A stretch of 64,000 bases of DNA from positions 9,649-73,648 of the forward strand of contig JAIQFY010000009.1 in assembly GCA_020072965.1 (NCBI GenBank). Direction: 5' to 3'. The position numbers were made by a program, and so were the translations under genes. This document shows, piece by piece, positions 1 to 64,000 of the stretch. The notes below the pieces were generated by a model. The model ran no database searches and was not told where the DNA came from. It saw only the letters and a list, made by a program, of their open reading frames with translations. Every line of letters starts with the position of its first letter. Positions within the stretch are counted from its first letter, which is position 1. The stretch is from Terriglobia bacterium. Lineage in GTDB: Bacteria; Acidobacteriota; Terriglobia; JAIQFV01.

Positions 1-1090
1 CACGCCATGAACCGTTCCCCTGTGAGTGAATAACGAGCCGATCAATCCCCGCTCCGAGCGCCGTCAAAACGGAGAGAACCAGAAACCCTTTGCGGATCAA
101 GCCTGAAAATTTTCTTTGAGTAGGGGCATGCGAGCTGGGCCCTCTTGCCACATGGGGTTCTGCAATAACACCGGCAAGCGGGCTATCAAGCCCCGGCTCC
201 GGGTGAAGCTGTTGTCTTAATTTCTTCAGGTCGTATAGCATTTCCTGGACTGAGTGATACCGCAGGTCGCGATCCTTACTCATCGCTTTCCTGACGATGC
301 TCTCCAACTCCAGGGGAGCGTCCTTCCGAAAGGTGCTGAGAGGGGGAGCCTCCCGGGTGAGAATTGCATGCAGGATCTCCGAAGTATCTTCCCCTTCGAA
401 CGGCCTTCGGGCACTGACCGCCTGATAGATCAAAACTCCGAGGGAGTAAATGTCAGTCCTGTCGTCGGGTGGATCGCCTCGCGCCTGCTCGGGAGACATG
501 AAACTGACTGTTCCGGAGATTCCAGGGGCACTAAGGAATGGAATTCCCGATCGTGAAGAGCCGGGATTGACATTCTCCAAGCCTGCTTCTCGGTCAACTT
601 CGCCCCGCTTTGGTGGCATCGGTGAAGTGAGAACGGCCAGGCCGAAATCAAGGACCTTTACCCGATCCTCTCCATCGAGCATGACGTTGGAGCTCTTCAA
701 GTCGCAATGAACAATACCGAGGGCATGGGCAGCATTCAGGGCTTCCGCCACCTGGATCGTAATATCGAGGGTTCTCCTGATCTCGAGGGGCCCATCCTTC
801 AATTCGCTGGCGAGGGTTCGTCCCTCGACATATTCCATCACAATGTAAGGTCGGCCTTCATCCTCGCCGAAGTCGTAAATGGTCGCGATGTTGGGGTGAT
901 TCAGGGCGGCTGCCCGCCGGGCTTCGCTTATCAGCTTCTCTCCTGCTTGGAGGTTTGACCGACCATCAGGAGGAAGAAACTTCAGGGCGACCGTCCGCCT
1001 CAGTCGCTGGTCTTCCGCCTTGTAAACTTCACCCAGCGAGCCCAGACCCAGACGCTCCAGGACGTGGAAATGAGCGAATTTTTGAACCAT
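1..1090 (-). CDS. Hanks-type Ser/Thr protein kinase; C-terminal end runs off the window start
   Basis: Reverse-strand translation from the ATG at 1088-1090 gives MVQKFAHFHVLERLGLGSLGEVYKA (Gly-rich loop), then HCDLKSSNV (catalytic loop) and VLDFGLA (DFG) near 700-640. No stop before position 1. This frame is absent from the ORF track because the gene is truncated by the window edge. Confidence 0.8.
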   Translation of the reverse strand, partial: MVQKFAHFHVLERLGLGSLGEVYKAEDQRLRRTVALKFLPPDGRSNLQAGEKLISEARRAAALNHPNIATIYDFGEDEGRPYIVMEYVEGRTLASELKDGPLEIRRTLDITIQVAEALNAAHALGIVHCDLKSSNVMLDGEDRVKVLDFGLAVLTSPMPPKRGEVDREAGLENVNPGSSRSGIPFLSAPGISGTVSFMSPEQARGDPPDDRTDIYSLGVLIYQAVSARRPFEGEDTSEILHAILTREAPPLSTFRKDAPLELESIVRKAMSKDRDLRYHSVQEMLYDLKKLRQQLHPEPGLDSPLAGVIAEPHVARGPSSHAPTQRKFSGLIRKGFLVLSVLTALGAGIDRLVIHSQGNGSWR

Positions 1091-1455
1091 TATTCTATCC
1101 ACAGGCGGCGAGGTACTTTGAACTCATGGACTTTCTATGAAAGTAGATAACTGCCTCCGAATTACCTGCTAGAAGTGTAACATTGTATGCATCACTTTTG
1201 CACTAGAAGTCCGGACATATATCTCAGAAAGATGAACCGGTTGAAGGTGTTTCTCGATTAGGCCCGGATTCCGGAGTACAGGCCGATCCCAGGGAATGGA
1301 CATTCGAAAGGTGTCCCAGCGATAGTTGATGGGCATAACAAGGGAGTGGAAGAACGGCAACCTCCTTCTGCCGATCTTTGGAATTTCCGCCTGTGTTTCC
1401 CTGAGTTCTGATAGTGTGAGGCAGGGTTCAAAATGAAGGCCGTAACTTTTGACGC

Positions 1456-1803
1456 GTGGAACTCGTCTCTAGGACCTTCACTTTCCTGGGATTCAAATCA
1501 TTTCAACGGTCAATTCATCTTGCGCTACCTGATCCGATCTCCAAGGTCTCACCTTCTATGCCTCAATTTCTAACTTCCACTGTAATCTCCTGCTTGAATC
1601 GCCAGGATGTTGAGGCTCTCATCAAAGATTTGCGCGCGCCTTCGCCTCAAGTAAAGCTCGACAAGGCCTGGGGCAGTACTGCAGAGGGCAAATTGATTTG
1701 CCTTTTTTCGACCGGTGATCGTGCCACGCTGCAACAGTTTCTGAAATTGAAGCACGTCCACACCGAATGGATCGTCAACGTCGAAACGGAGTGGAACCCT
1801 TAA
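1456..1803 (+). CDS. hypothetical protein (start may be the internal Met near 1558)
   Basis: 115-aa ORF divergent from the kinase. No recognisable motif; coding status uncertain. Confidence 0.3.
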   Translation: MELVSRTFTFLGFKSFQRSIHLALPDPISKVSPSMPQFLTSTVISCLNRQDVEALIKDLRAPSPQVKLDKAWGSTAEGKLICLFSTGDRATLQQFLKLKHVHTEWIVNVETEWNP

Positions 1804-1953
1804 CCACCGCTCCCCGAGGTCGGCACAATTCAAAGCGAGAAGCAGACTTCCGAAATCACTCGGTCCTTGCGATCAAACGCTCTCTAAGTCGACCTGGGCC
1901 ATTCAGTCATTGAATCAGATCCAACAGCTTTTAAACCCACGGAGGCATGACTC

Positions 1954-4239
1954 ATGAAGTTACTCAAAGGGATTTCTCTTGCGATTATTTTGCTCGGACC
2001 GGCCTCAGTCTTCTATTTTTCCCAGGAAGCCGAGGATCGGACACTTCTCTCCTGGCCGATCGTTCAGAAGATTGTGGACGAAGCCTCCGGGGACCGTGCT
2101 ATGCATACCCTTCTCGAAATTGCCCCATACCCCAGGCACCGCAGCAAAGAAGAGTATGAAAACAAATTCGCAGAGAGCGCTTACATTGAGCGAAAGGTTA
2201 GGGAATCCGGACTCGACGCAGTTTCCGTGGAGCGCTTTTCACCGGGAGGAGGCCCGGGGGGTGGAAGAGGAGACGGTGGAAACACACAGGCGCCCGCAAA
2301 TCCGTTTGCGGGGAAAGCATGGGAAGGTTCGACAGGCCAGCTCTGGATGGTGGAGCCCCGCCCTCATAAACTCCTCGACTATGCGGACGTTCCAACCATG
2401 CTCTGTGCGAACAGTGAAAATGGGGACTGGACAGCAGAGCTAATCGACGTTGGGGACGGGTCTCGCCCTGAAGATTACAAGGAAAAGGATATCAAAGGAA
2501 AAATCGTTCTCGGATCGGCCGGCCCCGGCGTGCTTCAGCGTATGGCGGTGTTTGAGCGGGATGCGATCGGGGTGATTTCGTACAATTCCTTGCGGCCGGA
2601 GTATGATGTCCAGCAGTCACTCTGGGAAAGCATTCAGCCCCAGCCTCCCAATCAACCCAGGTATGCGGGGAAGAAAGGAGGATTCGGGTTCAAGCTCAAT
2701 GCTGAGATGGGACACGGGCTGCGAACCCTGCTGGATCGAGGTACAAGAGTAAAGCTTCGGGCCGTCGTGCAGGCGGATTGGTATCCCAACACCATGGAAA
2801 CGGTGTTTGCCCGGATCGCAGGGGACGGATCGAGCGATCAGGAGATCATTCTCTCTGCACATCTCTACGAAGGCTACTTGAAACAAGGCGCCAACGATGA
2901 TGCCAGTGGCAGCGCTGCCATCCTCGAAGTGGCGCGAACACTGAACACTTTGATCCACAGTGGACAACTCCCCCGGCCCCGTCGAACCATCAATTTTCTA
3001 TGGGTGCCGGAAATCAGCGGTACCACGGCCTGGCTCCGCGCCCATGAGGAGATCCGCAAGAAACTCATCAACGACATCAATATGGACATGGTGGGGGAAG
3101 GACTACAGAAGAACAACGCCTCTTTTGTGCTGAGCCGGACGCCTGATACGACACCCAATTATCTGAACGATGTCATGCAGAGTGTTTTCGAGTTCATTGG
3201 AAACACCAACCGCGAACGGGTCCGCTATCGGGCCAACGGCTATGCCATGTCGTACCCAATCATTTCCTCAGTCGGTTCCGTCGAACCCTTCCACTTCAAT
3301 ATCGATAAACATTACGGGGCCTCGGACCATATCATTTACCTCAATAATGGAATCCCGGCTACGATGATGGGCGTGTGGCCGGACATGTGGTACCACTCCT
3401 CCGGCGATACTCCCGATAAGGCGGATCCCACTCAAATGAGACGCGCCGTGGTCCTCAGTGCCATGGGAGCTTACATCGTCGCTTCGGCGGACGATGCCGG
3501 GGCAGCCCGGATTGGCGCTGAGTCTCTGGCGAGAGGGGACGCCCGGATCGGCGACGCTCTTCGGAAGGGACTTGCTTATCTCGCCGATTGGAATTCAGAT
3601 CTGCTTCCCTCCGCCTACAAAGAAGCCATCAATACGGTCCGCCACCAGGGAAAGATCGAAAAAGGAACGATCGAGTCCTTGAAGATTCTGATGCCCCCTT
3701 CGATGACCGACATTGACAAGGGGAAAACCGTCGAACCGTTCCTTTCCCTCATCGATGAGAGAACCCGGGTGGCCGAGAAGGAGATCATGGAGTTTTATGT
3801 TGTCCGAACCAAACGGACTCCACCGGAGCTCACATTGACTGCGGAAGAGGCCAAGGCAGCGCGGTTGATCCCCGAGCGAACCGGAGGCCAGGGCGGGTTC
3901 GGAGGATTTGGAGGCGGGATCGCAAGGCTACTCGAGCAACAACCCGAAGCCGATCGTAAGGCCCTCGAGGAGGCGTTGAGAAAGGTTCCCCAGCACATGA
4001 CCGCGGAACTCAATGTGATGCTCACCCGAAACGGAAACAAGAATGATCCCCGCAAGTATTCGGTCCTGGATATCCGCGACTTTCTCTCGGGAGAATTTGA
4101 ACCGATCACCCTGGCTGACATGGTGACGTATTTCAATGCCCAGGAAAAACTCAAGGCGATCAAATTAATGGAAAGGGCGGAGGAACCAACGGCCCCGCCC
4201 CAAGGTCAGAAGGCTAAAGGGAAGAAGGCCAGAGCATAA
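1954..4239 (+). CDS. secreted M28-family zinc metallopeptidase with PA-like domain
   Basis: GGAGG ribosome-binding site 8 nt upstream. N-terminal signal peptide MKLLKGISLAIILLGPASVF. M28 metal-ligand motifs ANDDASGSAAILEVARTL and HSSGDTPDKADP. Gly-rich GGQGGFGGFGGG linker near the C-terminus. Confidence 0.8.
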   Translation: MKLLKGISLAIILLGPASVFYFSQEAEDRTLLSWPIVQKIVDEASGDRAMHTLLEIAPYPRHRSKEEYENKFAESAYIERKVRESGLDAVSVERFSPGGGPGGGRGDGGNTQAPANPFAGKAWEGSTGQLWMVEPRPHKLLDYADVPTMLCANSENGDWTAELIDVGDGSRPEDYKEKDIKGKIVLGSAGPGVLQRMAVFERDAIGVISYNSLRPEYDVQQSLWESIQPQPPNQPRYAGKKGGFGFKLNAEMGHGLRTLLDRGTRVKLRAVVQADWYPNTMETVFARIAGDGSSDQEIILSAHLYEGYLKQGANDDASGSAAILEVARTLNTLIHSGQLPRPRRTINFLWVPEISGTTAWLRAHEEIRKKLINDINMDMVGEGLQKNNASFVLSRTPDTTPNYLNDVMQSVFEFIGNTNRERVRYRANGYAMSYPIISSVGSVEPFHFNIDKHYGASDHIIYLNNGIPATMMGVWPDMWYHSSGDTPDKADPTQMRRAVVLSAMGAYIVASADDAGAARIGAESLARGDARIGDALRKGLAYLADWNSDLLPSAYKEAINTVRHQGKIEKGTIESLKILMPPSMTDIDKGKTVEPFLSLIDERTRVAEKEIMEFYVVRTKRTPPELTLTAEEAKAARLIPERTGGQGGFGGFGGGIARLLEQQPEADRKALEEALRKVPQHMTAELNVMLTRNGNKNDPRKYSVLDIRDFLSGEFEPITLADMVTYFNAQEKLKAIKLMERAEEPTAPPQGQKAKGKKARA

Positions 4240-4342
4240 ACCGATTGGGGCTGTAAGTTCTCTTGTTCGGAAAGGATTCATCCCCGGACCTGTAAGGGCG
4301 CACAGCCGTGCGCCCCAGCCTATCATGAAACGGAATGCATGC

Positions 4343-4373
4343 GGGGGGCACCCGCCGCGGCGGGTGCCCCTAC
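4343..4373. repeat. REP-like perfect palindrome (GGGGCACCCGCCGCGGCGGGTGCCCC), family copy 1; a second hairpin GGGCGCACagccGTGCGCCC lies at 4298-4317
   Basis: Read directly from sequence. Lies between the convergent gene ends at 4239 and 4400. The same core recurs at 10559-10576 and 17444-17475. Confidence 0.6.
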
Positions 4374-4399
4374 AAACGCGCTCGACCTCCGCCGCAATC

Positions 4400-4756
4400 T
4401 CAATTCCTCTTTTGTCTCTCCATTTCATGCAGTTTCTGGGCAACGAATCTTGCCCGGGCGTAACCATTGAGAGGCAGCCTTTGCCTCTCACACCAAGCGC
4501 GGAATTCTTCCACAGCCACGGGTGTTTTCCAGACCTCAATCCCGGCTCTCAATAATTCACCCATTTTCTCCTCGGCCATGAGGGCCCATTCCTCATAGGT
4601 GTTCTCAATGATCTCAGGGTCCACCGCAAGTTCTCGCAACCGCTCCCATTGTTCCGGCCGATACCACGTGACGCCAACGTCTTTCTTCTCCTCACTATCC
4701 TCTTCGTCTTCATGATCCATGAACATGGGGGCCGCTCCTTGACGAGTGAAGACCAC
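4400..4756 (-). CDS. hypothetical protein
   Basis: 118-aa ORF with an acidic N-terminus (DHEDEEDSEEKKD). No family recognised. Confidence 0.45.
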   Translation of the reverse strand: MVFTRQGAAPMFMDHEDEEDSEEKKDVGVTWYRPEQWERLRELAVDPEIIENTYEEWALMAEEKMGELLRAGIEVWKTPVAVEEFRAWCERQRLPLNGYARARFVAQKLHEMERQKRN

Positions 4757-4911
4757 TGTACCCTTGGATAAGGGGTTCGTCGACAGGCCTCAGGATAGGT
4801 CTAATCGTCGGGACCAGACTGCATAGATGTGTTTCTTATCGCCTGGGTATTGTAGCTTATTCGAATTCTTGAGGGGGACTGGCTGTCTTGAATCGGGGAA
4901 GGAATGATCCC

Positions 4912-6708
4912 TCAGGTAGCATTCATTGAATACTGGGTCTCCGCGTTTAAGTCCACCGGGATCAAGGGAAGGGTGATTCGGAAGGTGGCACCGCCTTTCA
5001 AATTATTCTCGGCGGTGATCTTCCCTCCGTAGTGCTGCAGGATGGAATGACTCACACTGAGCGCCATCCCTGTGCCCTTCCCCACTTCCTTCGTGGTGTA
5101 GAAGGGTTCGAAGATACGGTTGGGATCCTTGATTCCGGGTCCATCATCGGAAATGGACACGAACGTGTTGTCGCCATCTATCCCCGTCGTGATGGCGATG
5201 GTCCCGCCGTCTTTCACCTCACGGATGGCGTCCATGGCGTTTTTCAGGATGCTTTGGATCACTTGGACCAGGCGATCCCGATTGACATTGACCCACATGG
5301 GATCGTGTCCGAAGCGCAATTTTGTATTGATATGAAAGGTCTGAAAATCCTTTTCAAATGGACTTAAGGATTCCACGACGAGATCGTTGACCTCGATGGA
5401 TTCCACCGCATGCTCGGGAACCCGGACAAAGCTCTGGAGACTTTCGACAATCTTCTTTGAGCGCGCCGCCGCCTGGAGGATGCGGTCGAATCGCTGACGT
5501 AATTTCGGATCGAGCGCCTTATCCTGCAGCGAGAGTTCAGAAAATCCCATGACGGTTGTCAGCGGGTTGTTCAACTCGTGGGCCGCCCCCGAAATCATCT
5601 GGCCGAGAGCGATGAGTTTCTCAGCATGCTGAAGTTGCCGCTCCATGGTCTTCATTTCGGTCACATCGCGACCCACCGTGAGTACGCCTGAGACCTGGTT
5701 CTCGGCATCGCGTACGGGGGACATGGAGATTTGCATGGAGCAGAGCTTCCCCTGGGGTGCCTCAAGCTGAACTTCCAGAGACTGCGGCTTCCCTTGAAAC
5801 ACCAGGGCCGTCGCCAGTTCCACCAGGCCGCGATCCTTCCCCCGCAGGAACTCGCTATAGTTTTTTCCCTTCAGCTCCTCTGAAGTCAGGCCCAATCCTT
5901 GCTCACACTTCTTGTTGGCCCATTGAAATCGGCCATTCTGGCCGATTACAAAAATGGAATCATTTGCATTGTCTACCAGGCTTTGAATGAATTCATGTTG
6001 CCTCACGGCATCGTCCCGGTGTTGTTGCATTGCAATTTTTTCCCATTCGAAGAGGTGGATGAGCATGCCCACAGCGACCGCCAGTCGCGCAAAGTCAAGG
6101 AACTGGATAGTAAAGGGGAGGATGAAGTTCCACCTCAGTAGAGCGCCAAAAGCCATAAGGCCCAGTCCTATCATTAAGAAACCGCACGCGAGGATTTGAA
6201 TGCCAATGGAATGGGCCTTCCGTCCAGCTCGAAGAAACACTAACGCGGTGAAAAGAACCAGGATACCCAGCAACAGCCCGAACTCCGAGAAGCGGTAAGA
6301 AACCAGCACCATCCGGACGTTAGAAGCGGTATTGGAACCGACGAAATTAGGAGATGGAGCGGTCGCATGATAGATCTGGAAGTAGCTTGTGACGGTAAAA
6401 AGGCATCCGAGCGCTGCGATGAGAATCCGGGAGGTCCGCAGTCCTGCAAAGCTGCGTGCGCTGAGAAAGAACATGATGCCGGCAGATGCGAGCAGGACCC
6501 GGTCGATAAATATGACTGTGTGTGACCTCGCCGGATTGATCAGAACGGCGACTTGTGACAAATACTGAAGCGTCAGGAGAAGCCAACCCAGCGTCCAAAG
6601 CTTAAAGAATGTTTCGTGCAGCTCCCGCCGGGAAAATACAAGAAATACGACGGTAACCAGGACAATGGCCAGAAAAGTAGTCAGTGCGTCAGCGAGATAA
6701 AAGTCCAT
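4912..6708 (-). CDS. membrane-bound sensor histidine kinase (multi-TM N-terminus, PAS, HisKA, HATPase_c)
   Basis: N-terminal hydrophobic segments. PAS-like region (FVIGQNGRFQWANKKCEQGLG). H-box HELNNPLTTVMGFSELS. G-boxes DDGPGI and GTGMALSVSHSILQHYGG. Confidence 0.85.
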   Translation of the reverse strand: MDFYLADALTTFLAIVLVTVVFLVFSRRELHETFFKLWTLGWLLLTLQYLSQVAVLINPARSHTVIFIDRVLLASAGIMFFLSARSFAGLRTSRILIAALGCLFTVTSYFQIYHATAPSPNFVGSNTASNVRMVLVSYRFSEFGLLLGILVLFTALVFLRAGRKAHSIGIQILACGFLMIGLGLMAFGALLRWNFILPFTIQFLDFARLAVAVGMLIHLFEWEKIAMQQHRDDAVRQHEFIQSLVDNANDSIFVIGQNGRFQWANKKCEQGLGLTSEELKGKNYSEFLRGKDRGLVELATALVFQGKPQSLEVQLEAPQGKLCSMQISMSPVRDAENQVSGVLTVGRDVTEMKTMERQLQHAEKLIALGQMISGAAHELNNPLTTVMGFSELSLQDKALDPKLRQRFDRILQAAARSKKIVESLQSFVRVPEHAVESIEVNDLVVESLSPFEKDFQTFHINTKLRFGHDPMWVNVNRDRLVQVIQSILKNAMDAIREVKDGGTIAITTGIDGDNTFVSISDDGPGIKDPNRIFEPFYTTKEVGKGTGMALSVSHSILQHYGGKITAENNLKGGATFRITLPLIPVDLNAETQYSMNAT

Positions 6709-6951
6709 GAGTGCTCCTGGCGGAAGATGGTTCCCCGCCCCTTCTGTCTATTTCTTCGACAAACAGGGGGAAAACTTTAGCAAATAATCATCCACCCGGA
6801 GAAATTGCCTCAAGGCATCATCATTCGTCAGTGTTCCATTGCCCCCCACCCGCAATTTCTTTATTATAAAGACGAATTCGAACTCCCTATCAATTCTCAA
6901 GCGGGCTTTGGCGATCCCCCCGCTCAACGCGAATTACGAAAGGAAAAAGGA

Positions 6952-8247
6952 ATGAAACCGCGATATTGGGTAATCCCAGCGGCCATAATTGCCATCACCG
7001 CCCTGCTGATGAATTTTTCGGCAAAGGCGAGCTATTCGCTGAGAGGAGCAATTCTGGCCTCAGAGCAGGGTGAAAAACCGGTGCCGCTATTCAAGATCCG
7101 CGCCATTACGGCTTTTGTCTCCATCGACCCCGGCCAGGTCGAGGAGGCGGTATCCGGGACGGTCCAGTTCCTGGAGAGAGCCCGGGATCGATTTCAGGCG
7201 GCCGGGTTTGAGGTTCAAACCATTCGACTGGCAACCCAACCTTTTCCGGATTATACGAAAAACATGTCACACCGTGCGGCGCTTGAACTGATCCAAAAAC
7301 TGGATCGATTGGCGGTGCAACACCACCTCGATTTATCCATCGGACCGGGAATTCTGGAAGACCGCGACGATCCGGAAGTGGTGGCCTTGATTACCGATAT
7401 TCTGTCCCATACCAAAACCACCAATGCCAGCGTGACCGTGGCTACCCCGGAGCGCGGGGTCCAACCAAAGGCGGTTCGCGCGGCGGCGCAGATCATGAAA
7501 AGTCTTTCTACTGCCTCCAAGGGTGGAATCGGGAACTTCAGTTTTGCCGCGGCAGCAAACTGTCCCGCCGGGATTCCATTCTTCCCCACCGCTTACCACC
7601 GGGGAACACAGAAGCAATTTGCCCTCGCCATTCAGAGCGCCAGCCTCGTTCAGGAGGCTTTTGCCCATTCCCTCACTCCTGCTGAAGCTCGTGCCAACCT
7701 GAAGAAGATCTATGAAACGCAATTGCATCCGGTTGAAGCCATCGCTCAGGGATTGTCGGAGGAGACCCGTTGGAATTATGAGGGGATGGATGTTTCCACG
7801 GCACCGTTGAAGGATGTCTCGATCGGAGCAGCTATCGAAGCCCTTTCGGGAGTTCCGTTTGGAGACCATGGCACGCTCACCGTTGCCGCCATGATTACAG
7901 ACGTCCTGAAGAGTTTGAACTTAAGACGCACTGGATATTCCGGACTGATGATTCCGGTCATGGAAGACGCCACGATCGCACGACGGGCCGCCGAAGGAAG
8001 GTTGTCCCTTGACAAACTTCTGCTGTTCTCTTCGGTCTGTGCCACCGGCATCGATGTGGCGCCGATTCCGGGCGATACCCCGTCGAATGAAATCGAAAGA
8101 GTCATATTGGACGTGGCCTCCCAGTCCACCAAGTTGAAGAAACCACTTGCCGTCCGGCTCCTTGTGGTTCCAGGAAAACAGCAGGGAGCCATGACCGATT
8201 TTGAAGATCCGTTCCTCGTCAATACGAAAGTCATGTCTGTGAAGTGA
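6952..8247 (+). CDS. DUF711 / UPF0210-family protein
   Basis: AGGAAA ribosome-binding site before the ATG at 6952. The ORF track starts at 6805, but MKPRYW fits better. IRAITAFVSID resembles the conserved N-terminal IRTITMGISL block of UPF0210 proteins; family call is from memory. Confidence 0.55.
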   Translation: MKPRYWVIPAAIIAITALLMNFSAKASYSLRGAILASEQGEKPVPLFKIRAITAFVSIDPGQVEEAVSGTVQFLERARDRFQAAGFEVQTIRLATQPFPDYTKNMSHRAALELIQKLDRLAVQHHLDLSIGPGILEDRDDPEVVALITDILSHTKTTNASVTVATPERGVQPKAVRAAAQIMKSLSTASKGGIGNFSFAAAANCPAGIPFFPTAYHRGTQKQFALAIQSASLVQEAFAHSLTPAEARANLKKIYETQLHPVEAIAQGLSEETRWNYEGMDVSTAPLKDVSIGAAIEALSGVPFGDHGTLTVAAMITDVLKSLNLRRTGYSGLMIPVMEDATIARRAAEGRLSLDKLLLFSSVCATGIDVAPIPGDTPSNEIERVILDVASQSTKLKKPLAVRLLVVPGKQQGAMTDFEDPFLVNTKVMSVK

Positions 8248-8398
8248 GCTTGGTACAATGGAGGACCTGAACAGGTTTAATCGATAGGACACGGAGAAAC
8301 ACGGATCACACGGACCTTTGATTATTAATAGATCACGTCCGTGTCGTCCGTGTGTTCAGCGTCCAAAATTTATCGAAGGACTCTTGAGGTGAGGAAGC

Positions 8399-9397
8399 TC
8401 ATTTTGGATTGCGAAGCTCATTCAGCGCCTGTTCGACATAGGGGCGAACCATTTGCTTGCGCCAGTACATGAGGAAATCGGTGTTGTCGAGGGGCTTGGC
8501 GACAGCATGCGCTGCGGCGGCTGCGGCGCGGATGGCGTTCTCATCCAAGGGGCGACCGATCAGGAGTTTCTGCGCCTCCGTGGCTTCCAACGGATGCGGG
8601 GCGATGGCGCCCAGGATGAGTTTCGCGTCCCGAACAGTCGCGTGATCATCTTCAAACCAAACACAGGCCGCGACACCGAGCACTGGGAAGTCAAACGCGC
8701 CCCGCCGCCTTAGTTTCGCATAGCTGGCGCGCCAACCATTGGCCGGAGGAAGCAGGATTTCGGTCAACAGTTCATCGTGCTGTTTCGTTAAATAATGAAT
8801 CCCATCGAACCGGGAATAGAGTTGGGCGATGGGAATGACTCGTTCTCTCCCGGGGGAGACTAGTTTGACCCGAACGCCCAGAGCGATCAGGACCGGAACC
8901 TCATCAGCCGATTGAACGGCCCAGCAGATTTTGGATCCTGGCGCCACCCAGCAGGTATCGCCGTCTTTCTTCAGGCAGAAATGGACTCCCTTGCGCCATT
9001 CGTAGTTCTGGTCATAGTAATTGCAGCGGGTATCCAGGAGCAAATTGCCCCCGAGCGTGCCCATGTTTTGCAGGATCGGCGTCGAGATGAGTCTCGCCGC
9101 CTGAGCGATAACCGGATAATATTTCTGAATAGTCCGATTCTCAATCAGTTCGGTCAGTGTCACGCCAGCTCCGACGCTCACGCCCGTGGTCGAAGCGGAA
9201 CCTGTGATTTTCTTTAATGCGGCAATCCGGTGTAAACCAATCACGACCTTGGGAGTCTGCTGGCGGCGCTTCATGTTGGGATACAGATCCGTCCCCCCCG
9301 CGACGAACTGTCCCTCGCGACCGGCCTCTGCCATGAGCTTCACGGCATCTGCAATTTTCCGCGGCGCATGATACTCAAATTTTGGAAGTCGCATCAT
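8399..9397 (-). CDS. xanthine-dehydrogenase-family FAD-binding medium subunit with HcrB-type [4Fe-4S] insertion (4-hydroxybenzoyl-CoA reductase beta-like)
   Basis: FAD-binding fold (FVAGGTDLYPNMK). Contains the insertion LLDTRC-NYYDQNYEWRKGVHF-C-LKKDGDT-C-WVAPGSKI-C (Cys125, 141, 149, 158). Its spacing C-x15-C-x7-C-x8-C equals that of the HcrB [4Fe-4S] ligands as I recall them (C122, 138, 146, 155). Confidence 0.8.
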   Translation of the reverse strand: MMRLPKFEYHAPRKIADAVKLMAEAGREGQFVAGGTDLYPNMKRRQQTPKVVIGLHRIAALKKITGSASTTGVSVGAGVTLTELIENRTIQKYYPVIAQAARLISTPILQNMGTLGGNLLLDTRCNYYDQNYEWRKGVHFCLKKDGDTCWVAPGSKICWAVQSADEVPVLIALGVRVKLVSPGRERVIPIAQLYSRFDGIHYLTKQHDELLTEILLPPANGWRASYAKLRRRGAFDFPVLGVAACVWFEDDHATVRDAKLILGAIAPHPLEATEAQKLLIGRPLDENAIRAAAAAAHAVAKPLDNTDFLMYWRKQMVRPYVEQALNELRNPK

Positions 9398-9412
9398 AAG
9401 GCGAGCCGTTCA

Positions 9413-10393
9413 TTATCGCTTAAATGGCAAATGATCCAAATCCACGTTCCCGCCGGACAGAATAATTCCGATCCTCTTGTCCGCAAATCCCGCAGCCTTT
9501 TTGAAGATCGCCGCCGCGACCGCCACGGCGCCGGATGGTTCGACAATGATCTTCATCCGCTCCCAAATGTGACGCATGGCTTCGATGATCTCATCCTCGC
9601 TGACAGTGACGATGTCGTCGACCAGTTTCTGGATAATCGGAAACGTTTTATCTCCGAGGGACGACCGGAGGCCATCCGCAACGGTCTGCGGATGAGCCTG
9701 TAAAATGATTTTTCCGGCTTGCTTCGATTGAAACGCATCGTCAGCGCCCTTGGGTTCGCATCCAATGATCCAGGTTTCCGGAGAAAGACCTTTCATGGCC
9801 AGCGCGGTCCCGCTGATCAATCCCCCACCACCCACGGGGGCCAACAACAGGTCCAACCCTTCTTCAACCTGCTCAATGAACTCCAGGGCGCAGGTTCCCT
9901 GCCCGGCAATAACGCGGTAATTATTGTAAGGATGGATGAGGACGGCGCCGGTTCTGGCCACGAGTTCATCCGTCGTCGACTCCCGCGCCTCCAGGGTGGG
10001 CTTGCAAAAGGTGATCTCACCTCCATAGTTGCGGATCGCTCCCACCTTCGGCGCAGGCGCATTCGAAGGGACCACGATGTACGCTTTAATCCCCCGAATT
10101 CTGGCCGCCATGGAAAGCGCGGCTCCATGATTGCCGGAGGAGTGAGTGACGACTCCTTTCGCCGCGTCCGTTTCATCCAGTGAGAGGACCGCATTGATGG
10201 CCCCGCGCGCCTTGAAGGCGCCCCCCTTCTGCAGGTTTTCGCATTTGAAGAAGACCTGGGCGCCGGCCATCTCGTTCATCGTCCGGCTCGTCATGACGGG
10301 CGTGCGATGGATGTGTGGCCGTATCCTCTCGAGCGCCTCGCGAATCGTCTCCAGGCCAGGTTGGGTTTCAGCGTTTATGGTTGGAGTTGTCAT
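9413..10393 (-). CDS. PLP-dependent threonine/serine dehydratase or serine-racemase-like enzyme (fold type II)
   Basis: FKCENLQKGGAFKARGAINAV lysine motif. Gly-rich loops VGGGGLISG and SGGNV. Sits between the large and medium XDH-family subunits. Confidence 0.8.
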   Translation of the reverse strand: MTTPTINAETQPGLETIREALERIRPHIHRTPVMTSRTMNEMAGAQVFFKCENLQKGGAFKARGAINAVLSLDETDAAKGVVTHSSGNHGAALSMAARIRGIKAYIVVPSNAPAPKVGAIRNYGGEITFCKPTLEARESTTDELVARTGAVLIHPYNNYRVIAGQGTCALEFIEQVEEGLDLLLAPVGGGGLISGTALAMKGLSPETWIIGCEPKGADDAFQSKQAGKIILQAHPQTVADGLRSSLGDKTFPIIQKLVDDIVTVSEDEIIEAMRHIWERMKIIVEPSGAVAVAAAIFKKAAGFADKRIGIILSGGNVDLDHLPFKR

Positions 10394-10426
10394 ATGAATT
10401 CAATCACACTTTCTTTCTGTGTCTCC

Positions 10427-10625
10427 ATGGTTTGGTAGCCCCGGCGAGTATTCTTCTCGCCGGGGGATTCTCCAGTTTGGGTAGTCCCGGTCCGAGGCGG
10501 CGTCCGCCATTATTGCTGGCGGATCGCCGGGGGGGGGGCCAGCTTTGGTAGCCCCGGCGAGCCCGCCGCGGCGGGCCGGGGGATCTTCCCCGCGGCTCAC
10601 AGAAGCCCCGGTTTGCCATAGCGGG
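10427..10625. repeat. intercistronic cluster of GC-rich hairpins including a REP-like palindrome GAGCCCGCCGCGGCGGGC (family copy 2) and a TTTGGTAGCCCCGGCGAG direct repeat (3-4 copies)
   Basis: Hairpins read from sequence: CCCCGGCGAGtattcttCTCGCCGGGG (10436-10465) and CCGCCAttattgcTGGCGG (10504-10522). TTTGGTAGCCCCGGCGAG sits at 10430 and 10543, with variants at 10471 and 10603. The whole block lies between the large-subunit stop (10655) and the PLP gene start (10393). Confidence 0.5.
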
Positions 10626-10654
10626 ACAACGGGCTACTCGCTACCCAATCCTCC

Positions 10655-13339
10655 CTACTCCCGCGCGTGGACGGCTTCACGCAGAATTTCCTTTCCCGTC
10701 CCCCCGTCCCAGGGAGGCTTGACACGGACGGGTTCCGGCCAATCCACCTCAGGGACTGACTTTGGCCCGTAACGGTGAGGCTCTTCGACCCCCCGGGTAA
10801 TGCCTGTTCCCCCGCCGTTGGCCGATTCCCCCTCATCTTCTTGTTTTTCGTCCCGCTTCTGAATCGCGGACAGAACTTTGTCGGGCGTGATGGGGACCTC
10901 ATCGATGCGCACTTGGACCGCATCATAAACCGCGTTGGCAATAGCCGGTGGGACCGGCAGCAAGGGTCCCTGTCCGACTTCCTTGGCGCCAAACGGCCCG
11001 TTTGGATCCGGATCTTCAATCAAGAACGTCTTCACGTCGCACATTTCCAGGGTCGTGGGCGATTTGTATTCGAGGAGACTGGGAAATTTGTGCACGACAT
11101 TCCGATTAGTGCGGTAGCTCATTTCTTCCATGAGCGCTTCACCTAATCCCATGTATACCGAGCCCTCCACCTGTCCCAAGGTCAAGGCCGGGTTAATGGC
11201 GCGTCCAATATCGTGCGCAATCCAGATTCGCTCCACCCGCACAATCCCGGTGCGCGGGTCAACCTCAACTTCGGCGACCGCCGCATCGTAACTGTAAGCA
11301 GGAGAGGGACCGACTCCCGCTCCCTTGTATTTTCCTGCGGAGGGAGGCGGCGTATAACTGCCGACGGTCCCAATGGTCCCGAACCTCGCCTCGGCGATTT
11401 GCACCGCCTCGGCGAATGAGATGGACGTCTCGGGATTCTCCACGTCGAATAACCGGCCCCCTGAAAGGGAAAGACGAGTGGCGGGAATGTTCATTTTTTC
11501 CGAAACCGCGCGGATGAGCAGATCCCGGGCGCGCTCGGCTGCCTCCAGCGCCGCATTCCCGGTCATCAGCGTTACCCGGGAGGAATAACTTCCTAAATCC
11601 ACAGGTGTGAGATCGGTATCCGCCGTGAGAACTCGAATGTCGAAGGGATCAATCCCGAGCACCTCGGCAATAATGTAGGCCAAGACCGAATCGGAACCCT
11701 GTCCGATGTCGATCGATCCGCACATCACACACACGCCTCCCTGACGGTCCAGCCGGAGCTGCACCCCGGAATGCGGCATGTGGTTCCAATAAATGGGAAG
11801 CCCGGCGCCGCTCAGGTAGGAGGCACACGCCAGTCCTATGCCTTTTCCATAGGGGAGGTTTCGGAATTTGTTCTTGAAGTCGCTCGCCGTGACCACCTTG
11901 TCGATGCAGGCTGCCAGCCCCATCGAGCCAACCCTCAAGTAGTTTGAGGTGAGCGAATAGGGTTCCACCAGATGGTTCTTGCGTATTGCCACCGGATCGA
12001 GACGTAACTGTTCCGCGATTTTGTCGAGGTGAACCTCAAGGGCATAACGGGGCTGCGGGGTTCCGTGCCCTCGCTTGGGCCCGCAGGGCGGCTTGTTGGT
12101 GAACACACGGACGCCTTCAAACTTGTAATTCGGGATTTTGTAGGTCACCGTCTGCAACGCCCCGGTGTAATAAGTGGAAGCAACGCCATAACTGCCATAT
12201 GCCCCGCCATCGAGGAAGGAGCGGAAGTGCATCGCGGTAATGGCGCCATCTTTCTTCGCCCCCGTCTTCACCCACATGAGCACGGGATGTCGTCCCCGGT
12301 GGCAATAGAATACCTCTTCCCGCGTCAGGGTCACTTTCACGGGACGGCCCGTTAACAGGGCAAGTTTCGAGACAATCATTTCGTGGGGAAAAGGGTCACT
12401 CTTGCCGCCAAACCCGCCGCCATTGGGGGTCGCAATGACCCGGATACGGCTAGCCGGCATTTCCAGTACTTTCGCAAGTGCCCGGTGGACATAGTGCGGG
12501 GTCTGCGTGGAGCTCCATAAGCACAGCTTGCCGTCGCCATCGACCTGGGCCACGGCGGCGTGCTGCTCCATGGGAAGGTGCGTATTGCCTTCGTAAAAAA
12601 ATACATCCTCCCGAATCAGATCGGCCTGTTTGAATCCTTCTTCCACATCGCCAAACTCGAGGGCGACCATCTTGTGAACATTGCCGTGATCCCCATAGCC
12701 GTGAATGCGCCAGGCCTCTTTGTTCTCTCCGGCAAGCTGGGGGCCGCCGGTCCTTGAAGGATTATCGTCCATATGGGCGGAACCCGGACTTCTCAATGCA
12801 TCCTGTATCGAGGAAATGACCGGCAAGGGATCGTACTCCACTTCGATGGCATTCATCGCCTCAAATGCCGCGTCCTCATCGATGGCGGCCACGGCTGCCA
12901 CTGGATCACCGATCATGCGGACCTTGTCGAGGCACAGCGCGTGTTCGTCCTGGCTGACCGGTAAGATGCCATATGGAATCGGAAGAGACTTTCCCGTGAT
13001 CACCGCAACCACGCCGGGCATCGCTACGGCTTTGGACGTGTCAATTTTCCGAATGAGCGCATGGGGAACGTGACTGCGCAGGATCTTGCAGTAGAGCATA
13101 CGCGGCAACACGATGTCGTCGGCAAATTTCGTTTGCCCGGTTACTTTGGCCGAGGCATCCACCTTGCGAAACGGTTTGCCGACCACCTCGAGATGTTTTG
13201 AGCTTCCGTTTTTCATGAGATGAACCGGATAAGGTTTGGTAGCCGTGATCCGCCCGCTTTTTGGCGGATCACGGGTTCTTGTGACCTGCATACAAAAGCC
13301 CGCGATCTCCGCCACGGCGGACGGGATCACGGCTACCAA
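10655..13339 (-). CDS. xanthine-dehydrogenase-family molybdopterin-binding large subunit (HcrA/CoxL-like) with a ~85-aa low-complexity C-terminal tail
   Basis: 894 aa. N-terminal KHLEVVGKPFRKVDASAKVTGQTKFADD block and downstream a/b hammerhead and MoCo-binding blocks typical of CoxL/XdhB. The real start may be the internal MKNGSS. The tail DEKQEDEGESANGGGTG...PPWDGGTGKEILREAVHARE is atypical. Confidence 0.85.
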   Translation of the reverse strand: MVAVIPSAVAEIAGFCMQVTRTRDPPKSGRITATKPYPVHLMKNGSSKHLEVVGKPFRKVDASAKVTGQTKFADDIVLPRMLYCKILRSHVPHALIRKIDTSKAVAMPGVVAVITGKSLPIPYGILPVSQDEHALCLDKVRMIGDPVAAVAAIDEDAAFEAMNAIEVEYDPLPVISSIQDALRSPGSAHMDDNPSRTGGPQLAGENKEAWRIHGYGDHGNVHKMVALEFGDVEEGFKQADLIREDVFFYEGNTHLPMEQHAAVAQVDGDGKLCLWSSTQTPHYVHRALAKVLEMPASRIRVIATPNGGGFGGKSDPFPHEMIVSKLALLTGRPVKVTLTREEVFYCHRGRHPVLMWVKTGAKKDGAITAMHFRSFLDGGAYGSYGVASTYYTGALQTVTYKIPNYKFEGVRVFTNKPPCGPKRGHGTPQPRYALEVHLDKIAEQLRLDPVAIRKNHLVEPYSLTSNYLRVGSMGLAACIDKVVTASDFKNKFRNLPYGKGIGLACASYLSGAGLPIYWNHMPHSGVQLRLDRQGGVCVMCGSIDIGQGSDSVLAYIIAEVLGIDPFDIRVLTADTDLTPVDLGSYSSRVTLMTGNAALEAAERARDLLIRAVSEKMNIPATRLSLSGGRLFDVENPETSISFAEAVQIAEARFGTIGTVGSYTPPPSAGKYKGAGVGPSPAYSYDAAVAEVEVDPRTGIVRVERIWIAHDIGRAINPALTLGQVEGSVYMGLGEALMEEMSYRTNRNVVHKFPSLLEYKSPTTLEMCDVKTFLIEDPDPNGPFGAKEVGQGPLLPVPPAIANAVYDAVQVRIDEVPITPDKVLSAIQKRDEKQEDEGESANGGGTGITRGVEEPHRYGPKSVPEVDWPEPVRVKPPWDGGTGKEILREAVHARE

Positions 13340-13370
13340 ACCACTTCGGGATTGAAATGTCCCTGTACGT

Positions 13371-13916
13371 CTATGATTTCAGCCCGTACACAACTTCCTC
13401 GGCGACCTCTGCCTTTTCCCCGCGCATGTGGGCCGCTGCCAACTCGACCGCTTCGTAAATCTTGATGTAGCCCGTGCAACGGCACAGGTTGCCTGACAGC
13501 GCCTGGGCAATCTCTTCACGGGTCGGTTTTGGATTCTTTGCAAGTAATTCCAAGGCGGTCAGCAAGAATCCGGGGGTGCAGTAGCCGCACTGGGCGGCGC
13601 CGAGATCAGCAAACGTTTCCTGGAGCGGGTGCAAGCGGCCCTCCGGCAATTGCATTCCTTCCACTGTCGTGACCTCGCGGCCCTCGGCATCAAGCCCCAG
13701 GACGAGGCATGAGAGCACCGGCTTGCCGTCCAGGAGCACCGCGCAGGTCCCACATTCGCCCAGTTCACAACCGTGCTTGGTTCCGGTGAGATTCAGATCT
13801 TCGCGCAAAACTTCCAGCAGGGTCTTATGAGGTGCAAACGCAACTTCACACGGCTCCCCGTTCAGGACGAAGGCAATATGCGCTTTTTGTTTCCGAATCT
13901 TCCTTCTCTGTTTCAT
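13371..13916 (-). CDS. (2Fe-2S)-binding small subunit of the xanthine-dehydrogenase-family enzyme (HcrC/CoxS-like)
   Basis: Plant-type cluster motif GTKHGCELGECGTCAV and a second cluster motif CGYCTPG...CRCTGY. Confidence 0.9.
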   Translation of the reverse strand: MKQRRKIRKQKAHIAFVLNGEPCEVAFAPHKTLLEVLREDLNLTGTKHGCELGECGTCAVLLDGKPVLSCLVLGLDAEGREVTTVEGMQLPEGRLHPLQETFADLGAAQCGYCTPGFLLTALELLAKNPKPTREEIAQALSGNLCRCTGYIKIYEAVELAAAHMRGEKAEVAEEVVYGLKS

Positions 13917-13955
13917 CGTCTTTTGGTTCCCGGCCTCTTTGCGCCCCGGTCGTTT

Positions 13956-15371
13956 TCATAACCGAACATACTCGAATTCGAAGGGCTTGCCGCCGACGCC
14001 GCTCTTAGGGGGAGCAATCCAATTGGCAATCTTCCCCGGGTCGGTGACGGGTTTCATCAACTCGCGCACGTAAGCGCGGTCCTCTTGACCGGGCAGCCAG
14101 TGGGGGGCCTTCGCCTCATACTCTTCTTCCGAGATCAAGTTGCCCCCAAGATCGAAGTTATGGTTGGCGAATTCACCCTGATGGCGATGAAAACGGGTGG
14201 AGGGAAGGACCAACCTTGCGGAGATGCCTTCTTCCTCCAGCGCCTTGTTCCATCTTGCCAGACCGCGTTCGCAGTCTTTGACATATTCGCCACGCAGCAC
14301 TTCGTTCAACGCATTCCGGAGCGGAACCTCTTTCGTGGCAAGCTTTCCGTTCTCGATCACGGTCAGCGAATAGGTGGCGTCGCTGATCACGTGGTCCTCA
14401 TATTTCTTCTGTTCGAGATAGCGTCCTTTCAAGCCGGCCGAAAAGAAGTCCGCTGCGTTGGAAGAGATTTCTCCGCCGAAGAGGTCAAGTGAGTAGCTGT
14501 ACCAGAAATTGATGTAGCGCTGGATGATGGAGAGGGGGATGCCGTTGAGCGCCCTCACCTCGTCGTCGCCCTGATTCTTCGTCTGCTTCATCAGCTCCGC
14601 CGTCCGCTTCACAATGCGCTCCAGGCCTGACTCGCCCACAAACATGTGGTGCGCTTCTTCGGTCAGCATGAACTGGCAGGTGCGGGCCAGTGGCTCAAAA
14701 CCCGACTCCGCCAGGGACGCGAGCTGATACTTTCCGTCGCGGTCCGTGAACATGGTAAACGCGTAGAAGTTCAGCCAGTCATCACACGGCTGGTTGAAGG
14801 CGCCCAGGATCCGTGGCTTGTCGGTGTTGCCACTCCGGCGCTGGAGCAATTCTTCCGCTTCTTCACGGCCGTCGCGTCCGAAGTATTTTTGGAGGATGTA
14901 CACCATCGCCCACAAGTGTCGCCCCTCCTCAACATTCACCTGGAACAGGTTCCGCAAATCGTACATTGAAGGGCATGTGACACCCAGACGTCGTTGCTGC
15001 TCGACGGAGGCCGGCTCAGTATCGCCTTGGGTTACGACAATGCGCCGCAGCGCGTTGCGAAACTCCCCGGGGACTTCCTGGTACGCCGGATGGCCGCAAC
15101 CGTCTCCAAACCCGATGGTGGCGTTCGTCTTCGAAGGATTCAGGAAGATCCCCCAGCGATATTCCGGCATCTTGACATAACCGAAATGCGCCCAGCCTTC
15201 GGGTTCCACAGACACAGCGGTTCGAAGATAAACATCGTATCCCTGAAACCCCTCCGGCCCCATCTCGTTCCACCAGGACAGGAAATTCGGAAGCCATTTT
15301 TCCAGCGCGCGCTGAAGCTGGGGATCGTTGCTGAGATCGACATTGTTGGGAATTTTGTCAAATACGCTCAT
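13956..15371 (-). CDS. boxB: benzoyl-CoA 2,3-epoxidase (oxygenase) component B, diiron enzyme
   Basis: 471 aa. N-terminus MSVFDKIPNNVDLSNDPQLQRALEKWLPNFLSWWNEMGPEGFQGYDVYLRTAVSVEPEGWAHFGYVKM closely matches BoxB as I remember it. Two E-x-x-H diiron motifs: VEEGRHLW and TEEAHHMF. Confidence 0.85.
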   Translation of the reverse strand: MSVFDKIPNNVDLSNDPQLQRALEKWLPNFLSWWNEMGPEGFQGYDVYLRTAVSVEPEGWAHFGYVKMPEYRWGIFLNPSKTNATIGFGDGCGHPAYQEVPGEFRNALRRIVVTQGDTEPASVEQQRRLGVTCPSMYDLRNLFQVNVEEGRHLWAMVYILQKYFGRDGREEAEELLQRRSGNTDKPRILGAFNQPCDDWLNFYAFTMFTDRDGKYQLASLAESGFEPLARTCQFMLTEEAHHMFVGESGLERIVKRTAELMKQTKNQGDDEVRALNGIPLSIIQRYINFWYSYSLDLFGGEISSNAADFFSAGLKGRYLEQKKYEDHVISDATYSLTVIENGKLATKEVPLRNALNEVLRGEYVKDCERGLARWNKALEEEGISARLVLPSTRFHRHQGEFANHNFDLGGNLISEEEYEAKAPHWLPGQEDRAYVRELMKPVTDPGKIANWIAPPKSGVGGKPFEFEYVRL

Positions 15372-15442
15372 TGATGCTCCGTGTGAATCATTTCCTCTTG
15401 CCGGCGGCGTTTGAAGACTGCACGCGCCTTGCGTTCCGGCTC

Positions 15443-15552
15443 ACGAAGTCAGAGTTCAGAAGTCAAAAGTCGGAGGTCAGATATCAGAGATCGTGCTCCT
15501 TGCGCTCTTAAATCTGACTTCCGACTTCTGACTTCTGACTTCCGACCTCCTT
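15443..15552. repeat. imperfect ~45-nt-arm palindrome built from TCRRARG/GACTTCY heptamers, intercistronic between boxC and boxB
   Basis: Left arm GAAGTCAGAGTTCAGAAGTCAAAAGTCGGAGGTCAGAT. Right arm ATCTGACTTCCGACTTCTGACTTCTGACTTCCGACCTCC. Period 7, read from sequence. Confidence 0.6.
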
Positions 15553-15561
15553 TGAAAATCT

Positions 15562-17259
15562 TCATGTTCTTCGAAAATCGAATTTCGCTTTTGTCGGTTT
15601 CCCGTAATTCGTCAGCCCTCCATGTTCGCCAACGGCGTTGGGCCGCTGGAAGATCCAATTCTGCCACGCGGTGAGACGTCCATAGATCTTGGTCTCGGTG
15701 GTTTCCGGGCCGGCAAATCGCAACGAGGCTTCCATGCCGGTCAGGGCGTCGGGCGACAGCGAAGTGCGCTCTTCGATAGCAACGCGAATCTCATCGTCCC
15801 AGTCCAGGCCGTCGGGTGCCAGAGTCACGAGTCCACCTTCGAGCGCGGCGTCGGCAGAGAACCGAGCGGGAGGCTTCAACGCAGCCTCGATCCGGGCGTT
15901 ATCGTTGAGGAAACGGGATTCCAGGCGCGAAAGGCCATTCGACATGGGCAGCGCGCCGGCGTTCATCGAAGTAGTAGCGATTTTAATCGCTTGATCCGGG
16001 TCGTTTCGCATGTAGGTTCGATCCGAAGCGAGGGCAAGTTCCAACAGATTCCCCGCGAAGCAACTCCCCTCTTCAATTAAAGCAAAGAAACTCTTCGCGG
16101 TATGATCCATCCGGCGCAGGACGCGGCCCATGTGGAGAATTATCTCCCGCACCAATCCATGGTCCCGGTGGGATGAGAGCATTTCATCGATCCGATGGAT
16201 GGCGTCAATTTCGCCGTGAGTGCGGACAATCACCAGGCCGATTTCCGGCTCGTTGAAGCGCAAGTGTAGCAGCGCATCATCCAGCTCACGATAAGCCGCC
16301 AGGGCCCAGAACCGGTCTCCCCATTCCTGGATCCGCACGGCGGAATCGGGCTGGGGATCAGCGGGAGCACGCAGCGTCAGATTGGCGATCCGCGCCTTCC
16401 GGTTGAGCTGAAGGGAAACGTATCTGTATTCCCGGCCGCTCTCAGTAATCTGAACCTCAAGGGGATGCAGCTTGATTCCCTTGGGGGGCGTCGATCGAGA
16501 GGGCTCGTCGCTGGGACTGGATTGAATTTCAGCCAGTAGATGATCGATCCGGGAGGTCACCGCTTGGTCAAATTTGCTAGTCGGGAACGTGTCATCTATC
16601 AGGCCCCACTCTTTCGCACGCTTTCCTTTGATCCCTTCCGCGAGGGTGCAGAAAACATCAGCGCGGTCCCGGCGCACCTTGCGCTTATCCACCAGCCGGG
16701 TCAATCCTCCGGTCCCCGGCAGGACCCCCAGCAGAGGCACTTCCGGAAGCGAAACCGCCGAGCTGCCGTCGTCCACCAGGTAAATTGCGTCACACGCCAG
16801 CGCCAGCTCATATCCCCCACCCGCGCACGTCCCGTTGAGCGCGGCGACAAAACGGATGCCCGAAAACCGGGAGGCCTCTTCCATGGCGCAACGGGTCTCG
16901 TTGGTGAACTTGCAGAAATTGACCTTGAAGGGATGGGAAGAACTTCCGAGCATGTAGATATTGGCGCCGGCGCAAAACATGCGCGGCTTCAGGCTCTTCA
17001 CGACCACGACGCGCACCTCGGGGTGTTCGAAGCGGATGCGGTTAAGGGCATCGGCCAGCTCGATGTCGACGCCGAGGTCATAGGAATTCAATTTCAGCTT
17101 GTACCCCTCGCGCAGGGGCGAATCTTCCTGAACATCCAGTCCCAGCGTGGCGACTTCACCTTCCACGACCAAATTCCAGTGCCGGTACTGTCCCGGAGTA
17201 GCTTGAAACTCCACCGGCCGCTCGGCCGTCTGGGGTGGCGGGGTCACTGGAATCGGCAT
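15562..17259 (-). CDS. boxC: 2,3-epoxybenzoyl-CoA dihydrolase (benzoyl-CoA-dihydrodiol lyase), crotonase superfamily
   Basis: 565 aa. YRHWNLVVEGEVATLGLDVQEDSPLREGYKLKLNSYDLGVDIELADALNRIRFEHPEVRVVVV matches the BoxC N-terminal block. Two crotonase-like halves. Confidence 0.85.
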   Translation of the reverse strand: MPIPVTPPPQTAERPVEFQATPGQYRHWNLVVEGEVATLGLDVQEDSPLREGYKLKLNSYDLGVDIELADALNRIRFEHPEVRVVVVKSLKPRMFCAGANIYMLGSSSHPFKVNFCKFTNETRCAMEEASRFSGIRFVAALNGTCAGGGYELALACDAIYLVDDGSSAVSLPEVPLLGVLPGTGGLTRLVDKRKVRRDRADVFCTLAEGIKGKRAKEWGLIDDTFPTSKFDQAVTSRIDHLLAEIQSSPSDEPSRSTPPKGIKLHPLEVQITESGREYRYVSLQLNRKARIANLTLRAPADPQPDSAVRIQEWGDRFWALAAYRELDDALLHLRFNEPEIGLVIVRTHGEIDAIHRIDEMLSSHRDHGLVREIILHMGRVLRRMDHTAKSFFALIEEGSCFAGNLLELALASDRTYMRNDPDQAIKIATTSMNAGALPMSNGLSRLESRFLNDNARIEAALKPPARFSADAALEGGLVTLAPDGLDWDDEIRVAIEERTSLSPDALTGMEASLRFAGPETTETKIYGRLTAWQNWIFQRPNAVGEHGGLTNYGKPTKAKFDFRRT

Positions 17260-17322
17260 CTGGTCATCCTCCGGGATTATAGTGAGATACGCAGTATATT
17301 ACAATTTGACATCGGCAACAAG

Positions 17323-17340
17323 TGCAATATAATGCATGCG
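17323..17340. promoter_or_regulatory. candidate BoxR/BzdR operator: TGCA-N6-TGCA (TGCAATATAATGCATGCG) in the boxC/boxR divergent region
   Basis: TGCA repeats spaced by 6 nt. The embedded ATATAAT is a -10-like hexamer. BzdR-type regulators are reported to bind TGCA-containing repeats; function here is inferred. Confidence 0.35.
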
Positions 17341-17443
17341 TACCTTGAATCGCGGCCGTGCTGGATGCGGTCGGCGTCAGCGCCCAAAGACTAATACAAA
17401 CGTGGGAAATAGAGTTACATGGAGTAATGGTGGATTGTTCGCT

Positions 17444-17475
17444 GTAGGGGCGCCCGCCGCGGCGGGCGCCCCTAC
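17444..17475. repeat. REP-like perfect 32-nt palindrome GTAGGGGCGCCCGCCGCGGCGGGCGCCCCTAC, family copy 3
   Basis: Read from sequence. Located in the boxC-boxR divergent promoter region. Confidence 0.6.
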
Positions 17476-17541
17476 GTTGAATCATGCACGATGTTGTAGC
17501 ACTTTCAAGGGCGATCGAATTAGCCTCCAGAAAAGCGGGAC

Positions 17542-18342
17542 TTGGTCAACATGTCGAACCAAAGAGACTTCCTGTCAGCCATCGGAGAGCGCGTCCGTAA
17601 ATTGCGTCGCGCGCGCGGGTGGACCCAATCGCAACTGGCGGAGCGAGCCCAGCTTTCTCCCCGTTTTCTGGCCCAACTTGAGGCGGGAGATGGAAACATC
17701 TCCGTACTCCGTTTGGCGCAAGTGGCCGAGGCGTTGCACCAACCCTTGCGCGACCTGATCCCAAGTGTCTCCCTGACCGAAAGAAAGCCGGGCGGTCAAG
17801 TTCGTGGCCGCAAGCAGATCATCGCTTTGATTGGTCTCCGCGGAGCCGGAAAGACCAGTGTGGGCATTCAGTTGGCCGGACGACTCAAGCTGCCCTTCGT
17901 TGAATTGGACTCCCTCATTGAGAAAGCTGCGCTGATGCCACTGGCCCAGATCTTTTCTCTTCATGGAGAAGGCTACTATCGCCGGCTGGAGTATCAAACA
18001 TTGAAAGAGCTATTGCGGAATCCCAAGCCGATCGTACTCGCGACCGGGGGATCGCTCGTGACGGATCCGCGCACGTGGAGCCTCGTCAAGCAATCCTGCA
18101 CCTCGGTCTGGTTGAAGGCCACTCCCGAAGTTTATTGGAACCGCCTTCTCAAGCAAGGTGACACGCGGCCGATGAAGAACAACCCCTCCGCTATGACTGA
18201 GCTTCGTGCTCTGCTGGCGGCCAGGGAACCCCTCTACGGGCAGGCCGATCACATCATCGATACTTCGCGCCTCTCACTTGGTGAGGCTACGGAAGGCGCG
18301 CTTCACGCCCTTGGGATGGATGCGCTCAGTAAGGATGGATAG
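17542..18342 (+). CDS. boxR: BoxR/BzdR-family transcriptional regulator (N-terminal XRE HTH fused to shikimate-kinase-like effector domain)
   Basis: HTH block RKLRRARGWTQSQLAERAQLSPRFLAQLEAG. P-loop GLRGAGKTSVG and a shikimate-kinase fold. Divergent from boxCB. Confidence 0.8.
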   Translation: MVNMSNQRDFLSAIGERVRKLRRARGWTQSQLAERAQLSPRFLAQLEAGDGNISVLRLAQVAEALHQPLRDLIPSVSLTERKPGGQVRGRKQIIALIGLRGAGKTSVGIQLAGRLKLPFVELDSLIEKAALMPLAQIFSLHGEGYYRRLEYQTLKELLRNPKPIVLATGGSLVTDPRTWSLVKQSCTSVWLKATPEVYWNRLLKQGDTRPMKNNPSAMTELRALLAAREPLYGQADHIIDTSRLSLGEATEGALHALGMDALSKDG

Positions 18343-18575
18343 GGCGGGTGGACGGGGTGACGCACACATCGCGTTTTGTGTGATGTGTGCGAGTCATTAG
18401 ATTGAATGCAGTTCCGTCGTGGGTTCAGAAAGATGTCTCTGGAGATTCAAAGGAAACTGGTATAAGGAAATGAGTTGGTTCAGGAATGAAGGGCTTATGA
18501 CAAATGTTTCCCACAGAAGAAGGACCGCACACATGCCAAGAACGCCTATGTGCGCCACCCGGCCGATCCTACCGA
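18343..18575. repeat. copy A of a duplicated ~230-bp non-coding element (begins with hairpin CGCACACATCGCG..GATGTGTGCG and contains GATGTCTCTGGAGATTCAAAG)
   Basis: Aligns block-wise with 58075-58300. Shared hairpin, a shared 21-mer, and a shared ...CGCACACAYGC.AAGAAC.C.T.TGCGCCACCC segment. No conserved ORF between the copies. Confidence 0.5.
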
Positions 18576-18907
18576 CAAGCTGAGATGATATAACATGTTA
18601 TCGATGTGATTTCCCACACTCTTTTTGAGCTTCTTGTTATCTATTGCATCAATGGATTTCTTCGCAGGGAATGCAGGTTATTCTCCAACAACAGGCTTGG
18701 ACAGCAGTGGGGTGTATCTTATCGACTGGAATCCTCGAGACAAGCTCGGCGAGATGGCACGCGGAAAGGGAATCCATGACTCTGTTTGCCACATAGACCT
18801 GCTGAATGTGACAACCAAAACATGAGGGGTCAGGCACCACCATTCGACAATTGCGATAAAAAGAGAACGTAAGCTCGCTTGCTTCTCCCCTAAGAATTTG
18901 CTGAGTT

Positions 18908-19259
18908 GTCGAATGTCGGTGCCTGACCCGAATGGCGCTTAGACCCGAATGGCGCTTAGTTAAGAAATTGAGATGGAGATTGATCCGCTTCCCTGAAGGG
19001 GAAGTCTTCAATAGCCCAGGGTTGGCCGCCTTGCGGCCTACCCTGGGTGGGGATCGCCCGAAGAGAAGAAGGAACCCTGAAGGGGTTCCTTCCCCACGAG
19101 GATCTGGGTTCGATCCAGCCAAAATATGATCAAAGACTCCTCCGGCCCCCCCTGCGCGGTGACTGGGACTGTCATAAACCTGTTCTCTGGGATGGGGCTA
19201 GATCCGTTTTACCATTCTCTTAACTTAGCGCCATTCGGAGTCAGGCGCCGACATTCGAT
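18908..19259. mobile_element. MITE-like ~350-bp element with ~35-bp terminal inverted repeats and a highly structured interior
   Basis: Left end GTCGAATGTCGGTGCCTGACCCGAATGGCGCTTAG, followed by a duplicated ACCCGAATGGCGCTTAG. Right end CTAAGCGCCATTCGGAGTCAGGCGCCGACATTCGAT, its reverse complement. Interior hairpins: CTTCCCtgaaGGGGAAG, CCCAGGGT...ACCCTGGG, GGAACCCtgaaGGGGTTCC. Solo copies of the terminal-repeat core lie at 18826-18848 and 19949-19971. Confidence 0.45.
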
Positions 19260-19717
19260 TTTCCTGATGCAGCGTTCAATATTTCTTGAAGCTCCTCGAC
19301 GAGGGGATGGCGGGTAAACCCGTGAAAAAACCGAAAAGGCGGCATGAACACCACTTTCGTTCCGAACTCGGTGGGCCGTCGGAATCGGAGCCACATGAGC
19401 TCCGGGTTTACCAATAGACTCCCCGAGACCCGCTCAACGTCGCGGAGCGGCACCTCGATCTCGGTCTCGAAGTTGGAGATCAATAAAACGTCCCCACGAA
19501 GGCGAACTCGTTTGAGCCGCATGCAGGACCAGTAGAATAAAACGGTGCCGAAAACGGTCACGGCCAGGAAGACCCATCCAAGTTCTCGAAAATCTCTTAC
19601 TCCCCAGGAATTGGGCGCGATTATCATACTTAGCGAGATGGCGGCAAAACCACCGATCCATAGCGCTGGGAGTGCGAACTTGTAAAACCAAGTCCATTTA
19701 GACGAAAGGTCTCGCAT
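19241..19717 (-). CDS. hypothetical membrane protein
   Basis: 158-aa ORF with two or three hydrophobic helices (FYKFALPALWIGGFAAISLSMII and WVFLAVTVFGTVLFYW). Its 3' end overlaps the right end of the MITE-like element, so coding status is uncertain. Confidence 0.4.
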   Translation of the reverse strand: MRDLSSKWTWFYKFALPALWIGGFAAISLSMIIAPNSWGVRDFRELGWVFLAVTVFGTVLFYWSCMRLKRVRLRGDVLLISNFETEIEVPLRDVERVSGSLLVNPELMWLRFRRPTEFGTKVVFMPPFRFFHGFTRHPLVEELQEILNAASGKSNVGA

Positions 19718-19998
19718 AGTCTTCTTGTCGCCGACTAACTAATACAGGGAAAGATGAATTCTTTTCGGGTCAGATAACGACCTTAAATGATCCAACAAAT
19801 TTTTGATTGCCCCTTCAGGGCAAACCACGAATGAATGATGATCATCCCTCCCAGGGCGGCGCCCTGGGCTTTTGAAGGCCGCCCTTTCAGGGCAGGCGAA
19901 TAGGTATTGGCATCTCTGACACGGACAAGATCCGATAAAACATGGGGGGGCAGGCACCGACATTCCACGACTTCAGTCGTGCCTGCTCGGAACACCCC

Positions 19999-20031
19999 CC
20001 TCTTTCCCGGGCTTAAGCCCGGGAAAGAGGA
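19999..20031. repeat. perfect palindromic hairpin CCTCTTTCCCGGGCttaaGCCCGGGAAAGAGG
   Basis: Read from sequence. Lies in a repeat-rich intergenic zone next to hairpins sharing a CGACT-N3-AGTCG core. Confidence 0.4.
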
Positions 20032-20096
20032 AAATCCAAGAAGCCAGATTCGCCATCCTCGGCACGACTAAAGTCGTGCACTACCACCCGATCCCC

Positions 20097-20324
20097 TCAC
20101 TCTTCCGGCCAGATCTGTTCCCCCGTTTCGGCATCAATAATCGTGATGGCATCGGTAGGACAGGACCGGGCAGCTTCGATGATGGTGTCGTCGTCATTGC
20201 CCTCCGGATTCGTGACGATCGCCTTCGACCGCTCGTCCAGGGCAAAGGTTTCCGGCGCGGTTTCAATGCAATTGCCGGCCGCAATGCACTTGGGGCGATT
20301 GATGATGATGTTTAGCTGGGTCAT
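20097..20324 (-). CDS. small single-cluster ferredoxin
   Basis: 75 aa with the cysteine pattern CIAAGNC...CP typical of [3Fe-4S]/[4Fe-4S] ferredoxins of the P450-partner type. Confidence 0.75.
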   Translation of the reverse strand: MTQLNIIINRPKCIAAGNCIETAPETFALDERSKAIVTNPEGNDDDTIIEAARSCPTDAITIIDAETGEQIWPEE

Positions 20325-20422
20325 GGGTGAGTGAATAGTTTGGCCGATTCGTTTCCGCGGGCTTCACTTGGGCCCTGAGCGTCGTTCTACAACGTAACGA
20401 CTGAAGTCGTTACTACGGGATC

Positions 20423-22273
20423 TTACTCTGCGGCGAGCGCACGATCCACCACCGGGAGGGCGGGAGGACGCGGAAACAAAACGACCTTCCATTTTCGAAG
20501 AGAATCCACCAGGACAATGACTAGCGCGGTCATCATGATCGCGGTCAGGATGGCATCCAGCCAGCCCTGGAAGGCGGTGGCCGGATCCCGAGTAAGCGGA
20601 ATGAAGTTGCCGGTGATCGACAGCCATCCGGCGGTCATTGTCGTGGTGGCCACAAACGCCAGCGGCAGGAGGGTGACCCAAGCATACTTCGCGCGCTTGG
20701 AATTAATGATCACGGTCGTCCCGACGCACAGGGCAATCGATGCCAGCAATTGATTCGAAATCCCAAACATGGGCCAGATCGTGGAAATGGACCCGGTCAA
20801 AATAAAATAGGCCCAGGAAAAAACGATTACCGTTGTGGCGAGAATACTTCCCGGGATCCAGTCCGTTCGGCCCATCGGTTTCCATGCCTTGCCCAGCAGT
20901 TCCTGAAGGATGAATCGTCCCACGCGCGTGCCGGCATCGATCGTCGTCAGGATGAACAGGGCCTCAAACACAATGGCAAAGTGATACCAATAGGACATCA
21001 GATTTCGCAATCCGGGGATCGCGGTGAAGATCTGTGCCATGCCCACGGCGAGCGACACCGCCCCGCCCGTTCGGCCGGCAACTTTTTCTCCCACTTCGGC
21101 CTCCAGAAGGGGCAGGTTCTTCGGAACCAACTGGTCGGCAATGTCCGGGTTGGCCGCCCGAACCGCCGCCATCTTCTGCACCGGGACGTTGATGGTGTAA
21201 TAGTCTCCCGGGTACATGGAATTTGCTGCGACCAGGCACACGATCCCGACGATTCCCTCCACCAGCATGGCCCCGTATCCTATGGGACGGATGTGCGATT
21301 CCTTGGAAATCATTTTGGGCGTCGTGCCCGAACCAATCAAGGCATGAAAGCCAGAGATGGCCCCGCAGGCGATCGTGATAAAGACGAACGGGTACACCTT
21401 ACCGGGGATGATCGGACCTCCCCCATGGATAAATTTGGTGAGCGCCGCCATTTTCAAATCGGGATGAGCGATCATCACCCCCAGGATGAGCGCCACGACC
21501 ACTCCAATCTTCATGTACGAGCTAAGATAGTCGCGCGGGGAAAGCAACAGCCAGACCGGCAGCACGGAGGCGATAAAGCCATAGGCCGCCAATAACAGGG
21601 TGATCTGAGGCTGATTAAAAGAGAAGTAGCGTTCCAGCGCTGAGCCCGGGATCCATCGTCCCACAATCAAAGCGGCGAGTGTGAGCGTGACGCCGAAGAG
21701 GGTGGCCGGCACAACCCGCGGTTTCTTCCCCCGAAACATCCACAGGCCCATAACAATGGCGATCGGGATCGTCATGGCAATTGTGAATGTACCCCAGGAG
21801 CTTTCCCGAAGCGCATTGACGACCGCAAGTCCGACGCCTGCCATGGCAATCACCACTATCATCAGAATGGCAATTGCCGCCGTGTAACCCGAAAGGGAGG
21901 AAATCTCACCGCGCGCAATCTCCGCCAAGGACTTGCCGTCGCGGCGAACCGAGGCATACAGGATAATGATGTCGTGCACGGCGCCGCCCAGCACCACCCC
22001 GAACACCAGCCACAGCAACCCGGGAAGGTACCCGAATTGCGCCGCAAGCACCGGGCCGATCAGCGGACCCGGCCCGGCAATGGCGGCAAAGTGATGTCCG
22101 AACAGAACCCATTTGGGGGTGGGGAAATAGTTCTGTCCATCGTAGAATCGGAATGCCGGCGTCTGGCGCAAATCATCCAGCACCGCCACTTTCGTCACTA
22201 TAAACAAGGAGTAATACCGGTAGCCAATGGCGATCACGGCAAGGGCGCCAAGAATAATGGGCAGCGCATTCAT
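20423..22273 (-). CDS. cstA: carbon starvation protein A (CstA-family peptide/pyruvate transporter)
   Basis: 616 aa, polytopic. N-terminal block [66 protein letters not shown] is diagnostic of CstA. Confidence 0.9.
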
Positions 22274-22336
22274 GGAAACTCAGAGGAAAGGATTAATGAG
22301 CTGGGAACGCGATGAAGGCGCTCGATTCAGAGGGTC

Positions 22337-23185
22337 TCATCCTAAGCCGTCTTCGTCGGAGGCTCCACGAGCTTCGAACCCCGCCTCGCCCTTCCGCACA
22401 AACGATTCCAGACGGTCAAGAAAATCCGGCGATGAGAAGCATTCAAATTGAGCTTCCAGTTCCCGATCGAGCGCCTCTCGAAACGCCTCTTCAGAATAAC
22501 GTATCAGCGATTGTTTCATCAGCTTCAGGGAGAGTGCCGCGCGAGAGGCAACGATCTTTGAAAGCGAGACCGCAGCCGCGGGCAGTCCTTCCGCCGGGAC
22601 GACCCGACTGACCAAGCCAATCCGGTAGGCTTCCATCGCCGTGATCGTCTCCGCCGTAAAGAGCAATTCCCGGGCCTTCGATTCACCCACCAGCCGTGGC
22701 AAGAGGAATGAGGCGCCAAAGTCCGCATGGACCCCGACCTTGGCAAAGGCCTGGGTAAAAGTGGCGGATTCACTCGCAATACGGATGTCGCAGGCCATGG
22801 CGATGGATGCGCCGCCTCCGGCGGCGGGCCCGTTCACCGCGGCGATGACCGGCACGGGCAACTGTCTTAGAAACGTCACAACGCGACGGCCTCCTTCGAG
22901 AAGCCGATGGAACTCCTCCACTCGATTGTCTCGACGTAACGCCACCAGATAATCAAGGTCAGCTCCGGCGCAAAAACCGCGACCCGACCCCGTCAGCAGG
23001 ACACACCGAAGGGTCTTTTCCTCGTGCGAGAAAGAAGCGAGCGCCTCCCCCAGCGACTGAATCATCTCCGTATCGAAGGCATTCAACTTCGAAGGTCGAT
23101 TCAGGGTGATCGTGGCAACATGATCATGTTTTGCAATCAGGATTGAAGTTGCCTGCATTGGAACCATCTCCCACACCGCTCCCAC
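22337..23185 (-). CDS. enoyl-CoA hydratase/isomerase family protein
   Basis: Crotonase fold: GRGFCAGADL oxyanion-hole motif and AAVNGPAAGGGASIAMACD. Likely start at the internal MQATSIL. Confidence 0.8.
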   Translation of the reverse strand: MGAVWEMVPMQATSILIAKHDHVATITLNRPSKLNAFDTEMIQSLGEALASFSHEEKTLRCVLLTGSGRGFCAGADLDYLVALRRDNRVEEFHRLLEGGRRVVTFLRQLPVPVIAAVNGPAAGGGASIAMACDIRIASESATFTQAFAKVGVHADFGASFLLPRLVGESKARELLFTAETITAMEAYRIGLVSRVVPAEGLPAAAVSLSKIVASRAALSLKLMKQSLIRYSEEAFREALDRELEAQFECFSSPDFLDRLESFVRKGEAGFEARGASDEDGLG

Positions 23186-23374
23186 AGCTCATGACCGACC
23201 CGTCGACAGGTCCCATCCTCGAGTCATTGATGCAGACATCACAGAATGCAGGGAAAGCATAATTTCATCAGGATCAAACCTGTCCGCTGGTCCCCTTGGG
23301 CATCCGCTGTCAGATGTCCATTCCACGATCTAGCAACCTCCTGACTCACATCTCGATGACGGACGGATGGAGGC

Positions 23375-23707
23375 TCAAGGGGTCGGCGTCTCTTCCTCTT
23401 CAGGGATGCCCAACTGCTTCTTCGCCTCAGGGGACATCATTCGCGGGTGCCAGGGTGGTTCCCACACCACTTCGACGACGCAGTCTTTAACGCCATCGAC
23501 CGAAGTGAGAATCCGCATCCTCGCGTCTTCACTCATCATGACGTGAGAGGGGCATCCCGGCCCGGTGAGCGTCATCTTGACGTGGATTTTCCCTTCTTCG
23601 TTGTTGACATCGACGTCGTAGATGAGGCCCATGTCCACAATATTAATCGGGATCTCCGGGTCGTAGCAGTTTTTGAGTACCTCCATTACCCTTTCCTTAG
23701 TGATCAT
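23375..23707 (-). CDS. DUF59 (MIP18/PaaD-like) Fe-S cluster assembly domain protein
   Basis: Start chosen at MITKERVMEVL with a GAGGAG ribosome-binding site 6 nt upstream; the ORF track extends to 23821. Conserved YDPEIPINIVDMGLIYDVDV...GPGCP block. Confidence 0.75.
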   Translation of the reverse strand: MITKERVMEVLKNCYDPEIPINIVDMGLIYDVDVNNEEGKIHVKMTLTGPGCPSHVMMSEDARMRILTSVDGVKDCVVEVVWEPPWHPRMMSPEAKKQLGIPEEEETPTP

Positions 23708-23828
23708 AGATTTCTCCTCATTTCTTTCCCCGCAAGGGCGTACAGCCCGAACCGGCGGACGTCCTCGCAGAAAAATTCCTACACTTGAAAATTGCCCGGA
23801 TTCGACCCATCTGCGCCCCATGAGAGCA

Positions 23829-24644
23829 CTATTTCCCCGTGAATACCGGTTTCCTCTTCTCGATGTAGGCGCTCAATCCTTCCCGCGAATCCTCGCTCTC
23901 AAACAACTCCTGCTGCATCTCACGTTCCAAGGCGAGCCCTTCGTGAAAACCCACCTCCAGTCCTGAGATGATGCTGCGCTTGATGCGGCCCACAGCCATT
24001 GCCGCCTTATGTGGCGGACAGAAATCCCGGGCATATTGCTTCACATCATCCCAGAAATTCTCCTTCTCGAACACTTCGCTCACTAATCCAAGTCGTTTCG
24101 CCTCCTCGAAAGTGATGAGCTTTCCGGAGGCCATCAGCTCCAGAGCCCGGGTCCGGCCCAATACACGGGCGAGTCGTTGGGTCCCACCGGTCCCAGGCAG
24201 GACACCCAGCGAAACCTCAGGAAATCCCAGCTTGCCGGCGCCTTTGGACGCCAGTCGAAGGTCGGCAGCGAGGGCCACCTCCAACCCGCCCCCCACGCAG
24301 TGGCCGTTCAGCGCTGCAATAACTAGTTTGGGGGTTTGCTCCAGCCGGTTGAGGGTTTCATTGGCATGCAGACAGAAGTAATATTTATAAGTGGATGTCA
24401 TCTTGGAGAGCAAGTCGATATTGGCTCCAGCACAGAAGAACTTTTCCCCGGCTCCACGTAACACGATCACGTGGACGGCATCGTCCATCCGGGCCTCGAG
24501 GATCGCGGCGTCGAGCTGTTGCATCAAGGCATAAGAGTAAGTGTTTGCAGGCGGATCATTCAGTTCGATCACTGCAATGGCGTCTTCCAGACGATAATCC
24601 ACTAATCTGTTTTCCATTTCGACGGTTCCTGTTCCAGCACGCAA
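23829..24644 (-). CDS. enoyl-CoA hydratase/isomerase family protein
   Basis: Crotonase motifs GEKFFCAGANI and ALNGHCVGGGLEVALAAD. Confidence 0.8.
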   Translation of the reverse strand: MRAGTGTVEMENRLVDYRLEDAIAVIELNDPPANTYSYALMQQLDAAILEARMDDAVHVIVLRGAGEKFFCAGANIDLLSKMTSTYKYYFCLHANETLNRLEQTPKLVIAALNGHCVGGGLEVALAADLRLASKGAGKLGFPEVSLGVLPGTGGTQRLARVLGRTRALELMASGKLITFEEAKRLGLVSEVFEKENFWDDVKQYARDFCPPHKAAMAVGRIKRSIISGLEVGFHEGLALEREMQQELFESEDSREGLSAYIEKRKPVFTGK

Positions 24645-24847
24645 GTCAGGCGCATTGAGACCGGTTGGTAGCTTCGGAAAAAGAGATTAGACATCGCGGC
24701 ACCGAATCTGTCAAGGCGAGCGGGATCCCCTTCATAATGAAAGCTAACGGCCGCACACCGCCTGCTTATGAACCGCTTCCGGGAATTGTGCGCGCCATAA
24801 AGGGTAACCCGGCCCGATGGGAATAACAAAATATCCTGGGCCTCAAC

Positions 24848-24876
24848 TTGACAACCGGACCTCCCGATTTTACTTT
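24848..24876 (+). promoter_or_regulatory. sigma-70-like promoter TTGACA-N17-TACTTT upstream of hsp20
   Basis: Hexamers read from sequence, with correct spacing to the CIRCE element and the hsp20 ribosome-binding site. Confidence 0.4.
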
Positions 24877-24887
24877 TTGAATTGAAC

Positions 24888-24914
24888 ACAGCACTCCACT
24901 CGTTGGAGGGCTAG
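24888..24914 (+). promoter_or_regulatory. CIRCE-like HrcA operator (ACAGCACTC-N9-GAGGGCTAG)
   Basis: Matches the TTAGCACTC-N9-GAGTGCTAA consensus at 14 of 18 positions. Placed between the promoter and the hsp20 start. Confidence 0.5.
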
Positions 24915-24946
24915 AATTAAACGTTAGATTTTTTGGAGGTGGAACT

Positions 24947-25444
24947 ATGCTAATTCGATGGGCAGATCCTTTTCGCGACCTGCAGTTGTTTCAGGATCGC
25001 ATGAATCGTTTGTTTGACGAGGCGTATTCCGGGACGTCCCGACGAACGCTCGGTCAAGAGGGGCTTTCTTCATCGTGGTCCCCTGCGGTGGACATTTACG
25101 AAACCAACGAACAACTCTCTTTTGCGGTCGAAGTGCCGGGTTTCAAGCAGGAAGACCTCTCCATTTCAGTTGAGAATGGTGTGTTGACCATTCAGGGGGA
25201 GCGAAAATTCGAGGAGAAGAAGGACGAAAAGAATTATCACAGGCTGGAACGGGCCTACGGTCATTTCGTGCGCACCTTCACCCTTCCCGGCAACTTAAAC
25301 CCTGAGGCGATCAATGCCTCTTTGAATGACGGCGTTCTCAGCATCAATATTGCCAAGCGGGAGGAAGCCAAGCCGAAGACCATCCAGATCGGCGTCGGAG
25401 GCCCCAAGCAAATCCCCTTAAAGGCAGCGGCAGCCAAAGGATGA
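24947..25444 (+). CDS. Hsp20/alpha-crystallin-family small heat-shock protein
   Basis: GGAGGTGG ribosome-binding site. Alpha-crystallin domain block GVLTIQGERK...AYGHFVRTFTLPGNLNPEAINASLNDGVLSINIAK. Confidence 0.9.
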   Translation: MLIRWADPFRDLQLFQDRMNRLFDEAYSGTSRRTLGQEGLSSSWSPAVDIYETNEQLSFAVEVPGFKQEDLSISVENGVLTIQGERKFEEKKDEKNYHRLERAYGHFVRTFTLPGNLNPEAINASLNDGVLSINIAKREEAKPKTIQIGVGGPKQIPLKAAAAKG

Positions 25445-25486
25445 TATCGGAAAGACACGCCTGAGAAAGGCACTGTCGTAAAATTC

Positions 25487-25533
25487 AAAAGGCACTCCAC
25501 ATTGGCACCAGCAGACGTGGAGTGCCTTTTCTC
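25487..25533 (+). terminator. rho-independent terminator of hsp20
   Basis: AAAAGGCACTCCACattggcaccagcagacGTGGAGTGCCTTTTCTC: a GC-rich stem followed by a U-tract. Confidence 0.6.
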
Positions 25534-25969
25534 ATTAGGATGGATTTTGCAATTAAGAGAGTAAACAAAGCATCCCGCAGCGAGCGGGATACCTGTCCGC
25601 CCTCACGGGGATGGTTTGGAATTTCGGTTGAAGAATTCAAAAAATAGTGGCTGGCTTAGACCTGATTTCCGAATTTGCCAGCCATTCTCTTGTTCAGTTC
25701 GTTTGCATGGGGAAAGGTTGAAGTGATTCTGCCTTGGCACAAAGGGTGATGCCGCCCGCCAAGGCGGGCTGCGTGGTTGAAGGCTGGTGCCCTCCTGGGG
25801 CTCGCGCCCCAGGCTATTTCATTTCGCCGCTGTGCGGCTTTAAGTATGGATCCAACTCCGGAACGCGGGTTGAAATCCGAACACGCTTCGAACCCTTGAC
25901 TTCTCACCCTATGCCAATAATTAGCTGTCCCCCGTTGACGTGGTCTATACCTTGGCGCCGATTCCATTC

Positions 25970-28900
25970 CTACTTATTCTTTACCGGATAGGCCGGGCGA
26001 TTCACCTTCCCCGGAGGATTTTTGCTGAGTTCCTCCATGACGACTTGAATCGCCTTTTCCAGTTGCGGGTCACGCCCCTGGATAACATCCGCCGGTGTTT
26101 GCTCCACCTCGATATCCGGCGGAACGCCAATGTTCTCGACCACCCATCCTTCATCGGTCCAGATCGCGAGGTTGGGTGCAGTCACAAAACCCCCATCCAT
26201 CAGGACCGGAAATCCCAGGATTCCCACCAACCCACCCCAGGTCCGCTTGCCGATGAGCTTCCCGATATTGAATTTGCGAAACATCCAGGGCAGCAGATCT
26301 CCCCCCGAGCCGGCCGTCTCGTCAATGAGCATCACCTTTGGGCCCTGTATCGAAGCTGACGGAGTTTTGAGATCCGCTCCGTACCGCATGGCCCAGTAAG
26401 CGCTCACGGGTCGCCGCAGGATGTCAATGTAGTAATCCGCCACCGAACCACCGCCATTAAATCGCTCATCCACGATAATGGCGTCTTTGTGAGACTGTGG
26501 AAAAAAGTAGCGTTTAAAGTAGGTATGACCCAGGGTGCTGGTGTTCGGGACGTAGACATAGGCCACGCGGCCTCCTGTCGCTTCATCCACTTTCTTGAGG
26601 TTCCCTTCCACCCAGTCCCGATTGCGCAAGGCTCCTTCGTTGGCGATGGGGACCACAGAGACGGTGCGGGCTCCCGTCCCGTCGGGATTGGGCCCGACCG
26701 TGATCTCAATGATTTTTCCTGAGGTATTTTCAAACCGGCTGTAAAGATCCGTCGGCGGATGCAAATCCCTACCCTGCACGGCAAGCAAGTACTCTCCGGC
26801 CTTTACGTCCACACCCGGTTCGGTCAGGGGGGAACGGAGTTCCGGATTCCAGTTGAGACCCCCGTAGACCTTCATGAAGCGGTAGCGCCCTTTCTCGATG
26901 GAGTAATCGGCTCCCAGCAAGCCGCCCGGGACGTTCTTGGGCTGAAAGAGAAAGTCTCCACCGCCGACGCGATGGTGTCCGACTGAAAGCTCGCTGAACA
27001 TCCATTGCATCACCCGGTTCAAGTCGCTCCTCGTCACCGCGTGCGGCAGGAACGCCGCGTATTTCTCCCGCATCGCATTCCAATCCACCCCGTGCATGTG
27101 GGGATCGTAAAAGTAATCGCGATTGATCCGCCAGGCCTCATTGAAGATCTGGCTCCATTCTGCCCGGGGATCGATGCGCACCTCAATCGCATCCGTGTTC
27201 AGCTTTCCCTGGCCCGGCGTGATCTTGCCTGTCGTCGGGACAACGCCGTAACTCTCCTTCGAAGAATAGAGCAGTTTCTTCTTATCGAAGGAGAGCTGGT
27301 AGTCTCTCACGTCGGTCATGAAGGATTCGTCTTTTCGCTTGGTTAGATCGTATTGATGCAAGGTCGTCTTTTCGCTGTCCCCCGGCCCGAAAGCTGACTC
27401 TCCCCCGGGGGCGCCTTCAATAAAATAAATCTGCCCGGTTGTTCCGGCCTGCAGGTTGCGATAATTCCCCGCGGGAATCGGGAGGTTCAGGATGCGATGG
27501 TTGAGCCCTTCGAAATCAATGGAGAATGGTTCAGCGGGCTTGGTGGCCTCTTTGGGTTTCTCTTCTTTTGGCTTCTCTTCTTTCTGTGCTCCCTTCTCCT
27601 CATCACTCTCCTTGGCCAGCGGCGAGGGAAGGTCCTTGCGCAGGACCGCCAGGTAGAGCGACCGCGTGACGCGCATGTCGGCATTCGACAGGGCAAACCA
27701 TTCTTTCACCGGGCCGGCATCGGTGGAACTGAAGAAGTAGAGGTATTTTCCGCTCTCATCAAACACCGGCTCGCTGACTTCGCTCAACCCGTCCGTGATG
27801 GCGAAGGACTTGTCCTGATCGATGGAGTAAACGTAGACCGACTGAATGTACGCCTTGCTGTTCAAGGTATAGGCAATCCACTTGGAATCCGGAGACCAGA
27901 CGTGGTGAATGGTCTTCGCGCGGCCAGGCCCATAAAGATATTCCGAACCGATCTTCTTTGAGATGCCAGTTTTCAGATCCAGCCAGTACAAGCTCCACGA
28001 GTTGTCCGTGTAGGCAATTTTCTGATTGTCGGGAGACCACGCCAGGTCCTCGTAGAAGCCCGCCCCCGACAACTTGATTTTGCGGACCTCCCCCTTGCCG
28101 TCCTGATTGCGGATGTGAAGTTCATATTCACCCGATTCGTCCGACAGGTATGCGATGGATTTTCCGTCGGGAGACCAAGCGGGAGACCGCTCGTTGGCAG
28201 CGGCCGTATTGGTTAGATTGCGGGGATCCCCTTTCTCTGCGGGTACCGTAACGATTTCGCCGCGAAATTCAAATACGGCCCGGGCCCCCGAGGGAGAAAT
28301 GGCGGCGGCGTGAATGTACTTTGACCCCTTGACATAGCGCGGCCGCGTTTCCACCAGGTCCGCGGACACACCCACCGTCAGTCGGGTACTCTTCGAGGTT
28401 CCGGGATCATAAAGGTGGAGGTATCCGGCTTGTTCATAGATGATCTGCCCTCCTCCCATGGATGCCGCCAGTACCGGAAAGTCCTTATGAGAGGTCAGTT
28501 GCTTGATGGCCTTAGTCTTCAGATCATAGGAAAACAGGTTGAAATCCCCGTTCCGGTCGGAACGGAAATAGATCACGTCGCCCATCCACATCGGATCTAC
28601 GTCATTCGACCGGCCCTCGGGTTGAGGAATCTTTTCGATGGAATGGTCGCTGAACCGGTACAGCCAGATCGTAGACGCCGTTCCTCCCCGGTAATGCTTC
28701 CACTCATTGAAGGCCTCATAGAGGGGGTTGTAGGCCATGCGGCTGCCATCCGGCGAGTAAGTGGCCTTGAAGGCATGAGGGATCTCGAGCGGCTCTTCGA
28801 TTCCCCCTTTGACCGGGACGGTGAATAATTGGGTGTAGCGTCCGGTATAAACAGCGCGGGGAGAGATAAAAAGCACCTTCGAGCCATCGGGTGTGAAACC

Positions 28901-29329
28901 CTGGACGATGTCGGCCCCGGGATGCCAGGTGAGGCGTGTGGGGACTCCGCCGGTCACGGGGACCACATACACGTCCGTGTTGCCGTCGTATTGAGCGCTG
29001 AAGGCGAGCAGCGAACCATCGGGTGAAAACGCCGGGTTCGACTCCACTCCTTCATCGGTGGTAAGGCGCTGTACACTCCTTCCGTCCAGGCCTGCTACCC
29101 AAAGATCGCCGGCATAGACAAAGGCGATATGCGTCTTGCTGACAGCCGGTTGGCTCAGCAGTCTCGTGTCACGAATGTCCGGACCCTGGGCTGCGGAGAA
29201 AGTTGACAGGAGAAGTAAGAGGATCACGATGAACACCATGGAAAAAACACGAGCGGAAGCTGTTTGCGGGATTCTCTGCATGGTTTTTCCTTTCATGATT
29301 CCGCGCTCTGAGGTGAATGATAGCGGCAA
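25970..29329 (-). CDS. tricorn-protease-like S41 peptidase (N-terminal beta-propellers, PDZ, C-terminal S41 domain), secreted
   Basis: 1119 aa. Signal peptide. TolB-like repeat blocks (DGSLLAFSAQYDGNTDVYVV and SPDGKSIAYLSDESGEYELHI). C-terminal S41 block (DLRFNGGG...LIDETAGSGGDLL). Confidence 0.85.
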   Translation of the reverse strand: MPLSFTSERGIMKGKTMQRIPQTASARVFSMVFIVILLLLLSTFSAAQGPDIRDTRLLSQPAVSKTHIAFVYAGDLWVAGLDGRSVQRLTTDEGVESNPAFSPDGSLLAFSAQYDGNTDVYVVPVTGGVPTRLTWHPGADIVQGFTPDGSKVLFISPRAVYTGRYTQLFTVPVKGGIEEPLEIPHAFKATYSPDGSRMAYNPLYEAFNEWKHYRGGTASTIWLYRFSDHSIEKIPQPEGRSNDVDPMWMGDVIYFRSDRNGDFNLFSYDLKTKAIKQLTSHKDFPVLAASMGGGQIIYEQAGYLHLYDPGTSKSTRLTVGVSADLVETRPRYVKGSKYIHAAAISPSGARAVFEFRGEIVTVPAEKGDPRNLTNTAAANERSPAWSPDGKSIAYLSDESGEYELHIRNQDGKGEVRKIKLSGAGFYEDLAWSPDNQKIAYTDNSWSLYWLDLKTGISKKIGSEYLYGPGRAKTIHHVWSPDSKWIAYTLNSKAYIQSVYVYSIDQDKSFAITDGLSEVSEPVFDESGKYLYFFSSTDAGPVKEWFALSNADMRVTRSLYLAVLRKDLPSPLAKESDEEKGAQKEEKPKEEKPKEATKPAEPFSIDFEGLNHRILNLPIPAGNYRNLQAGTTGQIYFIEGAPGGESAFGPGDSEKTTLHQYDLTKRKDESFMTDVRDYQLSFDKKKLLYSSKESYGVVPTTGKITPGQGKLNTDAIEVRIDPRAEWSQIFNEAWRINRDYFYDPHMHGVDWNAMREKYAAFLPHAVTRSDLNRVMQWMFSELSVGHHRVGGGDFLFQPKNVPGGLLGADYSIEKGRYRFMKVYGGLNWNPELRSPLTEPGVDVKAGEYLLAVQGRDLHPPTDLYSRFENTSGKIIEITVGPNPDGTGARTVSVVPIANEGALRNRDWVEGNLKKVDEATGGRVAYVYVPNTSTLGHTYFKRYFFPQSHKDAIIVDERFNGGGSVADYYIDILRRPVSAYWAMRYGADLKTPSASIQGPKVMLIDETAGSGGDLLPWMFRKFNIGKLIGKRTWGGLVGILGFPVLMDGGFVTAPNLAIWTDEGWVVENIGVPPDIEVEQTPADVIQGRDPQLEKAIQVVMEELSKNPPGKVNRPAYPVKNK

Positions 29330-29409
29330 GTGTCCTTTAGCGCAGGACGGGCGAAGTGAGGGTGTCCCGTCCGTTGGGCGGCCGGATAGGCAGTGCTCCC
29401 GAATGAATC

Positions 29410-30393
29410 TTACCCCCGGGATTTGAACCAGGTCGCGTCCTCAAAATAGGGTTTCGTCTTTCCCTCCAACAGAGCAACCTCGGCTGGTTTCAGGGGTGAA
29501 AAGGATCGGGCAATCCGGATATTCTCTTCCAGGTGAGGAAGGGTATCAATGCCGATGATCACGGTCGACACCGGGAAGCTGAGCGTGTAACGCATCGCTT
29601 GCTCCATGGTGGTGAGACCGCCTTCCTTGAAGATGCGGCCCCGGGCCGGGATTTTCATCCCGATGATCCCCATTTTCTTCTCGACAGCCAGCGGGAGGAG
29701 ATTTTCGATGAAGCTGTTATGATGCCTGTCCGCCGCGTTGAGCGCCATGAGGATGGTATCGAATTCATACTGCTTGAGCGCTTTGGCCAGCACAAAGGGG
29801 TCGCGATGGCCGGTTATGCCGATGTACTTAATGATTTTTTCGGACCGCGCTTTTTCCATGGCCTTGATGACGCCGTCGGGGGCAAACATGCGATCGAGAT
29901 CTTCCTGTGATCCGACATGGTGAATCTGCCAGGCATCCAGGTGATCGGTCTGCAGGTTCTTCAACGTCCGATCCAGCAGACGCATGGAACCCTCGTAGCT
30001 GCGATCATGCGTCTTGGAGGCGAGATAGACCTCCTTCCGCCGGGACTTCATCACCTTTCCAATATAAGTCTCGCTGATGCCACTCCCGTAAGCGGCGGCG
30101 GTGTCGACATAGTTGACGCCGAGGTCGAGGGCTCGATTAATGATGGCCAGCGACACCTCCTCGGTTTCAGGCTGCTCCAGCGTCGATTGTCCGCCAAGAC
30201 TGAATAGGCACACGGAATGTCCGGTCTTGCCCAGAGGTCGCGTGGGCATTTTTGTTGAAGCGGGGCCGTCTGCCGCTTTCCCCCACACGCTCGACACTTT
30301 CCCTTCTCCCAATACGGTGATCCCCGCGACGGCTCCCGCTGTCGTTTTCAAAAACTTTCGACGATCCACTTTACGGCTCATGATTGCCTCCAA
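29410..30393 (-). CDS. aldo/keto reductase with twin-arginine (Tat) signal peptide
   Basis: SRKVDRRKFLKTTAGAVAG Tat motif. AKR blocks DTAAAYGSG and IKYIGITGH. Confidence 0.85.
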   Translation of the reverse strand: MEAIMSRKVDRRKFLKTTAGAVAGITVLGEGKVSSVWGKAADGPASTKMPTRPLGKTGHSVCLFSLGGQSTLEQPETEEVSLAIINRALDLGVNYVDTAAAYGSGISETYIGKVMKSRRKEVYLASKTHDRSYEGSMRLLDRTLKNLQTDHLDAWQIHHVGSQEDLDRMFAPDGVIKAMEKARSEKIIKYIGITGHRDPFVLAKALKQYEFDTILMALNAADRHHNSFIENLLPLAVEKKMGIIGMKIPARGRIFKEGGLTTMEQAMRYTLSFPVSTVIIGIDTLPHLEENIRIARSFSPLKPAEVALLEGKTKPYFEDATWFKSRG

Positions 30394-30412
30394 CGACCAT
30401 TTGAATTGTTGT

Positions 30413-30925
30413 TCAACGGATGATCGCGTACATCAGTTGATCAATATTTTCCCCATCCTTCACAACACTTTTTCTCAGCCGGCCTTCAAAGACGTAACCT
30501 GCCTTTTCGAGCGCCCGGGCCGACGCAGGATTCCACTCAAACACGCCGGCATAAAGACGCACAAGATTGAGGTGGGCAAAGGCATACTCTGTGGCTGCCT
30601 TCAGTGCCAGGGTGGCGATGCCTTTTCCCCAGAAGGGTTCGCCCACCCATAATCCGATCTCGGCCGATTGACGGTAGATGTCCCTCTGGGGGTAGAATCC
30701 AATCCCCCCGATGACCTCATTCGGAGAAGCGATGGCAAAGTGCGTTTCAGGCTTCTTTGCCAGGGCGTAGTGAATCCAACCCAGCGCGTCTTCCGTCGTG
30801 TATGGATGGGGAAAGCTATCCCAAAGGTTTCTGGCCACTTTCCAGTTGTTCGCGTACTTGACGAGCGCGACAACGTCCGTGATTTCAAAACTCCGGAGTT
30901 TCCATGGGTCGATTGGAATTTCCAT
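30413..30925 (-). CDS. GNAT-family N-acetyltransferase (RimJ/RimL-like)
   Basis: Acetyl-CoA binding block ...IGLWVGEPFWGKGIATLALKAATEYAF. Confidence 0.8.
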   Translation of the reverse strand: MEIPIDPWKLRSFEITDVVALVKYANNWKVARNLWDSFPHPYTTEDALGWIHYALAKKPETHFAIASPNEVIGGIGFYPQRDIYRQSAEIGLWVGEPFWGKGIATLALKAATEYAFAHLNLVRLYAGVFEWNPASARALEKAGYVFEGRLRKSVVKDGENIDQLMYAIIR

Positions 30926-31099
30926 GATTCTGCGTTTAAGGATGCGGAGGTTCGGGAGAGCCTTATAAAGATTTCAAAGATGTGAACTCCTCGCGCTGAC
31001 TCCCTCTTCCTTTGCCGCTCAGCCTTGCCTCCCCGCGATATGCTGGCGCGTCTTGATAGAAACGGCTGCAATGAATAGCGCTTGACGCGCCAAAGGCAC

Positions 31100-32335
31100 C
31101 TATTTAACACCTTTGAAGAGTAACCGCAACACTGGAGGGGTCATCAAGGTTGTGATCAATGTCATCACAATGACCACGGAATAGGCAGCAGCAGTAACGG
31201 TATGCAGTCGGAGCCCCACCAGCGCGACGATGATTCCCACCTCGCCCCTCGGAACCATTCCAAACCCGACGCGAACTGCGGCATGCACTCCCATCCGCCA
31301 GGCGCCCAGACTGCAACCAATGAGCTTGGTCGCGATAGCTATCCCCGAAATAACCAGGGCCGTGGTCATGATACCGCGATCCCGAAATGTTGTCAGGTTC
31401 AACTGTGCTCCCATGACCACGAAGAAAAAGGGAACGAGAAATTCGTAAAGGGCATGAGTTTTCTCTTCGATCCCCCAGGCCTCCCGTTGATCGGCGATGG
31501 CCAGCCCTGCCAGGAACGCGCCGATGATAGCCGCCATCCCAATATAACTGGCCGCGACGGAAAGCCCCAAACAGGCGAGCAGAGAAATGATGAACGCGGG
31601 GTTTCGCGAGTTCATCGAATCGAGGCGCGGCTTGATCCGACCGGCGACGCGACTGCCCCAGAACACCATGATCAGGGTAAAGGTCACAGCTTCCACGACA
31701 ACGAGTCCGATGGACAAATAGTTGACCTTGCCGTTGGACAGTGAACTCACGATCGCGAGCAGGATCATCCCCAGGATATCGTCAATGACGGCGGCCCCCA
31801 GGATGACGCGCGCCACTTCGGTGTCGAGGATATGCATATCGGCCATCACCCGAGCCGTGATTCCCACACTGGTAGCCACCAGGGCGGTCCCAATAAAAAC
31901 CGATTCGAGCGTGGAATGGCTCATCGCTTTCATGTAGACGAGGCCTCCCGCAAACGGGAGGACCACCCCCAGCACAGCGACCAGCGCTGCCCGCCCGCCG
32001 ACGCGAAACAATTCGCTCGGCCGGGTCTCCAGTCCCACTACGAACAGCAGAATGATGACTCCGATCTCCGCAATTCCCGTCGTCAGTTCCGAGGGCGAGA
32101 CGATCTTCAAGACGTAAGGACCCAGCAGGACCCCCGCCAGGATCTCCCCAATCACAGCGGGCTGCCGGACGCGCTCACACATCTCTCCGAATAGCTTTGC
32201 CGCGGCAAACATCAGGAAAAGCTCGAATAGGATTTGAGTTGAGTGTTCCACACAGCCCCTTTTAATGTGCGCTGCCGGCAATGACAGCGGCCTCAAAAGG
32301 CCTTGATTATCCTCACAGGTCTCCTCTTCGAACAA
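31100..32335 (-). CDS. cation:proton antiporter (CPA family Na+/H+ or K+/H+ exchanger)
   Basis: FAAAKLFGEMCERVRQPAVIGEILAGVLLGPYVL signature. 10-12 TM helices. Confidence 0.8.
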   Translation of the reverse strand: MFEEETCEDNQGLLRPLSLPAAHIKRGCVEHSTQILFELFLMFAAAKLFGEMCERVRQPAVIGEILAGVLLGPYVLKIVSPSELTTGIAEIGVIILLFVVGLETRPSELFRVGGRAALVAVLGVVLPFAGGLVYMKAMSHSTLESVFIGTALVATSVGITARVMADMHILDTEVARVILGAAVIDDILGMILLAIVSSLSNGKVNYLSIGLVVVEAVTFTLIMVFWGSRVAGRIKPRLDSMNSRNPAFIISLLACLGLSVAASYIGMAAIIGAFLAGLAIADQREAWGIEEKTHALYEFLVPFFFVVMGAQLNLTTFRDRGIMTTALVISGIAIATKLIGCSLGAWRMGVHAAVRVGFGMVPRGEVGIIVALVGLRLHTVTAAAYSVVIVMTLITTLMTPPVLRLLFKGVK

Positions 32336-32557
32336 GCGAATTCGGAGCCCTTGTCCTCAAGTCGAACGACGGACGCCAGAGCACTTGATCCAACCCGCCG
32401 CTGCTTATGAGGGGAAACATTCGCCGCCCAGCCATGGGAAAGTAGCATCTCTTGACCGCACATTCAGCTTGAGTCATTTCCGAGCAGGCAATTCGGGCCT
32501 TATCAGGAACGGCCCTTTTTTGACCTCTCCCAGGCATTTGGTTATAATGAGTAATAG

Positions 32558-34009
32558 TTGCTCCTGAGTTGGATTCCTCTTATGCTCTCTCCCATGAAAA
32601 AGCAGGCCCTGCTCGTTGATGATGAGGAGTCGATCCGGCATCTGCTGGTCGAGATCTTCAACGCTGAATTCGCGGACATCGAAACTGTGACGGCAGGGAA
32701 CGGCCAGGAAGCCATCGAAAAACTCCGCCAGAACGCCTACGACATCCTGGTGACCGACCTGAAAATGCCCGAGGTCGACGGCCTGCAGGTGCTTGAAGAA
32801 GCTCTCACACTGTATCCCGACATTGTAGCGATCGCGGTGACCGGATATGGCACCATCGAAACCGCCGTCCGGGCCATCAAGCTGGGAGCCTTCGACTACA
32901 TCACGAAACCCTTTGAAATAACCGATTTTCAGCTGACGCTCCGCAGGGCCATTGAGCAGAAGGAACTCCGTGAAGAGAATCTGGCGCTGCGAACACAGCT
33001 TAAGGAACGGTATAGTTTTTCCAACATCATCGGGAGCAGCCCGCCGATGCGAAAGATCTTCGACGCCATTGCGATGATTGGCCCCACCACCTCCACGGTG
33101 CTGATTACCGGCGAAACGGGGACCGGAAAGGAATTGATTGCCCGGGCGATCTATTACAACAGTTCCCGGCGGGAGCAGAAGTTAGTCTCCATCAACTGCG
33201 GCGCTATTCCGGAAACCCTGTTGGAGAGTGAGTTGTTCGGGCACGTGCGCGGCGCCTTCACGGGAGCGCATCAGAATCGAATCGGCAAATTCGAACAGGC
33301 TCACCGGGGAACGGTTTTTCTGGACGAGATTGGAAACATGAGCCCGATGCTTCAGGTGAAGCTGCTGAGGATCCTGCAGGAACGGGAATTTGAACGAGTG
33401 GGAGACAACCGCACCATTAAGGTAGATGTCCGCGTCATTGCCGCTACCAGCGCCGACCTGGCCACGCGCGTGGCGCAGGGAACCTTCCGTGAAGATCTTT
33501 ATTATCGGTTGAATGTGATTCCTATCGTTGTCCCGCCATTGCGAGAACGGCGGGAAGATATTCCCTTGCTCGCCCAATTCTTTTTGAAGAAGTATTCCGA
33601 CGGGCAGGGAGAACAGAAGGTCATCGCCCAGGATGCGATGCGCCTGCTCCAGAACTACCCGTGGCCCGGCAATGTGCGGCAACTGGAAAACGCCATCGAA
33701 CGGGCCGTGATGATGGTTCGTAATCGCAGCCAGATTCACATCGAGGATCTCCCGCCGGAGATTCAGGAGGCTCCCCTCGCTGCCACCGGGACTGTGTTCC
33801 AGATCCCTGAGGAGGGCATCTCGTTGGACCAGGTTGTGGAGGACACGGAGCGCCGTCTCATTATGGAAAGCCTTCAACGGCACCACGGAAACAAGCAGAA
33901 GGCCTCCGATTTTCTTCAGATGAACCGTACCACGCTCATCCAAAAGATGAAGCGCCTCGGAATCGAAACGCTCCCCGCAGATCCCCCCATTCCAGTAAAA
34001 AAAGACTAA
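32558..34009 (+). CDS. sigma-54-dependent Fis-family response regulator (NtrC-type)
   Basis: Receiver domain [13 protein letters not shown]...[16 protein letters not shown]+ domain [16 protein letters not shown] and GAFTGA. ESELFGH. C-terminal Fis HTH. The true start may be the internal [10 protein letters not shown]. Confidence 0.9.
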
Positions 34010-34070
34010 AGTTTTTCCCCGGCCTGGACGTAATGAAAGGTAAGGGTCATGCAAGGAACTTCGCAGCGGG

Positions 34071-34394
34071 ATGAAAGGTGTCTCGGACTTGGTGGAACCA
34101 GGTGACGGCACACGGCGCTGCCAAGAGATTCAGCAAGAGGGTCAGATCAGATGCCCTATTCGCCGTCAATGGATTATGAACCACAAACAAAAAGCAGCAA
34201 AGGCATTCACCATGTTGACTGAAGAAAAGGCAGGCCACCGGAGTGCAAACCGGTCAACCTTCATCACCCGGTTTGAAGAGGATCGCGCGCTCCGCATTGA
34301 AAGATTGCGTCGTGCCATCGCTGAGGGAACTTACGCCGTCTCAGGAGAAGATGTGGCCGAGAAAATAATCAATCGCTTTATGCGCCATTCCTGA
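34071..34394 (+). CDS. FlgM-like anti-sigma-28 factor domain protein (likely shorter; start perhaps at internal MLTEEK)
   Basis: C-terminal RIERLRRAIAEGTYAVSGEDVAEKII matches the FlgM C-terminal helix pattern (..LK.AI..G.Y.VD.E.VA.K.I). Confidence 0.5.
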   Translation: MKGVSDLVEPGDGTRRCQEIQQEGQIRCPIRRQWIMNHKQKAAKAFTMLTEEKAGHRSANRSTFITRFEEDRALRIERLRRAIAEGTYAVSGEDVAEKIINRFMRHS

Positions 34395-34487
34395 ACCCCG
34401 GGAACTTCGGAAGTGGATGTCTCTTCCAGGACTGAATCGGGCCGCGACGGGCCTCCGGGCAGGGCGGGCGTTCCAGAAATCCCCCCC

Positions 34488-36107
34488 CTAGTGTCTAAAA
34501 TGTCGAATCCCGGTGAACACCATGGCGAGGTTTTTCTCGTCGGCGGCGGCGATCACTTCTTCATCCCGGACCGAGCCGCCCGGCTGCATTACCGCAGTAG
34601 CACCCGCTTTCGCCGCTTCGTCGACCCCATCCCGAAAAGGGAAGAAGGCATCAGATGCAACCACGCTGCCTGCCAGCGGGTGTTGAGCTTTCATCACGGC
34701 GATCTTCACCGCATCCACCCGACTCATTTGGCCTGCTCCGATCCCCAGCGTTTGCTCGCCGCGGGAAAAGACGATGGCATTCGACTTAACGTGTTTGACG
34801 ACTCGCCAGGCAAAGCGCAGGCTCTGCCACTCTTGATCGTCCGGCAGACGCCGTGAGACCACTCTAATTAACGGCTCATCGAGAAGTTTCGTGTTGCCGG
34901 TCTGCGCAAGAAATCCTCCATCGATCTGCCGAAATTCAATGTCCCGACTGGCAGGGGGTGACCCGCTCGAGTCGGAGGGAGAAGATGAATCCGGGGGCCG
35001 GGACGCCCGCTCGATCAGGCGCAAATTCTTTTTCTTTGAGAAGACTTCGCGGGCCTCGCGGGAATACCCCGGGGCGACAATCGCCTCGACGAAGATCTTT
35101 GCAACCTCCTCTGCCAGGGATTGATCGACCGGACGGTTAAAGGAAAGCACCGATCCATATGCCGAGACGGGATCGCAGGCCAGGGCGAGCTGATAAGCGG
35201 CGAGGGCTGTTTCCGCGGACGCCACGCCGCAGGGATTGTTGTGCTTCATGATCACCGCATTCGGCCGGTCAAACTCGGTCGATAATCGCCATGCCGAGTC
35301 AAGGTCCAAGAGGTTATTGTAAGAGAGCTCTTTGCCCTGGAGCGGCTCCGCGGTGGCGATAACGGAGCGCGCCTCCCTTCCGCTCCGGTAGACAGCCGCG
35401 CGCTGATGGGGATTTTCACCGTAGCGCAACTCACGGACCTTGTGCAATCCAATGAAACGGATCGCCGGAAACTCCCGGGGGTGACGTTTAATCCCTTCGC
35501 TGTCCTCCTCGCCGCTCCAATCGCTCAGCTCTTCCACTATCGCCGCATCGTAGCGGGCGACCTCCTCGTAGGCCTGTCGAGCCAGATGCAGGCGCGTTCC
35601 CAGGGAAAGGTGTCCCCCGGTCCTCTCCAGTTCCAGCAAAACATCGCCATACTGTTCGGGTGAAACCACCACCGCCACGTGACGAAAGTTTTTCGCCGCC
35701 GCACGCAGGAGCGCGACCCCGCCGATGTCGATATTTTCAACGAGTTCCTCCGGAGTCGCCCCGAGTTGCTCCGTCACGGACTCGAAGGGATAGAGGTTCA
35801 CCACCACAAGATCGATCGGGTCGATTCCCCGTTCCTTCAGGGTCCTCATGTGATTCGGATCATTTCGATCGGCCAGCAACGCCCCGTGAATGTGGGGATG
35901 CAGCGTCTTGACGCGCCCTCCCAGCATCTCCGGGGAACCGGTGACTTCGGAAACATCCCGGACTGCAAGGGAAGCACTACGGATCATCTGCGCCGTTCCC
36001 CCGGTCGAAACGATCCGGATTCCCTGGGCGGCCAGTCCGCGGGCCAAATCCACCAATCTGGTTTTGTCATGGACACTGATCAGCGCGCTGGATATTCGTG
36101 TTTGCAT
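34488..36107 (-). CDS. purH: bifunctional AICAR transformylase / IMP cyclohydrolase
   Basis: N-terminal [32 protein letters not shown] (MGS-like IMPCH domain). C-terminal AICARFT blocks. Ser/Pro-rich linker insertion. Confidence 0.9.
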
Positions 36108-36161
36108 GGCTGCAGCCTCGGGGTGAAGGGTTGGTGTTGAAGAGTGTCAAGTTGGGAAGAG

Positions 36162-36782
36162 TTATGATTTGACCGGTTCGTTCGGAGCCGAATCCGTGCT
36201 CCGAACGGGGGCGGCTTGAAATTTGACGCGGTCGTCAACCAGCACAATCATGAAGGCAACACTGCTGCAGCGTTCCGATTTCTTGAGTTGTTCCGCCTTC
36301 TGGCTCACGAACTGCTCGAAAGCACCGAGGGACGGCAGACTGGAAGTATCGTGATAGGTCTCCCTGCAGTCCTTGAGATTCTCGTAGAGTTTCAGGATCT
36401 TGTTGTGCTCCTCTTCCGGCTTAAGAATCACCTCTTTGAAGAGGACCTCTTGGCCTCCGGAGGGTTTGGGCGGAGGAGGCGGGGCTGGGGCCTCCTGGAT
36501 CTCCTCGATGTGGATTCGTCTGTCGTTCCCCTCCTCCCGAGCCCGCATCCGGTTTCGCCACAGATCGCAAAAAAGCGAGAATCGCGAGGCCAATGTGTTG
36601 TAGCGGAAGCGTTGATGGGAGTTCAGTTTCTGGGTGTCGCCGTACTTCTTCAGAATTTTCTCGACACGTGAGCGCAGATCGACAGGAGGCTTCTTAGAGC
36701 CCCCATTGAAGAAAATCTCATATTCGATTTTAAGTTTGCGGATGTCGTCGGTCAACAAATCCAAATCTTCTTCGACAGTCAT
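36162..36782 (-). CDS. hypothetical protein with central poly-proline (APAPPPPPKPSGG)
   Basis: 206-aa ORF, charged, no family recognised. Divergent from selA. Confidence 0.5.
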   Translation of the reverse strand: MTVEEDLDLLTDDIRKLKIEYEIFFNGGSKKPPVDLRSRVEKILKKYGDTQKLNSHQRFRYNTLASRFSLFCDLWRNRMRAREEGNDRRIHIEEIQEAPAPPPPPKPSGGQEVLFKEVILKPEEEHNKILKLYENLKDCRETYHDTSSLPSLGAFEQFVSQKAEQLKKSERCSSVAFMIVLVDDRVKFQAAPVRSTDSAPNEPVKS

Positions 36783-36854
36783 AATCAGTTCAAAGTCTAG
36801 AATCTCGACCCCTTGGCGTCAATCAAAAAGTTGACACCTGAAATTTCAATATGA

Positions 36855-38336
36855 TTGAATGGTCAGATGCCCATAACCCTTTCTCCTGCAATAAAAAAGA
36901 AGACCTCGACGCAATCCGCTGGAACAGCGGCCACTCTGCTGCGGAGGATTCCCTCAATCGACCAGTTGCTGCTGACCGCGGAGCTCCAGCGAAGCTTAAG
37001 CAGCTTCCCTCATGAGGCGGTTGTGGACGAGTTGCGTCACGCGGTTCAAACCCTTCGAAACCAGACCCTGACCGGACGTCTGTCAGACCCCGTCTTCACG
37101 CAAGCCCTGGCGGAGATCCCCGACAAGGTCCACACCATTTTGGGACGCCGCTTTGCGCCCTCTCTCGGAAAAGTGATCAATGCGACCGGCGTGGTGTTGC
37201 ACACGAATCTTGGTCGCGCGCCGCTTTCGCGTGCAATCCTGGAGCGCATCCGCGAAGTGGCCGCCGGGTACTCCAACCTGGAATTCGATTTAGCGAAAAA
37301 TACACGGGGAAATCGTGACGTTCACGCGGAGCGCCTGTTAACATCGCTGCTCCGTTGCCAGGCCGCGCTGGTGGTAAACAACTGCGCCGCCGCAGTTCTG
37401 TTGACGCTCAATTCACTGGCGGAGGGTGGCGAGGTCCTTGTCTCCCGGGGAGAGCTTGTGGAAATCGGGGGATCGTTTCGAATCCCTGAAATCATGGCGA
37501 AAAGCGGTGCCGTGTTACGCGAGGTGGGAACCACCAATCGCACCCGGGTCAGCGATTATGCCCGGGCCATCAACGCTCAAACAAGACTCATCCTTAGGGT
37601 CCATCGGAGTAACTTCAAGATGGTCGGCTTTTCGGAACAGCCGTCGCTGGAGGAATTGGTCCGGCTGGCACACCGCAAGCACCTGCCCCTGGTTGAGGAC
37701 CTCGGCTCCGGGTGCGTTGTCGATTTGAGCCCGACCGGAATCACCGGCGAACCTACCGTCGCTGCCAGCCTGAAGGCGGGCGTCGATGTCATCACCTTCA
37801 GCGGCGATAAGCTGCTCGGCGGACCCCAGGCGGGCATCCTGTTGGGCCGCAAGAAAATCCTGGCGCAGCTTCGGACGAATCCCCTTTACCGGGCCTTTCG
37901 CGTCGACAAGCTGACGGTGGCAGCCCTTGAGGCCACAATCCTTTCCTACCTCCGACATGAAGAGCGCACACAAGTCCCGGCACTTAAGATGATCTTCGAA
38001 ACACGCGACCAAATTGAATCTCGGGCAAAGCGGCTGGTTCAGCGCGTGGACGAGGAAACAAAGCCGGGTGGTATGCTCTTGCTCCAGCTTATTCCTGGAA
38101 ATTCCGTGATCGGCGGAGGGTCCACGCCGGGGCAGGAAATCTCCACCATGCTGATATCCATCGGTTCTACCCGAGATTCCGCCCGGGCGATTGAAGCCCG
38201 CCTGAGGGGTTCTCCCATTCCCATTCTGGCAAGGGTGGAAGGGAACCGCGTGCTTGTCGATTTGAGAACCGTGGATGTAAGCGAGGAGGAAGAGATCGTT
38301 CGCGCCCTGGTGAGCCTGGGGAAGCCGGTGGTATAA
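36855..38336 (+). CDS. selA: L-seryl-tRNA(Sec) selenium transferase
   Basis: GKVINATGVVLHTNLGRAPLS block. PLP-lysine context FSGDKLLGGPQAGILLGRK. Confidence 0.85.
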   Translation: MNGQMPITLSPAIKKKTSTQSAGTAATLLRRIPSIDQLLLTAELQRSLSSFPHEAVVDELRHAVQTLRNQTLTGRLSDPVFTQALAEIPDKVHTILGRRFAPSLGKVINATGVVLHTNLGRAPLSRAILERIREVAAGYSNLEFDLAKNTRGNRDVHAERLLTSLLRCQAALVVNNCAAAVLLTLNSLAEGGEVLVSRGELVEIGGSFRIPEIMAKSGAVLREVGTTNRTRVSDYARAINAQTRLILRVHRSNFKMVGFSEQPSLEELVRLAHRKHLPLVEDLGSGCVVDLSPTGITGEPTVAASLKAGVDVITFSGDKLLGGPQAGILLGRKKILAQLRTNPLYRAFRVDKLTVAALEATILSYLRHEERTQVPALKMIFETRDQIESRAKRLVQRVDEETKPGGMLLLQLIPGNSVIGGGSTPGQEISTMLISIGSTRDSARAIEARLRGSPIPILARVEGNRVLVDLRTVDVSEEEEIVRALVSLGKPVV

Positions 38337-38496
38337 GGTCGAGGATCAGGGGGAGCTTGAATTCGAACGCCCACAGCCTTGGCGCAGTTCGTCGCAAAGC
38401 ACTTGTTCTCACGCCAGAACGCGAAACCGGCAGAGCATATCAATGATCCGCTGCCCCCTTGTATGCTTCCGGGCCTTTGCGTGAGGTATTCGTTCT

Positions 38497-39060
38497 TTAA
38501 CGTACCCGCTCCAGGTACTTCCCCTCTTCTGTGTCGACGCGGATCACTTCACCCGCATCGATGAACGCGGGAACAAGAACGGTAAGCCCCGTTTCAAGTT
38601 TTGCGGGCTTCCCGACGTTCGAGACAGTGGCGGACTTCAACCCTGGCTCTACTTCCACCACCTTGAGGTCTACCGTCGGAGGCAACTCGATGCCGATGGG
38701 GCGCCCCTCAAAGACCATGATCTGGACTTTGAGATTGGGGGTGAGAAAGTTCGCGTCCTCACCGAGCATATCCTCGGAAATGTTGGTCTGCTCGTAATTC
38801 TGCGTGTCCATGAAAAAGTAATTCGTTCCATCCTTGTACAAGTATTCCATCTCGGACTCATCCACATTAACCTTCTCGACGGAATCCTGTGAGCGGAAAC
38901 GGTGTTCGAACATGGCGCCGGTCCGCACATTTCGGATCTTGGCCTGCACAAAAGCCCGCAGGTTCCCCGGGGTGCGATGTTCCACGCTGAACACCTTGTG
39001 CAGCTCATTATTATGCCTGATCAGCATCCCCCGCCGTAAATCGTTCCCCATAATAAACAT
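38497..39060 (-). CDS. efp: translation elongation factor P
   Basis: 187 aa. GMLIRHNNELHKVFSVEHRTPGNLRAFVQAKIRNVRTG, including the KPG-loop region typical of EF-P. Confidence 0.9.
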   Translation of the reverse strand: MFIMGNDLRRGMLIRHNNELHKVFSVEHRTPGNLRAFVQAKIRNVRTGAMFEHRFRSQDSVEKVNVDESEMEYLYKDGTNYFFMDTQNYEQTNISEDMLGEDANFLTPNLKVQIMVFEGRPIGIELPPTVDLKVVEVEPGLKSATVSNVGKPAKLETGLTVLVPAFIDAGEVIRVDTEEGKYLERVR

Positions 39061-39139
39061 ATATTAAAATTCCTCCCTTGAATTGAATCTAAACCTGAAG
39101 TCCCTGGCCGCACCCCTGGGAGACAGACACCTCGTCTGC

Positions 39140-40534
39140 TTATCGGCCTTTCGGGGTCGCTCCCGACATCGAACGCTCAACTTCCTGAATCGAACTGGGG
39201 AGCCGTGATGAAAGCTTAACGATCTTTCCTTCACCATTGACCATGTAATCATCTTCGATTCGGACACCCAGGTTCTCTTCCGGGATATAGAGTCCGGGCT
39301 CGATGGTAAAAATCATGTTCTTGTCAATCGGCCGATTGTAGTCGCCCACGTCGTGGACCGCCAAGCCAAGCCAATGCCCGGTCCCGTGGATGAAGTAATG
39401 ATCCAAGGTATCGTCCTCGCCCTTTGGCCCACGCAAGGGGCTCTTCTTGAAATAATCTTTCACAACCTGGGTCAAACCCCGCAACAGGGTCTTGCCCGGC
39501 ACGATGGCATTGACAGCCTCCTCCTGGGCCCCCAGCACCAATTCGTAAATCTGCTTTTGTCGTTCTGTAAATTTTCCGCTGACCGGGTAGGTCCGGGTGA
39601 TGTCGGCGGCATATCCGCTGAATTCGCCGGCCGCGTCAACGACCACCGTTTGACCACTCAGCATCGGCTGGTCATCCTGGTTGTAATGCAGCACCGTAGA
39701 GTCGAACCCTGAGCCGACGATCGGAGCATAGGCGGCCCGTTCGCAACCTGCATTTTCCCATGTGTACTTGAGCAGCGCCGCCACCTGATATTCAAAAACC
39801 CCCGGTTTGATCGCTTTCATTGCCGCCAGATGCGCATCCACGGACGCGTCAACAGCCTTCTGTAAAAAAGCAACCTCCGATTTGCCTTTGACCTGACGGA
39901 GATTGTCGATGCTGCTCCGGGCGTCATGAATCTCGGCAAAAGGAGCTAAGGCCTTCAATTGCTCCGCTTTTTCCTGTTCGCGGGAGAGTCTCAGGTTTGC
40001 CGTCGCCAGTGGAAGAATCGTGTAAATAGTCTGACCCGCGCTCAGGGCATTGCTCATCTCGATGGGAAAGCGGTCCAGAGGCAGCACCAGGGGGAAGCCT
40101 GTCAGGGTGGCAGTCTGTTTGTCCACCGGGCCCAGCTTCGGCCCGGTCCATCGTTCCCGGACGGGATCCCGGTTGGCGAGGAAGAGGATCTCCCGGTTGG
40201 TCTGCTCGCCCGGAAACATGGCTGTGGCGATATTCTGGCGTCCCTTGGGGAGCAGCATCAGAATGGCCCCGGGTTCATCCCATCCTGAAAGGTAATAGAA
40301 GTAATCATCCTGCCGAAACCGGGTCAAATCCGCATCGGATTGCTCCGATTCCTTCAATCCAAAGATGACGATCACCCCGTCCTTCAGCTTATCCATGACC
40401 GCCGCACGCCGCGCCCGATAAACCTCCATCGGCTCTTTTTCCAATCCCCAGTTCAACGTGGACATCACCGTCAAGAGAAGAAAAGATCCGGCCATCCCTG
40501 CGCAGGCCAACCGTGCCTTAGAGTTGAGTAGCAT
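39140..40534 (-). CDS. secreted M24B Xaa-Pro aminopeptidase
   Basis: Signal peptide. HGTGHWLGLAVHDVGDY and IEPGLYIPE metal-ligand blocks of the M24 pita-bread fold. Confidence 0.85.
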   Translation of the reverse strand: MLLNSKARLACAGMAGSFLLLTVMSTLNWGLEKEPMEVYRARRAAVMDKLKDGVIVIFGLKESEQSDADLTRFRQDDYFYYLSGWDEPGAILMLLPKGRQNIATAMFPGEQTNREILFLANRDPVRERWTGPKLGPVDKQTATLTGFPLVLPLDRFPIEMSNALSAGQTIYTILPLATANLRLSREQEKAEQLKALAPFAEIHDARSSIDNLRQVKGKSEVAFLQKAVDASVDAHLAAMKAIKPGVFEYQVAALLKYTWENAGCERAAYAPIVGSGFDSTVLHYNQDDQPMLSGQTVVVDAAGEFSGYAADITRTYPVSGKFTERQKQIYELVLGAQEEAVNAIVPGKTLLRGLTQVVKDYFKKSPLRGPKGEDDTLDHYFIHGTGHWLGLAVHDVGDYNRPIDKNMIFTIEPGLYIPEENLGVRIEDDYMVNGEGKIVKLSSRLPSSIQEVERSMSGATPKGR

Positions 40535-40585
40535 TCCTGGTTTCTCCTGATACCTTCCTGAGTGAACGGTTCAGGCAAAGGTGCA

Positions 40586-40623
40586 ATAAAAAACCCAGCG
40601 CAGCTGATCGCATTGCTGGGGGA
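40586..40623 (-). terminator. rho-independent terminator of the GT2 gene (minus strand)
   Basis: Minus-strand RNA CCCAGCaatgcgatcagctgcGCTGGG followed by UUUUUUAUU. Confidence 0.45.
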
Positions 40624-40762
40624 TCTTTCAAACACTCCGAGAGGCTACGCGAACTGAGAAAGGGATCGGACCGCTCCGTCCCCTCGCCCGGGGTCGATGA
40701 CCCGCTGTTGTTCTCGAATCAGCGTGCACGCTTAAGCACCTCTTCGTTCATCCCGCATGGGT

Positions 40763-42403
40763 TCATCCGACCTTCGCGGTCCGCTTGGGGAATAAGGCCA
40801 CGAACTGTTCGACGAGAGCTTGCCGCATGGCTCGCAAATTCTCCACGTAGGTCTGCATCAACGACATGAACCCCGTGTACAGGTATCCGATTACAAAGAG
40901 GATCAAGAAGGGCGTCACGGCGTAATCTTCGTTCATAATCAGGTAGTACACCGTCAACGCGAAATAGAACCCCAGGAGCAGCTCGATATAGGGGGTATAC
41001 CCGCTGCGGCGACGATATTTTTTCACCGTCCACCTGTCGCGCTGGCTTTCAATGCGGTACTTCGGCGTCCGCTTGAAGCTGGTCTGAATCCCCAGCAGGG
41101 CCTCCACGACGGCCCGGGAATTCGACACGGACAGCCCGATACCGGTCGCCATCAAGAAGGGGAGATACTTGATTTTTCGCCACCACGAATCAGGGAACAA
41201 CTCGCGCTGCGAGACAAGGTAGAAAGAGGAAACAGAGAACGTGGAAGCCAAAAACAAGGGGAGATCGATCCACAGCATCTGGGTCCACCCCTGGTAAAAC
41301 CGGACAATGGTCGCCGGGAGCAACACCAGGGAGAGAACGACCATGAGGGGGTAGGCGATGTTGGCAGTGAGGTGGAAGAAGGCTTCAATCTTCACCCGCA
41401 GCGGCAGCTTGGCCCTCAGAATCATGGGCAAGTCCTTTTTCGCGCATTGAATCAGCCCCTTGGCCCACCGGAACTGCTGCACCTTGAATGAGGTCATCTC
41501 CACAGGCAGTTCGGCATCGCACACTACTTCCGGGATGTACACGAACTTCCAGCCACGCATTTGGGCGCGATAGCTCAAGTCGGTGTCTTCGGTGAGCGTG
41601 TCGTGCTCCCAGCCCCCCGAGGTCTCGATCGCCTTGCGACGCCAGATGCCCGCCGTCCCGTTGAAGTTGAAAAACCGCTCCGCCACGTAACGAGCGCCAT
41701 GCTCGATCACAAAATGGCCATCCAGCAGAATCGATTCCACCTGGGTGAGAAAAGAATAGTCCCGGTTGATGTGTCCCCACCGGGTCTGCACCATGCCCAC
41801 TTCCGAGCTGGTGAAATAGTGAATAGTCTGATTGAGAAACTCGGGGGGGGGGATAAAATCAGCGTCGAAAATGGCGATGAATTCGCCGCTGGCCGACTTC
41901 AACCCTGCCTCGAGCGCCCCGGCCTTGAATCCTGCCCGATTCTCGCGGTGGTGATAAGAGATATTCAAGCCGGTCTTGCGGTAACGTTCCACTACGTCCG
42001 CTGCGATCTGCTGCGTATCGTCGGTGGAGTCATCCAGGACCTGGACCTCTAATAATTCCGCCGGATAATTCATGCGGCTTGTCACTTCCACGAGGCGTTC
42101 CACGACGTACCGCTCGTTAAAGATCGGCAGTTGAATAGTCACCCGCGGAAGCTCCGTAAAGTGCTCCTTGATCCTGGCCCGGTTGGCGCGATGCTTGAAA
42201 TAAAGATATACGAGGTGGTACCGGTGGAGTCCATACATCGCCAGTATGACCAGCACCGTGAAATAGGGGATGAGGAACGCCAGGTCAAACCAGTTGGTCT
42301 GATACAACCCGACGAAGCGATCGCGAGGGAAAAACTGCCGCAACGTCTTTTGCCACGGCGTCAGCGGAGCCGCCGCCAAAAACAACCAGAGTTGGAGCCA
42401 CAT
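40763..42403 (-). CDS. membrane-embedded processive family-2 glycosyltransferase (cellulose/beta-glucan synthase-like)
   Basis: 546 aa. D, DxD, D motifs and QQFRWAKG (the Q-x-x-R-W motif). TM helices at both ends. Confidence 0.85.
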   Translation of the reverse strand: MWLQLWLFLAAAPLTPWQKTLRQFFPRDRFVGLYQTNWFDLAFLIPYFTVLVILAMYGLHRYHLVYLYFKHRANRARIKEHFTELPRVTIQLPIFNERYVVERLVEVTSRMNYPAELLEVQVLDDSTDDTQQIAADVVERYRKTGLNISYHHRENRAGFKAGALEAGLKSASGEFIAIFDADFIPPPEFLNQTIHYFTSSEVGMVQTRWGHINRDYSFLTQVESILLDGHFVIEHGARYVAERFFNFNGTAGIWRRKAIETSGGWEHDTLTEDTDLSYRAQMRGWKFVYIPEVVCDAELPVEMTSFKVQQFRWAKGLIQCAKKDLPMILRAKLPLRVKIEAFFHLTANIAYPLMVVLSLVLLPATIVRFYQGWTQMLWIDLPLFLASTFSVSSFYLVSQRELFPDSWWRKIKYLPFLMATGIGLSVSNSRAVVEALLGIQTSFKRTPKYRIESQRDRWTVKKYRRRSGYTPYIELLLGFYFALTVYYLIMNEDYAVTPFLILFVIGYLYTGFMSLMQTYVENLRAMRQALVEQFVALFPKRTAKVG

Positions 42404-43017
42404 GAGGACTATCCTTGCTAAATTCGCTGGATTCTGGGTTACGAGCCCGGGGAGTCAACTGCCCACACCGCTCGTACTAAGTATTGCGAAGGAAAACTAT
42501 CGGCCCGCAAGGAAGCTCATCCAACAATAATACAGAAAACGAAGGCCCGAGAAACAAGACTCCCATCTCTCATCCCTTGCGTCATTCGATGAGCTGATTG
42601 CATTGTCCCCCAGATGGCCGAAAACCTCTTGATTATATTGAATCCAGTCAAATTGTCAATCGAACCGACCGGGGACAGAATGGTTCTGAACAGACCTATG
42701 AACACAGTTGCTACTTGAATGTGCAGCGGTGCCGGGGAACGCAAACCTCCCGTAAACTAGAGGGCTGATTTTCACGGGTATTCCTCGGATCGATTTTAGG
42801 ACCCGGATCCCCATCCCCGTTCGTCTGTGTTTGTCAGTCTCCAATCCCAGAGATCATGTCCAAAATTGTCTCTCCGCAAGTCCAGGTGAACACCGTCGTG
42901 TCTCCTTGCCAAAGTCCACCAAACCCCTAAAAAATAAGTACAGGAATGACAACCCAGGACTTATAATCTACATCTAGGCGAGTAGGGCAGGACAAGAGCC
43001 CGAGGGGGTGGCTAGAG

Positions 43018-45393
43018 ATGAAACGGCTAACATCGAAATTAATTACGAACAGCGTTTTAATCCTTGCCTTTTTGCTTTTCGCAACCGGGTTTTCCTGGAC
43101 TCAGGATGACTCCTATCCCCAGAACGGACAGAATGGGGATCAGGGTTATCAGGGCCGCGTTTTGCGCCTCAGCCTGGTGGAAGGTGACGTTTCACTCCAG
43201 CATGGACCCAATGACCAATGGCTGGATGCCACCATCAACGCTCCCCTTTTAGTGGGGGACCGATTGTGGGTAGGGGATCAAGGCCGAGCGGAAATCGAGT
43301 TTGACGACGGCTCCTATGTCCGGCTGGCTTCCAACAGCGTTTTCGAAATCCAGCAGCTCGACCAGTCTTCGAACGGTCGATACACTCAAGTCTTTCTGAG
43401 CCAGGGACTCGCCTACTTCAATGTTCGTCAGAGCTATAACGACACCTTTCGAGTGACTACCCCCGCGCTGGCGGCTGATGCCTATAATGGAGGCGCCCGT
43501 TTCCGCCTGGAAGTCGACGGCCGGAATGATTTGACAGTATTCCAGGGGGAAATTCAGATAAACAGCCACGCCGGCAGTGCGACGGTGCGCGCCAACGAGC
43601 TGTTCTCGCTTCCTAATGGCGAAAATAGCCAATATTACCTGGGCCGGGCCGGCAACCGCGATGATTGGGACCGCTGGAACTCCGAGCGGGATGATTACCT
43701 TTCTCGAGCGAGCAGCTATCATTATCTGCCGTCTTCGGTCAACTATGGGGCCTACGATCTCGATCACTATGGCCACTGGGTCTACCAGAATGGCTACGGT
43801 TACGTGTGGTTCCCTTATAACGTCGATGATGGATGGGTTCCGTACAGCTACGGCCGTTGGGCGTGGTACCCGAACATGGGCTATTCCTGGGTATCCTATG
43901 AGCCGTGGGGATGGCTCCCCTATCACTATGGCGGTTGGGATTGGTTCGCGGGCTTCGGGTGGGCCTGGTGCCCTGGGACATCGTTCGGGTTCTTTAGCCC
44001 CCACCGGGCATTTTTTTTCAACTTTGGAACCTTTGTGGGATGGTGCCCGTTTTCACCCTTTGACCGCTTCTTTTTTGGGACCTCATTCTTCAGCATCCAC
44101 ACATTCCGCCCTCACAATTTTTTCAACAACCGGATTGTTGTGGTGAACAATAATGATTTCAACCATAATGTCATCACGCGGCAGAGCATGGTGCGGAATC
44201 GTGAGGTCATCTCGCAGGCGACCTCCAACAGCAACCTGCAACTGGGGGTGCGACCACGAGTGGAACGGGTTTCGGGCTCAGAAGTGTTGAGGCCATCCTC
44301 ATTCGCCAACAGCTCAGCAGCGCGAATCTCTACCGATACGAAGGGATGGACTCGTCAGGACGGAATTCGCGGTACCGGCGCGCGACCCGCTGAAACTTTG
44401 CGAACCGGTCAACCTTTGGGAGGCGCGGCAGGGGCGAATCGTGATGCGATCCGGGCCGGCTCGGGAAACAACGGCGCCGTCATTAATAATCGAGAGAACA
44501 CGGGACGGCGGGGTGAAGTGATTAATCCTGCCGGGACCGCGGCCGAGGCGGCTTCAGGTGTGCGTGGAGAAAGGGTCAACCGCGGAACGTCTCAGGCGCC
44601 AGCAATGCGGGTACCCTATTCAGGAAATAGTGGGGGTGCCAACGGACGCTCTGAGATTCGCAACCAGGGTGTTCCAAATCCAGCGTCGGTCAATGGATCC
44701 CGGGGTGAGGGAGTCCGGCCGCAAGCACCTGCAGTCCAGGCGCCTCGCAACAACGACTCTCGTGGGACAGCACCTCGACAGGAAGTGATCCGTCCGGAAT
44801 CGAGGCCTGTCGCTCCGTCCTCACCGTCGCGAAGTGAGAATAAGACGACCGGGACTGATAAACCCAAGACAACCTCTTCGCTGCGCAATGAGTCAGGGTC
44901 GCAGTGGAGAAATTATGCGGAACAGAATCCGGGAGCGCGCGATAGTGCGCGCTCTTCATTTGACAGCACCCGCCCCAGTTATAATTCCGAGGGGACAGGA
45001 CGAATCGAGCGGGTGGGACCCAACTCATATACATCAACCTATAACGCACCGCCCGCCAGTCGGAACGATGTGCGATCCGCTTATACGCCATCGGCGGGAA
45101 GATCCAGTTACTCAGCTCCTTCGCCAAGAACCGAAGCGCCGCGCTATTCTGCTCCTTCACCTGTCGCGCCCCGGTATGCAGCGCCCAGTCAGAGCTTTTC
45201 AGGGCCGCGTCAGAGCTACTCCGCACCCTCCATGCCACGACAAGAATCTTCAAGGCCAAGCTACTCCGCTCCTCACTATTCGGCCCCTTCCCCCACATTC
45301 CGCAGCGCCCCCGCACCTCGTGGCGAATCCCGCTCGAGTGGTGGCGGTAGCAGTGGACGCACCTCCGGCTCTCCAAGATCCGCCCGGCGATAA
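43018..45393 (+). CDS. secreted FecR-domain protein with Trp/Tyr/Gly-rich core and ~400-aa Ser/Pro/Arg-rich disordered tail
   Basis: Signal peptide. FecR-like block LSLVEGDVSLQHGPNDQWL...GDRLWVGDQGRAEIEFDDGSYVRLASNSVFEI. Core WVYQNGYGYVWFPY...GWDWFAGFGWAWCPG. Tail repeats of (S/P)YSAPS and PRYSAPSP. Confidence 0.65.
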   Translation: MKRLTSKLITNSVLILAFLLFATGFSWTQDDSYPQNGQNGDQGYQGRVLRLSLVEGDVSLQHGPNDQWLDATINAPLLVGDRLWVGDQGRAEIEFDDGSYVRLASNSVFEIQQLDQSSNGRYTQVFLSQGLAYFNVRQSYNDTFRVTTPALAADAYNGGARFRLEVDGRNDLTVFQGEIQINSHAGSATVRANELFSLPNGENSQYYLGRAGNRDDWDRWNSERDDYLSRASSYHYLPSSVNYGAYDLDHYGHWVYQNGYGYVWFPYNVDDGWVPYSYGRWAWYPNMGYSWVSYEPWGWLPYHYGGWDWFAGFGWAWCPGTSFGFFSPHRAFFFNFGTFVGWCPFSPFDRFFFGTSFFSIHTFRPHNFFNNRIVVVNNNDFNHNVITRQSMVRNREVISQATSNSNLQLGVRPRVERVSGSEVLRPSSFANSSAARISTDTKGWTRQDGIRGTGARPAETLRTGQPLGGAAGANRDAIRAGSGNNGAVINNRENTGRRGEVINPAGTAAEAASGVRGERVNRGTSQAPAMRVPYSGNSGGANGRSEIRNQGVPNPASVNGSRGEGVRPQAPAVQAPRNNDSRGTAPRQEVIRPESRPVAPSSPSRSENKTTGTDKPKTTSSLRNESGSQWRNYAEQNPGARDSARSSFDSTRPSYNSEGTGRIERVGPNSYTSTYNAPPASRNDVRSAYTPSAGRSSYSAPSPRTEAPRYSAPSPVAPRYAAPSQSFSGPRQSYSAPSMPRQESSRPSYSAPHYSAPSPTFRSAPAPRGESRSSGGGSSGRTSGSPRSARR

Positions 45394-45529
45394 GTCAGCC
45401 GGCGTCGGTCTTCACACCCTTCATTTCCAAGAATGTCAACCGCTCCGGAATGCCGGAGTGATTCTTATTTTTACCAGGATTCCTAAGTTGGCCCCTGTTT
45501 TAAGCCGCGCAGCGGCGAAATAAAGTAAC

Positions 45530-46262
45530 CTGGGGCGTGAGCCTCAGGACCGGGCGACAAGAATAGAATGACAGTCCGCCTTGGCGGACGAAAGAGCGCG
45601 ACAGGAGCGTGGATGCCAACCTAAATCAGTGTTACAATTCAGTGGCGTGATTCCCCCCAGAAGGTCTCAGTAAACCCACATCCCCCGAACAGAGGTCCTC
45701 ACATGGCCACGAGTTATACATCCCTGCGTTTTCACGTTCTCTTCAGTACCAAGAATCGTATGAGATGGATTACAAAAGAATGGGAAGAGGAGCCCTACTC
45801 CTACCTCGCGGGCATCCTTCGGGAAGAACGAGGCCGGCTTCTGAGGGGAACGGAATGGACGACCATGTTCATCTTCTCCTCGTGCTCAGGGCTGACCAGT
45901 CCCTCACCGAGATCATGCGGATCTTGAAATCAAATTCCTCGAGGTGGATTCATGAAAAATCGAGGGAGCGCTGGAGGTTTGAATGGCAACGTGGATATTT
46001 CGGGGTCACAGTGACCAAGTCCCAGGTGGAGCGAGTCCGGCAATACATCAAAAATCAAAAGCAGCACCACCAGCGAGTCAGTTTTCAGGAGGAATTTTTG
46101 AGGTTGCTCAAGGCACATCAAATTGAATTCGACGAACGTTATGTTTGGAAATAATGATCCGGGCATAACTGTCGTCCGCCAAGGCGGACTCAATCTTCTC
46201 CTATTGCACCGAAACCTGAGGCTCACGCCTCAGGCTACGAATAGGCCGTCCGCACAAGGCGG
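45530..46262. mobile_element. IS200/IS605-type (RAYT-like) element: tnpA flanked by inverted hairpin-containing ends
   Basis: Upstream GCGTGAGCCTCAGG...AGTCCGCCTTGGCGGACGAAAG. Downstream GTCGTCCGCCAAGGCGGACT...CCTGAGGCTCACGCC, its reverse complement. An extra GTCCGCACAAGGCGGAC hairpin lies at 46246. Confidence 0.5.
45703..46154 (+). pseudogene. tnpA: IS200/IS605-family Y1 (HuH) transposase TnpA, interrupted by an apparent frameshift near 45840-45860
   Basis: Frame 1 gives SLRFHVLFSTKNRMRWITKEWEEEPYSYLAGILREERG. Frame 2 gives GMDDHVHLLLVLRADQSLTEIMRILKSNSSRW...WQRGYFGVTVTKSQVERVRQYIKNQ, carrying the HuH and catalytic Tyr motifs. Together they cover a complete TnpA. Confidence 0.6.
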
Positions 46263-46315
46263 ACTCTAAACCGACATGTTCAAATGTCTATCACCCTCAA
46301 GAGATTACGCACTCT

Positions 46316-47260
46316 TCAGGAGTTTTGTCGATTGGTGTGCAGCTTCCGAAACGCAACCGGAGGGAATTGATACTCAGAAGCCAGCTCCGGGTGAATCATC
46401 ACTGCCAGCATCTCGAGGCTGTCGATGATGCGCGGTCCCGGGCGGCTGAAGTACTGGTTTCCGTCGGCGATGAAGACGTGCTGGTTGAGAACGGCCGGTA
46501 GACATTGCCACTCCCTGACACTCTTCAACTGCGCGACTTCGCGGAGAGTCCGGTCGATCGAGAATCCGCAGCAGCTGATGACAACGATTTCTGCGGCAAA
46601 ATCGAGGATCTCCTGGCACTCCACACGCCGCGAGGGTTGACCCGACTTCGCGATTCGATCCACTCCGCCGGCAATCTCAACCAATTCACCATTCCAGTGT
46701 CCACCGGAAAACGGCGGATGGAGCCACTCCATCAGGAAGGTCCGCGGGCGCGTGTCAATCCGCGAAACCAGTGATCTCACCCGTTCGACACGGCGCTGGA
46801 GCAAGCTGATGACCGCTTCGCCTTGTTCAGAGCACCCAGTCATTCGGGCTACGGTCCGGATGTTCTCAAAGATATCCTGCAACCGCATCGGCTCCAGATT
46901 GACCACCCGGGGCGAATGGACCAACCCTTTGACTGCATCTTTCACATAATCGTACGAAACCGCGCACACGCTGCAAAGCTGTTGAGTCAGGATCAGATCC
47001 GGCTGAAGGCGCTTCAGTAATTCAAAATCCAAATCATAGAGCGTTCCCGCCTCGTGCAACTTTTCCCTGACCTCATGGTCGATCGTTTCGCTCGGCTGGT
47101 CCGAATCCACCAGCGCCCGGGTAATCCGGGGCTTGCTTCGAGCCTCAACCGGAAAGTCGCACTCGTGGGACACGGCGACCAGGTCATCGCCTAAACCAAG
47201 GGCGTACACAATTTCAGTGGCACTGGGAAGCAGGGAGACGATTTTCATGGCTTGGGGCAA
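46316..47260 (-). CDS. BtuF/FecB-like (class III periplasmic-binding-fold) cobalamin/iron-complex binding protein, no obvious signal peptide
   Basis: MKIVSLLPSATEIVYALGLGDDLVAVSHECDFP N-terminal block typical of BtuF-type binding proteins. Confidence 0.7.
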   Translation of the reverse strand: MPQAMKIVSLLPSATEIVYALGLGDDLVAVSHECDFPVEARSKPRITRALVDSDQPSETIDHEVREKLHEAGTLYDLDFELLKRLQPDLILTQQLCSVCAVSYDYVKDAVKGLVHSPRVVNLEPMRLQDIFENIRTVARMTGCSEQGEAVISLLQRRVERVRSLVSRIDTRPRTFLMEWLHPPFSGGHWNGELVEIAGGVDRIAKSGQPSRRVECQEILDFAAEIVVISCCGFSIDRTLREVAQLKSVREWQCLPAVLNQHVFIADGNQYFSRPGPRIIDSLEMLAVMIHPELASEYQFPPVAFRKLHTNRQNS

Positions 47261-47454
47261 ATCCCATTCTAATCACGAACCCGGATTCGCGAAATTCTTT
47301 TTTTATATGTTTGGGCTATGGAAGAGCTATTTCAGTCCACAGATTACGCCGATCACACCGAGTAAAATCAAGATTTAAAGCAGTCGTTGTTTTTGATATC
47401 CTCACGATTCATCGAAGACGAGATATTTCAAAGACCGGGGACATCAAGGGCAGA

Positions 47455-48288
47455 ATGGCCATTTCAGTCAGCGGCATTTTTCATCATCCGGTGAAATCTG
47501 CCAAGAGCAAGCCGCTAAACCGTGCAGAGATTGGTGTGCGCGGAATTTTGCACGACCGCGAATGGATGGTGGTCGATGAGCGGGGAATGTTCGTGGCGCA
47601 GCGCCAATCTTCGGAGGCTGGTGTCGAAGTCCGGACCATGTGTTTGGTGGACGCCGCCCTCCAGGACAGGCGCCTGGTCCTCACAGCCCCCGGCCTGAGC
47701 TCAATCTCGGTTCCCCTCAGTGGCCCCGATACCCCGGAAGAAGAGGTGCGGGTCTGGGAGCATCAAGCCCGCGGCATCGATCAAGGCGAAGAGGTCTCCC
47801 GTTGGTTGAGTGAACTGCTCGGAAGGGAGAGACCCGGGAAATATCGCCTCATACGAATGTCAAACCATCACGTTCGCCGCGCCAAACAGGGAGATTCACA
47901 GCTGGCCTTCGCCGATGGCTATCCGTTCCTCATTATCTCTCAGGCTTCGCTGGATGATCTGAACAGCCGCCTTTCAGAAGCCCTTCCTATGAACAGGTTT
48001 CGCCCCAACCTCGTTCTTGACGGGTGCGCGCCGTACCAGGAGGATCAAATGGCCTTGATCCGGATCGGCCGAGTCCTTCTCGAGGGCCAGGGGCTATGCG
48101 CACGCTGTCCAACCACGGCCACCAATCAGGAAACCGCCGAGCGCGGCAAGGAGCCGCTCCGCACCCTGGCGACCTACCGCCGGCACCCCAGCGGCGAAGA
48201 CGGTGTCGTGTTCGGGCGTAATTTCAATCATTTGAATCTCGGGACGATCGCGATGGGGGATACCGTTGAAATTCTAGCTGCTGACTGA
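47455..48288 (+). CDS. MOSC-domain protein (YcbX-like: MOSC_N beta-barrel plus MOSC)
   Basis: Start chosen at MAISVSGIFHHPVKS; the ORF track starts at 47311. MOSC block with conserved Cys: LEGQGLCARCPTTATNQETAERGKEPLRTL. Confidence 0.7.
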   Translation: MAISVSGIFHHPVKSAKSKPLNRAEIGVRGILHDREWMVVDERGMFVAQRQSSEAGVEVRTMCLVDAALQDRRLVLTAPGLSSISVPLSGPDTPEEEVRVWEHQARGIDQGEEVSRWLSELLGRERPGKYRLIRMSNHHVRRAKQGDSQLAFADGYPFLIISQASLDDLNSRLSEALPMNRFRPNLVLDGCAPYQEDQMALIRIGRVLLEGQGLCARCPTTATNQETAERGKEPLRTLATYRRHPSGEDGVVFGRNFNHLNLGTIAMGDTVEILAAD

Positions 48289-48515
48289 CTCGCGTCGCCT
48301 CAATGGCACGAGCAACCGGAAATGGTGTTGTCCCGCAAGATCTTCGGAGACCCGTTTAACCGCAAAGATCGCAATGGCGGCCCAAAGATCGCATAAATGC
48401 CTGTGCCTTATTGCGGAGGCATTCTTTTTGCGCTCTTGGCGCCTACTTAGCGAACTCTGCGGTTCGTCTTTAATCCGAATTCCGCACTCCGAAATCCGCA
48501 ATTGATGACCCGCAT

Positions 48516-50834
48516 TCATCTCTTCAGATGGAGTCCGTTTTCTCCACCCAGATTCACCCGCACCCCGGAGACAAAATTCAAACGATAGGCGGGGAATCCG
48601 AGGACCTCTTCATATCGCTGATTCAGCAAATTGTTTATCCTTGCATACCAGGTGACCCCACTGGAGAAGTCGTACGATCCCCCGACGTTGGCAACAACAA
48701 AGCCGGGATTCTTGAGAATGCAGGGGAGCCCCAGATCGCAGGCAAACGTGCCCAAGTTCGGATCCGTGTCGGTCGTCCTCCCCCGCATCAACGCATCGAG
48801 CGAAAGAACCCACCGCCGATGCGTCCACGTCGCAAAGAAAGAGCCGGAATGAGCCGGGCGGCGGATCAACGGATCCCCAACTTTGAAGATCGATTGGGCG
48901 CGGCCGGGATCGCCGTTCAGCGAGAGAATTTCGGAATTCAGATAAGTATACTGGCCGCCCAAACGGATCTTTGAACTGGGCTGCATCGTCACAGAAACCT
49001 CCATGCCTTGCGCGCGAGCATTGCCCAGGTTGTCGGAGCTGAACGTGGAAAGCTGGCGCAAATCCCCCGTCAGGGTGACGATCTGGTCCTCGAACCGATT
49101 GTAGAAGTACGTAACGTCGAAGAGTGCCCGCGAGTTCCACAAGGACACCTCGGCGCCCGTGTCAAAACTCAAGGACCGCTCAGGACGAAGCCTGGGATTG
49201 CTGGTAAATGCGAGCTCAAATCCATTCGGAGCGCGGATCCCGGTCCCCGCCGAACCGTGCAGCCTGACATAGCTGAACGCGTGATCCATCGACCCTGGCC
49301 GGATGAAATAAGCGGCCGACACTCTCGGGTTGGTTGAGACAATGGAGGACGCCGGAAAATTCTGGTCGTGTGAAAAAGGGACGGCAAGGATATCCTCCGT
49401 CCTGAAGTTTTCGATTCGCACGCCAGCCGTTAGAAAGAGCCGCTGCTGCCAATTCCACTGATTCTCGGCAAAGTATCCAAAATTGTTCCGATGAAGAGCG
49501 AAAATCTGGCCCGTCGGATCTGTCACAAAATTATTCAAAAACCTCTCCCGCTGGTATTCAAACCCGAAGGCGAGGGTGTCACCGGGGAAAAGGAGGAGAT
49601 CACTTTCGCTGCGCAAGGTTCCACGAAAGTTATCGCTAAACGAATCTCCCAGGGAAGGGCTTAAGAATCGAAAATTGCGCGAGAGGAAATTTCCCTCAAA
49701 GCGCTGCCTGAATTTTGAAGAGAACTCGTGCTCGAAGTCCAGCCCATAAACATAGTCATTGTTCTTATCGCGGGACTGAAGATCGAGACCGAAGAAGGTG
49801 CTGTTGGGATCGCTTCCGTATGCCCCCGGGGCGCCTGCGTCGTTGGCATTAAGATTGAAATGGAACGCAGCGTGGGTCCGGGGAGACAGGTCCATGCCGA
49901 TTCGCCCGGAAGCATTCTGGTCGCGGTAGTTGTCGTTAAAATTGGCCCCGTCGGAGTCCATGCGCGACAGGTTCAAGGCCCAATTCACGCTCCGCGTCAG
50001 GCCGTTCGCACCCGCGGCCCAGCGCCGCAACATGTAGCTGCCCCCTTCGGCTTGAAACGAGTACCGGGGGGTCCCTTCCCCGCGCTGCGTAATGACATTA
50101 AGGGTTGCCCCCACGGCCTCCGATCCATAGAGGGCGCTCTGCGCACCGCGCACGACTTCGATGCGATCCACATCATCCGCCACCAGATGCGCGAAATCGT
50201 ATCCCAGCCCTCCCCCAAAGTCGTTGAGCTTCACCCCGTCCAACAGCACCAGGTCGTAATTAGCGTCCCCCCCCCGCGCGAAAATCGAGGTCGTCCCACC
50301 ACGGCGGCCGGCCGAACTCACCGTGAGACCCGGGATCCCTCGCAGCGCATCCTGGATGAGGGGAGCGGCAGAGTTTTTCAAGTCCTCCCCCGTAATAATG
50401 CTGACGGAGCTTCCTACTTGCGCCATCGGCTGGTCGATCAACGACGCGCTGACCAGAACGCTATCAGTTCGGGCACTCAGTTGAAGGCCGATCTCAATAG
50501 ATCGCGTCTGACCGGGCTTCAATGGACCGGTGGGCACTGTTCCTGACGAGAATCCGGGCTGACTGACGATCAACTGGTACTCGATCCCTGCCGAAACTTC
50601 AAAGCGGAACCGCCCCTGGCCGTCGCTCCAGTGGGAAAGGGTGGTCCCCAGGGCATCGATGCAACTGATTTGAGCGCCACGAATAACGGCGCCGGATGGA
50701 TCCTTGATCTGACCCTCGATCACGCTGGTCTGAGCGATCAGGGAAAGATGCAAACCCGTCCATAAAATACAGAAGGCGAAGAGACGCACTGCGCGCTTCG
50801 AAACGCTTTGGCTGTGATTCATCAGTTCCTCCAA
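48516..50834 (-). CDS. TonB-dependent outer-membrane receptor with N-terminal carboxypeptidase-regulatory-like domain
   Basis: Signal peptide. CarboxypepD_reg block QTSVIEGQIKDPSGAVIRGAQI...GRFRFE. Plug domain VSASLIDQPMAQVGSSVSII...DALRGIPG. Long beta-barrel. Confidence 0.85.
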   Translation of the reverse strand: MEELMNHSQSVSKRAVRLFAFCILWTGLHLSLIAQTSVIEGQIKDPSGAVIRGAQISCIDALGTTLSHWSDGQGRFRFEVSAGIEYQLIVSQPGFSSGTVPTGPLKPGQTRSIEIGLQLSARTDSVLVSASLIDQPMAQVGSSVSIITGEDLKNSAAPLIQDALRGIPGLTVSSAGRRGGTTSIFARGGDANYDLVLLDGVKLNDFGGGLGYDFAHLVADDVDRIEVVRGAQSALYGSEAVGATLNVITQRGEGTPRYSFQAEGGSYMLRRWAAGANGLTRSVNWALNLSRMDSDGANFNDNYRDQNASGRIGMDLSPRTHAAFHFNLNANDAGAPGAYGSDPNSTFFGLDLQSRDKNNDYVYGLDFEHEFSSKFRQRFEGNFLSRNFRFLSPSLGDSFSDNFRGTLRSESDLLLFPGDTLAFGFEYQRERFLNNFVTDPTGQIFALHRNNFGYFAENQWNWQQRLFLTAGVRIENFRTEDILAVPFSHDQNFPASSIVSTNPRVSAAYFIRPGSMDHAFSYVRLHGSAGTGIRAPNGFELAFTSNPRLRPERSLSFDTGAEVSLWNSRALFDVTYFYNRFEDQIVTLTGDLRQLSTFSSDNLGNARAQGMEVSVTMQPSSKIRLGGQYTYLNSEILSLNGDPGRAQSIFKVGDPLIRRPAHSGSFFATWTHRRWVLSLDALMRGRTTDTDPNLGTFACDLGLPCILKNPGFVVANVGGSYDFSSGVTWYARINNLLNQRYEEVLGFPAYRLNFVSGVRVNLGGENGLHLKR

Positions 50835-50976
50835 ATTTCAAAAGGCCGTTCTCATTTAAAACACATGAGCCTGCATGGCTAATGGCCGTACCAGAATTCG
50901 TTCAACATCGAACCTCGGAATTCACGGGTTTTACCAATAGCGCTTTTCTCTGTGTCCTCCGCGCGGTGAAATCGTC

Positions 50977-51834
50977 TTACTCATTAATCTCTGATCTCTT
51001 CCCCCTCAGAAGTGTCACCCGGGCCGCGCCGGAGATAGGATTAAGGTCGACCAGGAGATCGGAATCAAAGACCTTGCGAAGCCGCTCTTCGGTCAGCACC
51101 TCAGCGGGCGGTCCAACCGCCAGGGGCACACCGGCATTCAAAAGCAGAATGTGATCCGCGAATTCGGCGGCGAGGTTGAGTTCGTGGGTGACCATGAGGA
51201 CGGCCATGCCGTGCTCCCGCGCCAACCGTTCAACCAGCTCAAGTAGCCCCATCTGAAACGCCACGTCGAGGTTGAGGGTCGGCTCATCCAGCAGGAGCAA
51301 TCCTGGGGTTTGCGCCAGGGCACGGGCCAAAATGACCCGCTGGCGCTCACCGCCCGAAAGTTCGTTCATCCATCGCCGCTCGAAGACCGACGCCTCCGTC
51401 ATCTCGAGAGACCGGCGCACGATGGTCAGGTCTTCGTGCGACGCCAGCTGCAATCCATCGAGGAAGGGATGGCGTGCCAGCAGGCAGTATTCAAGGACGG
51501 TCATGGGAAAATGCAACGAGCTTTCCTGGGCCACCACTGCAATTTGCCTCGCCCGCTCGCGATGCCTCATTCGATGGATGTCCACCCCGTTCCATCGGGC
51601 CCATCCGGAGGTGGGCCGGAGCGTCCCGCTCACCAGCTTGAGCAAGGTCGACTTCCCGGAGCCGTTCGGGCCCACAATTGCCGTTACTTCGGAAGTGCGC
51701 ATGGAAAAGGAAACGGGGTGAAGTTGAAATTTGCCCACTTTCACACCCACATCGTGCAGTTCGAGGCATGAAACGCCGGCAGCGGGCGGTTGCGCATCCA
51801 TCCGGGGTTGTGAATGGGAAGAGATCACTGTCAA
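50977..51834 (-). CDS. ABC transporter ATP-binding protein (FecE/BtuD/HmuV type)
   Basis: Walker A GPNGSGKST. Signature LSGGERQRV. Walker B LLLDEP. Confidence 0.85.
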   Translation of the reverse strand: MTVISSHSQPRMDAQPPAAGVSCLELHDVGVKVGKFQLHPVSFSMRTSEVTAIVGPNGSGKSTLLKLVSGTLRPTSGWARWNGVDIHRMRHRERARQIAVVAQESSLHFPMTVLEYCLLARHPFLDGLQLASHEDLTIVRRSLEMTEASVFERRWMNELSGGERQRVILARALAQTPGLLLLDEPTLNLDVAFQMGLLELVERLAREHGMAVLMVTHELNLAAEFADHILLLNAGVPLAVGPPAEVLTEERLRKVFDSDLLVDLNPISGAARVTLLRGKRSEINE

Positions 51835-52847
51835 TCCTCCGCCCGATCGCGTCTTAACAGGTAAATGAACACCGGGGCTCCCGCCAGCGCTGTAATGGCC
51901 CCGACCGGAAGTTCTGTCGGTGCGACGATGGTTCGTGCAATCAGATCGGCCAGCAAAGTCAGCATGGCCCCCAGGATGGCCGTCGATGGCAGCAGCAGTC
52001 GATAATCATTGCCGAAAAGCATTCGTGCGATGTGCGGAACGATTAACCCCACAAAACCGATGGAGCCGCTGAGGGAGACCGCCAGGCCGGTCAGCAGGGC
52101 CGCCAATACAAAGATCGCCCGCTTCACCCATTCGACAGGCACCCCCAGGTGGGCGGCTTCCTGCTCGCCGATGAGCATGACATTGAGATCGCCTGCAAAG
52201 CGGTAGATCAAGACTACCGTCGTGAGCGTTACCAGCGAAATCCATTTCATCGAGGGGACGTGGACACTGTTGAAGTTACCGGTGAGCCAGAAAGTCGTCT
52301 CGCGCAACTGGCCCCCGCTGAGAAAGGGTTGAATGAAAATGATGACGGATGAAAAGAATGACGCCACGATGATCCCTGCGAGAATCAAGGTGTGCGCGGA
52401 GACTCTTCCCTTCCGGCTTCCCAGGGTGTAAACGAGCACAATGGTGATCAAACCCCCGACAAATGCGGCGGCCGGAGTAGGAATTCCCCATTGACCCGCA
52501 AATGCGATCGATAGAATCGCCGCCAGCGCGGCACCACTGGAAACACCCAGGATATGGGGGTCGGCCAGGGGGTTTCTCAAGAGGGCTTGAAAACTGGCGC
52601 CCGCCACCGCCAGGGCCATCCCGACCAGCATGGCGAGATAAATCCTCGGCATCCGCAGGCTGAAGAGTATCGTGGAAGTCTCCGAGGCCGGGTACTCGCC
52701 GGGATGTGTCAATCGGGTCGAAACACTTTCGAGCACGGTGACAAGCGGGATGTGTGTGCTGCCGATGGACAACGCAACCCCCATCATCCCTGCCAAGAGC
52801 AAGAGCAGCAGAATCAAACGCACCGCCATTTTTTTTCGAGTCAGCAT
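51831..52847 (-). CDS. FecCD-family ABC transporter permease (BtuC-like)
   Basis: 338 aa, about 9 TM helices. Stop/start overlap with the ATPase gene. Confidence 0.85.
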   Translation of the reverse strand: MLTRKKMAVRLILLLLLLAGMMGVALSIGSTHIPLVTVLESVSTRLTHPGEYPASETSTILFSLRMPRIYLAMLVGMALAVAGASFQALLRNPLADPHILGVSSGAALAAILSIAFAGQWGIPTPAAAFVGGLITIVLVYTLGSRKGRVSAHTLILAGIIVASFFSSVIIFIQPFLSGGQLRETTFWLTGNFNSVHVPSMKWISLVTLTTVVLIYRFAGDLNVMLIGEQEAAHLGVPVEWVKRAIFVLAALLTGLAVSLSGSIGFVGLIVPHIARMLFGNDYRLLLPSTAILGAMLTLLADLIARTIVAPTELPVGAITALAGAPVFIYLLRRDRAED

Positions 52848-52958
52848 CCGAAGTCTTGTTCACCGCAGAGGCGCCGGGCAAATTGGGGACAGACACCTTG
52901 CTCTGACAAACCTCGAAAATCCATAAGAGTTGGTGTCTGTCCCATCGCTTTTCGTCCC

Positions 52959-53996
52959 TTAATTCGTCTTCTGATGAAAATATTTTGCAAACTGTTCCAA
53001 GGCGTCAAAGAGCCGCGGGCCCGGGCGGCTGGCATTGTCCTCGACTTTGAAGATCCGGTTCGTCTGTACCGCCGTCGTGTGGCTCCAGCCCGGCCAGGAT
53101 CTCATTTGTTCGATCGCGGGAGAGTTTCCGTTATTTTTCGGGAGAAGGATGATTTCCGGGTCGCGCCTTACAATTTCCTCCAGCGACAATTGCGCCCAGT
53201 CCTGTTTTAGATCGCCGCTGATCGATTCGCCCCCCGCAAGCGAAATCAGATCTGTAATATAGGCCCCGCGTCCCGGCACGCTGATCGGGTTGTACCAAAC
53301 CAGGTAGAGCACCCGAGGCCGGGGCCGTCCCGCCACTTGATTCACGACCGCGTCCCGGCGTTCCCGAAGTGAACGAACGAGGGCGTCCGCTTGGGCCTGG
53401 TTTCCGGTCAACGCGCCGACATCCTCCAAGGCTCGGAAGACATCGTCGACAGACGTCGTGTGCACCCCGTAGAGAGGAATGCCAAAGTGCATCAGCTCGT
53501 CCGCCACAGCAATCTTGTTAATCTCAGGCGTTCCAATCACCAGGTCCGGATGCAGAGAGACGATCACTTCGATGTTGGGATCGATCAATCCCCCCACGCT
53601 GGGCTTCTGCCGGACCTCCGGGGGGTAATCACAATAATCGCTGCGGCCCACCACTCTCTGAGCCAAACCGAGGGCATAGAGAAGTTCGGTGACACTCGGG
53701 GCGATGGAAATGATGCGCTGGGGATGCTCGGGAACCATCACCGTCCGGCCGGTTTCGTCGATGACTTTGCGGTTGGCGGCGGGAGCGAGTATTGGAAAAA
53801 TCAACAGTAACCAGAGTGGGAGGAGAAGTTGCCAGTTGCCAGTGGCCAGTTGCCTAAGTGCAGTTGTCAGTTGTCGGTTCTCAGTTCTCAGTTCCAGGTA
53901 GTCAGTTGCCAGTGGCCAGAAAGACCAGGAGCGGGACTTCGAAGGAATACTGTCAACTCTTGAGCTTCTCATTCTGATGATATTCAATGGAGACAT
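52959..53996 (-). CDS. periplasmic substrate-binding protein of the BtuF/FecB type; true start uncertain because the N-terminal 50 codons are encoded by a heptamer repeat
   Basis: Binding-protein blocks IISIAPSVTELLYALGL and VIVSLHPDL. Signal-like LLLPLWLLLIFPILAPAA follows the repeat-encoded WPLATDYLELRTENRQLTTALRQLATGNWQ. Confidence 0.7.
   Translation of the reverse strand: MSPLNIIRMRSSRVDSIPSKSRSWSFWPLATDYLELRTENRQLTTALRQLATGNWQLLLPLWLLLIFPILAPAANRKVIDETGRTVMVPEHPQRIISIAPSVTELLYALGLAQRVVGRSDYCDYPPEVRQKPSVGGLIDPNIEVIVSLHPDLVIGTPEINKIAVADELMHFGIPLYGVHTTSVDDVFRALEDVGALTGNQAQADALVRSLRERRDAVVNQVAGRPRPRVLYLVWYNPISVPGRGAYITDLISLAGGESISGDLKQDWAQLSLEEIVRRDPEIILLPKNNGNSPAIEQMRSWPGWSHTTAVQTNRIFKVEDNASRPGPRLFDALEQFAKYFHQKTN
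53828..53919. repeat. CAGTTSY heptamer-repeat block with internal direct repeat CAGTTGCCAGTGGCCAG (x2)
   Basis: Read from sequence. A related GCTGAT repeat lies at 54041-54082. Confidence 0.55.
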
Positions 53997-54294
53997 GGCA
54001 CATCCAAGAATAAAGGAGCAAGCCTTTCAGCCGGGACTTGCTGAAAGCTGATTGCTGATAGCTGATCGCTGACAGCTGTTCACTTCAAAAAAATACCCCA
54101 TGCATCTTCGTTGGAAAACGCACGGGGCAATAAACTTTGTCCACGGGCCCTTTGACGCGAAGAGCACAACTTTGGAGTCGTGAACCTGAAGGAACAAAGC
54201 CGTTGAGCATCGCTATGGATGCCAGTCCTTCGGCTTCAATCCCTGGGTTTCGCTGGTTCCAGGCAGGTCTCCTGACTTGACCACTCTCGGTTGC

Positions 54295-54445
54295 GTTCTC
54301 GCCTTCCCATCCCGCTGAAGCGGGGCAGTGGTTTTGAACCCGGAAGCGTGGTCTCACAGTGGCGCGACCGTCGCCGACTTTCACGGCGTTCCCTTTTTGA
54401 CTCCGACCTTTCGGAGTGCCTGAAACCGCTGAGAAAGATCACAGT
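54295..54445 (-). ncRNA. cobalamin (B12) riboswitch leading the btuF-permease-ATPase-TonB-receptor operon
   Basis: Minus-strand RNA contains GGGAAcgccGTGaAAgTCggcgacgGTCGCGCCACTGTGA. This matches the GGGAAnnnGGTGnAAnTCC...CCCGCnACTGT core. Further 3' it contains CCACTG...GGGAAGGC (B12 box and 3' element). Position is appropriate for a B12-uptake operon. Confidence 0.5.
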
Positions 54446-54676
54446 GCTTTTTCACGCTACCAAAAATCGGCTCGGGGTGTCAAATGTTTAAAACACTCTA
54501 CCGCGAAAAAAATCAGAGAAGAGTCCTCATTCCTTAAATCGACAAATTGTGAAAAGCGTCTCATGCGCGGATTCGCTCGACATCCCCCCCGGCTGGTGGC
54601 AGAGTGTTGTCGTTTTACGATATATCTTCCCCTCAACCGTTGGAGACTTACAAAACATATTGAACCGGAGGCGTCT

Positions 54677-57331
54677 ATGACGACCATATCCTTCGGGCCC
54701 CTCAAAACTCTCGCTTTGGGAGCGCTATTGGTGGCTGCGCTTTCAAGCAATATCAATGCGGTGTCCCAAACCCGTCAGCTCCCGCGCGAACTCGACTTCG
54801 CTTATTATTCCTTGCGGGACGGTTTTCTCTCCAGCCTCTCTCTCGTCAACAATTCTCCTACCGCTCTATCTTTCGCAGTTACGATCTTCAGCCGTTCCGG
54901 CCAGAGTGTGGTAGGACCGACAACAGATCTCCCTCCTCAAGCAAACACGTCGGTGGATCTTTCTTCGATTCTGCAGGCGGCCTCCATCGATGCAACCGGC
55001 GATTTTTCGGAGGGCAGCGTGGCCGTGCATTATACGGGCAACGGCTTCAAGCCGCTCGTGGGGCAGTTGGTGATTTCCAATGCCGCCACGGGTGCAGCCT
55101 TTACTTCCGAAATGTTTCAAAACCAGGGAGGAAGCGCAAACGGTCCCCCAGCATTGAATTTCATGTGGTGGGAATTCGATCGGGGAGAAACCGCTCGCAT
55201 CGCCGTGACCAACATTTCCGGCAGCCCGGTGGTGGCTGACATTGTGCTCGAATTCAATGGAAGGCATCGACCGGGTTCGGTGCTCTATTTCAGCGCTCAC
55301 CAGACGATGGTGCTTTTGATGTCGGACATCCTGGACAGCCTCGGCGAAACCTCCGGTTCGGCTCCTCAGGGGGGCATCACCATTGTGCCACGAGGCCCCG
55401 GTTCGCCCCTCATCGCCACGGGTTTGTTGAGTAATCCCATCACTGAATCCGCGACTCCCTTGCCCGTTGCGCACCCGGATCGGCAGTTTGTCAGTGCCCA
55501 GCATGCGATCGGCATCCCGGTGGGCGTCCCCTCTCCCGATTCGCCATATGTAGGTTTGGGAACCTTTGAGCCTCACGTGGTCCTCCGAAACCTCGCCGCT
55601 GCTCCACAAAACGTCACACTCACCGTCGAGTATCCCGGCAACGAAGGCACACAGCAACTCGTGCTGCTGCCATTTCCAGTCGAGGCCAACAATACTAAGG
55701 ATGTTTCTTTGGCTTCGGCCCTGCCTCAGTTGCCGGCGCCGCTGCCTTTTGCTTCGGTTCGCATTCAATACGATGGCGCTCCGGACTCCCTGATGGGCCA
55801 GGTGGAGAGCCGCGAGCAGCAAGGGAGATTGGTGGTAAGCAGCCCTCTGGTCAATGAGGGCGATGGGCAGGCAGGGGCGGGCGCCCATCCCTGGCAGGTC
55901 GATCACGGCACGAATTCCTTTCTGTTCTTGACCAACATGGGCGAGAAACCCAGCCGAATCGGTTTTCAGGTGCAGGCCAAAGGAGTAAACTACTATTTGA
56001 CGAATCTGACGCTCCAGCCGCACGAAACCCGCGCCATCGGTATGCGCGAGCTACGGGATCAGCAGCAGGAAGACTTCCAGAAGAACAAGATTCCGGCGGA
56101 CGCCACGGAAGGCTCGGTGCGCTGGGTGCGGTTGGATAATGTGCCGGTCATGGGGCGGTTGGTGGTATTAAAAGGTCAAGAGCACGAAATTGTCAGTCTG
56201 GGCAAACGGGCAGGTGGGACAGCAAGCGGTAGTGGCCAAGCTCCCCCCACGCCGGTCAACTTCATTTGCCTGGACTGTTTTTGCAACTGTCCTGCCGGCT
56301 TGCAGAGTTTGGGCTACGATGCGGGATGTGACGTCTTGAACGTGATTTCCGGCCAGATCTGTGGAATTTCATTTCTGGGCAATTACGCGGACTGCAATGG
56401 GAATTCCAGCTTCTTTGACGATACGCTGTTCTCGATCCTATCGTTGAGTGATACTTCCGTCGCTACCATTTCCAATTCCACGGACCCGGCATCCCTTACC
56501 GGGGTGGGTCCGGGAACCGCTGACCTCATTGCAGCCTTCACAGACAACTCATACCCGTTTGCTCCCAACAGCTGCTCGCCTTTACTGCATACTGTGCGAG
56601 TCGTACCGCGGGTGATCGTAAAACCAAAGGTCGCATTTGTGGGGGGGAATAGGTTCATGTTTGTTGGAAATGACTCCTCTCTAACAAATGCTAACAGCCA
56701 ATCAGTACAAGGAACCCCTCCTGGAGGACAATACGCTTGGAGTTCGAGCAAGACCTCAATCTCTTTTCAGCCCTATCCGAATATACCCGAGATCACCATC
56801 TTGACCGCTCCGAGCTCTGCTGTTAGCAGTTCGCTGTTGGATACAACCATTACCGTAACGTACACGCTGAATCAACAAACCTCCGCTCCTGCCTCAAAGG
56901 CGATTACGGTGCGAAAGTTCAAGTTCGTAACGAACCAGAGCCCTACTGTGCTCCAGCAAAGCAATGGTTACACGGCTTATGCGATATACACTATTTACAC
57001 AAGCCCTTCTGGACAAAAGCTCGAGGAAGGGCTTAGAGATATTTCCGTCGAAGAGAGTGTCAGCACACAGAGCGCAACTCTCAACGGAACACCGTTAACC
57101 CAAGCGCAATTTAACGCCATTTCCTTCGGTCAGGGACCGGGTGCCACCGATGACCACAGCCAGTTCAAAGATGACTTGAGCTTTACCACGCAGTCAGGCA
57201 CTGCATTACTATCCGGACTTGTGATCACTCAAGCCCAAGACCTCCTTGTTACGGGGTGTTTTGTGCGCCACAACACCCTTCAGTACACTTCAAGCACTGT
57301 GACACTCACAAACGGAGGACCGACGAATTAA
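54677..57331 (+). CDS. large secreted hypothetical protein with C-terminal bacterial Ig-like (Big-type) region
   Basis: Start chosen at MTTISFGPLKTLALGALLVAALSSNINA (signal peptide); the ORF track starts at 54416. Beta-rich. Cys-rich patch FICLDCFCNCPAG. Big-like block SVATISNSTDPASLTGVGPGTADLIAAFTD. Confidence 0.6.
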   Translation: MTTISFGPLKTLALGALLVAALSSNINAVSQTRQLPRELDFAYYSLRDGFLSSLSLVNNSPTALSFAVTIFSRSGQSVVGPTTDLPPQANTSVDLSSILQAASIDATGDFSEGSVAVHYTGNGFKPLVGQLVISNAATGAAFTSEMFQNQGGSANGPPALNFMWWEFDRGETARIAVTNISGSPVVADIVLEFNGRHRPGSVLYFSAHQTMVLLMSDILDSLGETSGSAPQGGITIVPRGPGSPLIATGLLSNPITESATPLPVAHPDRQFVSAQHAIGIPVGVPSPDSPYVGLGTFEPHVVLRNLAAAPQNVTLTVEYPGNEGTQQLVLLPFPVEANNTKDVSLASALPQLPAPLPFASVRIQYDGAPDSLMGQVESREQQGRLVVSSPLVNEGDGQAGAGAHPWQVDHGTNSFLFLTNMGEKPSRIGFQVQAKGVNYYLTNLTLQPHETRAIGMRELRDQQQEDFQKNKIPADATEGSVRWVRLDNVPVMGRLVVLKGQEHEIVSLGKRAGGTASGSGQAPPTPVNFICLDCFCNCPAGLQSLGYDAGCDVLNVISGQICGISFLGNYADCNGNSSFFDDTLFSILSLSDTSVATISNSTDPASLTGVGPGTADLIAAFTDNSYPFAPNSCSPLLHTVRVVPRVIVKPKVAFVGGNRFMFVGNDSSLTNANSQSVQGTPPGGQYAWSSSKTSISFQPYPNIPEITILTAPSSAVSSSLLDTTITVTYTLNQQTSAPASKAITVRKFKFVTNQSPTVLQQSNGYTAYAIYTIYTSPSGQKLEEGLRDISVEESVSTQSATLNGTPLTQAQFNAISFGQGPGATDDHSQFKDDLSFTTQSGTALLSGLVITQAQDLLVTGCFVRHNTLQYTSSTVTLTNGGPTN

Positions 57332-58047
57332 TGGAGACCCCAGCCATGTCCATCCAATACGGATTCTGCGCTGTACTGATGCTCTGGTTTCTTTCACCAT
57401 TGGGACTCAGGGGACAGGGCTCAAAGCCAAATGAGTCGACGGTGGATCTTTTACAGCAGCCCATTCAAGAGCTAACCCTCAAGGACCAATATTTCATGGA
57501 CGGGATCGTGAAACTTGACAGTCTGGCTTCAGGATTGGGTTTCTCTGTGGAATATATCCTTCCCTCACCCGAGGCGCCACGGCCCGTTGACCCTAGATTT
57601 ACAGCCAAAATCACTGCAGTTACTCTATCGGAAGCGCTGGACTGGTTGTGCAGATTGGATCCTCGATACACTTGGTCGCGGGATGGAACCACGATCAACG
57701 TCTTTCCGCGAGCAAGCCTGGAGGAAAAAAATTACTATTTCACCCGAAAGTTGTCGAATCTTGTCTTCCGCGACGAGCGAAATGCTTATCATGCTCTTCC
57801 CAAAATCCTCAAACCCATTTCATCGCCCAAGGAGGCGGTCATTACATGGTCTGGGGTGAGGGATTATCAGACTCCTTTTAATGCCAGTCTTACAAACATT
57901 ACTGTGCGAGAGGCGTTGAATCGCCTGATACAGCATCTTTCACCCACTGAAGGGTGGATGGTGACTGGGAATCAAGAGGTCATGCTGCTCGTTGTCTACG
58001 ATACCATCACTCTTCGACCGCCGACAAGCAACGCAGAAAGGCCGTGA
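57322..58047 (+). CDS. secreted hypothetical protein
   Basis: Start at METPAMSIQYGFCAVLMLWFLSPLGLRG (signal peptide). Overlaps the upstream gene end by a few nucleotides. Confidence 0.5.
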   Translation, partial: DELMETPAMSIQYGFCAVLMLWFLSPLGLRGQGSKPNESTVDLLQQPIQELTLKDQYFMDGIVKLDSLASGLGFSVEYILPSPEAPRPVDPRFTAKITAVTLSEALDWLCRLDPRYTWSRDGTTINVFPRASLEEKNYYFTRKLSNLVFRDERNAYHALPKILKPISSPKEAVITWSGVRDYQTPFNASLTNITVREALNRLIQHLSPTEGWMVTGNQEVMLLVVYDTITLRPPTSNAERP

Positions 58048-58074
58048 CGTCAAGCTGCGTGTGTAAAATCACCT

Positions 58075-58300
58075 GGGGCGGGGTGGCGCACACATCGCGT
58101 TGGATGCGATGTGTGCGAGTCATCTGAGGAAGGGAGTTCCACTGCCGGTTTAGAACGATGTCTCTGGAGATTCAAAGAAAATGGCTCCATCGAGATGAGT
58201 TGCTGTTGGGACGAAATGATTCACGTTAAATGTCTGCCAAAAAAAAGAAACGCACACACGCAAAGAACACGTGTATGCGCCACCCAGCCCATATGGCACT
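58075..58300. repeat. copy B of the duplicated ~230-bp non-coding element (see 18343-18575)
   Basis: Shares the CGCACACATCGCG..GATGTGTGCGAGTCAT hairpin, GATGTCTCTGGAGATTCAAAG, and the ...TGCGCCACCC segment with copy A. Lies directly after a gene stop, as copy A does. Confidence 0.5.
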
Positions 58301-58602
58301 TCACTCTTTCAATGCCAAAAGAGAAATGAAAACGTGGAAGTAAGAAGGGGTCAACCCGGGACATTGGACAAATGGAAGTTCCAGAAACGATAAACAGAAT
58401 GAATGGGTCAGGCACTCGTATTACAATCACACTTGTTATCCAGCTCATCAAGTCAAAGTGAACGGAAGGGTAGTTTATAATTACACTCCAACGAGAAATG
58501 ATCTTGTTTATATTGTACAGTGCCTTACTGGACTGCTCCCCACGATCAGCAACCAGACAGGGCCCGTTCCGGTTCCGACCCGATTGGGGGTAGGAGTAAT
58601 CA

Positions 58603-60132
58603 ATGATCAGACCCTCGCTGACAAAGAGCTTAGGCTGGGTCTTCATTCTGTTGAGCTATGCTTCGGCCACCGTCCATAGCCAGATGGCGACTCCTCAGAA
58701 CAAGGGTGTAGAACCCCTTGAGAGTTTCTTCCGAGCATCAGTGGTGGAAGCCAAGAATTCTTCTGTGCCCGTAGAACGAAAAGTCTTGGAATTAAACGAC
58801 AGGATTACAGCCGCCAGTCCCGAAGAGATTCATACGGCTCTACCCTCGATTTTGACAGCGTTGAAATCTCCAGACAAAGAGGTGAAGAGGCTTGCCACTG
58901 CGGCCTTAATGACAATCAGTCTGCGGACCGATGGCGGGAGGATTCTCGGGAGCCACGTCACTGAAATCAGCGATCTATTCAACTCGCCGGAGTATTATTT
59001 CCAGCGCGGCGCCGCAGTTATTCTCGGTGTGCTCCGACCATCTCCTCCCCCAGAGGCGATTCCGCCTATGGTAAGCTTTCTGGAACGGACCGACCGGGAT
59101 CTTCCAGCCCAGAGGACTACCCTCGGCACCCTCGCCCGATTTGGAGGAGAAAACCCACAGGCCCGAAGGGCCATTCTGGACTTCCTCTCTCGGCCCATGA
59201 ATGTTGCCGAACGCATCGATGCCCTCAATGCGATGGGAGACCCTCGGGTCAAAGATCCAATTCTCATAAATAAAATCGTCGCGTCTCTTCATGATCCCGA
59301 TCCCCAAGCCAGGCTTGCCGCAATCAATGTGATCACGCGCATTGGGAAGCTTGCTCTGTCGCGGGCAGAGCCTGATTTGCATCGACTGGCCGAGGGCACT
59401 GACGAACCGCAGGAGGTGAAAGCGGCTGCACAGGAGGCCCTTCGGGAGATACAACGCGCCGGCCTTAGCGAACAGATCAACCGGGCAGGCGCCAATGAAA
59501 TCGGCAGATTGTTGCCCTCGATCGTCGCGGCCTTGGCGAATCCGGACGACGCGGTCAAGCTTGACGCGACCATTGCCCTGAGTCAAATCAGCGCGCGACC
59601 GGATAGTGCTGCCCTCCTGACGCCATTCATCAGTGACATCGCCGGTCTCTTGAAGCTGCCCGATAGGAGCTTGCAGCATATGGGAGCCTTTTTGCTGAGT
59701 AGCTTGAAGCCTTCTTCTCCCCCTGAGGTCGTTCCTCCTTTACTGGCATTTCTTAAGCGAACGGACTGTGACACCGAAGAACAGGCGGACCTCATCTTCG
59801 TGCTGGCCCATTATGTTCGCGACTATCCCGAAGTGGGAGACGCCATCGAACGCTTCCTGGCACGACCCTTGGAAGTAAAGGCGAGAATAGTCGCTTTAAC
59901 TGGTCTAGGCAGCTCCCACATCAGCAGCGGCCCGATCCTGGACGAGGTGATTCTGTCTTTGCGTGATCCGAATCAGGACATTAGGCTTGCCGCCATAGAA
60001 ACCCTCACGCGCCTGGGACCGCAGGCGTTGCCTCGCGCTGAGCCGGATCTGCAGCGGATTGCCAACCGAGCCGATGAGTCGCCCGATGTAAGGGAGGCAG
60101 CCAAGCGAGCCTTCAATGCTACACGCCGTTGA
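58603..60132 (+). CDS. secreted HEAT/PBS-lyase-repeat protein
   Basis: Signal peptide. Repeated alpha-helical units, such as IVASLHDPDPQARLAAINVITRIG and ILSLRDPNQDIRLAAIETLTRLG. Confidence 0.7.
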   Translation: MIRPSLTKSLGWVFILLSYASATVHSQMATPQNKGVEPLESFFRASVVEAKNSSVPVERKVLELNDRITAASPEEIHTALPSILTALKSPDKEVKRLATAALMTISLRTDGGRILGSHVTEISDLFNSPEYYFQRGAAVILGVLRPSPPPEAIPPMVSFLERTDRDLPAQRTTLGTLARFGGENPQARRAILDFLSRPMNVAERIDALNAMGDPRVKDPILINKIVASLHDPDPQARLAAINVITRIGKLALSRAEPDLHRLAEGTDEPQEVKAAAQEALREIQRAGLSEQINRAGANEIGRLLPSIVAALANPDDAVKLDATIALSQISARPDSAALLTPFISDIAGLLKLPDRSLQHMGAFLLSSLKPSSPPEVVPPLLAFLKRTDCDTEEQADLIFVLAHYVRDYPEVGDAIERFLARPLEVKARIVALTGLGSSHISSGPILDEVILSLRDPNQDIRLAAIETLTRLGPQALPRAEPDLQRIANRADESPDVREAAKRAFNATRR

Positions 60133-60543
60133 ACTGCTCGAGTAGATCGCCCAAAAGTACTTTCGATTGCCGTTCCAGGTATACAATGACATCCATCTCG
60201 CCGTCCATCAGATCCCACATGTTGAGCGAGACGTCCTCCCACTCGACAATTGCTTCGCAGCGATAAGGCGGGCTATAACCCTTCTTCGACTCGGCGATAA
60301 AGCAGATGGGACGGGCGAATCAGTGAGCCGATCACTGCCTGATTACCGCCTTGGATCTCCCCCTTCATTACCCTCGCTGCCCCTCCGGTCTGTTCATTCC
60401 CCTGTTAGAGAAATCTGACACCAGCGAATGACAACCTCGTCGATTTGTGACACGGTCAAGCCCCCGACCCTCAGAGTCTGCTTGACCCTTTGAGTAACAT
60501 TCGTTATTCTATGTAACGACTGTTACGTCCATATATTTTTATT

Positions 60544-61587
60544 ATGCGCTGGCTCTTCCTTGTGCATCAGATTCCCCCGCAACCGTCGCAGGCCCGCGTC
60601 AAGACCTGGCGCGCCCTGAAGAAAATGGGGGCGGTGCTGCATCGCAACTCGGTTTACGTCCTTCCCTATTCCAAAGACCAGCATGAAGACTTCGAATGGT
60701 TGTCGCAGCAGATTCGCGACAGCGGGGGCGAGGCGTCGGTGTTTCTTTCGGAGGCTTTGAGCGAGCAGGAGAATCACGAATTGGTTCGACAGTTCCAGAC
60801 GGCCCGGGTCGCTGACTACGCGGATTTGTTACGGCAGTCCGGGATCCTGGGGCAAAAACTGGACGCCAGCCGGGACCGCGCGCATCTCTCCCCGCAGCGC
60901 ATGAAGAAGATGCTTTCAGGTTGGGATGATCTGAAGTCGTCGCTCGAACGGATACGCCGTGTGGATTTTTTTCACTCGAACCGGGCTCGCGTGGTGGAGG
61001 AGCAGGTGGCCCGCCTCGGACGGCAACTGCAGGCGCTGCGCAGCCCGACCCCCGAGGGCTCCCCACCTCCGCTCTCCAGCGGCCGCTGCTCCCCGAAGCA
61101 ATTTCACGGCAAAACCTGGGTGACGCGCCGCGACCTGCATATTGACCGGCTGGCGTCGGCCTGGCTGATCCGCCGTTTCATCGACCCGAAGGCAAAAATC
61201 AAGTTTGCACCGGAAGGCCGAATTCCCCGCGGCCCAATCCCCTTCGATTGCTTTGGCGCGGAATTCAGTCATCACGGGGAGGATTGCACCTTTGAGACCT
61301 TCATCAAGCGATTTCAATTGCACTCCGATTCAGCCCTCGCGGATATTGCCGAAATCGTCCATGACGTCGATCTCAAAGACGAGAAGTTTGGCCGGGCGGA
61401 AGCGACAGGATTCGACCTCGTCATCCAATCGCTCTGTTCGCCAGTCATAGACGATTCCAAGAGGCTGGAAGAGGGGCTCCGGCTGTTCAACCAGCTTTAC
61501 GAATACTTGAAGCAAAAGCACAAGTCTAAAGGGGGGCACGTCCCGGGACGAGTCAACCATCCGTCATCCGGAAGAGTGCCGAAGTGA
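60544..61587 (+). CDS. ChrB-family protein (ChrB N-terminal domain plus C-terminal chromate-resistance domain)
   Basis: WLFLVHQIPPQPSQARVKTWRALKKMGAVLHRNSVYVLP (ChrB_N-like). C-terminal VTRRDLHIDRLASAWLIRRFIDPKAKIKF (Chrome_Resist-like). Confidence 0.7.
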   Translation: MRWLFLVHQIPPQPSQARVKTWRALKKMGAVLHRNSVYVLPYSKDQHEDFEWLSQQIRDSGGEASVFLSEALSEQENHELVRQFQTARVADYADLLRQSGILGQKLDASRDRAHLSPQRMKKMLSGWDDLKSSLERIRRVDFFHSNRARVVEEQVARLGRQLQALRSPTPEGSPPPLSSGRCSPKQFHGKTWVTRRDLHIDRLASAWLIRRFIDPKAKIKFAPEGRIPRGPIPFDCFGAEFSHHGEDCTFETFIKRFQLHSDSALADIAEIVHDVDLKDEKFGRAEATGFDLVIQSLCSPVIDDSKRLEEGLRLFNQLYEYLKQKHKSKGGHVPGRVNHPSSGRVPK

Positions 61588-62795
61588 ACACGGTGAATTC
61601 CCTGAGCCTGCGGAAATCGTCTTCCATCGAGCGCAACGTCATCATCCTGTCAATCGCTGTTTTTCTGGTCGCGTTTGGCGAAGAACTTTGGAACAGTTTT
61701 CTCCCGAAGTACCTGGAAGCGCTAGGCGGTTCCATCGCCCTGATTGCCGTCTTTGGCACCTTCAAAGACTTCCTCGATGCCATTTATCAATACCCCGGAG
61801 GAGTCCTGTCCGACCGACTGGGTGAACGACAGGCCCTGACCTTATTCGCCGGGATGGCGGCCTGCGGTTATGCTATTTACTTAGTGAGCTCGCGACCATG
61901 GATGCTTTTCATCGGAGTTTTATTTGTCATGAGTTGGTCGTCTCTGGCGTCTCCCGCCCTCTTCGCCATGATCGGCGCGACCCTTCCCAGCGAGCGCAGG
62001 ACGCTGGGGTTTTCCTGGCAATCGCTGTTGAAACGACTCCCCATCATCATTGCCCCCGCCCTGGGGGGACTCCTGATCGCTCATGAGGGAATAATTCGCG
62101 GAGTCCGGACAGGGCTGGCCATCGCCATCCTGATGGCTATATTAACGATGATCCTACAACAAAGGTTCTACATTCAAACTCCGACCGCGCCTATCAGTCC
62201 CCCCGGGGGGATGGCCCTGCTCTTCCGGAGTTTTTCACCAGTCCTCAAGCAGCTCCTGTTTTCGGACATCCTCGCGAGGCTCGCTGAGGGGATCGCCGAG
62301 ATCTTCATCGTAATTTATGCCATCAACTTCATCGGCCTGAATCCGAAACAGTTTGGACTGCTCGTCGGCGTCCAAATGACCACCGCCATCGTGGGGTATC
62401 TCCCGGCGGCTGCCCTGACGGTCCGGATCGGACGGAAGCCGCTCGTTTTTTTCACGTTCGTTTGCTTCGCACTTTTCCCCTTGATGGTTGCGTATGCCCA
62501 GAGCTTTCCGCAGATGCTCGGAGCGTTTGTTGTTGGAGGCCTCCGAGAGTTCGGGGAACCCGCGCGGAAAGCGATGATTGTGAACTTTGCGGGTGAACAA
62601 TCCCGGGGGCGCCATGTCGGGCTCTACTATTTAATCCGGAATATTTCAGTGACTCCGGCTGCCGCGGTGGGAGGATGGCTTTGGCATGTTCTATCACCAA
62701 ACGCCACTTTCCATGCTGCCTTCCTGTGCGGGGTGGCCGGAGCCCTCTTCTTCCTTTTTTCTGTTCATGATAAGACACCGGAGGTGAATGCATGA
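61584..62795 (+). CDS. MFS transporter (12 TM)
   Basis: 403 aa, hydrophobic throughout. Start overlaps the upstream stop (ATGA). Stop overlaps the downstream start. Confidence 0.85.
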   Translation: MNTVNSLSLRKSSSIERNVIILSIAVFLVAFGEELWNSFLPKYLEALGGSIALIAVFGTFKDFLDAIYQYPGGVLSDRLGERQALTLFAGMAACGYAIYLVSSRPWMLFIGVLFVMSWSSLASPALFAMIGATLPSERRTLGFSWQSLLKRLPIIIAPALGGLLIAHEGIIRGVRTGLAIAILMAILTMILQQRFYIQTPTAPISPPGGMALLFRSFSPVLKQLLFSDILARLAEGIAEIFIVIYAINFIGLNPKQFGLLVGVQMTTAIVGYLPAAALTVRIGRKPLVFFTFVCFALFPLMVAYAQSFPQMLGAFVVGGLREFGEPARKAMIVNFAGEQSRGRHVGLYYLIRNISVTPAAAVGGWLWHVLSPNATFHAAFLCGVAGALFFLFSVHDKTPEVNA

Positions 62796-63223
62796 GGTGG
62801 ATTACTCGAGAAAATGTGAAAGTTGATCGTGTGGCCTGCCCCTGGTTGATTAAGCGTTTTATCGATTCGAGCGCGGAATTTATCTTTTGTCCAGAAGACC
62901 GTATCGTGGATCGGGCCAGCGAACTACAAGCGACACCTTTTGACGTCCCCAAAAACCCTGCGATTAAATTGAATCATCGCGATGGAAAATGTTCATTTGA
63001 AACTATCCTCGAAGAATTCCACTTAACTGGGAATCCCGCACTGGCGCGACTCGCTCTCATCGTGCATGGGGCCGATATCCCCAGTGAAATGCATGTCGCC
63101 CCCGAAAGCGCGGGGCTCTACGCGATTGCCAATGGATTTTCCAAAACCTGCACCTCCGATGATGAGCGCCTGGAAAAGCAATTTCCGGTTTATGATGCGT
63201 TGTATGAATTCTGCAAGAAGTGA
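62792..63223 (+). CDS. stand-alone chromate-resistance (ChrB C-terminal-like) domain protein
   Basis: MRWITRENVKVDRVACPWLIKRFIDSSAEFIF parallels the C-terminal domain block of the 60544 gene. Confidence 0.65.
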   Translation: MRWITRENVKVDRVACPWLIKRFIDSSAEFIFCPEDRIVDRASELQATPFDVPKNPAIKLNHRDGKCSFETILEEFHLTGNPALARLALIVHGADIPSEMHVAPESAGLYAIANGFSKTCTSDDERLEKQFPVYDALYEFCKK

Positions 63224-63230
63224 GAAGAAG

Positions 63231-63494
63231 TTGTCAGTTCTCAGTTGCCAGTTGCCAGAAGGCAGTTGTCAGTTCTCAGTTCTCAGTTGTCAGTTGAAGT
63301 ACTCCCGCGCTCCGTGACTCTCCAATCTGGCTGCATACGCAACTCACATCCAGTCTGGCGCGACATCGAAAGAAAGGAATTGAGTGGTCAGTTGTGATTG
63401 AGGTCCACTTCCGTTCTCTGACCTCTGGCTATTCTTTCAAACCACTGAAGTCTCTCTCTTCACTGATAACTGAGAACTGAGAACTGACAACTGC
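63231..63494. repeat. CAGTTSY heptamer-repeat arms in inverted orientation flanking ~160 bp
   Basis: Left arm 63231-63297 (GTTGTCAGTTCTCAGTTGCCAGTTGCCAG...CAGTTCTCAGTTCTCAGTTGTCAGTTG). Right arm 63461-63494 (CACTGATAACTGAGAACTGAGAACTGACAACTGC). Confidence 0.55.
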
Positions 63495-63514
63495 TCTTAA
63501 ACAAGGAGCCCAAT

Positions 63515-64000
63515 ATGAAATCCATGAAAAGATTCACAACGAGGTTCGGTTTTCTTAGTATCGTCACCTTCATCACCCTTTTGATCCTCCCCCAGGCCCT
63601 CACCCTGGCAGCAGGTGACGACTCCTCCTGGAAAAAAGTTGAAGCGATCTTCGGGAGGACCGGAACCTACAGCGGAAGCATAGCCAAGTTCGGATTTCCC
63701 CGCACCGACCTGAAGGTGACGCTGGGAGGGGTGACGCTCAAGCCGGGGCTGGCCCTTGGTTCCTGGGCGGCGTTCGCCGGGACTGAAGAGTCCGCCACCA
63801 TGATGGGAGACCTGGTGCTCTTGCCGAGTGAAATCGAAGGGGTTGTTGACCGGCTTGAAGCGGGCGGCGTTATGATCTCCGCTCTCCACAACCATCTTCT
63901 CGGCGAGACCCCTCACGTGATGTATCTGCATTACATGGGGCATGGCAATGCCGAAACACTTGCAAAAGCCCTGAAGACCGCGCTCTCAACAACAGCTACT
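63515..64000 (+). CDS. DUF1259-family secreted protein, 3'-truncated by window end
   Basis: AAGGAG ribosome-binding site. Signal peptide. FPRTDLKVTLGGVTLKPGLALGSWAAF and MISALHNHLLGETPHVMYLHYMGHG blocks. Confidence 0.65.
   Translation, partial: MKSMKRFTTRFGFLSIVTFITLLILPQALTLAAGDDSSWKKVEAIFGRTGTYSGSIAKFGFPRTDLKVTLGGVTLKPGLALGSWAAFAGTEESATMMGDLVLLPSEIEGVVDRLEAGGVMISALHNHLLGETPHVMYLHYMGHGNAETLAKALKTALSTTAT

Follow-up and report, generated by a model that had tools for sequence, protein, structure and literature searches.

The window analyzed here, a 64,000-nucleotide stretch of a contig from the MAG of an uncultured soil Terriglobia bacterium (Acidobacteriota), carries exactly three copies of the 14-nt core CCCGCCGCGGCGGG, at positions 4351, 10562 and 17453. 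Copy 3 (17444-17475, no strand assigned) is a perfect 32-nt palindrome, GTAGGGGCGCCCGCCGCGGCGGGCGCCCCTAC, whose two halves, GTAG-GGGCGCCCGCCG and CGGCGGGCGCCC-CTAC, place a tag at each end. Copy 1 (4345-4373, minus strand, where it reads GTTTGTAG-GGGCACCCGCCGCGGCGGGTGCCCC) includes a perfect 26-nt palindrome at 4345-4370 and has a single tag, with CTAC on the right (4370-4373) and CGGG on the left where GTAG would be. Copy 2 (10561-10576) is perfect for 16 nt only and is enclosed by a CCCCGG...CCGGGG stem with TTTGGTAG in front of it, such that this copy lies inside a TTTGGTAG-headed unit. The first-pass annotation had described a family of perfect 32-nt palindromes with a shared core. All three copies are present where it placed them, and 17444-17475 is indeed a full palindrome, whereas the length of 32 nt does not hold for the other two.

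The three GC-rich palindromes are non-random. Four matches to the core with two or fewer mismatches occur in the window, against 0.74 expected, and none of 100 dinucleotide shuffles yielded four or more. When trained on 28 acidobacterial copies, a covariance model recovers these three sites and no others in the window, at 57.5, 51 and 21 bits for copies 3, 1 and 2, respectively, and the corresponding predicted RNA folds have energies of -39.1 (z = -6.6), -31 and -24 kcal/mol. No relevant Rfam match to the palindrome was found between 4200 and 17600, even at E<=5. An assembly or adapter artefact is ruled out by the occurrence of copies in complete isolate genomes and by flanks that are specific to each locus.

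The settings that had been proposed for the three copies agree with the gene map. Copy 1 lies between convergent genes, specifically an M28 peptidase gene (ending at 4239) and a minus-strand 108-aa ORF (ending at 4400). Copy 2 separates two cistrons, a PALP-family gene and that for a Mo-hydroxylase large subunit. Copy 3 is located in a divergent region between boxC-like and boxR-like genes, approximately 105 nt 3' of a consensus promoter and 76 nt 5' of the boxR-like ATG (17551). The placement is extragenic and mainly downstream of ORFs, as in the GTAG-tagged superfamily of REP elements, with copy 3 as the exception. Perfect lengths of 32, 26 and 16 nt likewise agree with the short (20-40 bp) palindromic stem-loops of that superfamily.

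Additional hairpins adjoin the palindromes. Copy 1 is paired with a partner, GTAA-GGGCGCAC-agcc-GTGCGCCC (4292-4315, plus strand), with tags facing outward and 29 nt between the two, and the ortholog of this partner at the syntenic locus L088 is a nested hairpin, GTAG-GGGGC-aca-GTCCGCCccggGGCGGAC-GCCCC. Copy 2 is housed in a tandem cluster of three plus-strand units of the TTTGGTAG family (10431-10582). Unit A (10431-10466) reads TTTGGTAG-CCCCGGCGAG-tattctt-CTCGCCGGGG, and unit B (10476-10539), which is orthologous to the first unit of L088, reads TTTGGGTAG-TCCCGG...GTCCGCCAttattgcTGGCGGAT...CCGGG(G10). Unit C (10544-10582), TTTGGTAG-CCCCGGCGAG-[CCCGCCGCGGCGGG]-C-CGGGGG, has copy 2 as its apical part and accounts for the covariance-model score of 21 bits; its subtype is also found at an unrelated locus (L090, position 12433). 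The second motif reported to cluster with copy 2 is borne out by two occurrences of TTTGGTAGCCCCGGCGAG, at 10431 and 10544.

An inverted dimer of GGTTTGGTAG-tagged hairpins with outward tags (13233-13342, no strand assigned) has a REPIN-like arrangement and sits between the stop codon of a Fer2 subunit gene (13371) and the probable true start of the large-subunit gene, the minus-strand ATG at 13216-13214. Its left-hand unit has the apex CCGCCGTGGCGG, for which the L088 equivalent has CCGCCGCGGCGG. This dimer is kept in L088 and is missing from L089, where the intergenic region is only 24 nt. Arrangements of the BIME or REPIN type are represented by this dimer, by copy 1 with the hairpin at 4292-4315 and by the copy 2 cluster; copy 3 stands alone, as do most copies in relatives. 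Within the window, GGTTTGGTAGCC occurs four times with one or no mismatch, and 4 of 57 perfect hairpins have a GTAG foot, compared to 0.25 expected (P ~ 1e-4). A generic scan for GTAG plus a fold was noisy, and served to pick clear examples rather than to provide statistics. The (GG)TTTGGTAG-headed hairpins, with a three-unit cluster and an inverted dimer in one operon, constitute a second local REP family. The CCCGCCGYGGCGGG core is also an interchangeable apical module within this hairpin family.

Such hairpins also have consequences for annotation. They break assemblies, with two contigs terminating within them, and they lead to gene starts being called too far upstream, as for the large subunit at 13216. 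The current understanding of REP mechanism is unaffected by either observation.

A scan of 185,579 species genomes located the 24-nt core at 71 loci, with a maximum of three per genome, and the perfect 32-mer at five independent loci, all from Acidobacteria and one in each of five genomes. The consensus is GTAG-GGGC-R-CCCGCCGCGGCGGG-Y-GCCC-CTAC. A GTAG or CTAC tag is present on at least one end of 17 of the 27 acidobacterial copies, compared to 1 of 46 copies in other phyla. A GT[AG]G tetranucleotide at 0-2 nt from the stem base is a hallmark of the superfamily that these elements share, with the caveat that the two tags of full copies pair with each other. At the variable R/Y position, 69 of 73 copies show a compensatory pair (41 A-T and 28 G-C), and the tag variants GCAG..CTGC and ACAG..CTGT preserve pairing. 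The copies occupy short intergenic regions, mostly at a distance of 11-35 nt from a stop codon, and the adjoining genes are functionally diverse, including those for a permease, FtsZ, an aminotransferase and peptidases. Flanks of the acidobacterial copies are unrelated, except for one orthologous pair (L044 and L053) and a module shared between the window and L006. Arthrobacter, Streptomyces, Clostridia and further groups also contain the 24-nt core in identical form, embedded in longer, locus-specific palindromes, and the core alone can thus arise or persist without REP biology. Viral contigs gave no matches to the 24-nt core, and were unusable as a control for chance recurrence.

These data do not bear out the proposal that the palindromes form a genome-wide family. 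Members of the GTAG-tagged REP superfamily classically exceed 100 copies per genome, and here no species genome, related ones included, has more than three exact 24-nt cores. When applied to 255 kb of related loci, the covariance model yielded one additional full-length copy (L039, 966-1005) along with weak core fragments of 12-16 nt, and no cloud of diverged copies. About 72 kb of the organism represented by the window holds two full copies and one partial copy. The REP-like nature of the elements, which had also been proposed, is upheld by their extragenic location, their palindromic form, the GTAG foot and the position of one copy in a BIME-like cluster.

Comparisons with syntenic relatives reveal lineage-specific gain, loss or replacement at all three sites in the window. 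For copy 1, identical flanking positions in L087, an ortholog locus at 87%, surround 38 nt that are not palindromic, and the segment is missing from L088 and L089. For copy 2, the orthologous unit in L088 carries the loop CGTCCTTCTCG in place of the 14-nt core, and the intergenic region of L089 is a repeat-free 39 nt. Unit A of the same cluster is a clean extra unit relative to L088, in the form of a 46-nt, unit-length indel. For copy 3, a metagenome scan with the boxR-like protein gave two useful orthologs, L075 and L076, of which the latter is too diverged for comparison. L075 (71% identical boxR ortholog) retains the promoter and operator and lacks approximately 125 nt that include the palindrome. 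The missing segment spans an extended module around copy 3 (17395-17507, plus strand; 113 nt) that is 81% identical to a sequence in L006, from another Terriglobia MAG, where it sits between two HGD-D-family genes. The flank motifs of this module are GAGTTACATGG ... TGAATCATGC.

REP elements of the superfamily are associated with RAYT genes flanked by the same repeat, in an arrangement called a REPtron, and the first-pass annotation had suggested an IS200-like gene at 45703 as a candidate partner. This gene (45703-46154) is frameshifted and is the sole Y1 gene in the window. On either side of it are Acido-Lenti-1 units in inverted orientation, together with a GTCCGCCWWGGCGGAC hairpin, and not the palindrome, and the same Acido-Lenti-1 arrangement is found at four loci with Y1 homologs. 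The different flanking repeat, here and at the homolog loci, rules out this gene as the cognate transposase. Likewise, no Y1 gene was detected at any of the 71 palindrome loci by an HMM search (full-length members of 140-170 aa from 76 Y1 homologs), nor was any Y1 or RAYT gene found near palindromes by tblastn with the window protein or with an approximate E. coli YafM query. A REPtron of this family would consist of a Y1 gene between GTAGGGGC palindromes in inverted orientation. Matches in the window that exceed Rfam gathering thresholds are three Acido-Lenti-1 elements and a cobalamin riboswitch.

Given these observations, the reading that we consider reasonably probable is that the palindromes are a low-copy subfamily of GTAG-tagged REPs specific to Terriglobia. 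In its favor are recurrence of the sequence between genes, at sites that are not homologous, across many Terriglobia MAGs, the GTAG foot, the compensatory variable position, and gain, loss and substitution among relatives. Set against it are the low copy number, the failure to find a cognate RAYT, the pairing of tags at both ends and the occurrence of the core beyond the lineage. If the reading is correct, single-stranded DNA hairpins might be handled by a Y1 HUH enzyme of the RAYT type that reads GTAG and the stem, or the elements might instead spread by gene conversion between hairpins. Once transcribed, stem-loops with predicted energies of -31 to -39 kcal/mol could act as barriers to 3' exonucleases, or as pausing or termination sites. 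For copy 1 this would take place downstream of the convergent genes, for copy 2 between the cistrons, and for copy 3 in the 5' UTR of the boxR-like gene. A terminator or mRNA-stabilizer role, as had been suggested for these elements, would be plausible.

Could the palindromes simply be 3'-end hairpins that have converged on the same sequence? Stems made only of G and C with a CGCG tip occupy a limited sequence space, such that terminators or other GC-rich 3'-end hairpins might recur by chance and selection in the absence of any mobile or dispersed family. The identical 24-mer is found in at least eight phyla within longer palindromes that are specific to their loci and that extend a mean of 6.2 nt past the core, and up to 46 nt in Arthrobacter. 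A stop codon precedes most copies by 11-35 nt, and runs of T or A adjoin 8 of 27 acidobacterial and 11 of 46 other copies. However, stem stability fails to explain a GTAG/CTAC tag whose frequency differs so sharply between Acidobacteria and other phyla. In the window, no copy is followed by a T-run or preceded by an A-run, and the three are absent from the output of a terminator scan. Moreover, copy 3 is located in a divergent promoter or 5' UTR where a terminator is not needed, and at the copy 2 site a 14-nt core has been substituted into an existing hairpin rather than altered gradually. Convergence is an unlikely explanation.

A bolder version of the REP interpretation, which we regard as quite unlikely, holds that the CCCGCCGYGGCGGG palindrome is a 'plug-in' module copied into the apex of existing GTAG-footed hairpins through nested, loop-targeted insertion or conversion by a Y1 enzyme. 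Terriglobia REPs would then grow hairpin-in-hairpin, and GTAG-GGGGC, TTTGGTAG and Acido-Lenti-1 would be substrates of a single GTAG-reading enzyme family. This idea derives from the comparison of unit C with unit 2 of L088, from the L088 hairpin GTAG-GGGGC[GTCCGCC..GGCGGAC]GCCCC, and from the CCGCCGCGGCGG tip of the L088 dimer unit.

The conservation around copy 3 raises the prospect that its palindrome is only the central stem of a unit of approximately 115-130 nt, which could be MITE-like or could be a leader or attenuator cassette capable of transfer. The similarity to L006 includes exact 11-mers and 10-mers outside the palindrome and occurs in another gene context, a segment of about equal length is missing from L075, and the arms can be extended weakly, to 33 nt at 79% complementarity. 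This proposal is improbable, because there are two examples only and no more in any fetched locus, neither terminal repeats nor a target-site duplication was found, and all other palindromes have unrelated flanks. The 113-nt module might possibly represent a transferable 5'-leader cassette common to aromatic-catabolism clusters.

The least probable of the alternatives, to which we assign very little weight, is an operator role, in which the palindrome would be bound by the BoxR/BzdR-type regulator encoded next to it or by some other dimeric protein. Such binding would explain strict conservation at low copy. A perfect dyad that is highly conserved across genera at one to three copies per genome would suit such a role, as would the location of copy 3 in the boxC/boxR control region and its retention, with approximately 40 nt on each side, in the catabolic cluster of L006. 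The BoxR/BzdR binding site is known to be TGCA-N6-TGCA (PMC6449761), and identity with the BoxR operator is rejected because the palindrome contains no TGCA and hence no repeats 6 nt apart (ATGCACTATAGTGCAT-like), whereas the BoxR-type operator is located elsewhere, at 17323-17336. It falls in a canonical site, GTGCAATATAATGCAT (17322-17337), which covers the -10 box of a promoter that matches the consensus at 12 of 12 positions, and L075 retains this site without the palindrome. Other copies adjoin unrelated genes, mostly at 3' ends, and the compensatory R/Y change points to pairing and not to base-specific protein contacts.

The favored reading, a Terriglobia subfamily of GTAG-tagged REPs, can be placed beside several known systems. 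To our knowledge, REP elements have been studied almost wholly in Proteobacteria, and the present work documents a probable GTAG-tagged subfamily in Terriglobia together with a second, TTTGGTAG family. The closest counterpart is the GTAG-tagged REP superfamily (Di Nocera, De Gregorio & Rocco, 2013; PMC3733652), and in particular its long-stem GTAG-24 type, with which the window elements have in common an extragenic, GTAG-footed palindrome of 20-40 bp whose GC-rich stem measures 12-16 bp. Also shared are several families per genome, modular stems and loops with possible self-complementary loop inserts, occurrence as singletons, tags-outside dimers and clusters, and location mostly downstream of ORFs. 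In contrast, the window palindrome is perfect with zero loop, often has tags at both ends that pair mutually rather than a single unpaired foot, has a very low copy number, and is not accompanied by any REPtron found with it. Acidobacteria are outside the hosts of GTAG REPs that are detailed in that study, which reports only TIR-flanked tyrosine transposases for the phylum (PMC3733652).

The REP/BIME elements of E. coli and their RAYT (TnpA-REP) (Nunvar, 2010, PMC2817692; Messing, 2012, PMC3479197) have in common with the window a GTAG beside a hairpin, alternating or tandem clusters of units between cistrons, and the same proposed roles in mRNA 3' protection or termination. However, E. coli REPs are imperfect, bulged hairpins present in hundreds of copies with a flanking RAYT gene, whereas the window stems are perfect and low in copy number, and it is another repeat that accompanies the local Y1 gene. 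Pseudomonas REPINs (Bertels and Rainey, 2011; PMC3116915) are similar in their inverted doublets (compare 13233-13342 and 4292-4373) and in their presence/absence dynamics between relatives, although most members of the palindrome family are single. Rho-independent terminators share a strong GC hairpin soon after stop codons, and T or A runs at some acidobacterial copies, but no U-tract accompanies the copies in the window, and conserved GTAG tags do not belong to the terminator pattern.

Finally, Acido-Lenti-1 RNA (Rfam RF01687; Weinberg, 2010, PMC2864571) is a dispersed, intergenic, GC-rich hairpin found in the same genomes, in which the hairpin is followed by CUA(C), equivalent to a GTAG foot on the opposite strand, as in the palindrome. 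It differs from the palindrome in its stem sequence, in having a second hairpin, and in flanking a Y1 gene as inverted copies. This side result may be the weightier one: an RNA family classified in Rfam as an "sRNA" flanks Y1 transposase-like genes in a REPtron-like manner, an arrangement that would extend the REP/RAYT picture to Acidobacteria and correct the annotation of this RNA family.

The 14-nt core CCCGCCGCGGCGGG is present at the three places reported in the first-pass annotation, with exact matches at 4351, 10562 and 17453 of the window. When up to two mismatches are allowed, four matches are observed where 0.74 would be expected, a count that 100 dinucleotide-preserving shuffles never attain. 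The same annotation described a family of perfect 32-nt palindromes, which is correct in its details and overstated as a whole. Specifically, only copy 3 (17444-17475) is a perfect palindrome of 32 nt. Copy 1 is a perfect palindrome of 26 nt (4345-4370) followed by TAC, such that CTAC occupies 4370-4373, and on its left CGGG stands in place of GTAG; the palindrome of copy 2 (10561-10576) spans only 16 nt. R1, a covariance model for which 28 copies from Acidobacteria served as seed, recovers the same three and no others in the window (57.5, 51.2 and 21.3 bits), and finds no copy in the 8 kb to the left of the window. The computed folds of the three copies yield very stable RNA stems (-39.1, -31.3 and -24 kcal/mol), in a window whose G+C content is 56%.

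The first-pass annotation was right to call the palindromes REP-like, and we consider it rather probable that, among the known GTAG-tagged REPs, they constitute an acidobacterial subfamily of low copy number. They occupy extragenic positions and are polymorphic when relatives are compared. An exact scan with GGGCRCCCGCCGCGGCGGGYGCCC of one genome per species from 185,579 species, a collection without the window's own species (similarity of the loci to the window is confined to the element), yields 71 loci and at most three per genome. By these counts, the genome-wide family that had been proposed is not shown to be abundant. Acidobacterial hosts of the 24-nt core are Terriglobia, Ca. Acidiferrales/Acidoferrum, Acidobacteriaceae and gp2; the others include Arthrobacter/Pseudarthrobacter, Streptomyces, Clostridia, Gemmiger and Dehalococcoidia. 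Of 73 copies, 69 keep a compensatory pair at the degenerate R/Y position (41 A-T and 28 G-C, the rest being two G.T and two A.C). Perfect 32-mers occur at five independent loci, all acidobacterial and one per genome. Because a search of 255 kb of related loci with R1 returned the seed copies and at most one further full copy (L039, 966-1005), this family is discrete and low-copy rather than a large diverged population.

GTAG or CTAC is found on at least one end of 17 of 27 acidobacterial copies versus 1 of 46 copies in other phyla, where the core sits inside longer, locus-specific palindromes. The perfect palindrome extends past the 24 nt by a mean of 2.3 nt in Acidobacteria and 6.2 nt in other phyla, and a T or A run adjoins the stem in 8 of 27 and 11 of 46 copies, respectively. 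We infer that the bare GC core in other phyla is an ordinary strong hairpin that recurs, whereas the tagged form represents a genuine acidobacterial family. In many Arthrobacter/Pseudarthrobacter loci (L005, L007, L011, L015, L019, L022, L032, L033, L036, L037, L046, L047, L051, L062 and L064, among others), the 24-nt core lies at the center of the palindrome. The perfect palindromes of Arthrobacter reach approximately 46 nt (GTTAAACACTTGGGGCACCC...GGGTGCCCCAAGTGTTTAAC), are conserved across many of its species, and are probably bidirectional terminators.

The flanks of the acidobacterial copies are mutually unrelated, except for one orthologous pair and a segment shared by the window and locus L006. 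Adjoining genes are likewise functionally unrelated (amino-acid permease, FtsZ, aminotransferase, M1 and M48 peptidases, TonB-type OMPs), and for most copies a stop codon is 11-35 nt away. Copy 1 has the stop codon of a plus-strand M28 peptidase gene (4239) on one side and that of a conserved minus-strand ORF of 108 aa (4400) on the other; a histidine kinase gene comes after this ORF. Copy 2 separates a PALP-family gene from a Mo-hydroxylase large subunit gene, both on the minus strand. If the palindromes were purely convergent terminators, which we regard as unlikely, the GTAG/CTAC tags would be left unexplained, as would the position of copy 3.

That copy has a boxC-like gene (minus strand, start 17259) on one side and, on the other, a gene (plus strand, start 17551) encoding a BoxR/BzdR-type protein with HTH-XRE and shikimate-kinase-like parts. 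A sigma-70 consensus promoter, TTGACA-16-TATAAT, matches at 12 of 12 positions (17306-17333, plus strand), and its -10 box is overlapped by GTGCAATATAATGCAT (17322-17337), which fits the published BoxR/BzdR motif TGCA-N6-TGCA (PMC6449761). Given this arrangement, copy 3 would be located in the boxR-like 5' UTR, about 105 nt from the transcription start predicted from the promoter match. Back to back with this plus-strand promoter stands another (minus strand, 17304-17276), for the boxC-like gene, which matches at 10 of 12 positions. Both promoters are kept in L075, which carries a 71% boxR ortholog. The motif, the operator at 17322-17337 and L075 rule out a role for copy 3 as the BoxR operator. 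The 113-nt similarity between 17395-17507 and L006, where the segment lies between two HGD-D-family genes, could reflect a larger mobile or regulatory module around copy 3, a reading that we consider improbable and that has only two examples.

The REP reading also concerns gain and loss at orthologous sites, for which syntenic relatives were found via M28 peptidase homologs (L087, L088 and L089, with 87%, 83% and 74% amino-acid identity). At the copy 1 site, L087 retains the flanks and upstream hairpin and has a non-palindromic 38 nt where the palindrome would be, and L088 and L089, whose intergenic regions measure 116 and 71 nt, lack the entire segment. In the window and L087 this segment is accompanied by a conserved ORF (4400-4726, minus strand; L087 7451-7768) that encodes 105-108 aa and matches nothing in Pfam, and the whole of approximately 550 nt is missing from L088 and L089. 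Where the window has copy 2, L088 carries two TTTGGTAG units and L089 a repeat-free intergenic region of 39 nt. Here unit A (10431-10466) is a clean 46-nt extra unit in the window, and unit C (10544-10582), whose apical part is copy 2, aligns with the second unit of L088, with the loop CGTCCTTCTCG of L088 replaced by CCCGCCGCGGCGGG. At the copy 3 site, L075 keeps the promoter and TGCA-N6-TGCA and lacks the palindrome, and its boxR 5' UTR is approximately 125 nt shorter. Because these relatives differ from the window, there has been lineage-specific gain or replacement at all three sites.

Two independent contigs end within such palindromes (L003, positions 1-25; L075, 1759-1776), and L002 differs from the window at just two places over 13.4 kb, one inside the palindrome (GTAGTGGC; L002 1548 region). 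GC hairpins of this kind interrupt assemblies or attract errors.

By a strict count, 4 of 57 perfect hairpins in the window have GTAG/CTAC immediately at their foot, versus 0.25 expected (P about 1e-4). A second REP family, with a 10-nt head GGTTTGGTAG followed by highly variable stems, has plus-strand units at 10431, 10476 (TTTGGGTAG), 10544 and 13235 and a minus-strand unit at 13342. Within the Mo-hydroxylase operon these form a three-unit tandem cluster (10429-10582) and an inverted dimer with its tags outside (13233-13342). Clusters in relatives, some larger, occur in L088 (13611-13700 and 16363-16473), L089 (21260-21440) and L090 (12370-12710). The dimer lies between the stop codon of the Fer2 subunit and an ATG at 13216-13214, from which the N-terminus reads MKNGSSKHLEVVGKPFR. 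The called large-subunit gene (891-894 aa) has therefore probably been started too far upstream, its N-terminus (13216-13339) being a translated REP dimer, and the true start is probably this ATG. The same over-extension affects the call in L088, which keeps the dimer (left unit apex CCGCCGCGGCGG); L089 lacks it. The unit C subtype recurs at an unrelated L090 locus as TTGGTAG-CCCAGGCG-CCCGCCGTGGCGGG-CCTGGG. Adjoining copy 1 is a hairpin with a GTAA foot (4292-4315), whose L088 counterpart, GTAG-GGGGC-aca-GTCCGCCccggGGCGGAC-GCCCC, is a nested hairpin. Judging from the loop swap between unit C and L088, the L088 apex, the L090 unit and this nested hairpin, the CCCGCCGYGGCGGG core behaves as an interchangeable apical module.

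The first-pass annotation also proposed a link between the palindromes and the IS200-like gene at 45703. This association is not borne out, because a different repeat occupies the flanks of the gene, from which the palindrome is absent, and none of the 71 palindrome loci contains a Y1 gene. Two ORFs, 45703-45927 and 45765-46154, each encode half of one frameshifted 150-aa Y1 protein (Pfam Y1_Tnp, 1e-27; NCBIfam IS200, 74 bits, over the cut-off of 55; REP_Tyr_transpos, 34 bits, under the cut-off of 80), and unbroken 150-aa homologs exist with 75-84% identity. The frameshift lies near 45850, and because NCBI, ENA and Logan contigs share its truncated 99-aa product (P0005), it is not the error of one assembly. 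By score the gene (45703-46154) is an IS200 TnpA, yet its inverted-repeat flanks are as in RAYT loci. These are two inverted doublets of CCTGRGGC-N4-GCCYCAGG (then CTAC or TTAC) plus GTCCGCCWWGGCGGAC, and a third, gene-less doublet is found at 25754-25813.

An Rfam search assigns the first of these hairpin types to Acido-Lenti-1 (RF01687), typed there as an sRNA, with matches at 45503-45548 (minus strand), 25794-25839 and 19850-19894 (both plus strand) and a sub-threshold match at 46215-46265 (plus strand). Its copies are inverted and outward-facing around the Y1 gene, have a GTAG/CTAC foot and are paired with the GTCCGCCWWGGCGGAC hairpin, and gene-less copies are dispersed. Like units, (TC)GTAG-CCTGAGGCGYRAGCCTCAGG ... 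GTCCGCCTTGGCGGAC, in places as tandem arrays, surround Y1 homologs of 49-80% identity in four loci (L081, L082, L084 and L085). In this arrangement Acido-Lenti-1 resembles the repeat of a REPtron, a RAYT flanked by its own REPs, and not an sRNA gene; our literature search found no paper describing it so. The repeats around the Y1 gene and the palindrome share only the GTAG foot. Also in the window are a different perfect 32-nt palindrome (CCTCTTTCCCGGGCTTAAGCCCGGGAAAGAGG, intergenic, 19999-20030) approximately 100 nt from an Acido-Lenti-1 copy, a two-copy hairpin repeat with conserved flanks (18354-18397 and 58080-58124; GGGGTGNCGCACACATCGCG...GATGTGTGCGAGTCAT), and a cobalamin riboswitch (RF00174; 54245-54438, minus strand, 99 bits).

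Once transcribed, palindrome copies might act as barriers to 3' exonucleases or as pause or termination sites. The minus-strand unit at 13300-13332 contains one G.T pair that would become G.U in the sense mRNA but, on the opposite strand, an A.C mismatch, a weak hint that structure matters at the RNA level. We hypothesize that the copies spread through single-stranded DNA hairpins on which a GTAG-reading Y1 enzyme acts, a proposal modelled on TnpA-REP of E. coli (PMC3479197; PMC6006769); alternatively, they could spread by conversion between hairpins. Known GTAG REPs have modular stems and self-complementary loop inserts (PMC3733652), and the CCCGCCGYGGCGGG apical module agrees with this architecture.

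Follow-up and report, generated by a model that had tools for sequence, protein, structure and literature searches.

The locus raises the question of what a relative of 4-hydroxybenzoyl-CoA reductase (HcrCAB, 4-HBCR) might do when its genes stand next to those of the O2-dependent Box pathway. The window referred to below is the whole stretch of DNA that was analysed (64 kb), and related loci are given by L numbers.

Gene content and control of the locus

The operon of this Terriglobia bacterium (Acidobacteriota) runs boxC-boxB-hcrC'-hcrA'-(PLP gene)-hcrB', with a BoxR-type regulator divergent from it. The gene coordinates of the first-pass annotation were all borne out; its count of five co-directional genes followed by two more is corrected to six minus-strand genes (4 + 2). 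The features are:

8399..9397, minus: Hcr-like beta subunit, FAD plus extra [4Fe-4S] loop (FAD_binding_5 + CO_deh_flav_C)
9413..10393, minus: PLP-dependent dehydratase (PALP, 288 bits)
10428..10576, unstranded: two REP-like hairpin + GGCTACCAAA units in the 261-nt hcrA-PLP spacer (repeats)
10655..13216, minus: Hcr-like alpha subunit (Mo-pterin), "Q-clade" (Ald_Xan_dh_C + MoCoBD_1/2)
13233..13342, unstranded: MITE/REP-like insertion between hcrC and hcrA (perfect 19-nt terminal inverted repeats)
13371..13916, minus: Hcr-like gamma subunit, two [2Fe-2S] clusters (Fer2 + Fer2_2)
13956..15371, minus: boxB, di-iron benzoyl-CoA 2,3-epoxidase oxygenase component (TIGR03225, 748.8 bits, cut-off 499.1)
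15445..15549, minus: long hairpin in the boxC-boxB spacer (inverted repeat, 45-nt arms)
15562..17259, minus: boxC, 2,3-epoxybenzoyl-CoA dihydrolase (TIGR03222 equivalog, 787.5 bits, cut-off 712.3)
17276..17333, unstranded: back-to-back sigma-70-like promoters (consensus scan; pattern matches only)
17323..17336, unstranded: putative BoxR operator TGCAATATAATGCA (TGCA-N6-TGCA; pattern, conservation, consensus match)
17542..18342, plus: BoxR/BzdR-type regulator, divergent from boxC (HTH_3 + SKI, i.e. XRE HTH + shikimate-kinase-like domain)
20097..20324, minus: 75-aa single-cluster ferredoxin, CxxAxxC...CP (ORF and sequence)
23829..24644, minus: enoyl-CoA hydratase, likely a lower-pathway enzyme (ECH_1)

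BoxB aligns from end to end with 3PER, the structure of Azoarcus BoxB (617 bits). The Box pathway that had been claimed for this locus is present in part: BoxB and BoxC are equivalogs, but the whole 64-kb window lacks boxA, boxD and any CoA ligase, and it also holds no obvious low-potential ferredoxin-reducing system. Without BoxA, the pathway is incomplete relative to its known form and BoxB's own electron supply is left without explanation. The 75-aa ferredoxin is a candidate electron carrier, its link to the operon being unproven; its gene has counterparts in L005 and L086 only, and the identical L086 copy matches Fer4_13/15/19. The enoyl-CoA hydratase is orthologous to the Pyrinomonadaceae crotonase encoded just 3' of boxB-tetR (64-68% identity to the box-linked enzymes of L006-L020).

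The boxB stop codon lies 39 nt from the hcrC start, no terminator is predicted in this gap, and the operon is presumably read as a single transcript. The hairpin between boxC and boxB contains AAGTCAG/AAGTCGG heptamers, has no T-tail and gives an RNA fold of -63.1 kcal/mol (z = -7.7). The open reading frame of the Mo subunit (894 aa, 10655-13339) crosses the 110-nt inverted-repeat element, which L001 lacks; because of homologue lengths, alignments and the ~25-nt hcrC-hcrA gap in L001, hcrA' most probably begins at the ATG at 13216, giving 853 aa. The PLP enzyme has BhcB as its best model (458 bits, under the cut-off of 550), which places it, by sequence, in the serine/threonine-dehydratase and beta-hydroxyaspartate-dehydratase family. 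Its gene had been taken for an operon member and is indeed present and co-directional, but it is retained in L001, L005 and L086 only, the hcrA-hcrB gap of other clade members being filled by unrelated genes, and it is probably a passenger in an insertion hot spot.

The regulator, annotated in the first pass as BoxR-type, scores 290 bits against NF006015 (BzdR/BoxR type, cut-off 204), which together with a matching putative operator upholds that reading, and its orthologues are placed in the same way in L001, L005 and L086. The operator motif occurs only once in the window, is kept between boxR and boxC in L001, L005, L086 and L047, and agrees, when its flanks are included, with the published BoxR consensus ATGCACTATAGTGCAT at 13 of 16 positions (PMC6449761). 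It overlaps the -10 of the predicted boxR promoter (TTGACA-16-TATAAT, 17306-17333 on the plus strand, 12/12 consensus matches) and lies upstream of the predicted boxC promoter (TTGTAA-17-TATAAT, 17304-17276 on the minus strand, 10/12). The operon is probably BoxR-repressed, with benzoyl-CoA as the probable inducer.

Relationship of the molybdoenzyme to HcrCAB

The subunits predict an alpha-beta-gamma Mo enzyme with Mo-pterin, two [2Fe-2S] clusters, FAD and an extra [4Fe-4S] cluster. Among solved structures, Thauera HcrA comes closest by a wide margin to the alpha subunit (580 bits against 1RM6_A, next match 264), as does HcrB to the beta subunit (178 bits against 1RM6_B, next match 112). The beta subunit carries the HcrB-specific C-x15-C-x7-C-x8-C [4Fe-4S] loop, of which all four Cys align and which is conserved in 64 related loci. 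A CO- or xanthine-dehydrogenase type, the outcome against which the first-pass annotation had set its Hcr-type assignment, is rejected on these scores and this loop. The gamma subunit (147 bits against 1RM6_C, 160 against others) is, on its matches, a generic XO-family small subunit and alone not diagnostic.

Orthology to the characterised HcrCAB is rejected as well. The alpha subunit is 41% identical to HcrA, stands apart from it in a separate clade of a neighbour-joining tree and reaches 808 bits against TIGR03194 (cut-off 994.55), while the beta subunit reaches 251.7 bits against TIGR03195 (cut-off 404.55); alpha, beta and gamma all fall short of the NCBIfam equivalog cut-offs. The active-site motif reads GAKEVGQGP, compared to GAKEASEGM in Thauera, the catalytic Glu (Glu726) being Gln in 240/240 close homologues, and there is a conserved C-terminal extension of ~40 residues. 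The subclade with this Gln, named "Q-clade" here, is very large and strongly conserved: an acidobacterial and a Rokubacterial query each give more than 8000 matches. Judged from these comparisons, the enzyme is a member of the 4-hydroxybenzoyl-CoA-reductase branch within the xanthine-oxidase family, as part of a separate, uncharacterised subclade. The identity proposed earlier, 4-hydroxybenzoyl-CoA reductase, therefore holds for the Hcr-type motifs but not for orthology, and 4-hydroxybenzoyl-CoA is its putative substrate.

XO-family hydroxylases and aldehyde oxidoreductases require a general-base Glu (present in 118 of the 136 family representatives), and Rhodobacter XDH is inactive when this Glu is changed to Gln. 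The Gln found here speaks against an ordinary hydroxylase and is consistent with a reductase.

Recurrence of the coupling and absence of boxA

The gene order is the same in the Terriglobia relatives (HcrA identity 78% in L001, 90% in L005 and 99% in L086). Another order, hcrCAB-(regulator)-boxCB, is found in Rokubacteria (L055, L167-L172) and in Myxococcota or unclassified bacteria (L051, L058), and all of these box-linked hcr copies are Q-clade. In the Rokubacterial cluster these genes are accompanied by a benzoate-CoA-ligase-family gene (TIGR02262, 703 bits), a second ligase resembling PaaK and an ABC transporter of the Liv type, and the transporter-ligases-hcr-boxCB island is present on 24 contigs; the recurrence with boxCB and CoA ligases across phyla is a direct observation. 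Co-oriented hcr-boxCB adjacency thus occurs in at least three lineages and two gene orders. Since it was kept in the three Terriglobia relatives and has arisen in the other gene order in Rokubacteria and Myxococcota, the coupling is selected, not accidental. No description of it was found in the literature searched, in agreement with the first-pass annotation.

The synteny to be checked across Acidobacteriota is kept in the three relatives but not beyond: box genes are near none of the 80 soil acidobacterial Q-clade loci (33 with at least 4 kb of upstream flank, 37 with at least 5 kb downstream), whose neighbours are panBC, mocA, peroxiredoxin and similar, and the main role of the Q-clade may therefore not depend on Box. 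Stand-alone hcr operons adjoin a MocA-like cytidylyltransferase, which fits an MCD cofactor. In L093, hcrC of a stand-alone operon is directly preceded by a BoxR-type regulator and a boxC-like promoter.

None of the Hcr-linked clusters (window, L001, L005, L086, L051, L055, L058, L167-L172) contains boxA, and among boxCB loci from outside the Betaproteobacteria 0 of 55 encode BoxA, also with a threshold as loose as E = 0.01 (loci only). Of the boxCB loci without BoxA, the majority (Pyrinomonadaceae, Sorangium, Polyangia) show no hcr gene within 10 kb, and the lack of boxA is therefore no peculiarity of Hcr-linked clusters. The slot after boxB is occupied by boxA in Burkholderiales and by hcrCAB in the window. 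The Hcr-linked clusters have no other redox protein, except that L058 has a gene probably of the nitroreductase family (identified by visual inspection of the sequence), and neither they nor the window hold boxD (aldehyde dehydrogenase), while some BoxA-less Myxococcota loci retain a boxD-type ALDH.

Proposed pathway, alternatives and known systems

The reading put forward in the first pass, in which a hydroxy-aroyl-CoA is converted to benzoyl-CoA and passed to the Box pathway, has more support than any other explanation, although it is unproven and we give it about an even chance. Low-potential electrons would enter the Hcr-like enzyme via the [4Fe-4S]/FAD of the beta subunit, and the Mo site would reductively strip a para (or ortho) ring substituent from the aroyl-CoA (by default, 4-hydroxybenzoyl-CoA as the candidate). 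The resulting benzoyl-CoA would be epoxidised by BoxB with O2, and BoxC would hydrolyse the epoxide, yielding formate and 3,4-dehydroadipyl-CoA semialdehyde. We infer the substrate, which way the electrons flow and what donates them to the Hcr-like enzyme and to BoxB. This route is suggested by the proximity to HcrA and HcrB, the conserved four-Cys loop, the Gln at the Glu position, the short terminator-free boxB-hcrC gap, the conserved putative operator, the conserved order in the relatives and the independent linkage in Rokubacteria and L051/L058, as well as by the Rokubacterial ligases and transporter, the BoxR-type front of L093 and the MocA-like neighbours. Against it stand the 41% identity to the sole characterised 4-HBCR, the missed equivalog cut-offs, the replacement of Glu726, the unlinked soil acidobacterial loci, and a window without CoA ligase, obvious ferredoxin-reducing system or BoxA. 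In addition, the Thauera 4-HBCR is described as oxygen-sensitive (PMC12771579), whereas BoxB requires O2.

The Hcr-like complex could instead supply the redox function that a Box pathway without BoxA is missing, its FAD/[4Fe-4S]/[2Fe-2S] chain passing electrons to the BoxB di-iron centre, with the Mo site, alternatively or in addition, deoxygenating reactive 2,3-epoxybenzoyl-CoA to benzoyl-CoA as a safety valve. Its place in the boxA slot, the lack of boxA and (L058 excepted) of other redox proteins, the absence of BoxA from all 55 loci, the altered Mo-site chemistry shown by the Gln and a conserved tail that could serve in docking would fit this. However, most BoxA-less loci lack hcr genes nearby too, boxA could sit elsewhere in the genomes, a simple reductase would not need a full Mo subunit, and an XO-family enzyme serving a di-iron oxygenase is without precedent; both variants taken together, we regard this as unlikely.

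That hcr and boxCB are neighbours without sharing a pathway, the Q-clade being a widespread soil "housekeeping" molybdoenzyme that has a substrate unrelated to benzoyl-CoA and only happens to adjoin boxCB in a few lineages, would agree with the unlinked acidobacterial loci and their neighbours, the size and conservation of the clade and the missed cut-offs. It is quite unlikely, given the co-oriented adjacency in several lineages, the coherent Rokubacterial aromatic-acid island and the BoxR-type regulator and boxC-like promoter before the L093 operon. Very improbable is an oxidative enzyme, e.g. a CoA-thioester aldehyde oxidoreductase standing in for BoxD (oxidation of 3,4-dehydroadipyl-CoA semialdehyde to the acid) and possibly returning two electrons to BoxB: the clusters do lack boxD and the overall reaction would, by inference only, be redox-neutral, but the general-base Glu is replaced throughout the close homologues, and boxD-type ALDH is retained in some BoxA-less Myxococcota loci. 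The conversion of a hydroxy-aroyl-CoA to benzoyl-CoA for Box is thus the reading we retain, and the pairing of an Hcr relative with BoxB and BoxC across phyla points to an undescribed low-oxygen route for the breakdown of plant phenolic acids.

In the Box clusters of Aromatoleum/Azoarcus and Burkholderiales, boxR is followed by boxC, boxB and boxA, with boxD and bclA divergent. The window shares with them the BoxB and BoxC equivalogs, the divergent BoxR-type regulator, the TGCA-N6-TGCA operator and the boxC-boxB order; it differs in having hcr-like genes after boxB and no boxA, boxD or bclA. With Thauera aromatica HcrCAB (PDB 1RM6/1SB3) and Rhodopseudomonas palustris HbaBCD, the molybdoenzyme has in common three subunits, the gamma-alpha-beta order and the domain set, and with HcrCAB also the four-Cys [4Fe-4S] loop of the beta subunit and the active-site loop in its "GAKE" variant. 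Unlike HcrCAB, it has a distant alpha subunit (in identity, clade, Gln and tail), is linked to O2-dependent boxCB rather than to the anaerobic benzoyl-CoA pathway, and has its hosts among soil Acidobacteriota, Rokubacteria and Myxococcota. The only other characterised XO-family reductive dehydroxylase, the Enterocloster urolithin C 9-dehydroxylase Ucdh, removes, as does 4-HBCR, a hydroxyl group located para to a carbonyl that withdraws electrons (PMC12771579); it is 33% identical to 4-HBCR and, as described there, uses NADH and a free polyphenol substrate and belongs to strict anaerobes.

Composition of the operon and its surroundings

The minus strand at 8399-17259 holds six co-directional genes, facing a divergent regulator gene. 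Gene coordinates, Pfam and NCBIfam agree with the positions and gene identities proposed in the first-pass annotation, although the count of "five plus two" genes has to be corrected to four plus two.

Genes of the operon and its regulator (hcr denotes the Hcr-like gamma, alpha and beta subunit genes)
15562-17259, minus strand: boxC; TIGR03222 equivalog, 787.5 bits against a cut-off of 712.3
13956-15371, minus strand: boxB, di-iron epoxidase; TIGR03225, 748.8 bits against 499.1; end-to-end with Azoarcus BoxB (3PER), 617 bits
13371-13916, minus strand: hcrC, 2x[2Fe-2S] gamma subunit; Pfam domains
ORF 10655-13339, gene taken as 10655-13216 (853 aa), minus strand: hcrA, Mo-pterin alpha subunit; Pfam domains
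9413-10393, minus strand: PLP-dependent dehydratase; Pfam domain
8399-9397, minus strand: hcrB, FAD beta subunit; Pfam domains
17542-18342, divergent: BoxR/BzdR-type regulator, XRE HTH plus shikimate-kinase-like domain; NF006015, 290 bits against a cut-off of 204

The start of hcrA was placed at ATG 13216, because homologues start at the equivalent position and the hcrC-hcrA spacing in L001 (a Terriglobia relative with the same gene order) is only ~25 nt. A longer reading of the Mo subunit (894 aa) was rejected, as its extension is not conserved and runs across a 110-nt inverted-repeat insertion (13233-13342), which is bounded by terminal inverted repeats of 19 nt, perfect in sequence, and lengthens the ORF artificially. 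This element is part of a REP/MITE-like family of small palindromes ending in GGCTACCAAA (13233-13342, 10428-10453 and 10541-10576), and this 10-mer occurs four times in the 64 kb, each time within the hcrC-hcrA or the hcrA-PLP spacer of this operon. In the spacer between boxR and boxC, a GC-rich palindrome (17446-17477) has its core CCCGCCGCGGCGGGC in common with the hcrA-PLP spacer element at 10556-10576. The boxC-boxB spacer forms a hairpin (15445-15549; 45-nt arms, AAGTCAG/AAGTCGG heptamers, -63 kcal/mol, z = -7.7) without a T-tail, which may serve to process or stabilise the mRNA or may be one more inserted repeat. The 39 nt separating boxB from the small-subunit gene contain no predicted terminator, and an Rfam scan of 8-25 kb returned no Moco or other riboswitch, only Acido-Lenti-1 and spurious microRNA matches on hairpins.

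The PLP protein resembles beta-hydroxyaspartate and threonine dehydratases, scoring below their cut-offs, and its gene is retained in the Terriglobia relatives L001, L005 and L086. Elsewhere in the clade (L003 and the soil acidobacterial loci L087-L166) the gap between hcrA and hcrB is an insertion hot spot filled by unrelated genes, i.e. Uma2 nucleases, BrnT/BrnA toxin-antitoxin pairs, and polysaccharide-deacetylase-like, ~640-aa CarboxypepD_reg-type and coiled-coil proteins (labels read by eye from the sequences, except for Uma2 in L003, which is a Pfam match). Given this unrelated cargo, a functional subunit role of the dehydratase is unlikely, and the gene is probably a passenger in the hot spot. 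In Rokubacteria, however, boxB is followed by genes for imine deaminases of the Rid family, so that the PLP gene may be linked to imine/enamine chemistry, and a COG251 member was assigned to BoxR regulons of Betaproteobacteria (PMC6449761).

Upstream of the operon lie two crotonase genes, of which the one at 23829-24644 has its orthologue in the crotonase gene linked to box in Pyrinomonadaceae and probably belongs to the lower pathway. A 75-aa single-cluster ferredoxin (20097-20324, minus strand; CxxAxxC...CP, typical of a single [3Fe-4S]/[4Fe-4S] cluster) is encoded 3 kb from the operon, downstream of cstA; L005 and L086, the closest relatives, are the only ones in which it accompanies the box-hcr locus. 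Between this gene and that of a 158-aa hypothetical protein an Acido-Lenti-1 sRNA (RF01687) was matched at 19850-19894 (plus strand; 38.2 bits, gathering threshold 37), which fits the acidobacterial origin of the window. Further away are selA (selenocysteine synthase; 36855-38336, plus strand), which suggests that the organism makes selenoproteins, and a MOSC-domain gene (47311-48288, plus strand), neither being linked to the operon.

Affiliation of the molybdoenzyme

The first-pass annotation had compared the molybdoenzyme to 4-hydroxybenzoyl-CoA reductase (HcrCAB, or 4-HBCR; PDB 1RM6 for the Thauera aromatica enzyme) and proposed a check against CO and xanthine dehydrogenases, from which the subunits are indeed set apart by grouping with the Hcr branch. 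The closest solved relative of the alpha subunit is Thauera HcrA (580 bits, the next being a CoxL with 264), and that of the beta subunit is HcrB (178 bits, next 112). Moreover, the beta subunit contains an insertion of ~40 residues with the pattern C-x15-C-x7-C-x8-C, which aligns to the four-Cys loop for the additional [4Fe-4S] cluster in 1RM6 chain B (HcrB); across 64 related loci the loop is nearly invariant. The small subunit is of no use as a discriminator, since it does not separate Hcr from other xanthine-oxidase (XO) family enzymes.

Orthology with HcrCAB is another matter. The equivalog cut-offs are missed by all three subunits (alpha, TIGR03194, 808.2 vs 994.55; beta, TIGR03195, 251.7 vs 404.55; gamma, TIGR03193, 168.2 vs 257.8), and the alpha subunit is 41% identical to HcrA. 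A neighbour-joining tree, computed without support values from 136 representatives of the family, puts the window protein in a clade of its own with L001, L003, L055 (a Rokubacterial locus) and the representative P0121, while Thauera HcrA groups with P0140 elsewhere within the "GAKE" superclade that both share. Judged from these sequence comparisons, the molybdoenzyme is Hcr-type at the level of the branch, not at that of orthology.

What sets this clade apart is the residue in place of the catalytic glutamate, which acts as general base in XO-type hydroxylases. Thauera HcrA has Glu726 in GAKEASEGM, whereas the clade carries Gln in GAKE[V/A]GQGP (GAKEVGQGP in the window) and is therefore referred to here as the Q-clade. 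The window protein shares the Gln with each of the 240 close homologues examined, against Glu in 118 of the 136 family representatives. A second signature is an added conserved C-terminal tail (RYGPKSVPEVDWPEPVRV...GG.GKE..REAVHARE). Read from these motifs, the Q-clade enzymes form a separate, uncharacterised subclade whose active site is predicted to be altered. With Gln in place of the general base an ordinary oxidative role is unlikely, and the same replacement disfavours the Hcr-like enzyme as a substitute for the aldehyde dehydrogenase BoxD.

Distribution, gene order and regulation

The Q-clade is very large, comprising thousands of sequences from Acidobacteriota and Rokubacteria: an acidobacterial query matched more than 8000 database clusters at E <= 1e-50 (the best 120 at 71-99% identity), and a Rokubacterial query a further ~8000 at E <= 1e-100 (the best 120 at 84-99%). 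The arrangement of the window, i.e. boxR divergent from boxC, boxB, hcrC, hcrA, the PLP gene and hcrB, is kept in the Terriglobia/Acidobacteriia MAGs L001, L005 and L086 (HcrA identity 78%, 90% and 99%). Across Acidobacteriota at large this is not the rule. Among 80 soil-metagenome Q-clade loci, of which 33 extend at least 4 kb upstream and 37 at least 5 kb downstream, none had boxB or boxC nearby, and what comes after boxCB in Pyrinomonadaceae is not hcr but tetR, two crotonase genes and an SDR gene.

The linkage of hcr to boxCB arose again in a different gene order, hcrC hcrA hcrB-(regulator)-boxC boxB, which is represented by L055 (Rokubacteria), L051 (Myxococcales) and L058 (an unclassified bacterium), with the Gln motif in all three. 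The Rokubacterial arrangement is conserved on many contigs (one protein is present on 24) and forms a coherent island that runs from a Liv-type ABC transporter over hcrCAB, a regulator of XRE/cupin type, boxC (920 bits) and boxB (840 bits) to the genes for a Rid-family protein, a member of the benzoate-CoA-ligase family (TIGR02262, 703 bits) and a ligase resembling PaaK. The Rid-family (L-PSP) gene lies directly 3' of boxB in seven Rokubacterial loci (L167-L172 and L055), with a stop-start distance of 2-10 nt, in the place of betaproteobacterial boxA.

Comparative genomics has yielded a BoxR/BzdR operator consensus, ATGCACTATAGTGCAT (PMC6449761), with which the only TGCA-N6-TGCA site of the window agrees (TGCAATATAATGCA, 17323-17336). 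This putative BoxR operator lies in the boxR-boxC spacer, where pattern matches also indicate back-to-back sigma-70-like promoters, and it is kept in the corresponding spacers of L001, L005, L086 and L047 (a BoxB locus), the background rate of TGCA-N6-TGCA across all fetched loci being 0.015 per kb. Together with the two domains and the NF006015 score of the regulator, the operator bears out the earlier assignment to the BoxR type. A BoxR-type regulator (HTH_3 + SKI; L093:95-980) is also divergent from hcrC-hcrA in L093, a stand-alone acidobacterial hcr operon, whose hcr promoter region shows visible homology to that in front of boxC in L001 (TATAATGCACTTG...GGTAATATATTGCAC). The recurrent synteny and the L093 regulator and promoter make chance adjacency very unlikely, and it is by this synteny and regulator that the Q-clade is, at the level of genome context, tied to aroyl-CoA/benzoyl-CoA metabolism.

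Role of the operon and comparison with known systems

A tblastn search of the window for boxA and a CoA ligase, up to E = 10, gave nothing better than E = 0.39 for BoxA, and neither these two genes nor an aldehyde dehydrogenase (BoxD) gene occurs across the 64 kb. Among 80 BoxB loci from GTDB genomes (L006-L084), boxA follows boxB only in 24 of betaproteobacterial type (25 boxA-bearing loci with the reference Mycetohabitans plasmid locus L085 added). BoxA-like sequence is lacking, even at E = 0.01, from the window and within 10 kb in all 55 other genome loci, which span Acidobacteriota, Myxococcota, Planctomycetota, Rokubacteria, Chloroflexota and others; a boxD-type ALDH is kept in some of the Myxococcota. 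The absence of boxA is therefore general outside Betaproteobacteria and not peculiar to Hcr-linked clusters. No alternative reductase recurs beside the BoxA-less boxCB genes, only crotonases, SDR, TetR and an occasional ALDH, and the many BoxA-less lineages raise the question of how BoxB gets reduced.

For the operon itself we favour, at about even chances, the reading that it is a BoxR-controlled unit in which a predicted Hcr-branch reductase would turn a substituted aroyl-CoA (most likely 4-hydroxybenzoyl-CoA) into benzoyl-CoA, which would then be passed on to BoxB and BoxC. The Hcr-Box interpretation in the first-pass annotation is thereby partly supported: the Hcr branch, the BoxR-type regulator and the linkage to boxCB (now recurrent) stand, while the enzyme is no orthologue of HcrCAB and BoxA is missing. 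The hcr genes of the window also fill the exact slot that boxA occupies in Burkholderiales, and it is for this, and for the absence of BoxA, that another idea was kept, although we consider it improbable: the Q-clade complex would be integral to a widespread non-proteobacterial BoxA-less Box pathway, as electron partner of BoxB or as a Mo-dependent 2,3-epoxybenzoyl-CoA deoxygenase. It would then not be a peripheral dehydroxylase; as a deoxygenase it would recycle toxic epoxide, and the Glu-to-Gln exchange and the C-terminal tail would be adaptations to this.

The presence of 4-HBCR is taken as a sign of anaerobic aromatic catabolism, and to our knowledge just one other reductive enzyme of the XO family has been characterised. 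Here, a large soil clade with a predicted altered active site is repeatedly wired to O2-dependent ring opening by BoxBC. If the dehydroxylating reductase is indeed what the operon encodes, abundant uncultured soil bacteria would degrade lignin-derived 4-hydroxybenzoate or related phenolic acids wholly as CoA thioesters, with O2 needed at one step only. Such a low-oxygen strategy would differ from the protocatechuate route, and "hcrA" matches in soil metagenomes would be no proof of anaerobic metabolism. The natural Glu-to-Gln variant could furthermore be used as a probe of the mechanism of Mo-dependent dehydroxylation. As in the first-pass annotation, to which no such coupling was known, no description of it at operon level was found in the literature searched; in a tundra metagenome study, hcrAB and boxBC are listed for the same bins with no remark on their pairing (PMC4842900).

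Compared with the known Box pathway (BoxABC, BoxR), the window has BoxB, BoxC and BoxR and is, within its bounds, without BoxA, benzoate-CoA ligase and BoxD, whereas the Rokubacterial version of the cluster does carry a benzoate-CoA-ligase-family gene. With HcrCAB/HbaBCD the window shares the gamma-alpha-beta order and the three-subunit Pfam architecture, the alpha-beta pair being split by the PLP gene in this lineage only. From the XO-family hydroxylases (xanthine, CO and aldehyde dehydrogenases), in which the general-base Glu lies in G-x-K-G-x-G-E, it departs with the motif GAKEVGQGP.

Follow-up and report, generated by a model that had tools for sequence, protein, structure and literature searches.

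4-Hydroxybenzoyl-CoA reductase (HCR; HcrCAB/HbaBCD, EC 1.1.7.1) is the textbook case of a xanthine-oxidase (XO)-family enzyme that is run backwards. Characterized HCRs are oxygen-sensitive and, in metagenomes, HCR is used as a marker for anaerobic degradation of aromatics. In the 2004 HCR structure study of Unciuleac et al., Cys122, Cys138, Cys146, and Cys155 of the medium subunit HcrB reportedly ligate a [4Fe-4S] cluster. An extra [4Fe-4S] cluster is also bound by the PaoB-type FAD subunit of an oxidative enzyme (bioRxiv 10.64898/2026.07.15.738685). Conversely, the urolithin C 9-dehydroxylase of Enterocloster (UcdCFO) is a reductive XO-family enzyme without a [4Fe-4S] loop, which uses NADH-derived electrons to dehydroxylate a phenol para to an electron-withdrawing carbonyl group and which retains the catalytic glutamate (E741), a residue that has been called essential (PMC11760930). 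XO-family proteins of E. bolteae share low identity (23–34%) with 4-HBCR. A paper on SAR324 bins describes a ligase-BoxB-BoxC cluster and lists HCR separately; literature searches for co-occurrence of hcr and box genes, or for the glutamine variant described below, yielded nothing specific.

Results

Organization of the operon

In the window, by which we refer to the complete 64-kb stretch of DNA that was analyzed, genes for a three-subunit molybdenum (Mo) enzyme were part of a tight minus-strand operon with the order boxC-boxB-small-large-PLP-medium, next to a divergent BoxR-like gene (Table 1). The regulator contained HTH_3 and SKI (shikimate-kinase-like) domains (Pfam). Promoter-like sites in the gap between boxC and the regulator gene matched the consensus at 12 of 12 positions on the plus strand (TTGACA-16-TATAAT) and at 10 of 12 on the minus strand. 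The PLP enzyme matched Pfam PALP and scored 458 bits with NF045641 (cut-off 550). No boxD, aryl-CoA ligase, ferredoxin, or ferredoxin-reducing enzyme was found in a search that covered all ORFs of the 64-kb window with a length of 150 aa or more, and neither these ORFs nor a tblastn search of the window with BoxA from Mycetohabitans yielded a BoxA match. Genes in Mycetohabitans follow the canonical order boxC-boxB-boxA; in the window, BoxB and BoxC passed their equivalog cut-offs, and the slot after boxB was filled by the Mo-enzyme genes instead of the adjacent boxA of canonical BoxABC systems.

Table 1. Coordinates of the operon and of sequence features within it (positions in the window).
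Feature	Position	Strand	Remarks
Medium (beta, FAD) subunit, HCR-like molybdenum enzyme	8399..9397	minus	332 aa including start
Inserted loop, residues 121-168, C125-x15-C141-x7-C149-x8-C158	8894..9037	minus	Predicted [4Fe-4S] site
PLP-dependent dehydratase/ammonia-lyase (BhcB/threo-3-hydroxyaspartate ammonia-lyase-like)	9413..10393	minus	Between large and medium genes
Large (alpha, molybdopterin) subunit	10655..13216	minus	853 aa from ATG at 13216; ORF open to TTG 13339
Small (gamma) subunit	13371..13916	minus	Pfam Fer2 + Fer2_2
boxB, benzoyl-CoA 2,3-epoxidase oxygenase component	13956..15371	minus	TIGR03225, 749 bits (cut-off 499)
boxC, 2,3-epoxybenzoyl-CoA dihydrolase	15562..17259	minus	TIGR03222, 788 bits (cut-off 712)
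Divergent promoter-like sites, boxC-regulator gap	17276..17333	both	Consensus matches only
BoxR/BzdR-type regulator, divergent	17542..18342	plus	NF006015, 290 bits (cut-off 204)

Relation of the subunits to characterized HCR

The small subunit contained two intact canonical [2Fe-2S] motifs (Cys50/55/58/70 and Cys110/113/145/147), and FAD_binding_5 and CO_deh_flav_C domains (Pfam) were detected in the medium subunit, which is the FAD subunit of an enzyme whose other subunits are the small one (2x[2Fe-2S]) and the Mo-pterin large one. For the medium and large subunits, HCR was both the best PDB match and the best NCBIfam model, while the best NCBIfam match of the small subunit was not HCR. A phmmer search of all PDB chains with the medium subunit returned HcrB (1rm6_B) as top match (2.7e-51; 40% identity), which also ranked first in a Foldseek search. 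The top PDB match of the large subunit was HcrA (1rm6_A; 9e-173; 41% identity), followed by CoxL with 264 bits. Relative to HcrA, the large subunit carried an internal insertion of ca. 24 aa.

Scores with the HCR equivalog models were below cut-off for all three subunits (alpha, TIGR03194, 808 vs. 995; beta, TIGR03195, 252 vs. 405; gamma, TIGR03193, 168 vs. 258), so that, by curated criteria, none qualified as an HCR ortholog. In a distance-based, midpoint-rooted neighbor-joining tree, which is rough and indicative only, sequences with glutamine at the position of the catalytic glutamate (the window protein, L004, L029, L062, L066, L075, P0121, and P0125) were separated from HcrA and P0140. 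The window enzyme is a member of a sister clade of characterized HCR rather than its ortholog.

Four-cysteine loop of the medium subunit

Cysteine residues in the 332-aa translation of the medium-subunit gene were Cys125, Cys141, Cys149, and Cys158 (codons 9023-9025, 8975-8977, 8951-8953, and 8924-8926), as listed in the initial annotation of this DNA, and a non-conserved Cys245. That annotation had further proposed that these four residues share their spacing, and nearly their position, with the cluster ligands of HcrB. In agreement with this proposal, residues 121-168 aligned without gaps to residues 118-165 of HcrB (1RM6_B), which placed the four cysteines inside the HcrB insertion and exactly on Cys122, Cys138, Cys146, and Cys155. 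A fifth loop cysteine of HcrB, Cys117, is replaced by leucine in the window protein, which is consistent with this ligand set. The identity of the HcrB ligands rests on the 2004 structure study, on the conservation pattern, and on a secondary statement in PMC11760930.

Chance resemblance of the loops was ruled out by a search with the 89-aa loop region by itself, whose match to HcrB (1.2e-19, 73 bits) indicated homology. The exact C-x15-C-x7-C-x8-C spacing recurred in all 120 closest database homologs, in 80 of 80 related genome loci, and in three remoter relatives (L084, L086, and L087), and the loop was among the best-conserved stretches of the medium subunit. Its identical spacing and site thus support homology of the insertion with the HcrB cluster loop and, by analogy, we infer that Cys125, Cys141, Cys149, and Cys158 bind an extra [4Fe-4S] cluster. 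An AF2 model based on a 38-sequence alignment showed a good core, with a pLDDT of ca. 30 for residues 122-163 that was too low to judge loop geometry.

Medium subunits of the CoxM/CutM and XdhB types share the FAD_binding_5 and CO_deh_flav_C fold with the window protein but lack the insertion, which in the latter forms a 48-residue segment between the two halves of FAD_binding_5; the match to this Pfam profile accordingly spanned 213 residues for 168 profile positions. CutM and CoxM aligned in two pieces (query residues 4-120 and 169-326), indicating that segment 121-168 is missing from these proteins and that about 10 residues take its place, a difference of about 38-48 residues at the loop site. 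This alignment bore out the earlier statement that ordinary CoxM subunits are devoid of the insertion.

A four-cysteine insertion at the same RTRC site occurs in the FAD subunits of two oxidative enzymes, the periplasmic aldehyde oxidoreductase PaoABC of E. coli (PDB 5G5G) and a Methylobacillus aldehyde oxidase (5Y6Q), which bind an extra [4Fe-4S] cluster, and the start motif GGNL..(D/R)TRC is common to both loop types. However, the cysteine spacing of the PaoB type differs from that of the window loop, and loop similarity was low and gapped (17.6–18.9 bits, as compared to 73 bits for HcrB). Scores with the Pao models were also far below cut-off (PaoC, 258 vs. 1180; PaoA, 135 vs. 322). Together, spacing and model scores ruled out assignment of the window enzyme to the PaoB type. 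In addition, Pao enzymes are oxidative and retain the catalytic glutamate, and PaoA is exported, while the small subunit encoded in the window has no evident Tat signal.

Substitution of the catalytic glutamate

At the position of Glu726 of HcrA and Glu1261 of bovine XO, which is a glutamate in every solved family member, the large subunit contains a glutamine (Gln749, codon 10970-10972, context GAKEVGQGPL). Glutamine was found at this position in 63 of 63 clade loci; glutamate was present in 122 of 150 family representatives, including the HcrA cluster. Loss of this catalytic base argues against ordinary hydroxylase chemistry. Since HcrA and UcdO, both from characterized reductive enzymes, retain the glutamate, the chemistry of the window enzyme may also differ from theirs. 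The large subunit further carries a C-terminal extension of ca. 64 aa (10658-10849), of which a tail motif was conserved in the clade loci.

Genomic context of related enzymes

The Gln clade comprised hundreds of matches in genomes of Acidobacteriota and Gemmatimonadota; JGI annotations label these acidobacterial proteins as "4-hydroxybenzoyl-CoA reductase subunit beta." A Terriglobia MAG with 75% identity showed the same operon layout and, apart from the window, only the syntenic Terriglobia locus L002/L004 had a PLP gene at the junction of the large and medium genes. Linkage to boxCB was also seen in L075, L142, and L156, where the genes were arranged differently, and BoxR-like regulators adjoined the enzyme genes in three Blastocatellia loci. 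In 78 of 80 related Mo-enzyme loci, box genes were absent within 10 kb; in Pyrinomonadaceae, the enzyme operon was located amid housekeeping genes.

Genes for a PaaK-like CoA ligase and for a POR that reduces ferredoxin adjoined those of the deepest Gln-type relative, P0125, which points to a CoA-ester context and to a supply of reduced ferredoxin. Among Glu-type relatives, the nearest (P0122, 57% identity) had as neighbors BcrAD/BadFG-type genes together with genes for an acyl-CoA dehydrogenase and for a 2-oxoacid:ferredoxin oxidoreductase of the IorAB/POR type. Some relatives adjoined a quinohemoprotein amine dehydrogenase operon, and others were near a salicylyl-CoA-hydroxylase-like gene with genes for kynureninase and tryptophan 2,3-dioxygenase. 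CoA ligases of the relatives were PaaK-like (arylacetate-type) rather than benzoate-type. They also matched DVU_1553, a family found together with accessory genes of Mo enzymes, and may therefore not mark the substrate.

Searches for BoxA homologs found none across the 80 Mo-enzyme loci, nor beside the 31 closest BoxB loci whose downstream sequence was long enough. Clusters without BoxA were typical of this BoxB clade, and the Mo enzyme was near BoxB in two of 80 BoxB loci and absent from the other 78. With 78 of 80 Mo-enzyme loci devoid of box genes, these counts ruled out an obligate partnership between the Mo enzyme and the Box system in either direction. In L142, a separate ferredoxin-NAD+ reductase gene directly followed boxB.

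Discussion

The initial annotation regarded the four-cysteine loop as the strongest clue that this enzyme belongs to the reductive Hcr class. The HcrB-type loop, HCR as best match of the large and medium subunits, and an operon for benzoyl-CoA metabolism agree with this class assignment, while sub-cut-off scores, 41% identity with HcrA, placement in a separate clade, and the glutamine substitution weaken it. As a loop is present in oxidative PaoB and absent from reductive UcdCFO, it cannot by itself separate reductive from hydroxylating enzymes; operon context and the missing catalytic base speak more strongly for a reductive role.

On balance, and by a narrow preference, we interpret the window enzyme as a ferredoxin-fed, HCR-family reductive aryl-CoA dehydroxylase with an extra [4Fe-4S] cluster, which supplies benzoyl-CoA to BoxBC. 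According to this proposal, the 48-residue insertion would bind the cluster via its four cysteines as in Thauera HcrB and, by analogy with HCR, this cluster would accept low-potential electrons from ferredoxin at the protein surface. Electrons would then pass via FAD and the two [2Fe-2S] clusters to Mo, an "inverted" flow. The substrate at Mo would be a phenolic aroyl-CoA, most likely 4-hydroxybenzoyl-CoA, whose reductive dehydroxylation would yield benzoyl-CoA. BoxB and BoxC, whose genes immediately precede those of the Mo enzyme in the operon, would then epoxidize benzoyl-CoA and open its ring, under control of a presumably benzoyl-CoA-sensing BoxR-type regulator. Several observations count against this proposal. 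Genes for a CoA ligase, a ferredoxin, or an enzyme that reduces ferredoxin were not found in the 64-kb window, and box genes are missing from 78 of 80 loci. Model scores and identities (HcrA, 41%; HcrB, 40%) are low, the characterized reductive proteins HcrA and UcdO retain the glutamate, PaoABC with its analogous cluster is oxidative, and hosts mostly belong to taxa that are regarded as aerobes, whereas characterized HCR is oxygen-sensitive.

A lesser possibility is that architecture and reductive chemistry are as in HCR and that benzoyl-CoA for BoxBC is formed by removal or transformation of a substituent on another aryl-CoA, such as a different hydroxybenzoyl-CoA, an aminobenzoyl-CoA, or an arylacetyl-CoA-derived product. 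The sub-equivalog scores, the separation from HcrA, and the altered active site would fit such a shift, as would the pairing of relatives with PaaK-like rather than benzoate-type ligases and their proximity to the amine dehydrogenase operon and to the salicylyl-CoA-hydroxylase-like, kynureninase, and tryptophan 2,3-dioxygenase genes. However, the ligase evidence is weakened by the DVU_1553 match, and 4-hydroxybenzoyl-CoA is the only compound that enzymes of this family branch have been proven to convert. We consider it improbable that the enzyme is instead an oxidative hydroxylase or aldehyde oxidoreductase, in which the [4Fe-4S] cluster serves as electron exit as proposed for PaoABC. Possible reactions would be oxidation of the Box aldehyde 3,4-didehydroadipyl-CoA semialdehyde (the BoxD reaction) or hydroxylation of an aryl- or arylacetyl-CoA. 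A cluster at the same site in PaoB-type enzymes, the mostly aerobic hosts, and the failure to find boxD, which encodes an aldehyde dehydrogenase, in the window are consistent with oxidation. Against it, the loop is of the HcrB type in score (73 vs. 17.6 bits) and in spacing, PaoC and PaoA models score far below cut-off, the base glutamate that all characterized hydroxylases require is glutamine in every clade member, and box genes are missing from the surroundings of most clade loci.

BoxA is an FAD- and [4Fe-4S]-containing protein. This resemblance, the position of the Mo-enzyme genes in the boxA slot, and the failure to find BoxA in the window, in the 80 Mo-enzyme loci, or beside the 31 closest BoxB loci would fit a model in which the FAD/[4Fe-4S] subunit, with or without turnover at the Mo site, replaces BoxA as electron donor to the di-iron protein BoxB. 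Such a replacement is nevertheless very improbable: most clusters of this BoxB clade have neither BoxA nor the Mo enzyme nearby, nearly all Mo-enzyme loci are devoid of box genes, an 850-aa Mo subunit would be superfluous for a reductase, a ferredoxin-NAD+ reductase follows boxB in L142, and boxA may be encoded elsewhere in the genome. A broader and quite speculative idea, to which we assign a low probability, is that the Gln-type, C-terminally extended HCR-like enzymes represent an unrecognized functional class of the XO family, which has kept the [4Fe-4S] port of HcrB and lost the catalytic glutamate. In this genome, located at the boxA position of a BoxA-less operon, such an enzyme might link the redox turnover of its own substrate, an aryl-CoA or the Box aldehyde, directly to the supply of electrons to BoxB, and one self-contained hybrid system would thus combine Mo chemistry of the "anaerobic" type with "aerobic" epoxidation of the ring.

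The HcrB-type loop is common to a much larger, uncharacterized sister clade from mostly aerobic soil phyla that lacks the catalytic glutamate and of which, in this window, a member may feed, or be coupled to, the Box pathway, which depends on oxygen. If the preferred interpretation as an aryl-CoA dehydroxylase is correct, soil Acidobacteria would possess a hybrid route from phenolic acids via benzoyl-CoA to its epoxide, "hcr" matches could no longer be taken as evidence for anaerobic metabolism, and the Glu-to-Gln exchange would be a natural experiment on the role of this residue in the reductive direction. The wide absence of boxA beside boxB in this lineage also raises the question of what reduces BoxB.

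In its three-subunit architecture, the window enzyme matches the characterized HcrCAB from Thauera aromatica (PDB 1RM6/1SB3). As in HcrCAB/HbaBCD, the three subunits are encoded together, here in one minus-strand operon. The large subunits share the GAKE motif, and both enzymes are associated with benzoyl-CoA metabolism. In contrast to the Thauera system, linkage in the window is to the Box pathway, which requires O2, rather than to benzoyl-CoA reductase, a PLP-enzyme gene is present inside the operon, and the host belongs to the phylum Acidobacteriota.

Medium Subunit Carries an HcrB-Type Four-Cysteine Loop

The medium subunit contains five cysteines (residues 125, 141, 149, 158, and 245), of which the first four form the pattern LLLDTRC-x15-C-x7-C-x8-C. 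The initial annotation had matched these four residues to a HcrB insertion absent from CoxM, and both the cysteine spacing in the ORF and the alignments bore this out. When all PDB chains were searched with phmmer, HcrB of Thauera aromatica (1rm6_B) was the top match (2.7e-51); residues 107 to 209 aligned to it without gaps, placing the four cysteines on HcrB Cys122, 138, 146, and 155. An 89-residue query comprising only the loop retrieved HcrB at 1.2e-19, which indicated homology rather than coincidental cysteine spacing. CutM and CoxM matched as two blocks (query residues 4-120 and 169-326) with approximately 10 residues between them, and the Pfam FAD_binding_5 match covered 213 residues for 168 model positions, thus indicating a real insertion of approximately 38-48 residues.

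The four cysteines and their exact spacing were retained in all of the 120 closest database homologues (64-100% identical), in 80 of 80 medium subunits from the best 80 of at least 589 matches in species-representative genomes, and in three more distant relatives; Cys245 was not conserved. The extra loop cysteine of HcrB, Cys117, is Leu in the medium subunit and its clade, consistent with residues 122, 138, 146, and 155, which we take to be the [4Fe-4S] ligands of HcrB. In an AlphaFold2 model the core was confident and residues 122-163 had a pLDDT of approximately 30; Foldseek again returned 1rm6_B as top match. The loop very likely binds a [4Fe-4S] cluster.

The loop itself is not new, as public annotation already names these proteins HcrB. 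It had initially been regarded as the strongest clue to a reductive, HCR-class enzyme. The homology was correct and the function is plausible, but the diagnostic value of the loop was overstated. Escherichia coli PaoB and the medium subunit of a Methylobacillus aldehyde oxidase also have a four-cysteine insertion at this ...TRC site, albeit with different spacing and weak similarity to the loop studied here, and both enzymes are oxidative. In PaoABC, the site has been described as a characteristic extra [4Fe-4S] motif (bioRxiv 10.64898/2026.07.15.738685, a recent preprint). UcdCFO, in turn, reductively dehydroxylates a phenol without any such loop (PMC11760930). Reductive catalysis therefore neither requires the cluster nor follows from its presence. 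In every locus examined, the HcrB-type loop was paired only with HcrA-like large subunits.

Large Subunit Lacks the Catalytic Glutamate

Among solved structures, HcrA matched the large subunit best (9e-173), followed by a CoxL with less than half its score. Scores of the beta (252 vs. 405 bits), alpha (808 vs. 995 bits), and gamma (168 vs. 258 bits) subunits all fell below the NCBI HCR equivalog thresholds, and the best-scoring model for the gamma subunit was not the HCR one. Global identity was 40% to HcrB and 41% to HcrA. By these sequence comparisons, the enzyme is HCR-like and not an HCR orthologue.

Gln749 of the large subunit (codon 10970-10972, minus strand; motif GAKEVGQGPL) stands at the position of HcrA Glu726 and bovine xanthine oxidase Glu1261. 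This position is Glu in every solved xanthine-oxidase-family structure aligned, including HcrA, nicotinate dehydrogenase, quinoline oxidoreductase, CO dehydrogenase, and 6-hydroxypseudooxynicotine dehydrogenase. The residue is reported to be essential in family members from mammals and bacteria alike, and the reductive urolithin dehydroxylase keeps it as E741 (PMC11760930). Among related loci (best 80 of at least 589 matches), Gln was fixed in 63 of 63 near-full-length large subunits. All 63 also had a conserved C-terminal extension of approximately 45-65 residues (motif R-[YF]-G-P...P..[WF]-P.P.R-V..P..G-G.G), for which HcrA has no counterpart. In a wider sample of 150 family representatives (50% identity clusters), 122 had Glu and eight had Gln at this position. 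A rough neighbour-joining tree placed the Gln sequences near the window enzyme in one clade, apart from the HcrA cluster. Membership in this distinct, uncharacterised clade, as assigned from sequence, had been missed by the initial annotation. In the literature searched, the missing Glu, the conserved tail, and the position of these genes within a Box operon that depends on oxygen and has no boxA appear undescribed.

Genomic Context of the Mo Enzyme

Features of the box-Mo-enzyme gene cluster.
Feature	Coordinates	Strand	Remarks
BoxR/BzdR-type regulator	17542-18342	plus	divergent from boxC
boxC	17259-15562	minus	TIGR03222, 788 bits, above cut-off
boxB	15371-13956	minus	TIGR03225, 749 bits, above cut-off
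Small subunit, 2x[2Fe-2S]	13916-13371	minus	both canonical cluster motifs present
Large subunit, molybdopterin	13216/13339-10655	minus	best solved relative HcrA
Large-subunit C-terminal extension	10658-10849	minus	approximately 64 residues
PLP-dependent dehydratase/ammonia-lyase	10393-9413	minus	BhcB/threo-3-hydroxyaspartate ammonia-lyase-like; between large- and medium-subunit genes
Medium subunit	8399..9397	minus	332 codons, begins MMRLPKF

On the minus strand, genes were ordered boxC, boxB, small, large, PLP gene, medium from high to low coordinates, the PLP gene ending 15 nt upstream of the medium-subunit gene. Among the loci compared, a PLP gene at this position was shared only with a Terriglobia MAG locus (L002/L004), which has the same gene order and a 75% identical medium subunit. 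A protein identical to the medium subunit is on record from an Acidobacteriia MAG. By consensus match only, region 17276-17333 contains a perfect sigma-70 site (TTGACA-16-TATAAT, plus strand) towards the regulator gene and a 10/12 promoter-like site (minus strand) towards boxC. Among its larger ORFs, the 64-kb window showed no boxA, boxD, aryl-CoA ligase, ferredoxin, or ferredoxin-reducing enzyme. The window also encodes selA (selenocysteine synthase; 36855-38336, plus strand) and a TonB-dependent B12-type receptor with a BtuCDF-like ABC transporter (46316-53996), which appear unrelated to the Mo enzyme.

Scanning a single genome for each species yielded at least 589 matching stretches, of which the best 80 (56-75% identical) were compared. 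Their hosts were Acidobacteriota (Pyrinomonadaceae, Blastocatellia, Terriglobia, Bryobacterales, Thermoanaerobaculia) and Gemmatimonadota (including Gemmatimonas aurantiaca); a few bins bore other labels. Across these 80 loci the order small-large-medium was conserved, and a gene for a MocA-like cytidylyltransferase was a common neighbour (29 loci), as was one for a redoxin (31 loci). Aromatic or CoA-ester neighbours occurred in a minority of related loci; enoyl-CoA hydratase, acyl-CoA dehydrogenase, salicylyl-CoA-hydroxylase-like monooxygenase, kynureninase, and tryptophan 2,3-dioxygenase were found in 7-11 loci of the 80. In Pyrinomonadaceae, housekeeping genes (panB, panC, maf, dciA, gatC, gatA) often adjoined the operon, and small unrelated ORFs (Mrr-type restriction protein, DUF6883/DUF4926, toxin-antitoxin-like) often split the subunit genes, as in L001 (5471-9919). 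In three Blastocatellia loci (L016, L023, L029; approximately 3.3-19 kb), a BoxR-like regulator gene is divergent from an operon that runs PaaK-like CoA ligase, small, large, medium. A quinohemoprotein amine dehydrogenase cluster (qhpA/D/B/E) comes next, suggesting a connection with the catabolism of aromatic amines or arylacetates.

Among more distant relatives, the Glu-type representative nearest to the window enzyme (57% identical, small and large subunits fused) adjoins BcrAD/BadFG-type genes together with genes for an acyl-CoA dehydrogenase and an IorAB/POR-type 2-oxoacid:ferredoxin oxidoreductase. The deepest Gln-type representative has a PaaK-like ligase gene and that of a ferredoxin-reducing oxidoreductase as neighbours. 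Both medium subunits have the exact HcrB motif, indicating that the loop is ancestral to a broad branch of HCR-like enzymes, several of which are encoded beside CoA-ester and ferredoxin-generating enzymes.

Relation to BoxA and Proposed Function

In Mycetohabitans, a regulator is followed by boxC-boxB-boxA. With its BoxA as tblastn query, a match was found directly downstream of boxB in eight of 28 more distant metagenomic BoxB loci. None adjoined boxB in the 31 closest with enough downstream sequence, which indicated that BoxA-less clusters are typical of this BoxB lineage; the 64-kb window and the 80 Mo-enzyme loci (best 80 of at least 589) likewise gave no match. Both the window and the Terriglobia MAG locus have Mo-enzyme genes in the boxA slot, and a role as electron-supply module in place of BoxA was considered, to which we assign a very low probability. 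A Mo enzyme lay near boxB in only two of 80 BoxB loci, and 78 of 80 Mo-enzyme loci (best 80 of at least 589) had no box genes, so that an obligate Box partnership is unlikely. Box genes accompanied the Mo enzyme in four different arrangements (genome loci L004 and L075, metagenome loci L142 and L156). In L142 (6674-10127), a ferredoxin-NAD+ reductase (AndAa/HcaD-like) gene directly after boxB and a PaaK-like ligase gene precede the Mo-enzyme genes; this reductase is a candidate electron supply for BoxB or the Mo enzyme.

A mechanism like that of HCR is moderately likely for this enzyme. Reduced ferredoxin would donate electrons to the surface [4Fe-4S] cluster of the medium subunit, from which they would pass via FAD and two [2Fe-2S] centres to Mo, where a phenolic aroyl-CoA would be dehydroxylated to benzoyl-CoA. 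The latter would be consumed by BoxB and BoxC, made from the same transcript, and sensed by the BoxR-type regulator. An oxidative enzyme with the cluster as electron exit, for which the Pao enzymes provide a precedent, is improbable. Somewhat less doubtful, though still unlikely, is the same chemistry with another aryl-CoA substrate. HCR-like catalysis remains our preferred reading. Absence of the catalytic base is in keeping with an enzyme that has given up hydroxylation. However, HcrA and the urolithin dehydroxylase, the two characterised reductive members, both keep the Glu for which this enzyme has Gln, and its chemistry or substrate may therefore differ from theirs.
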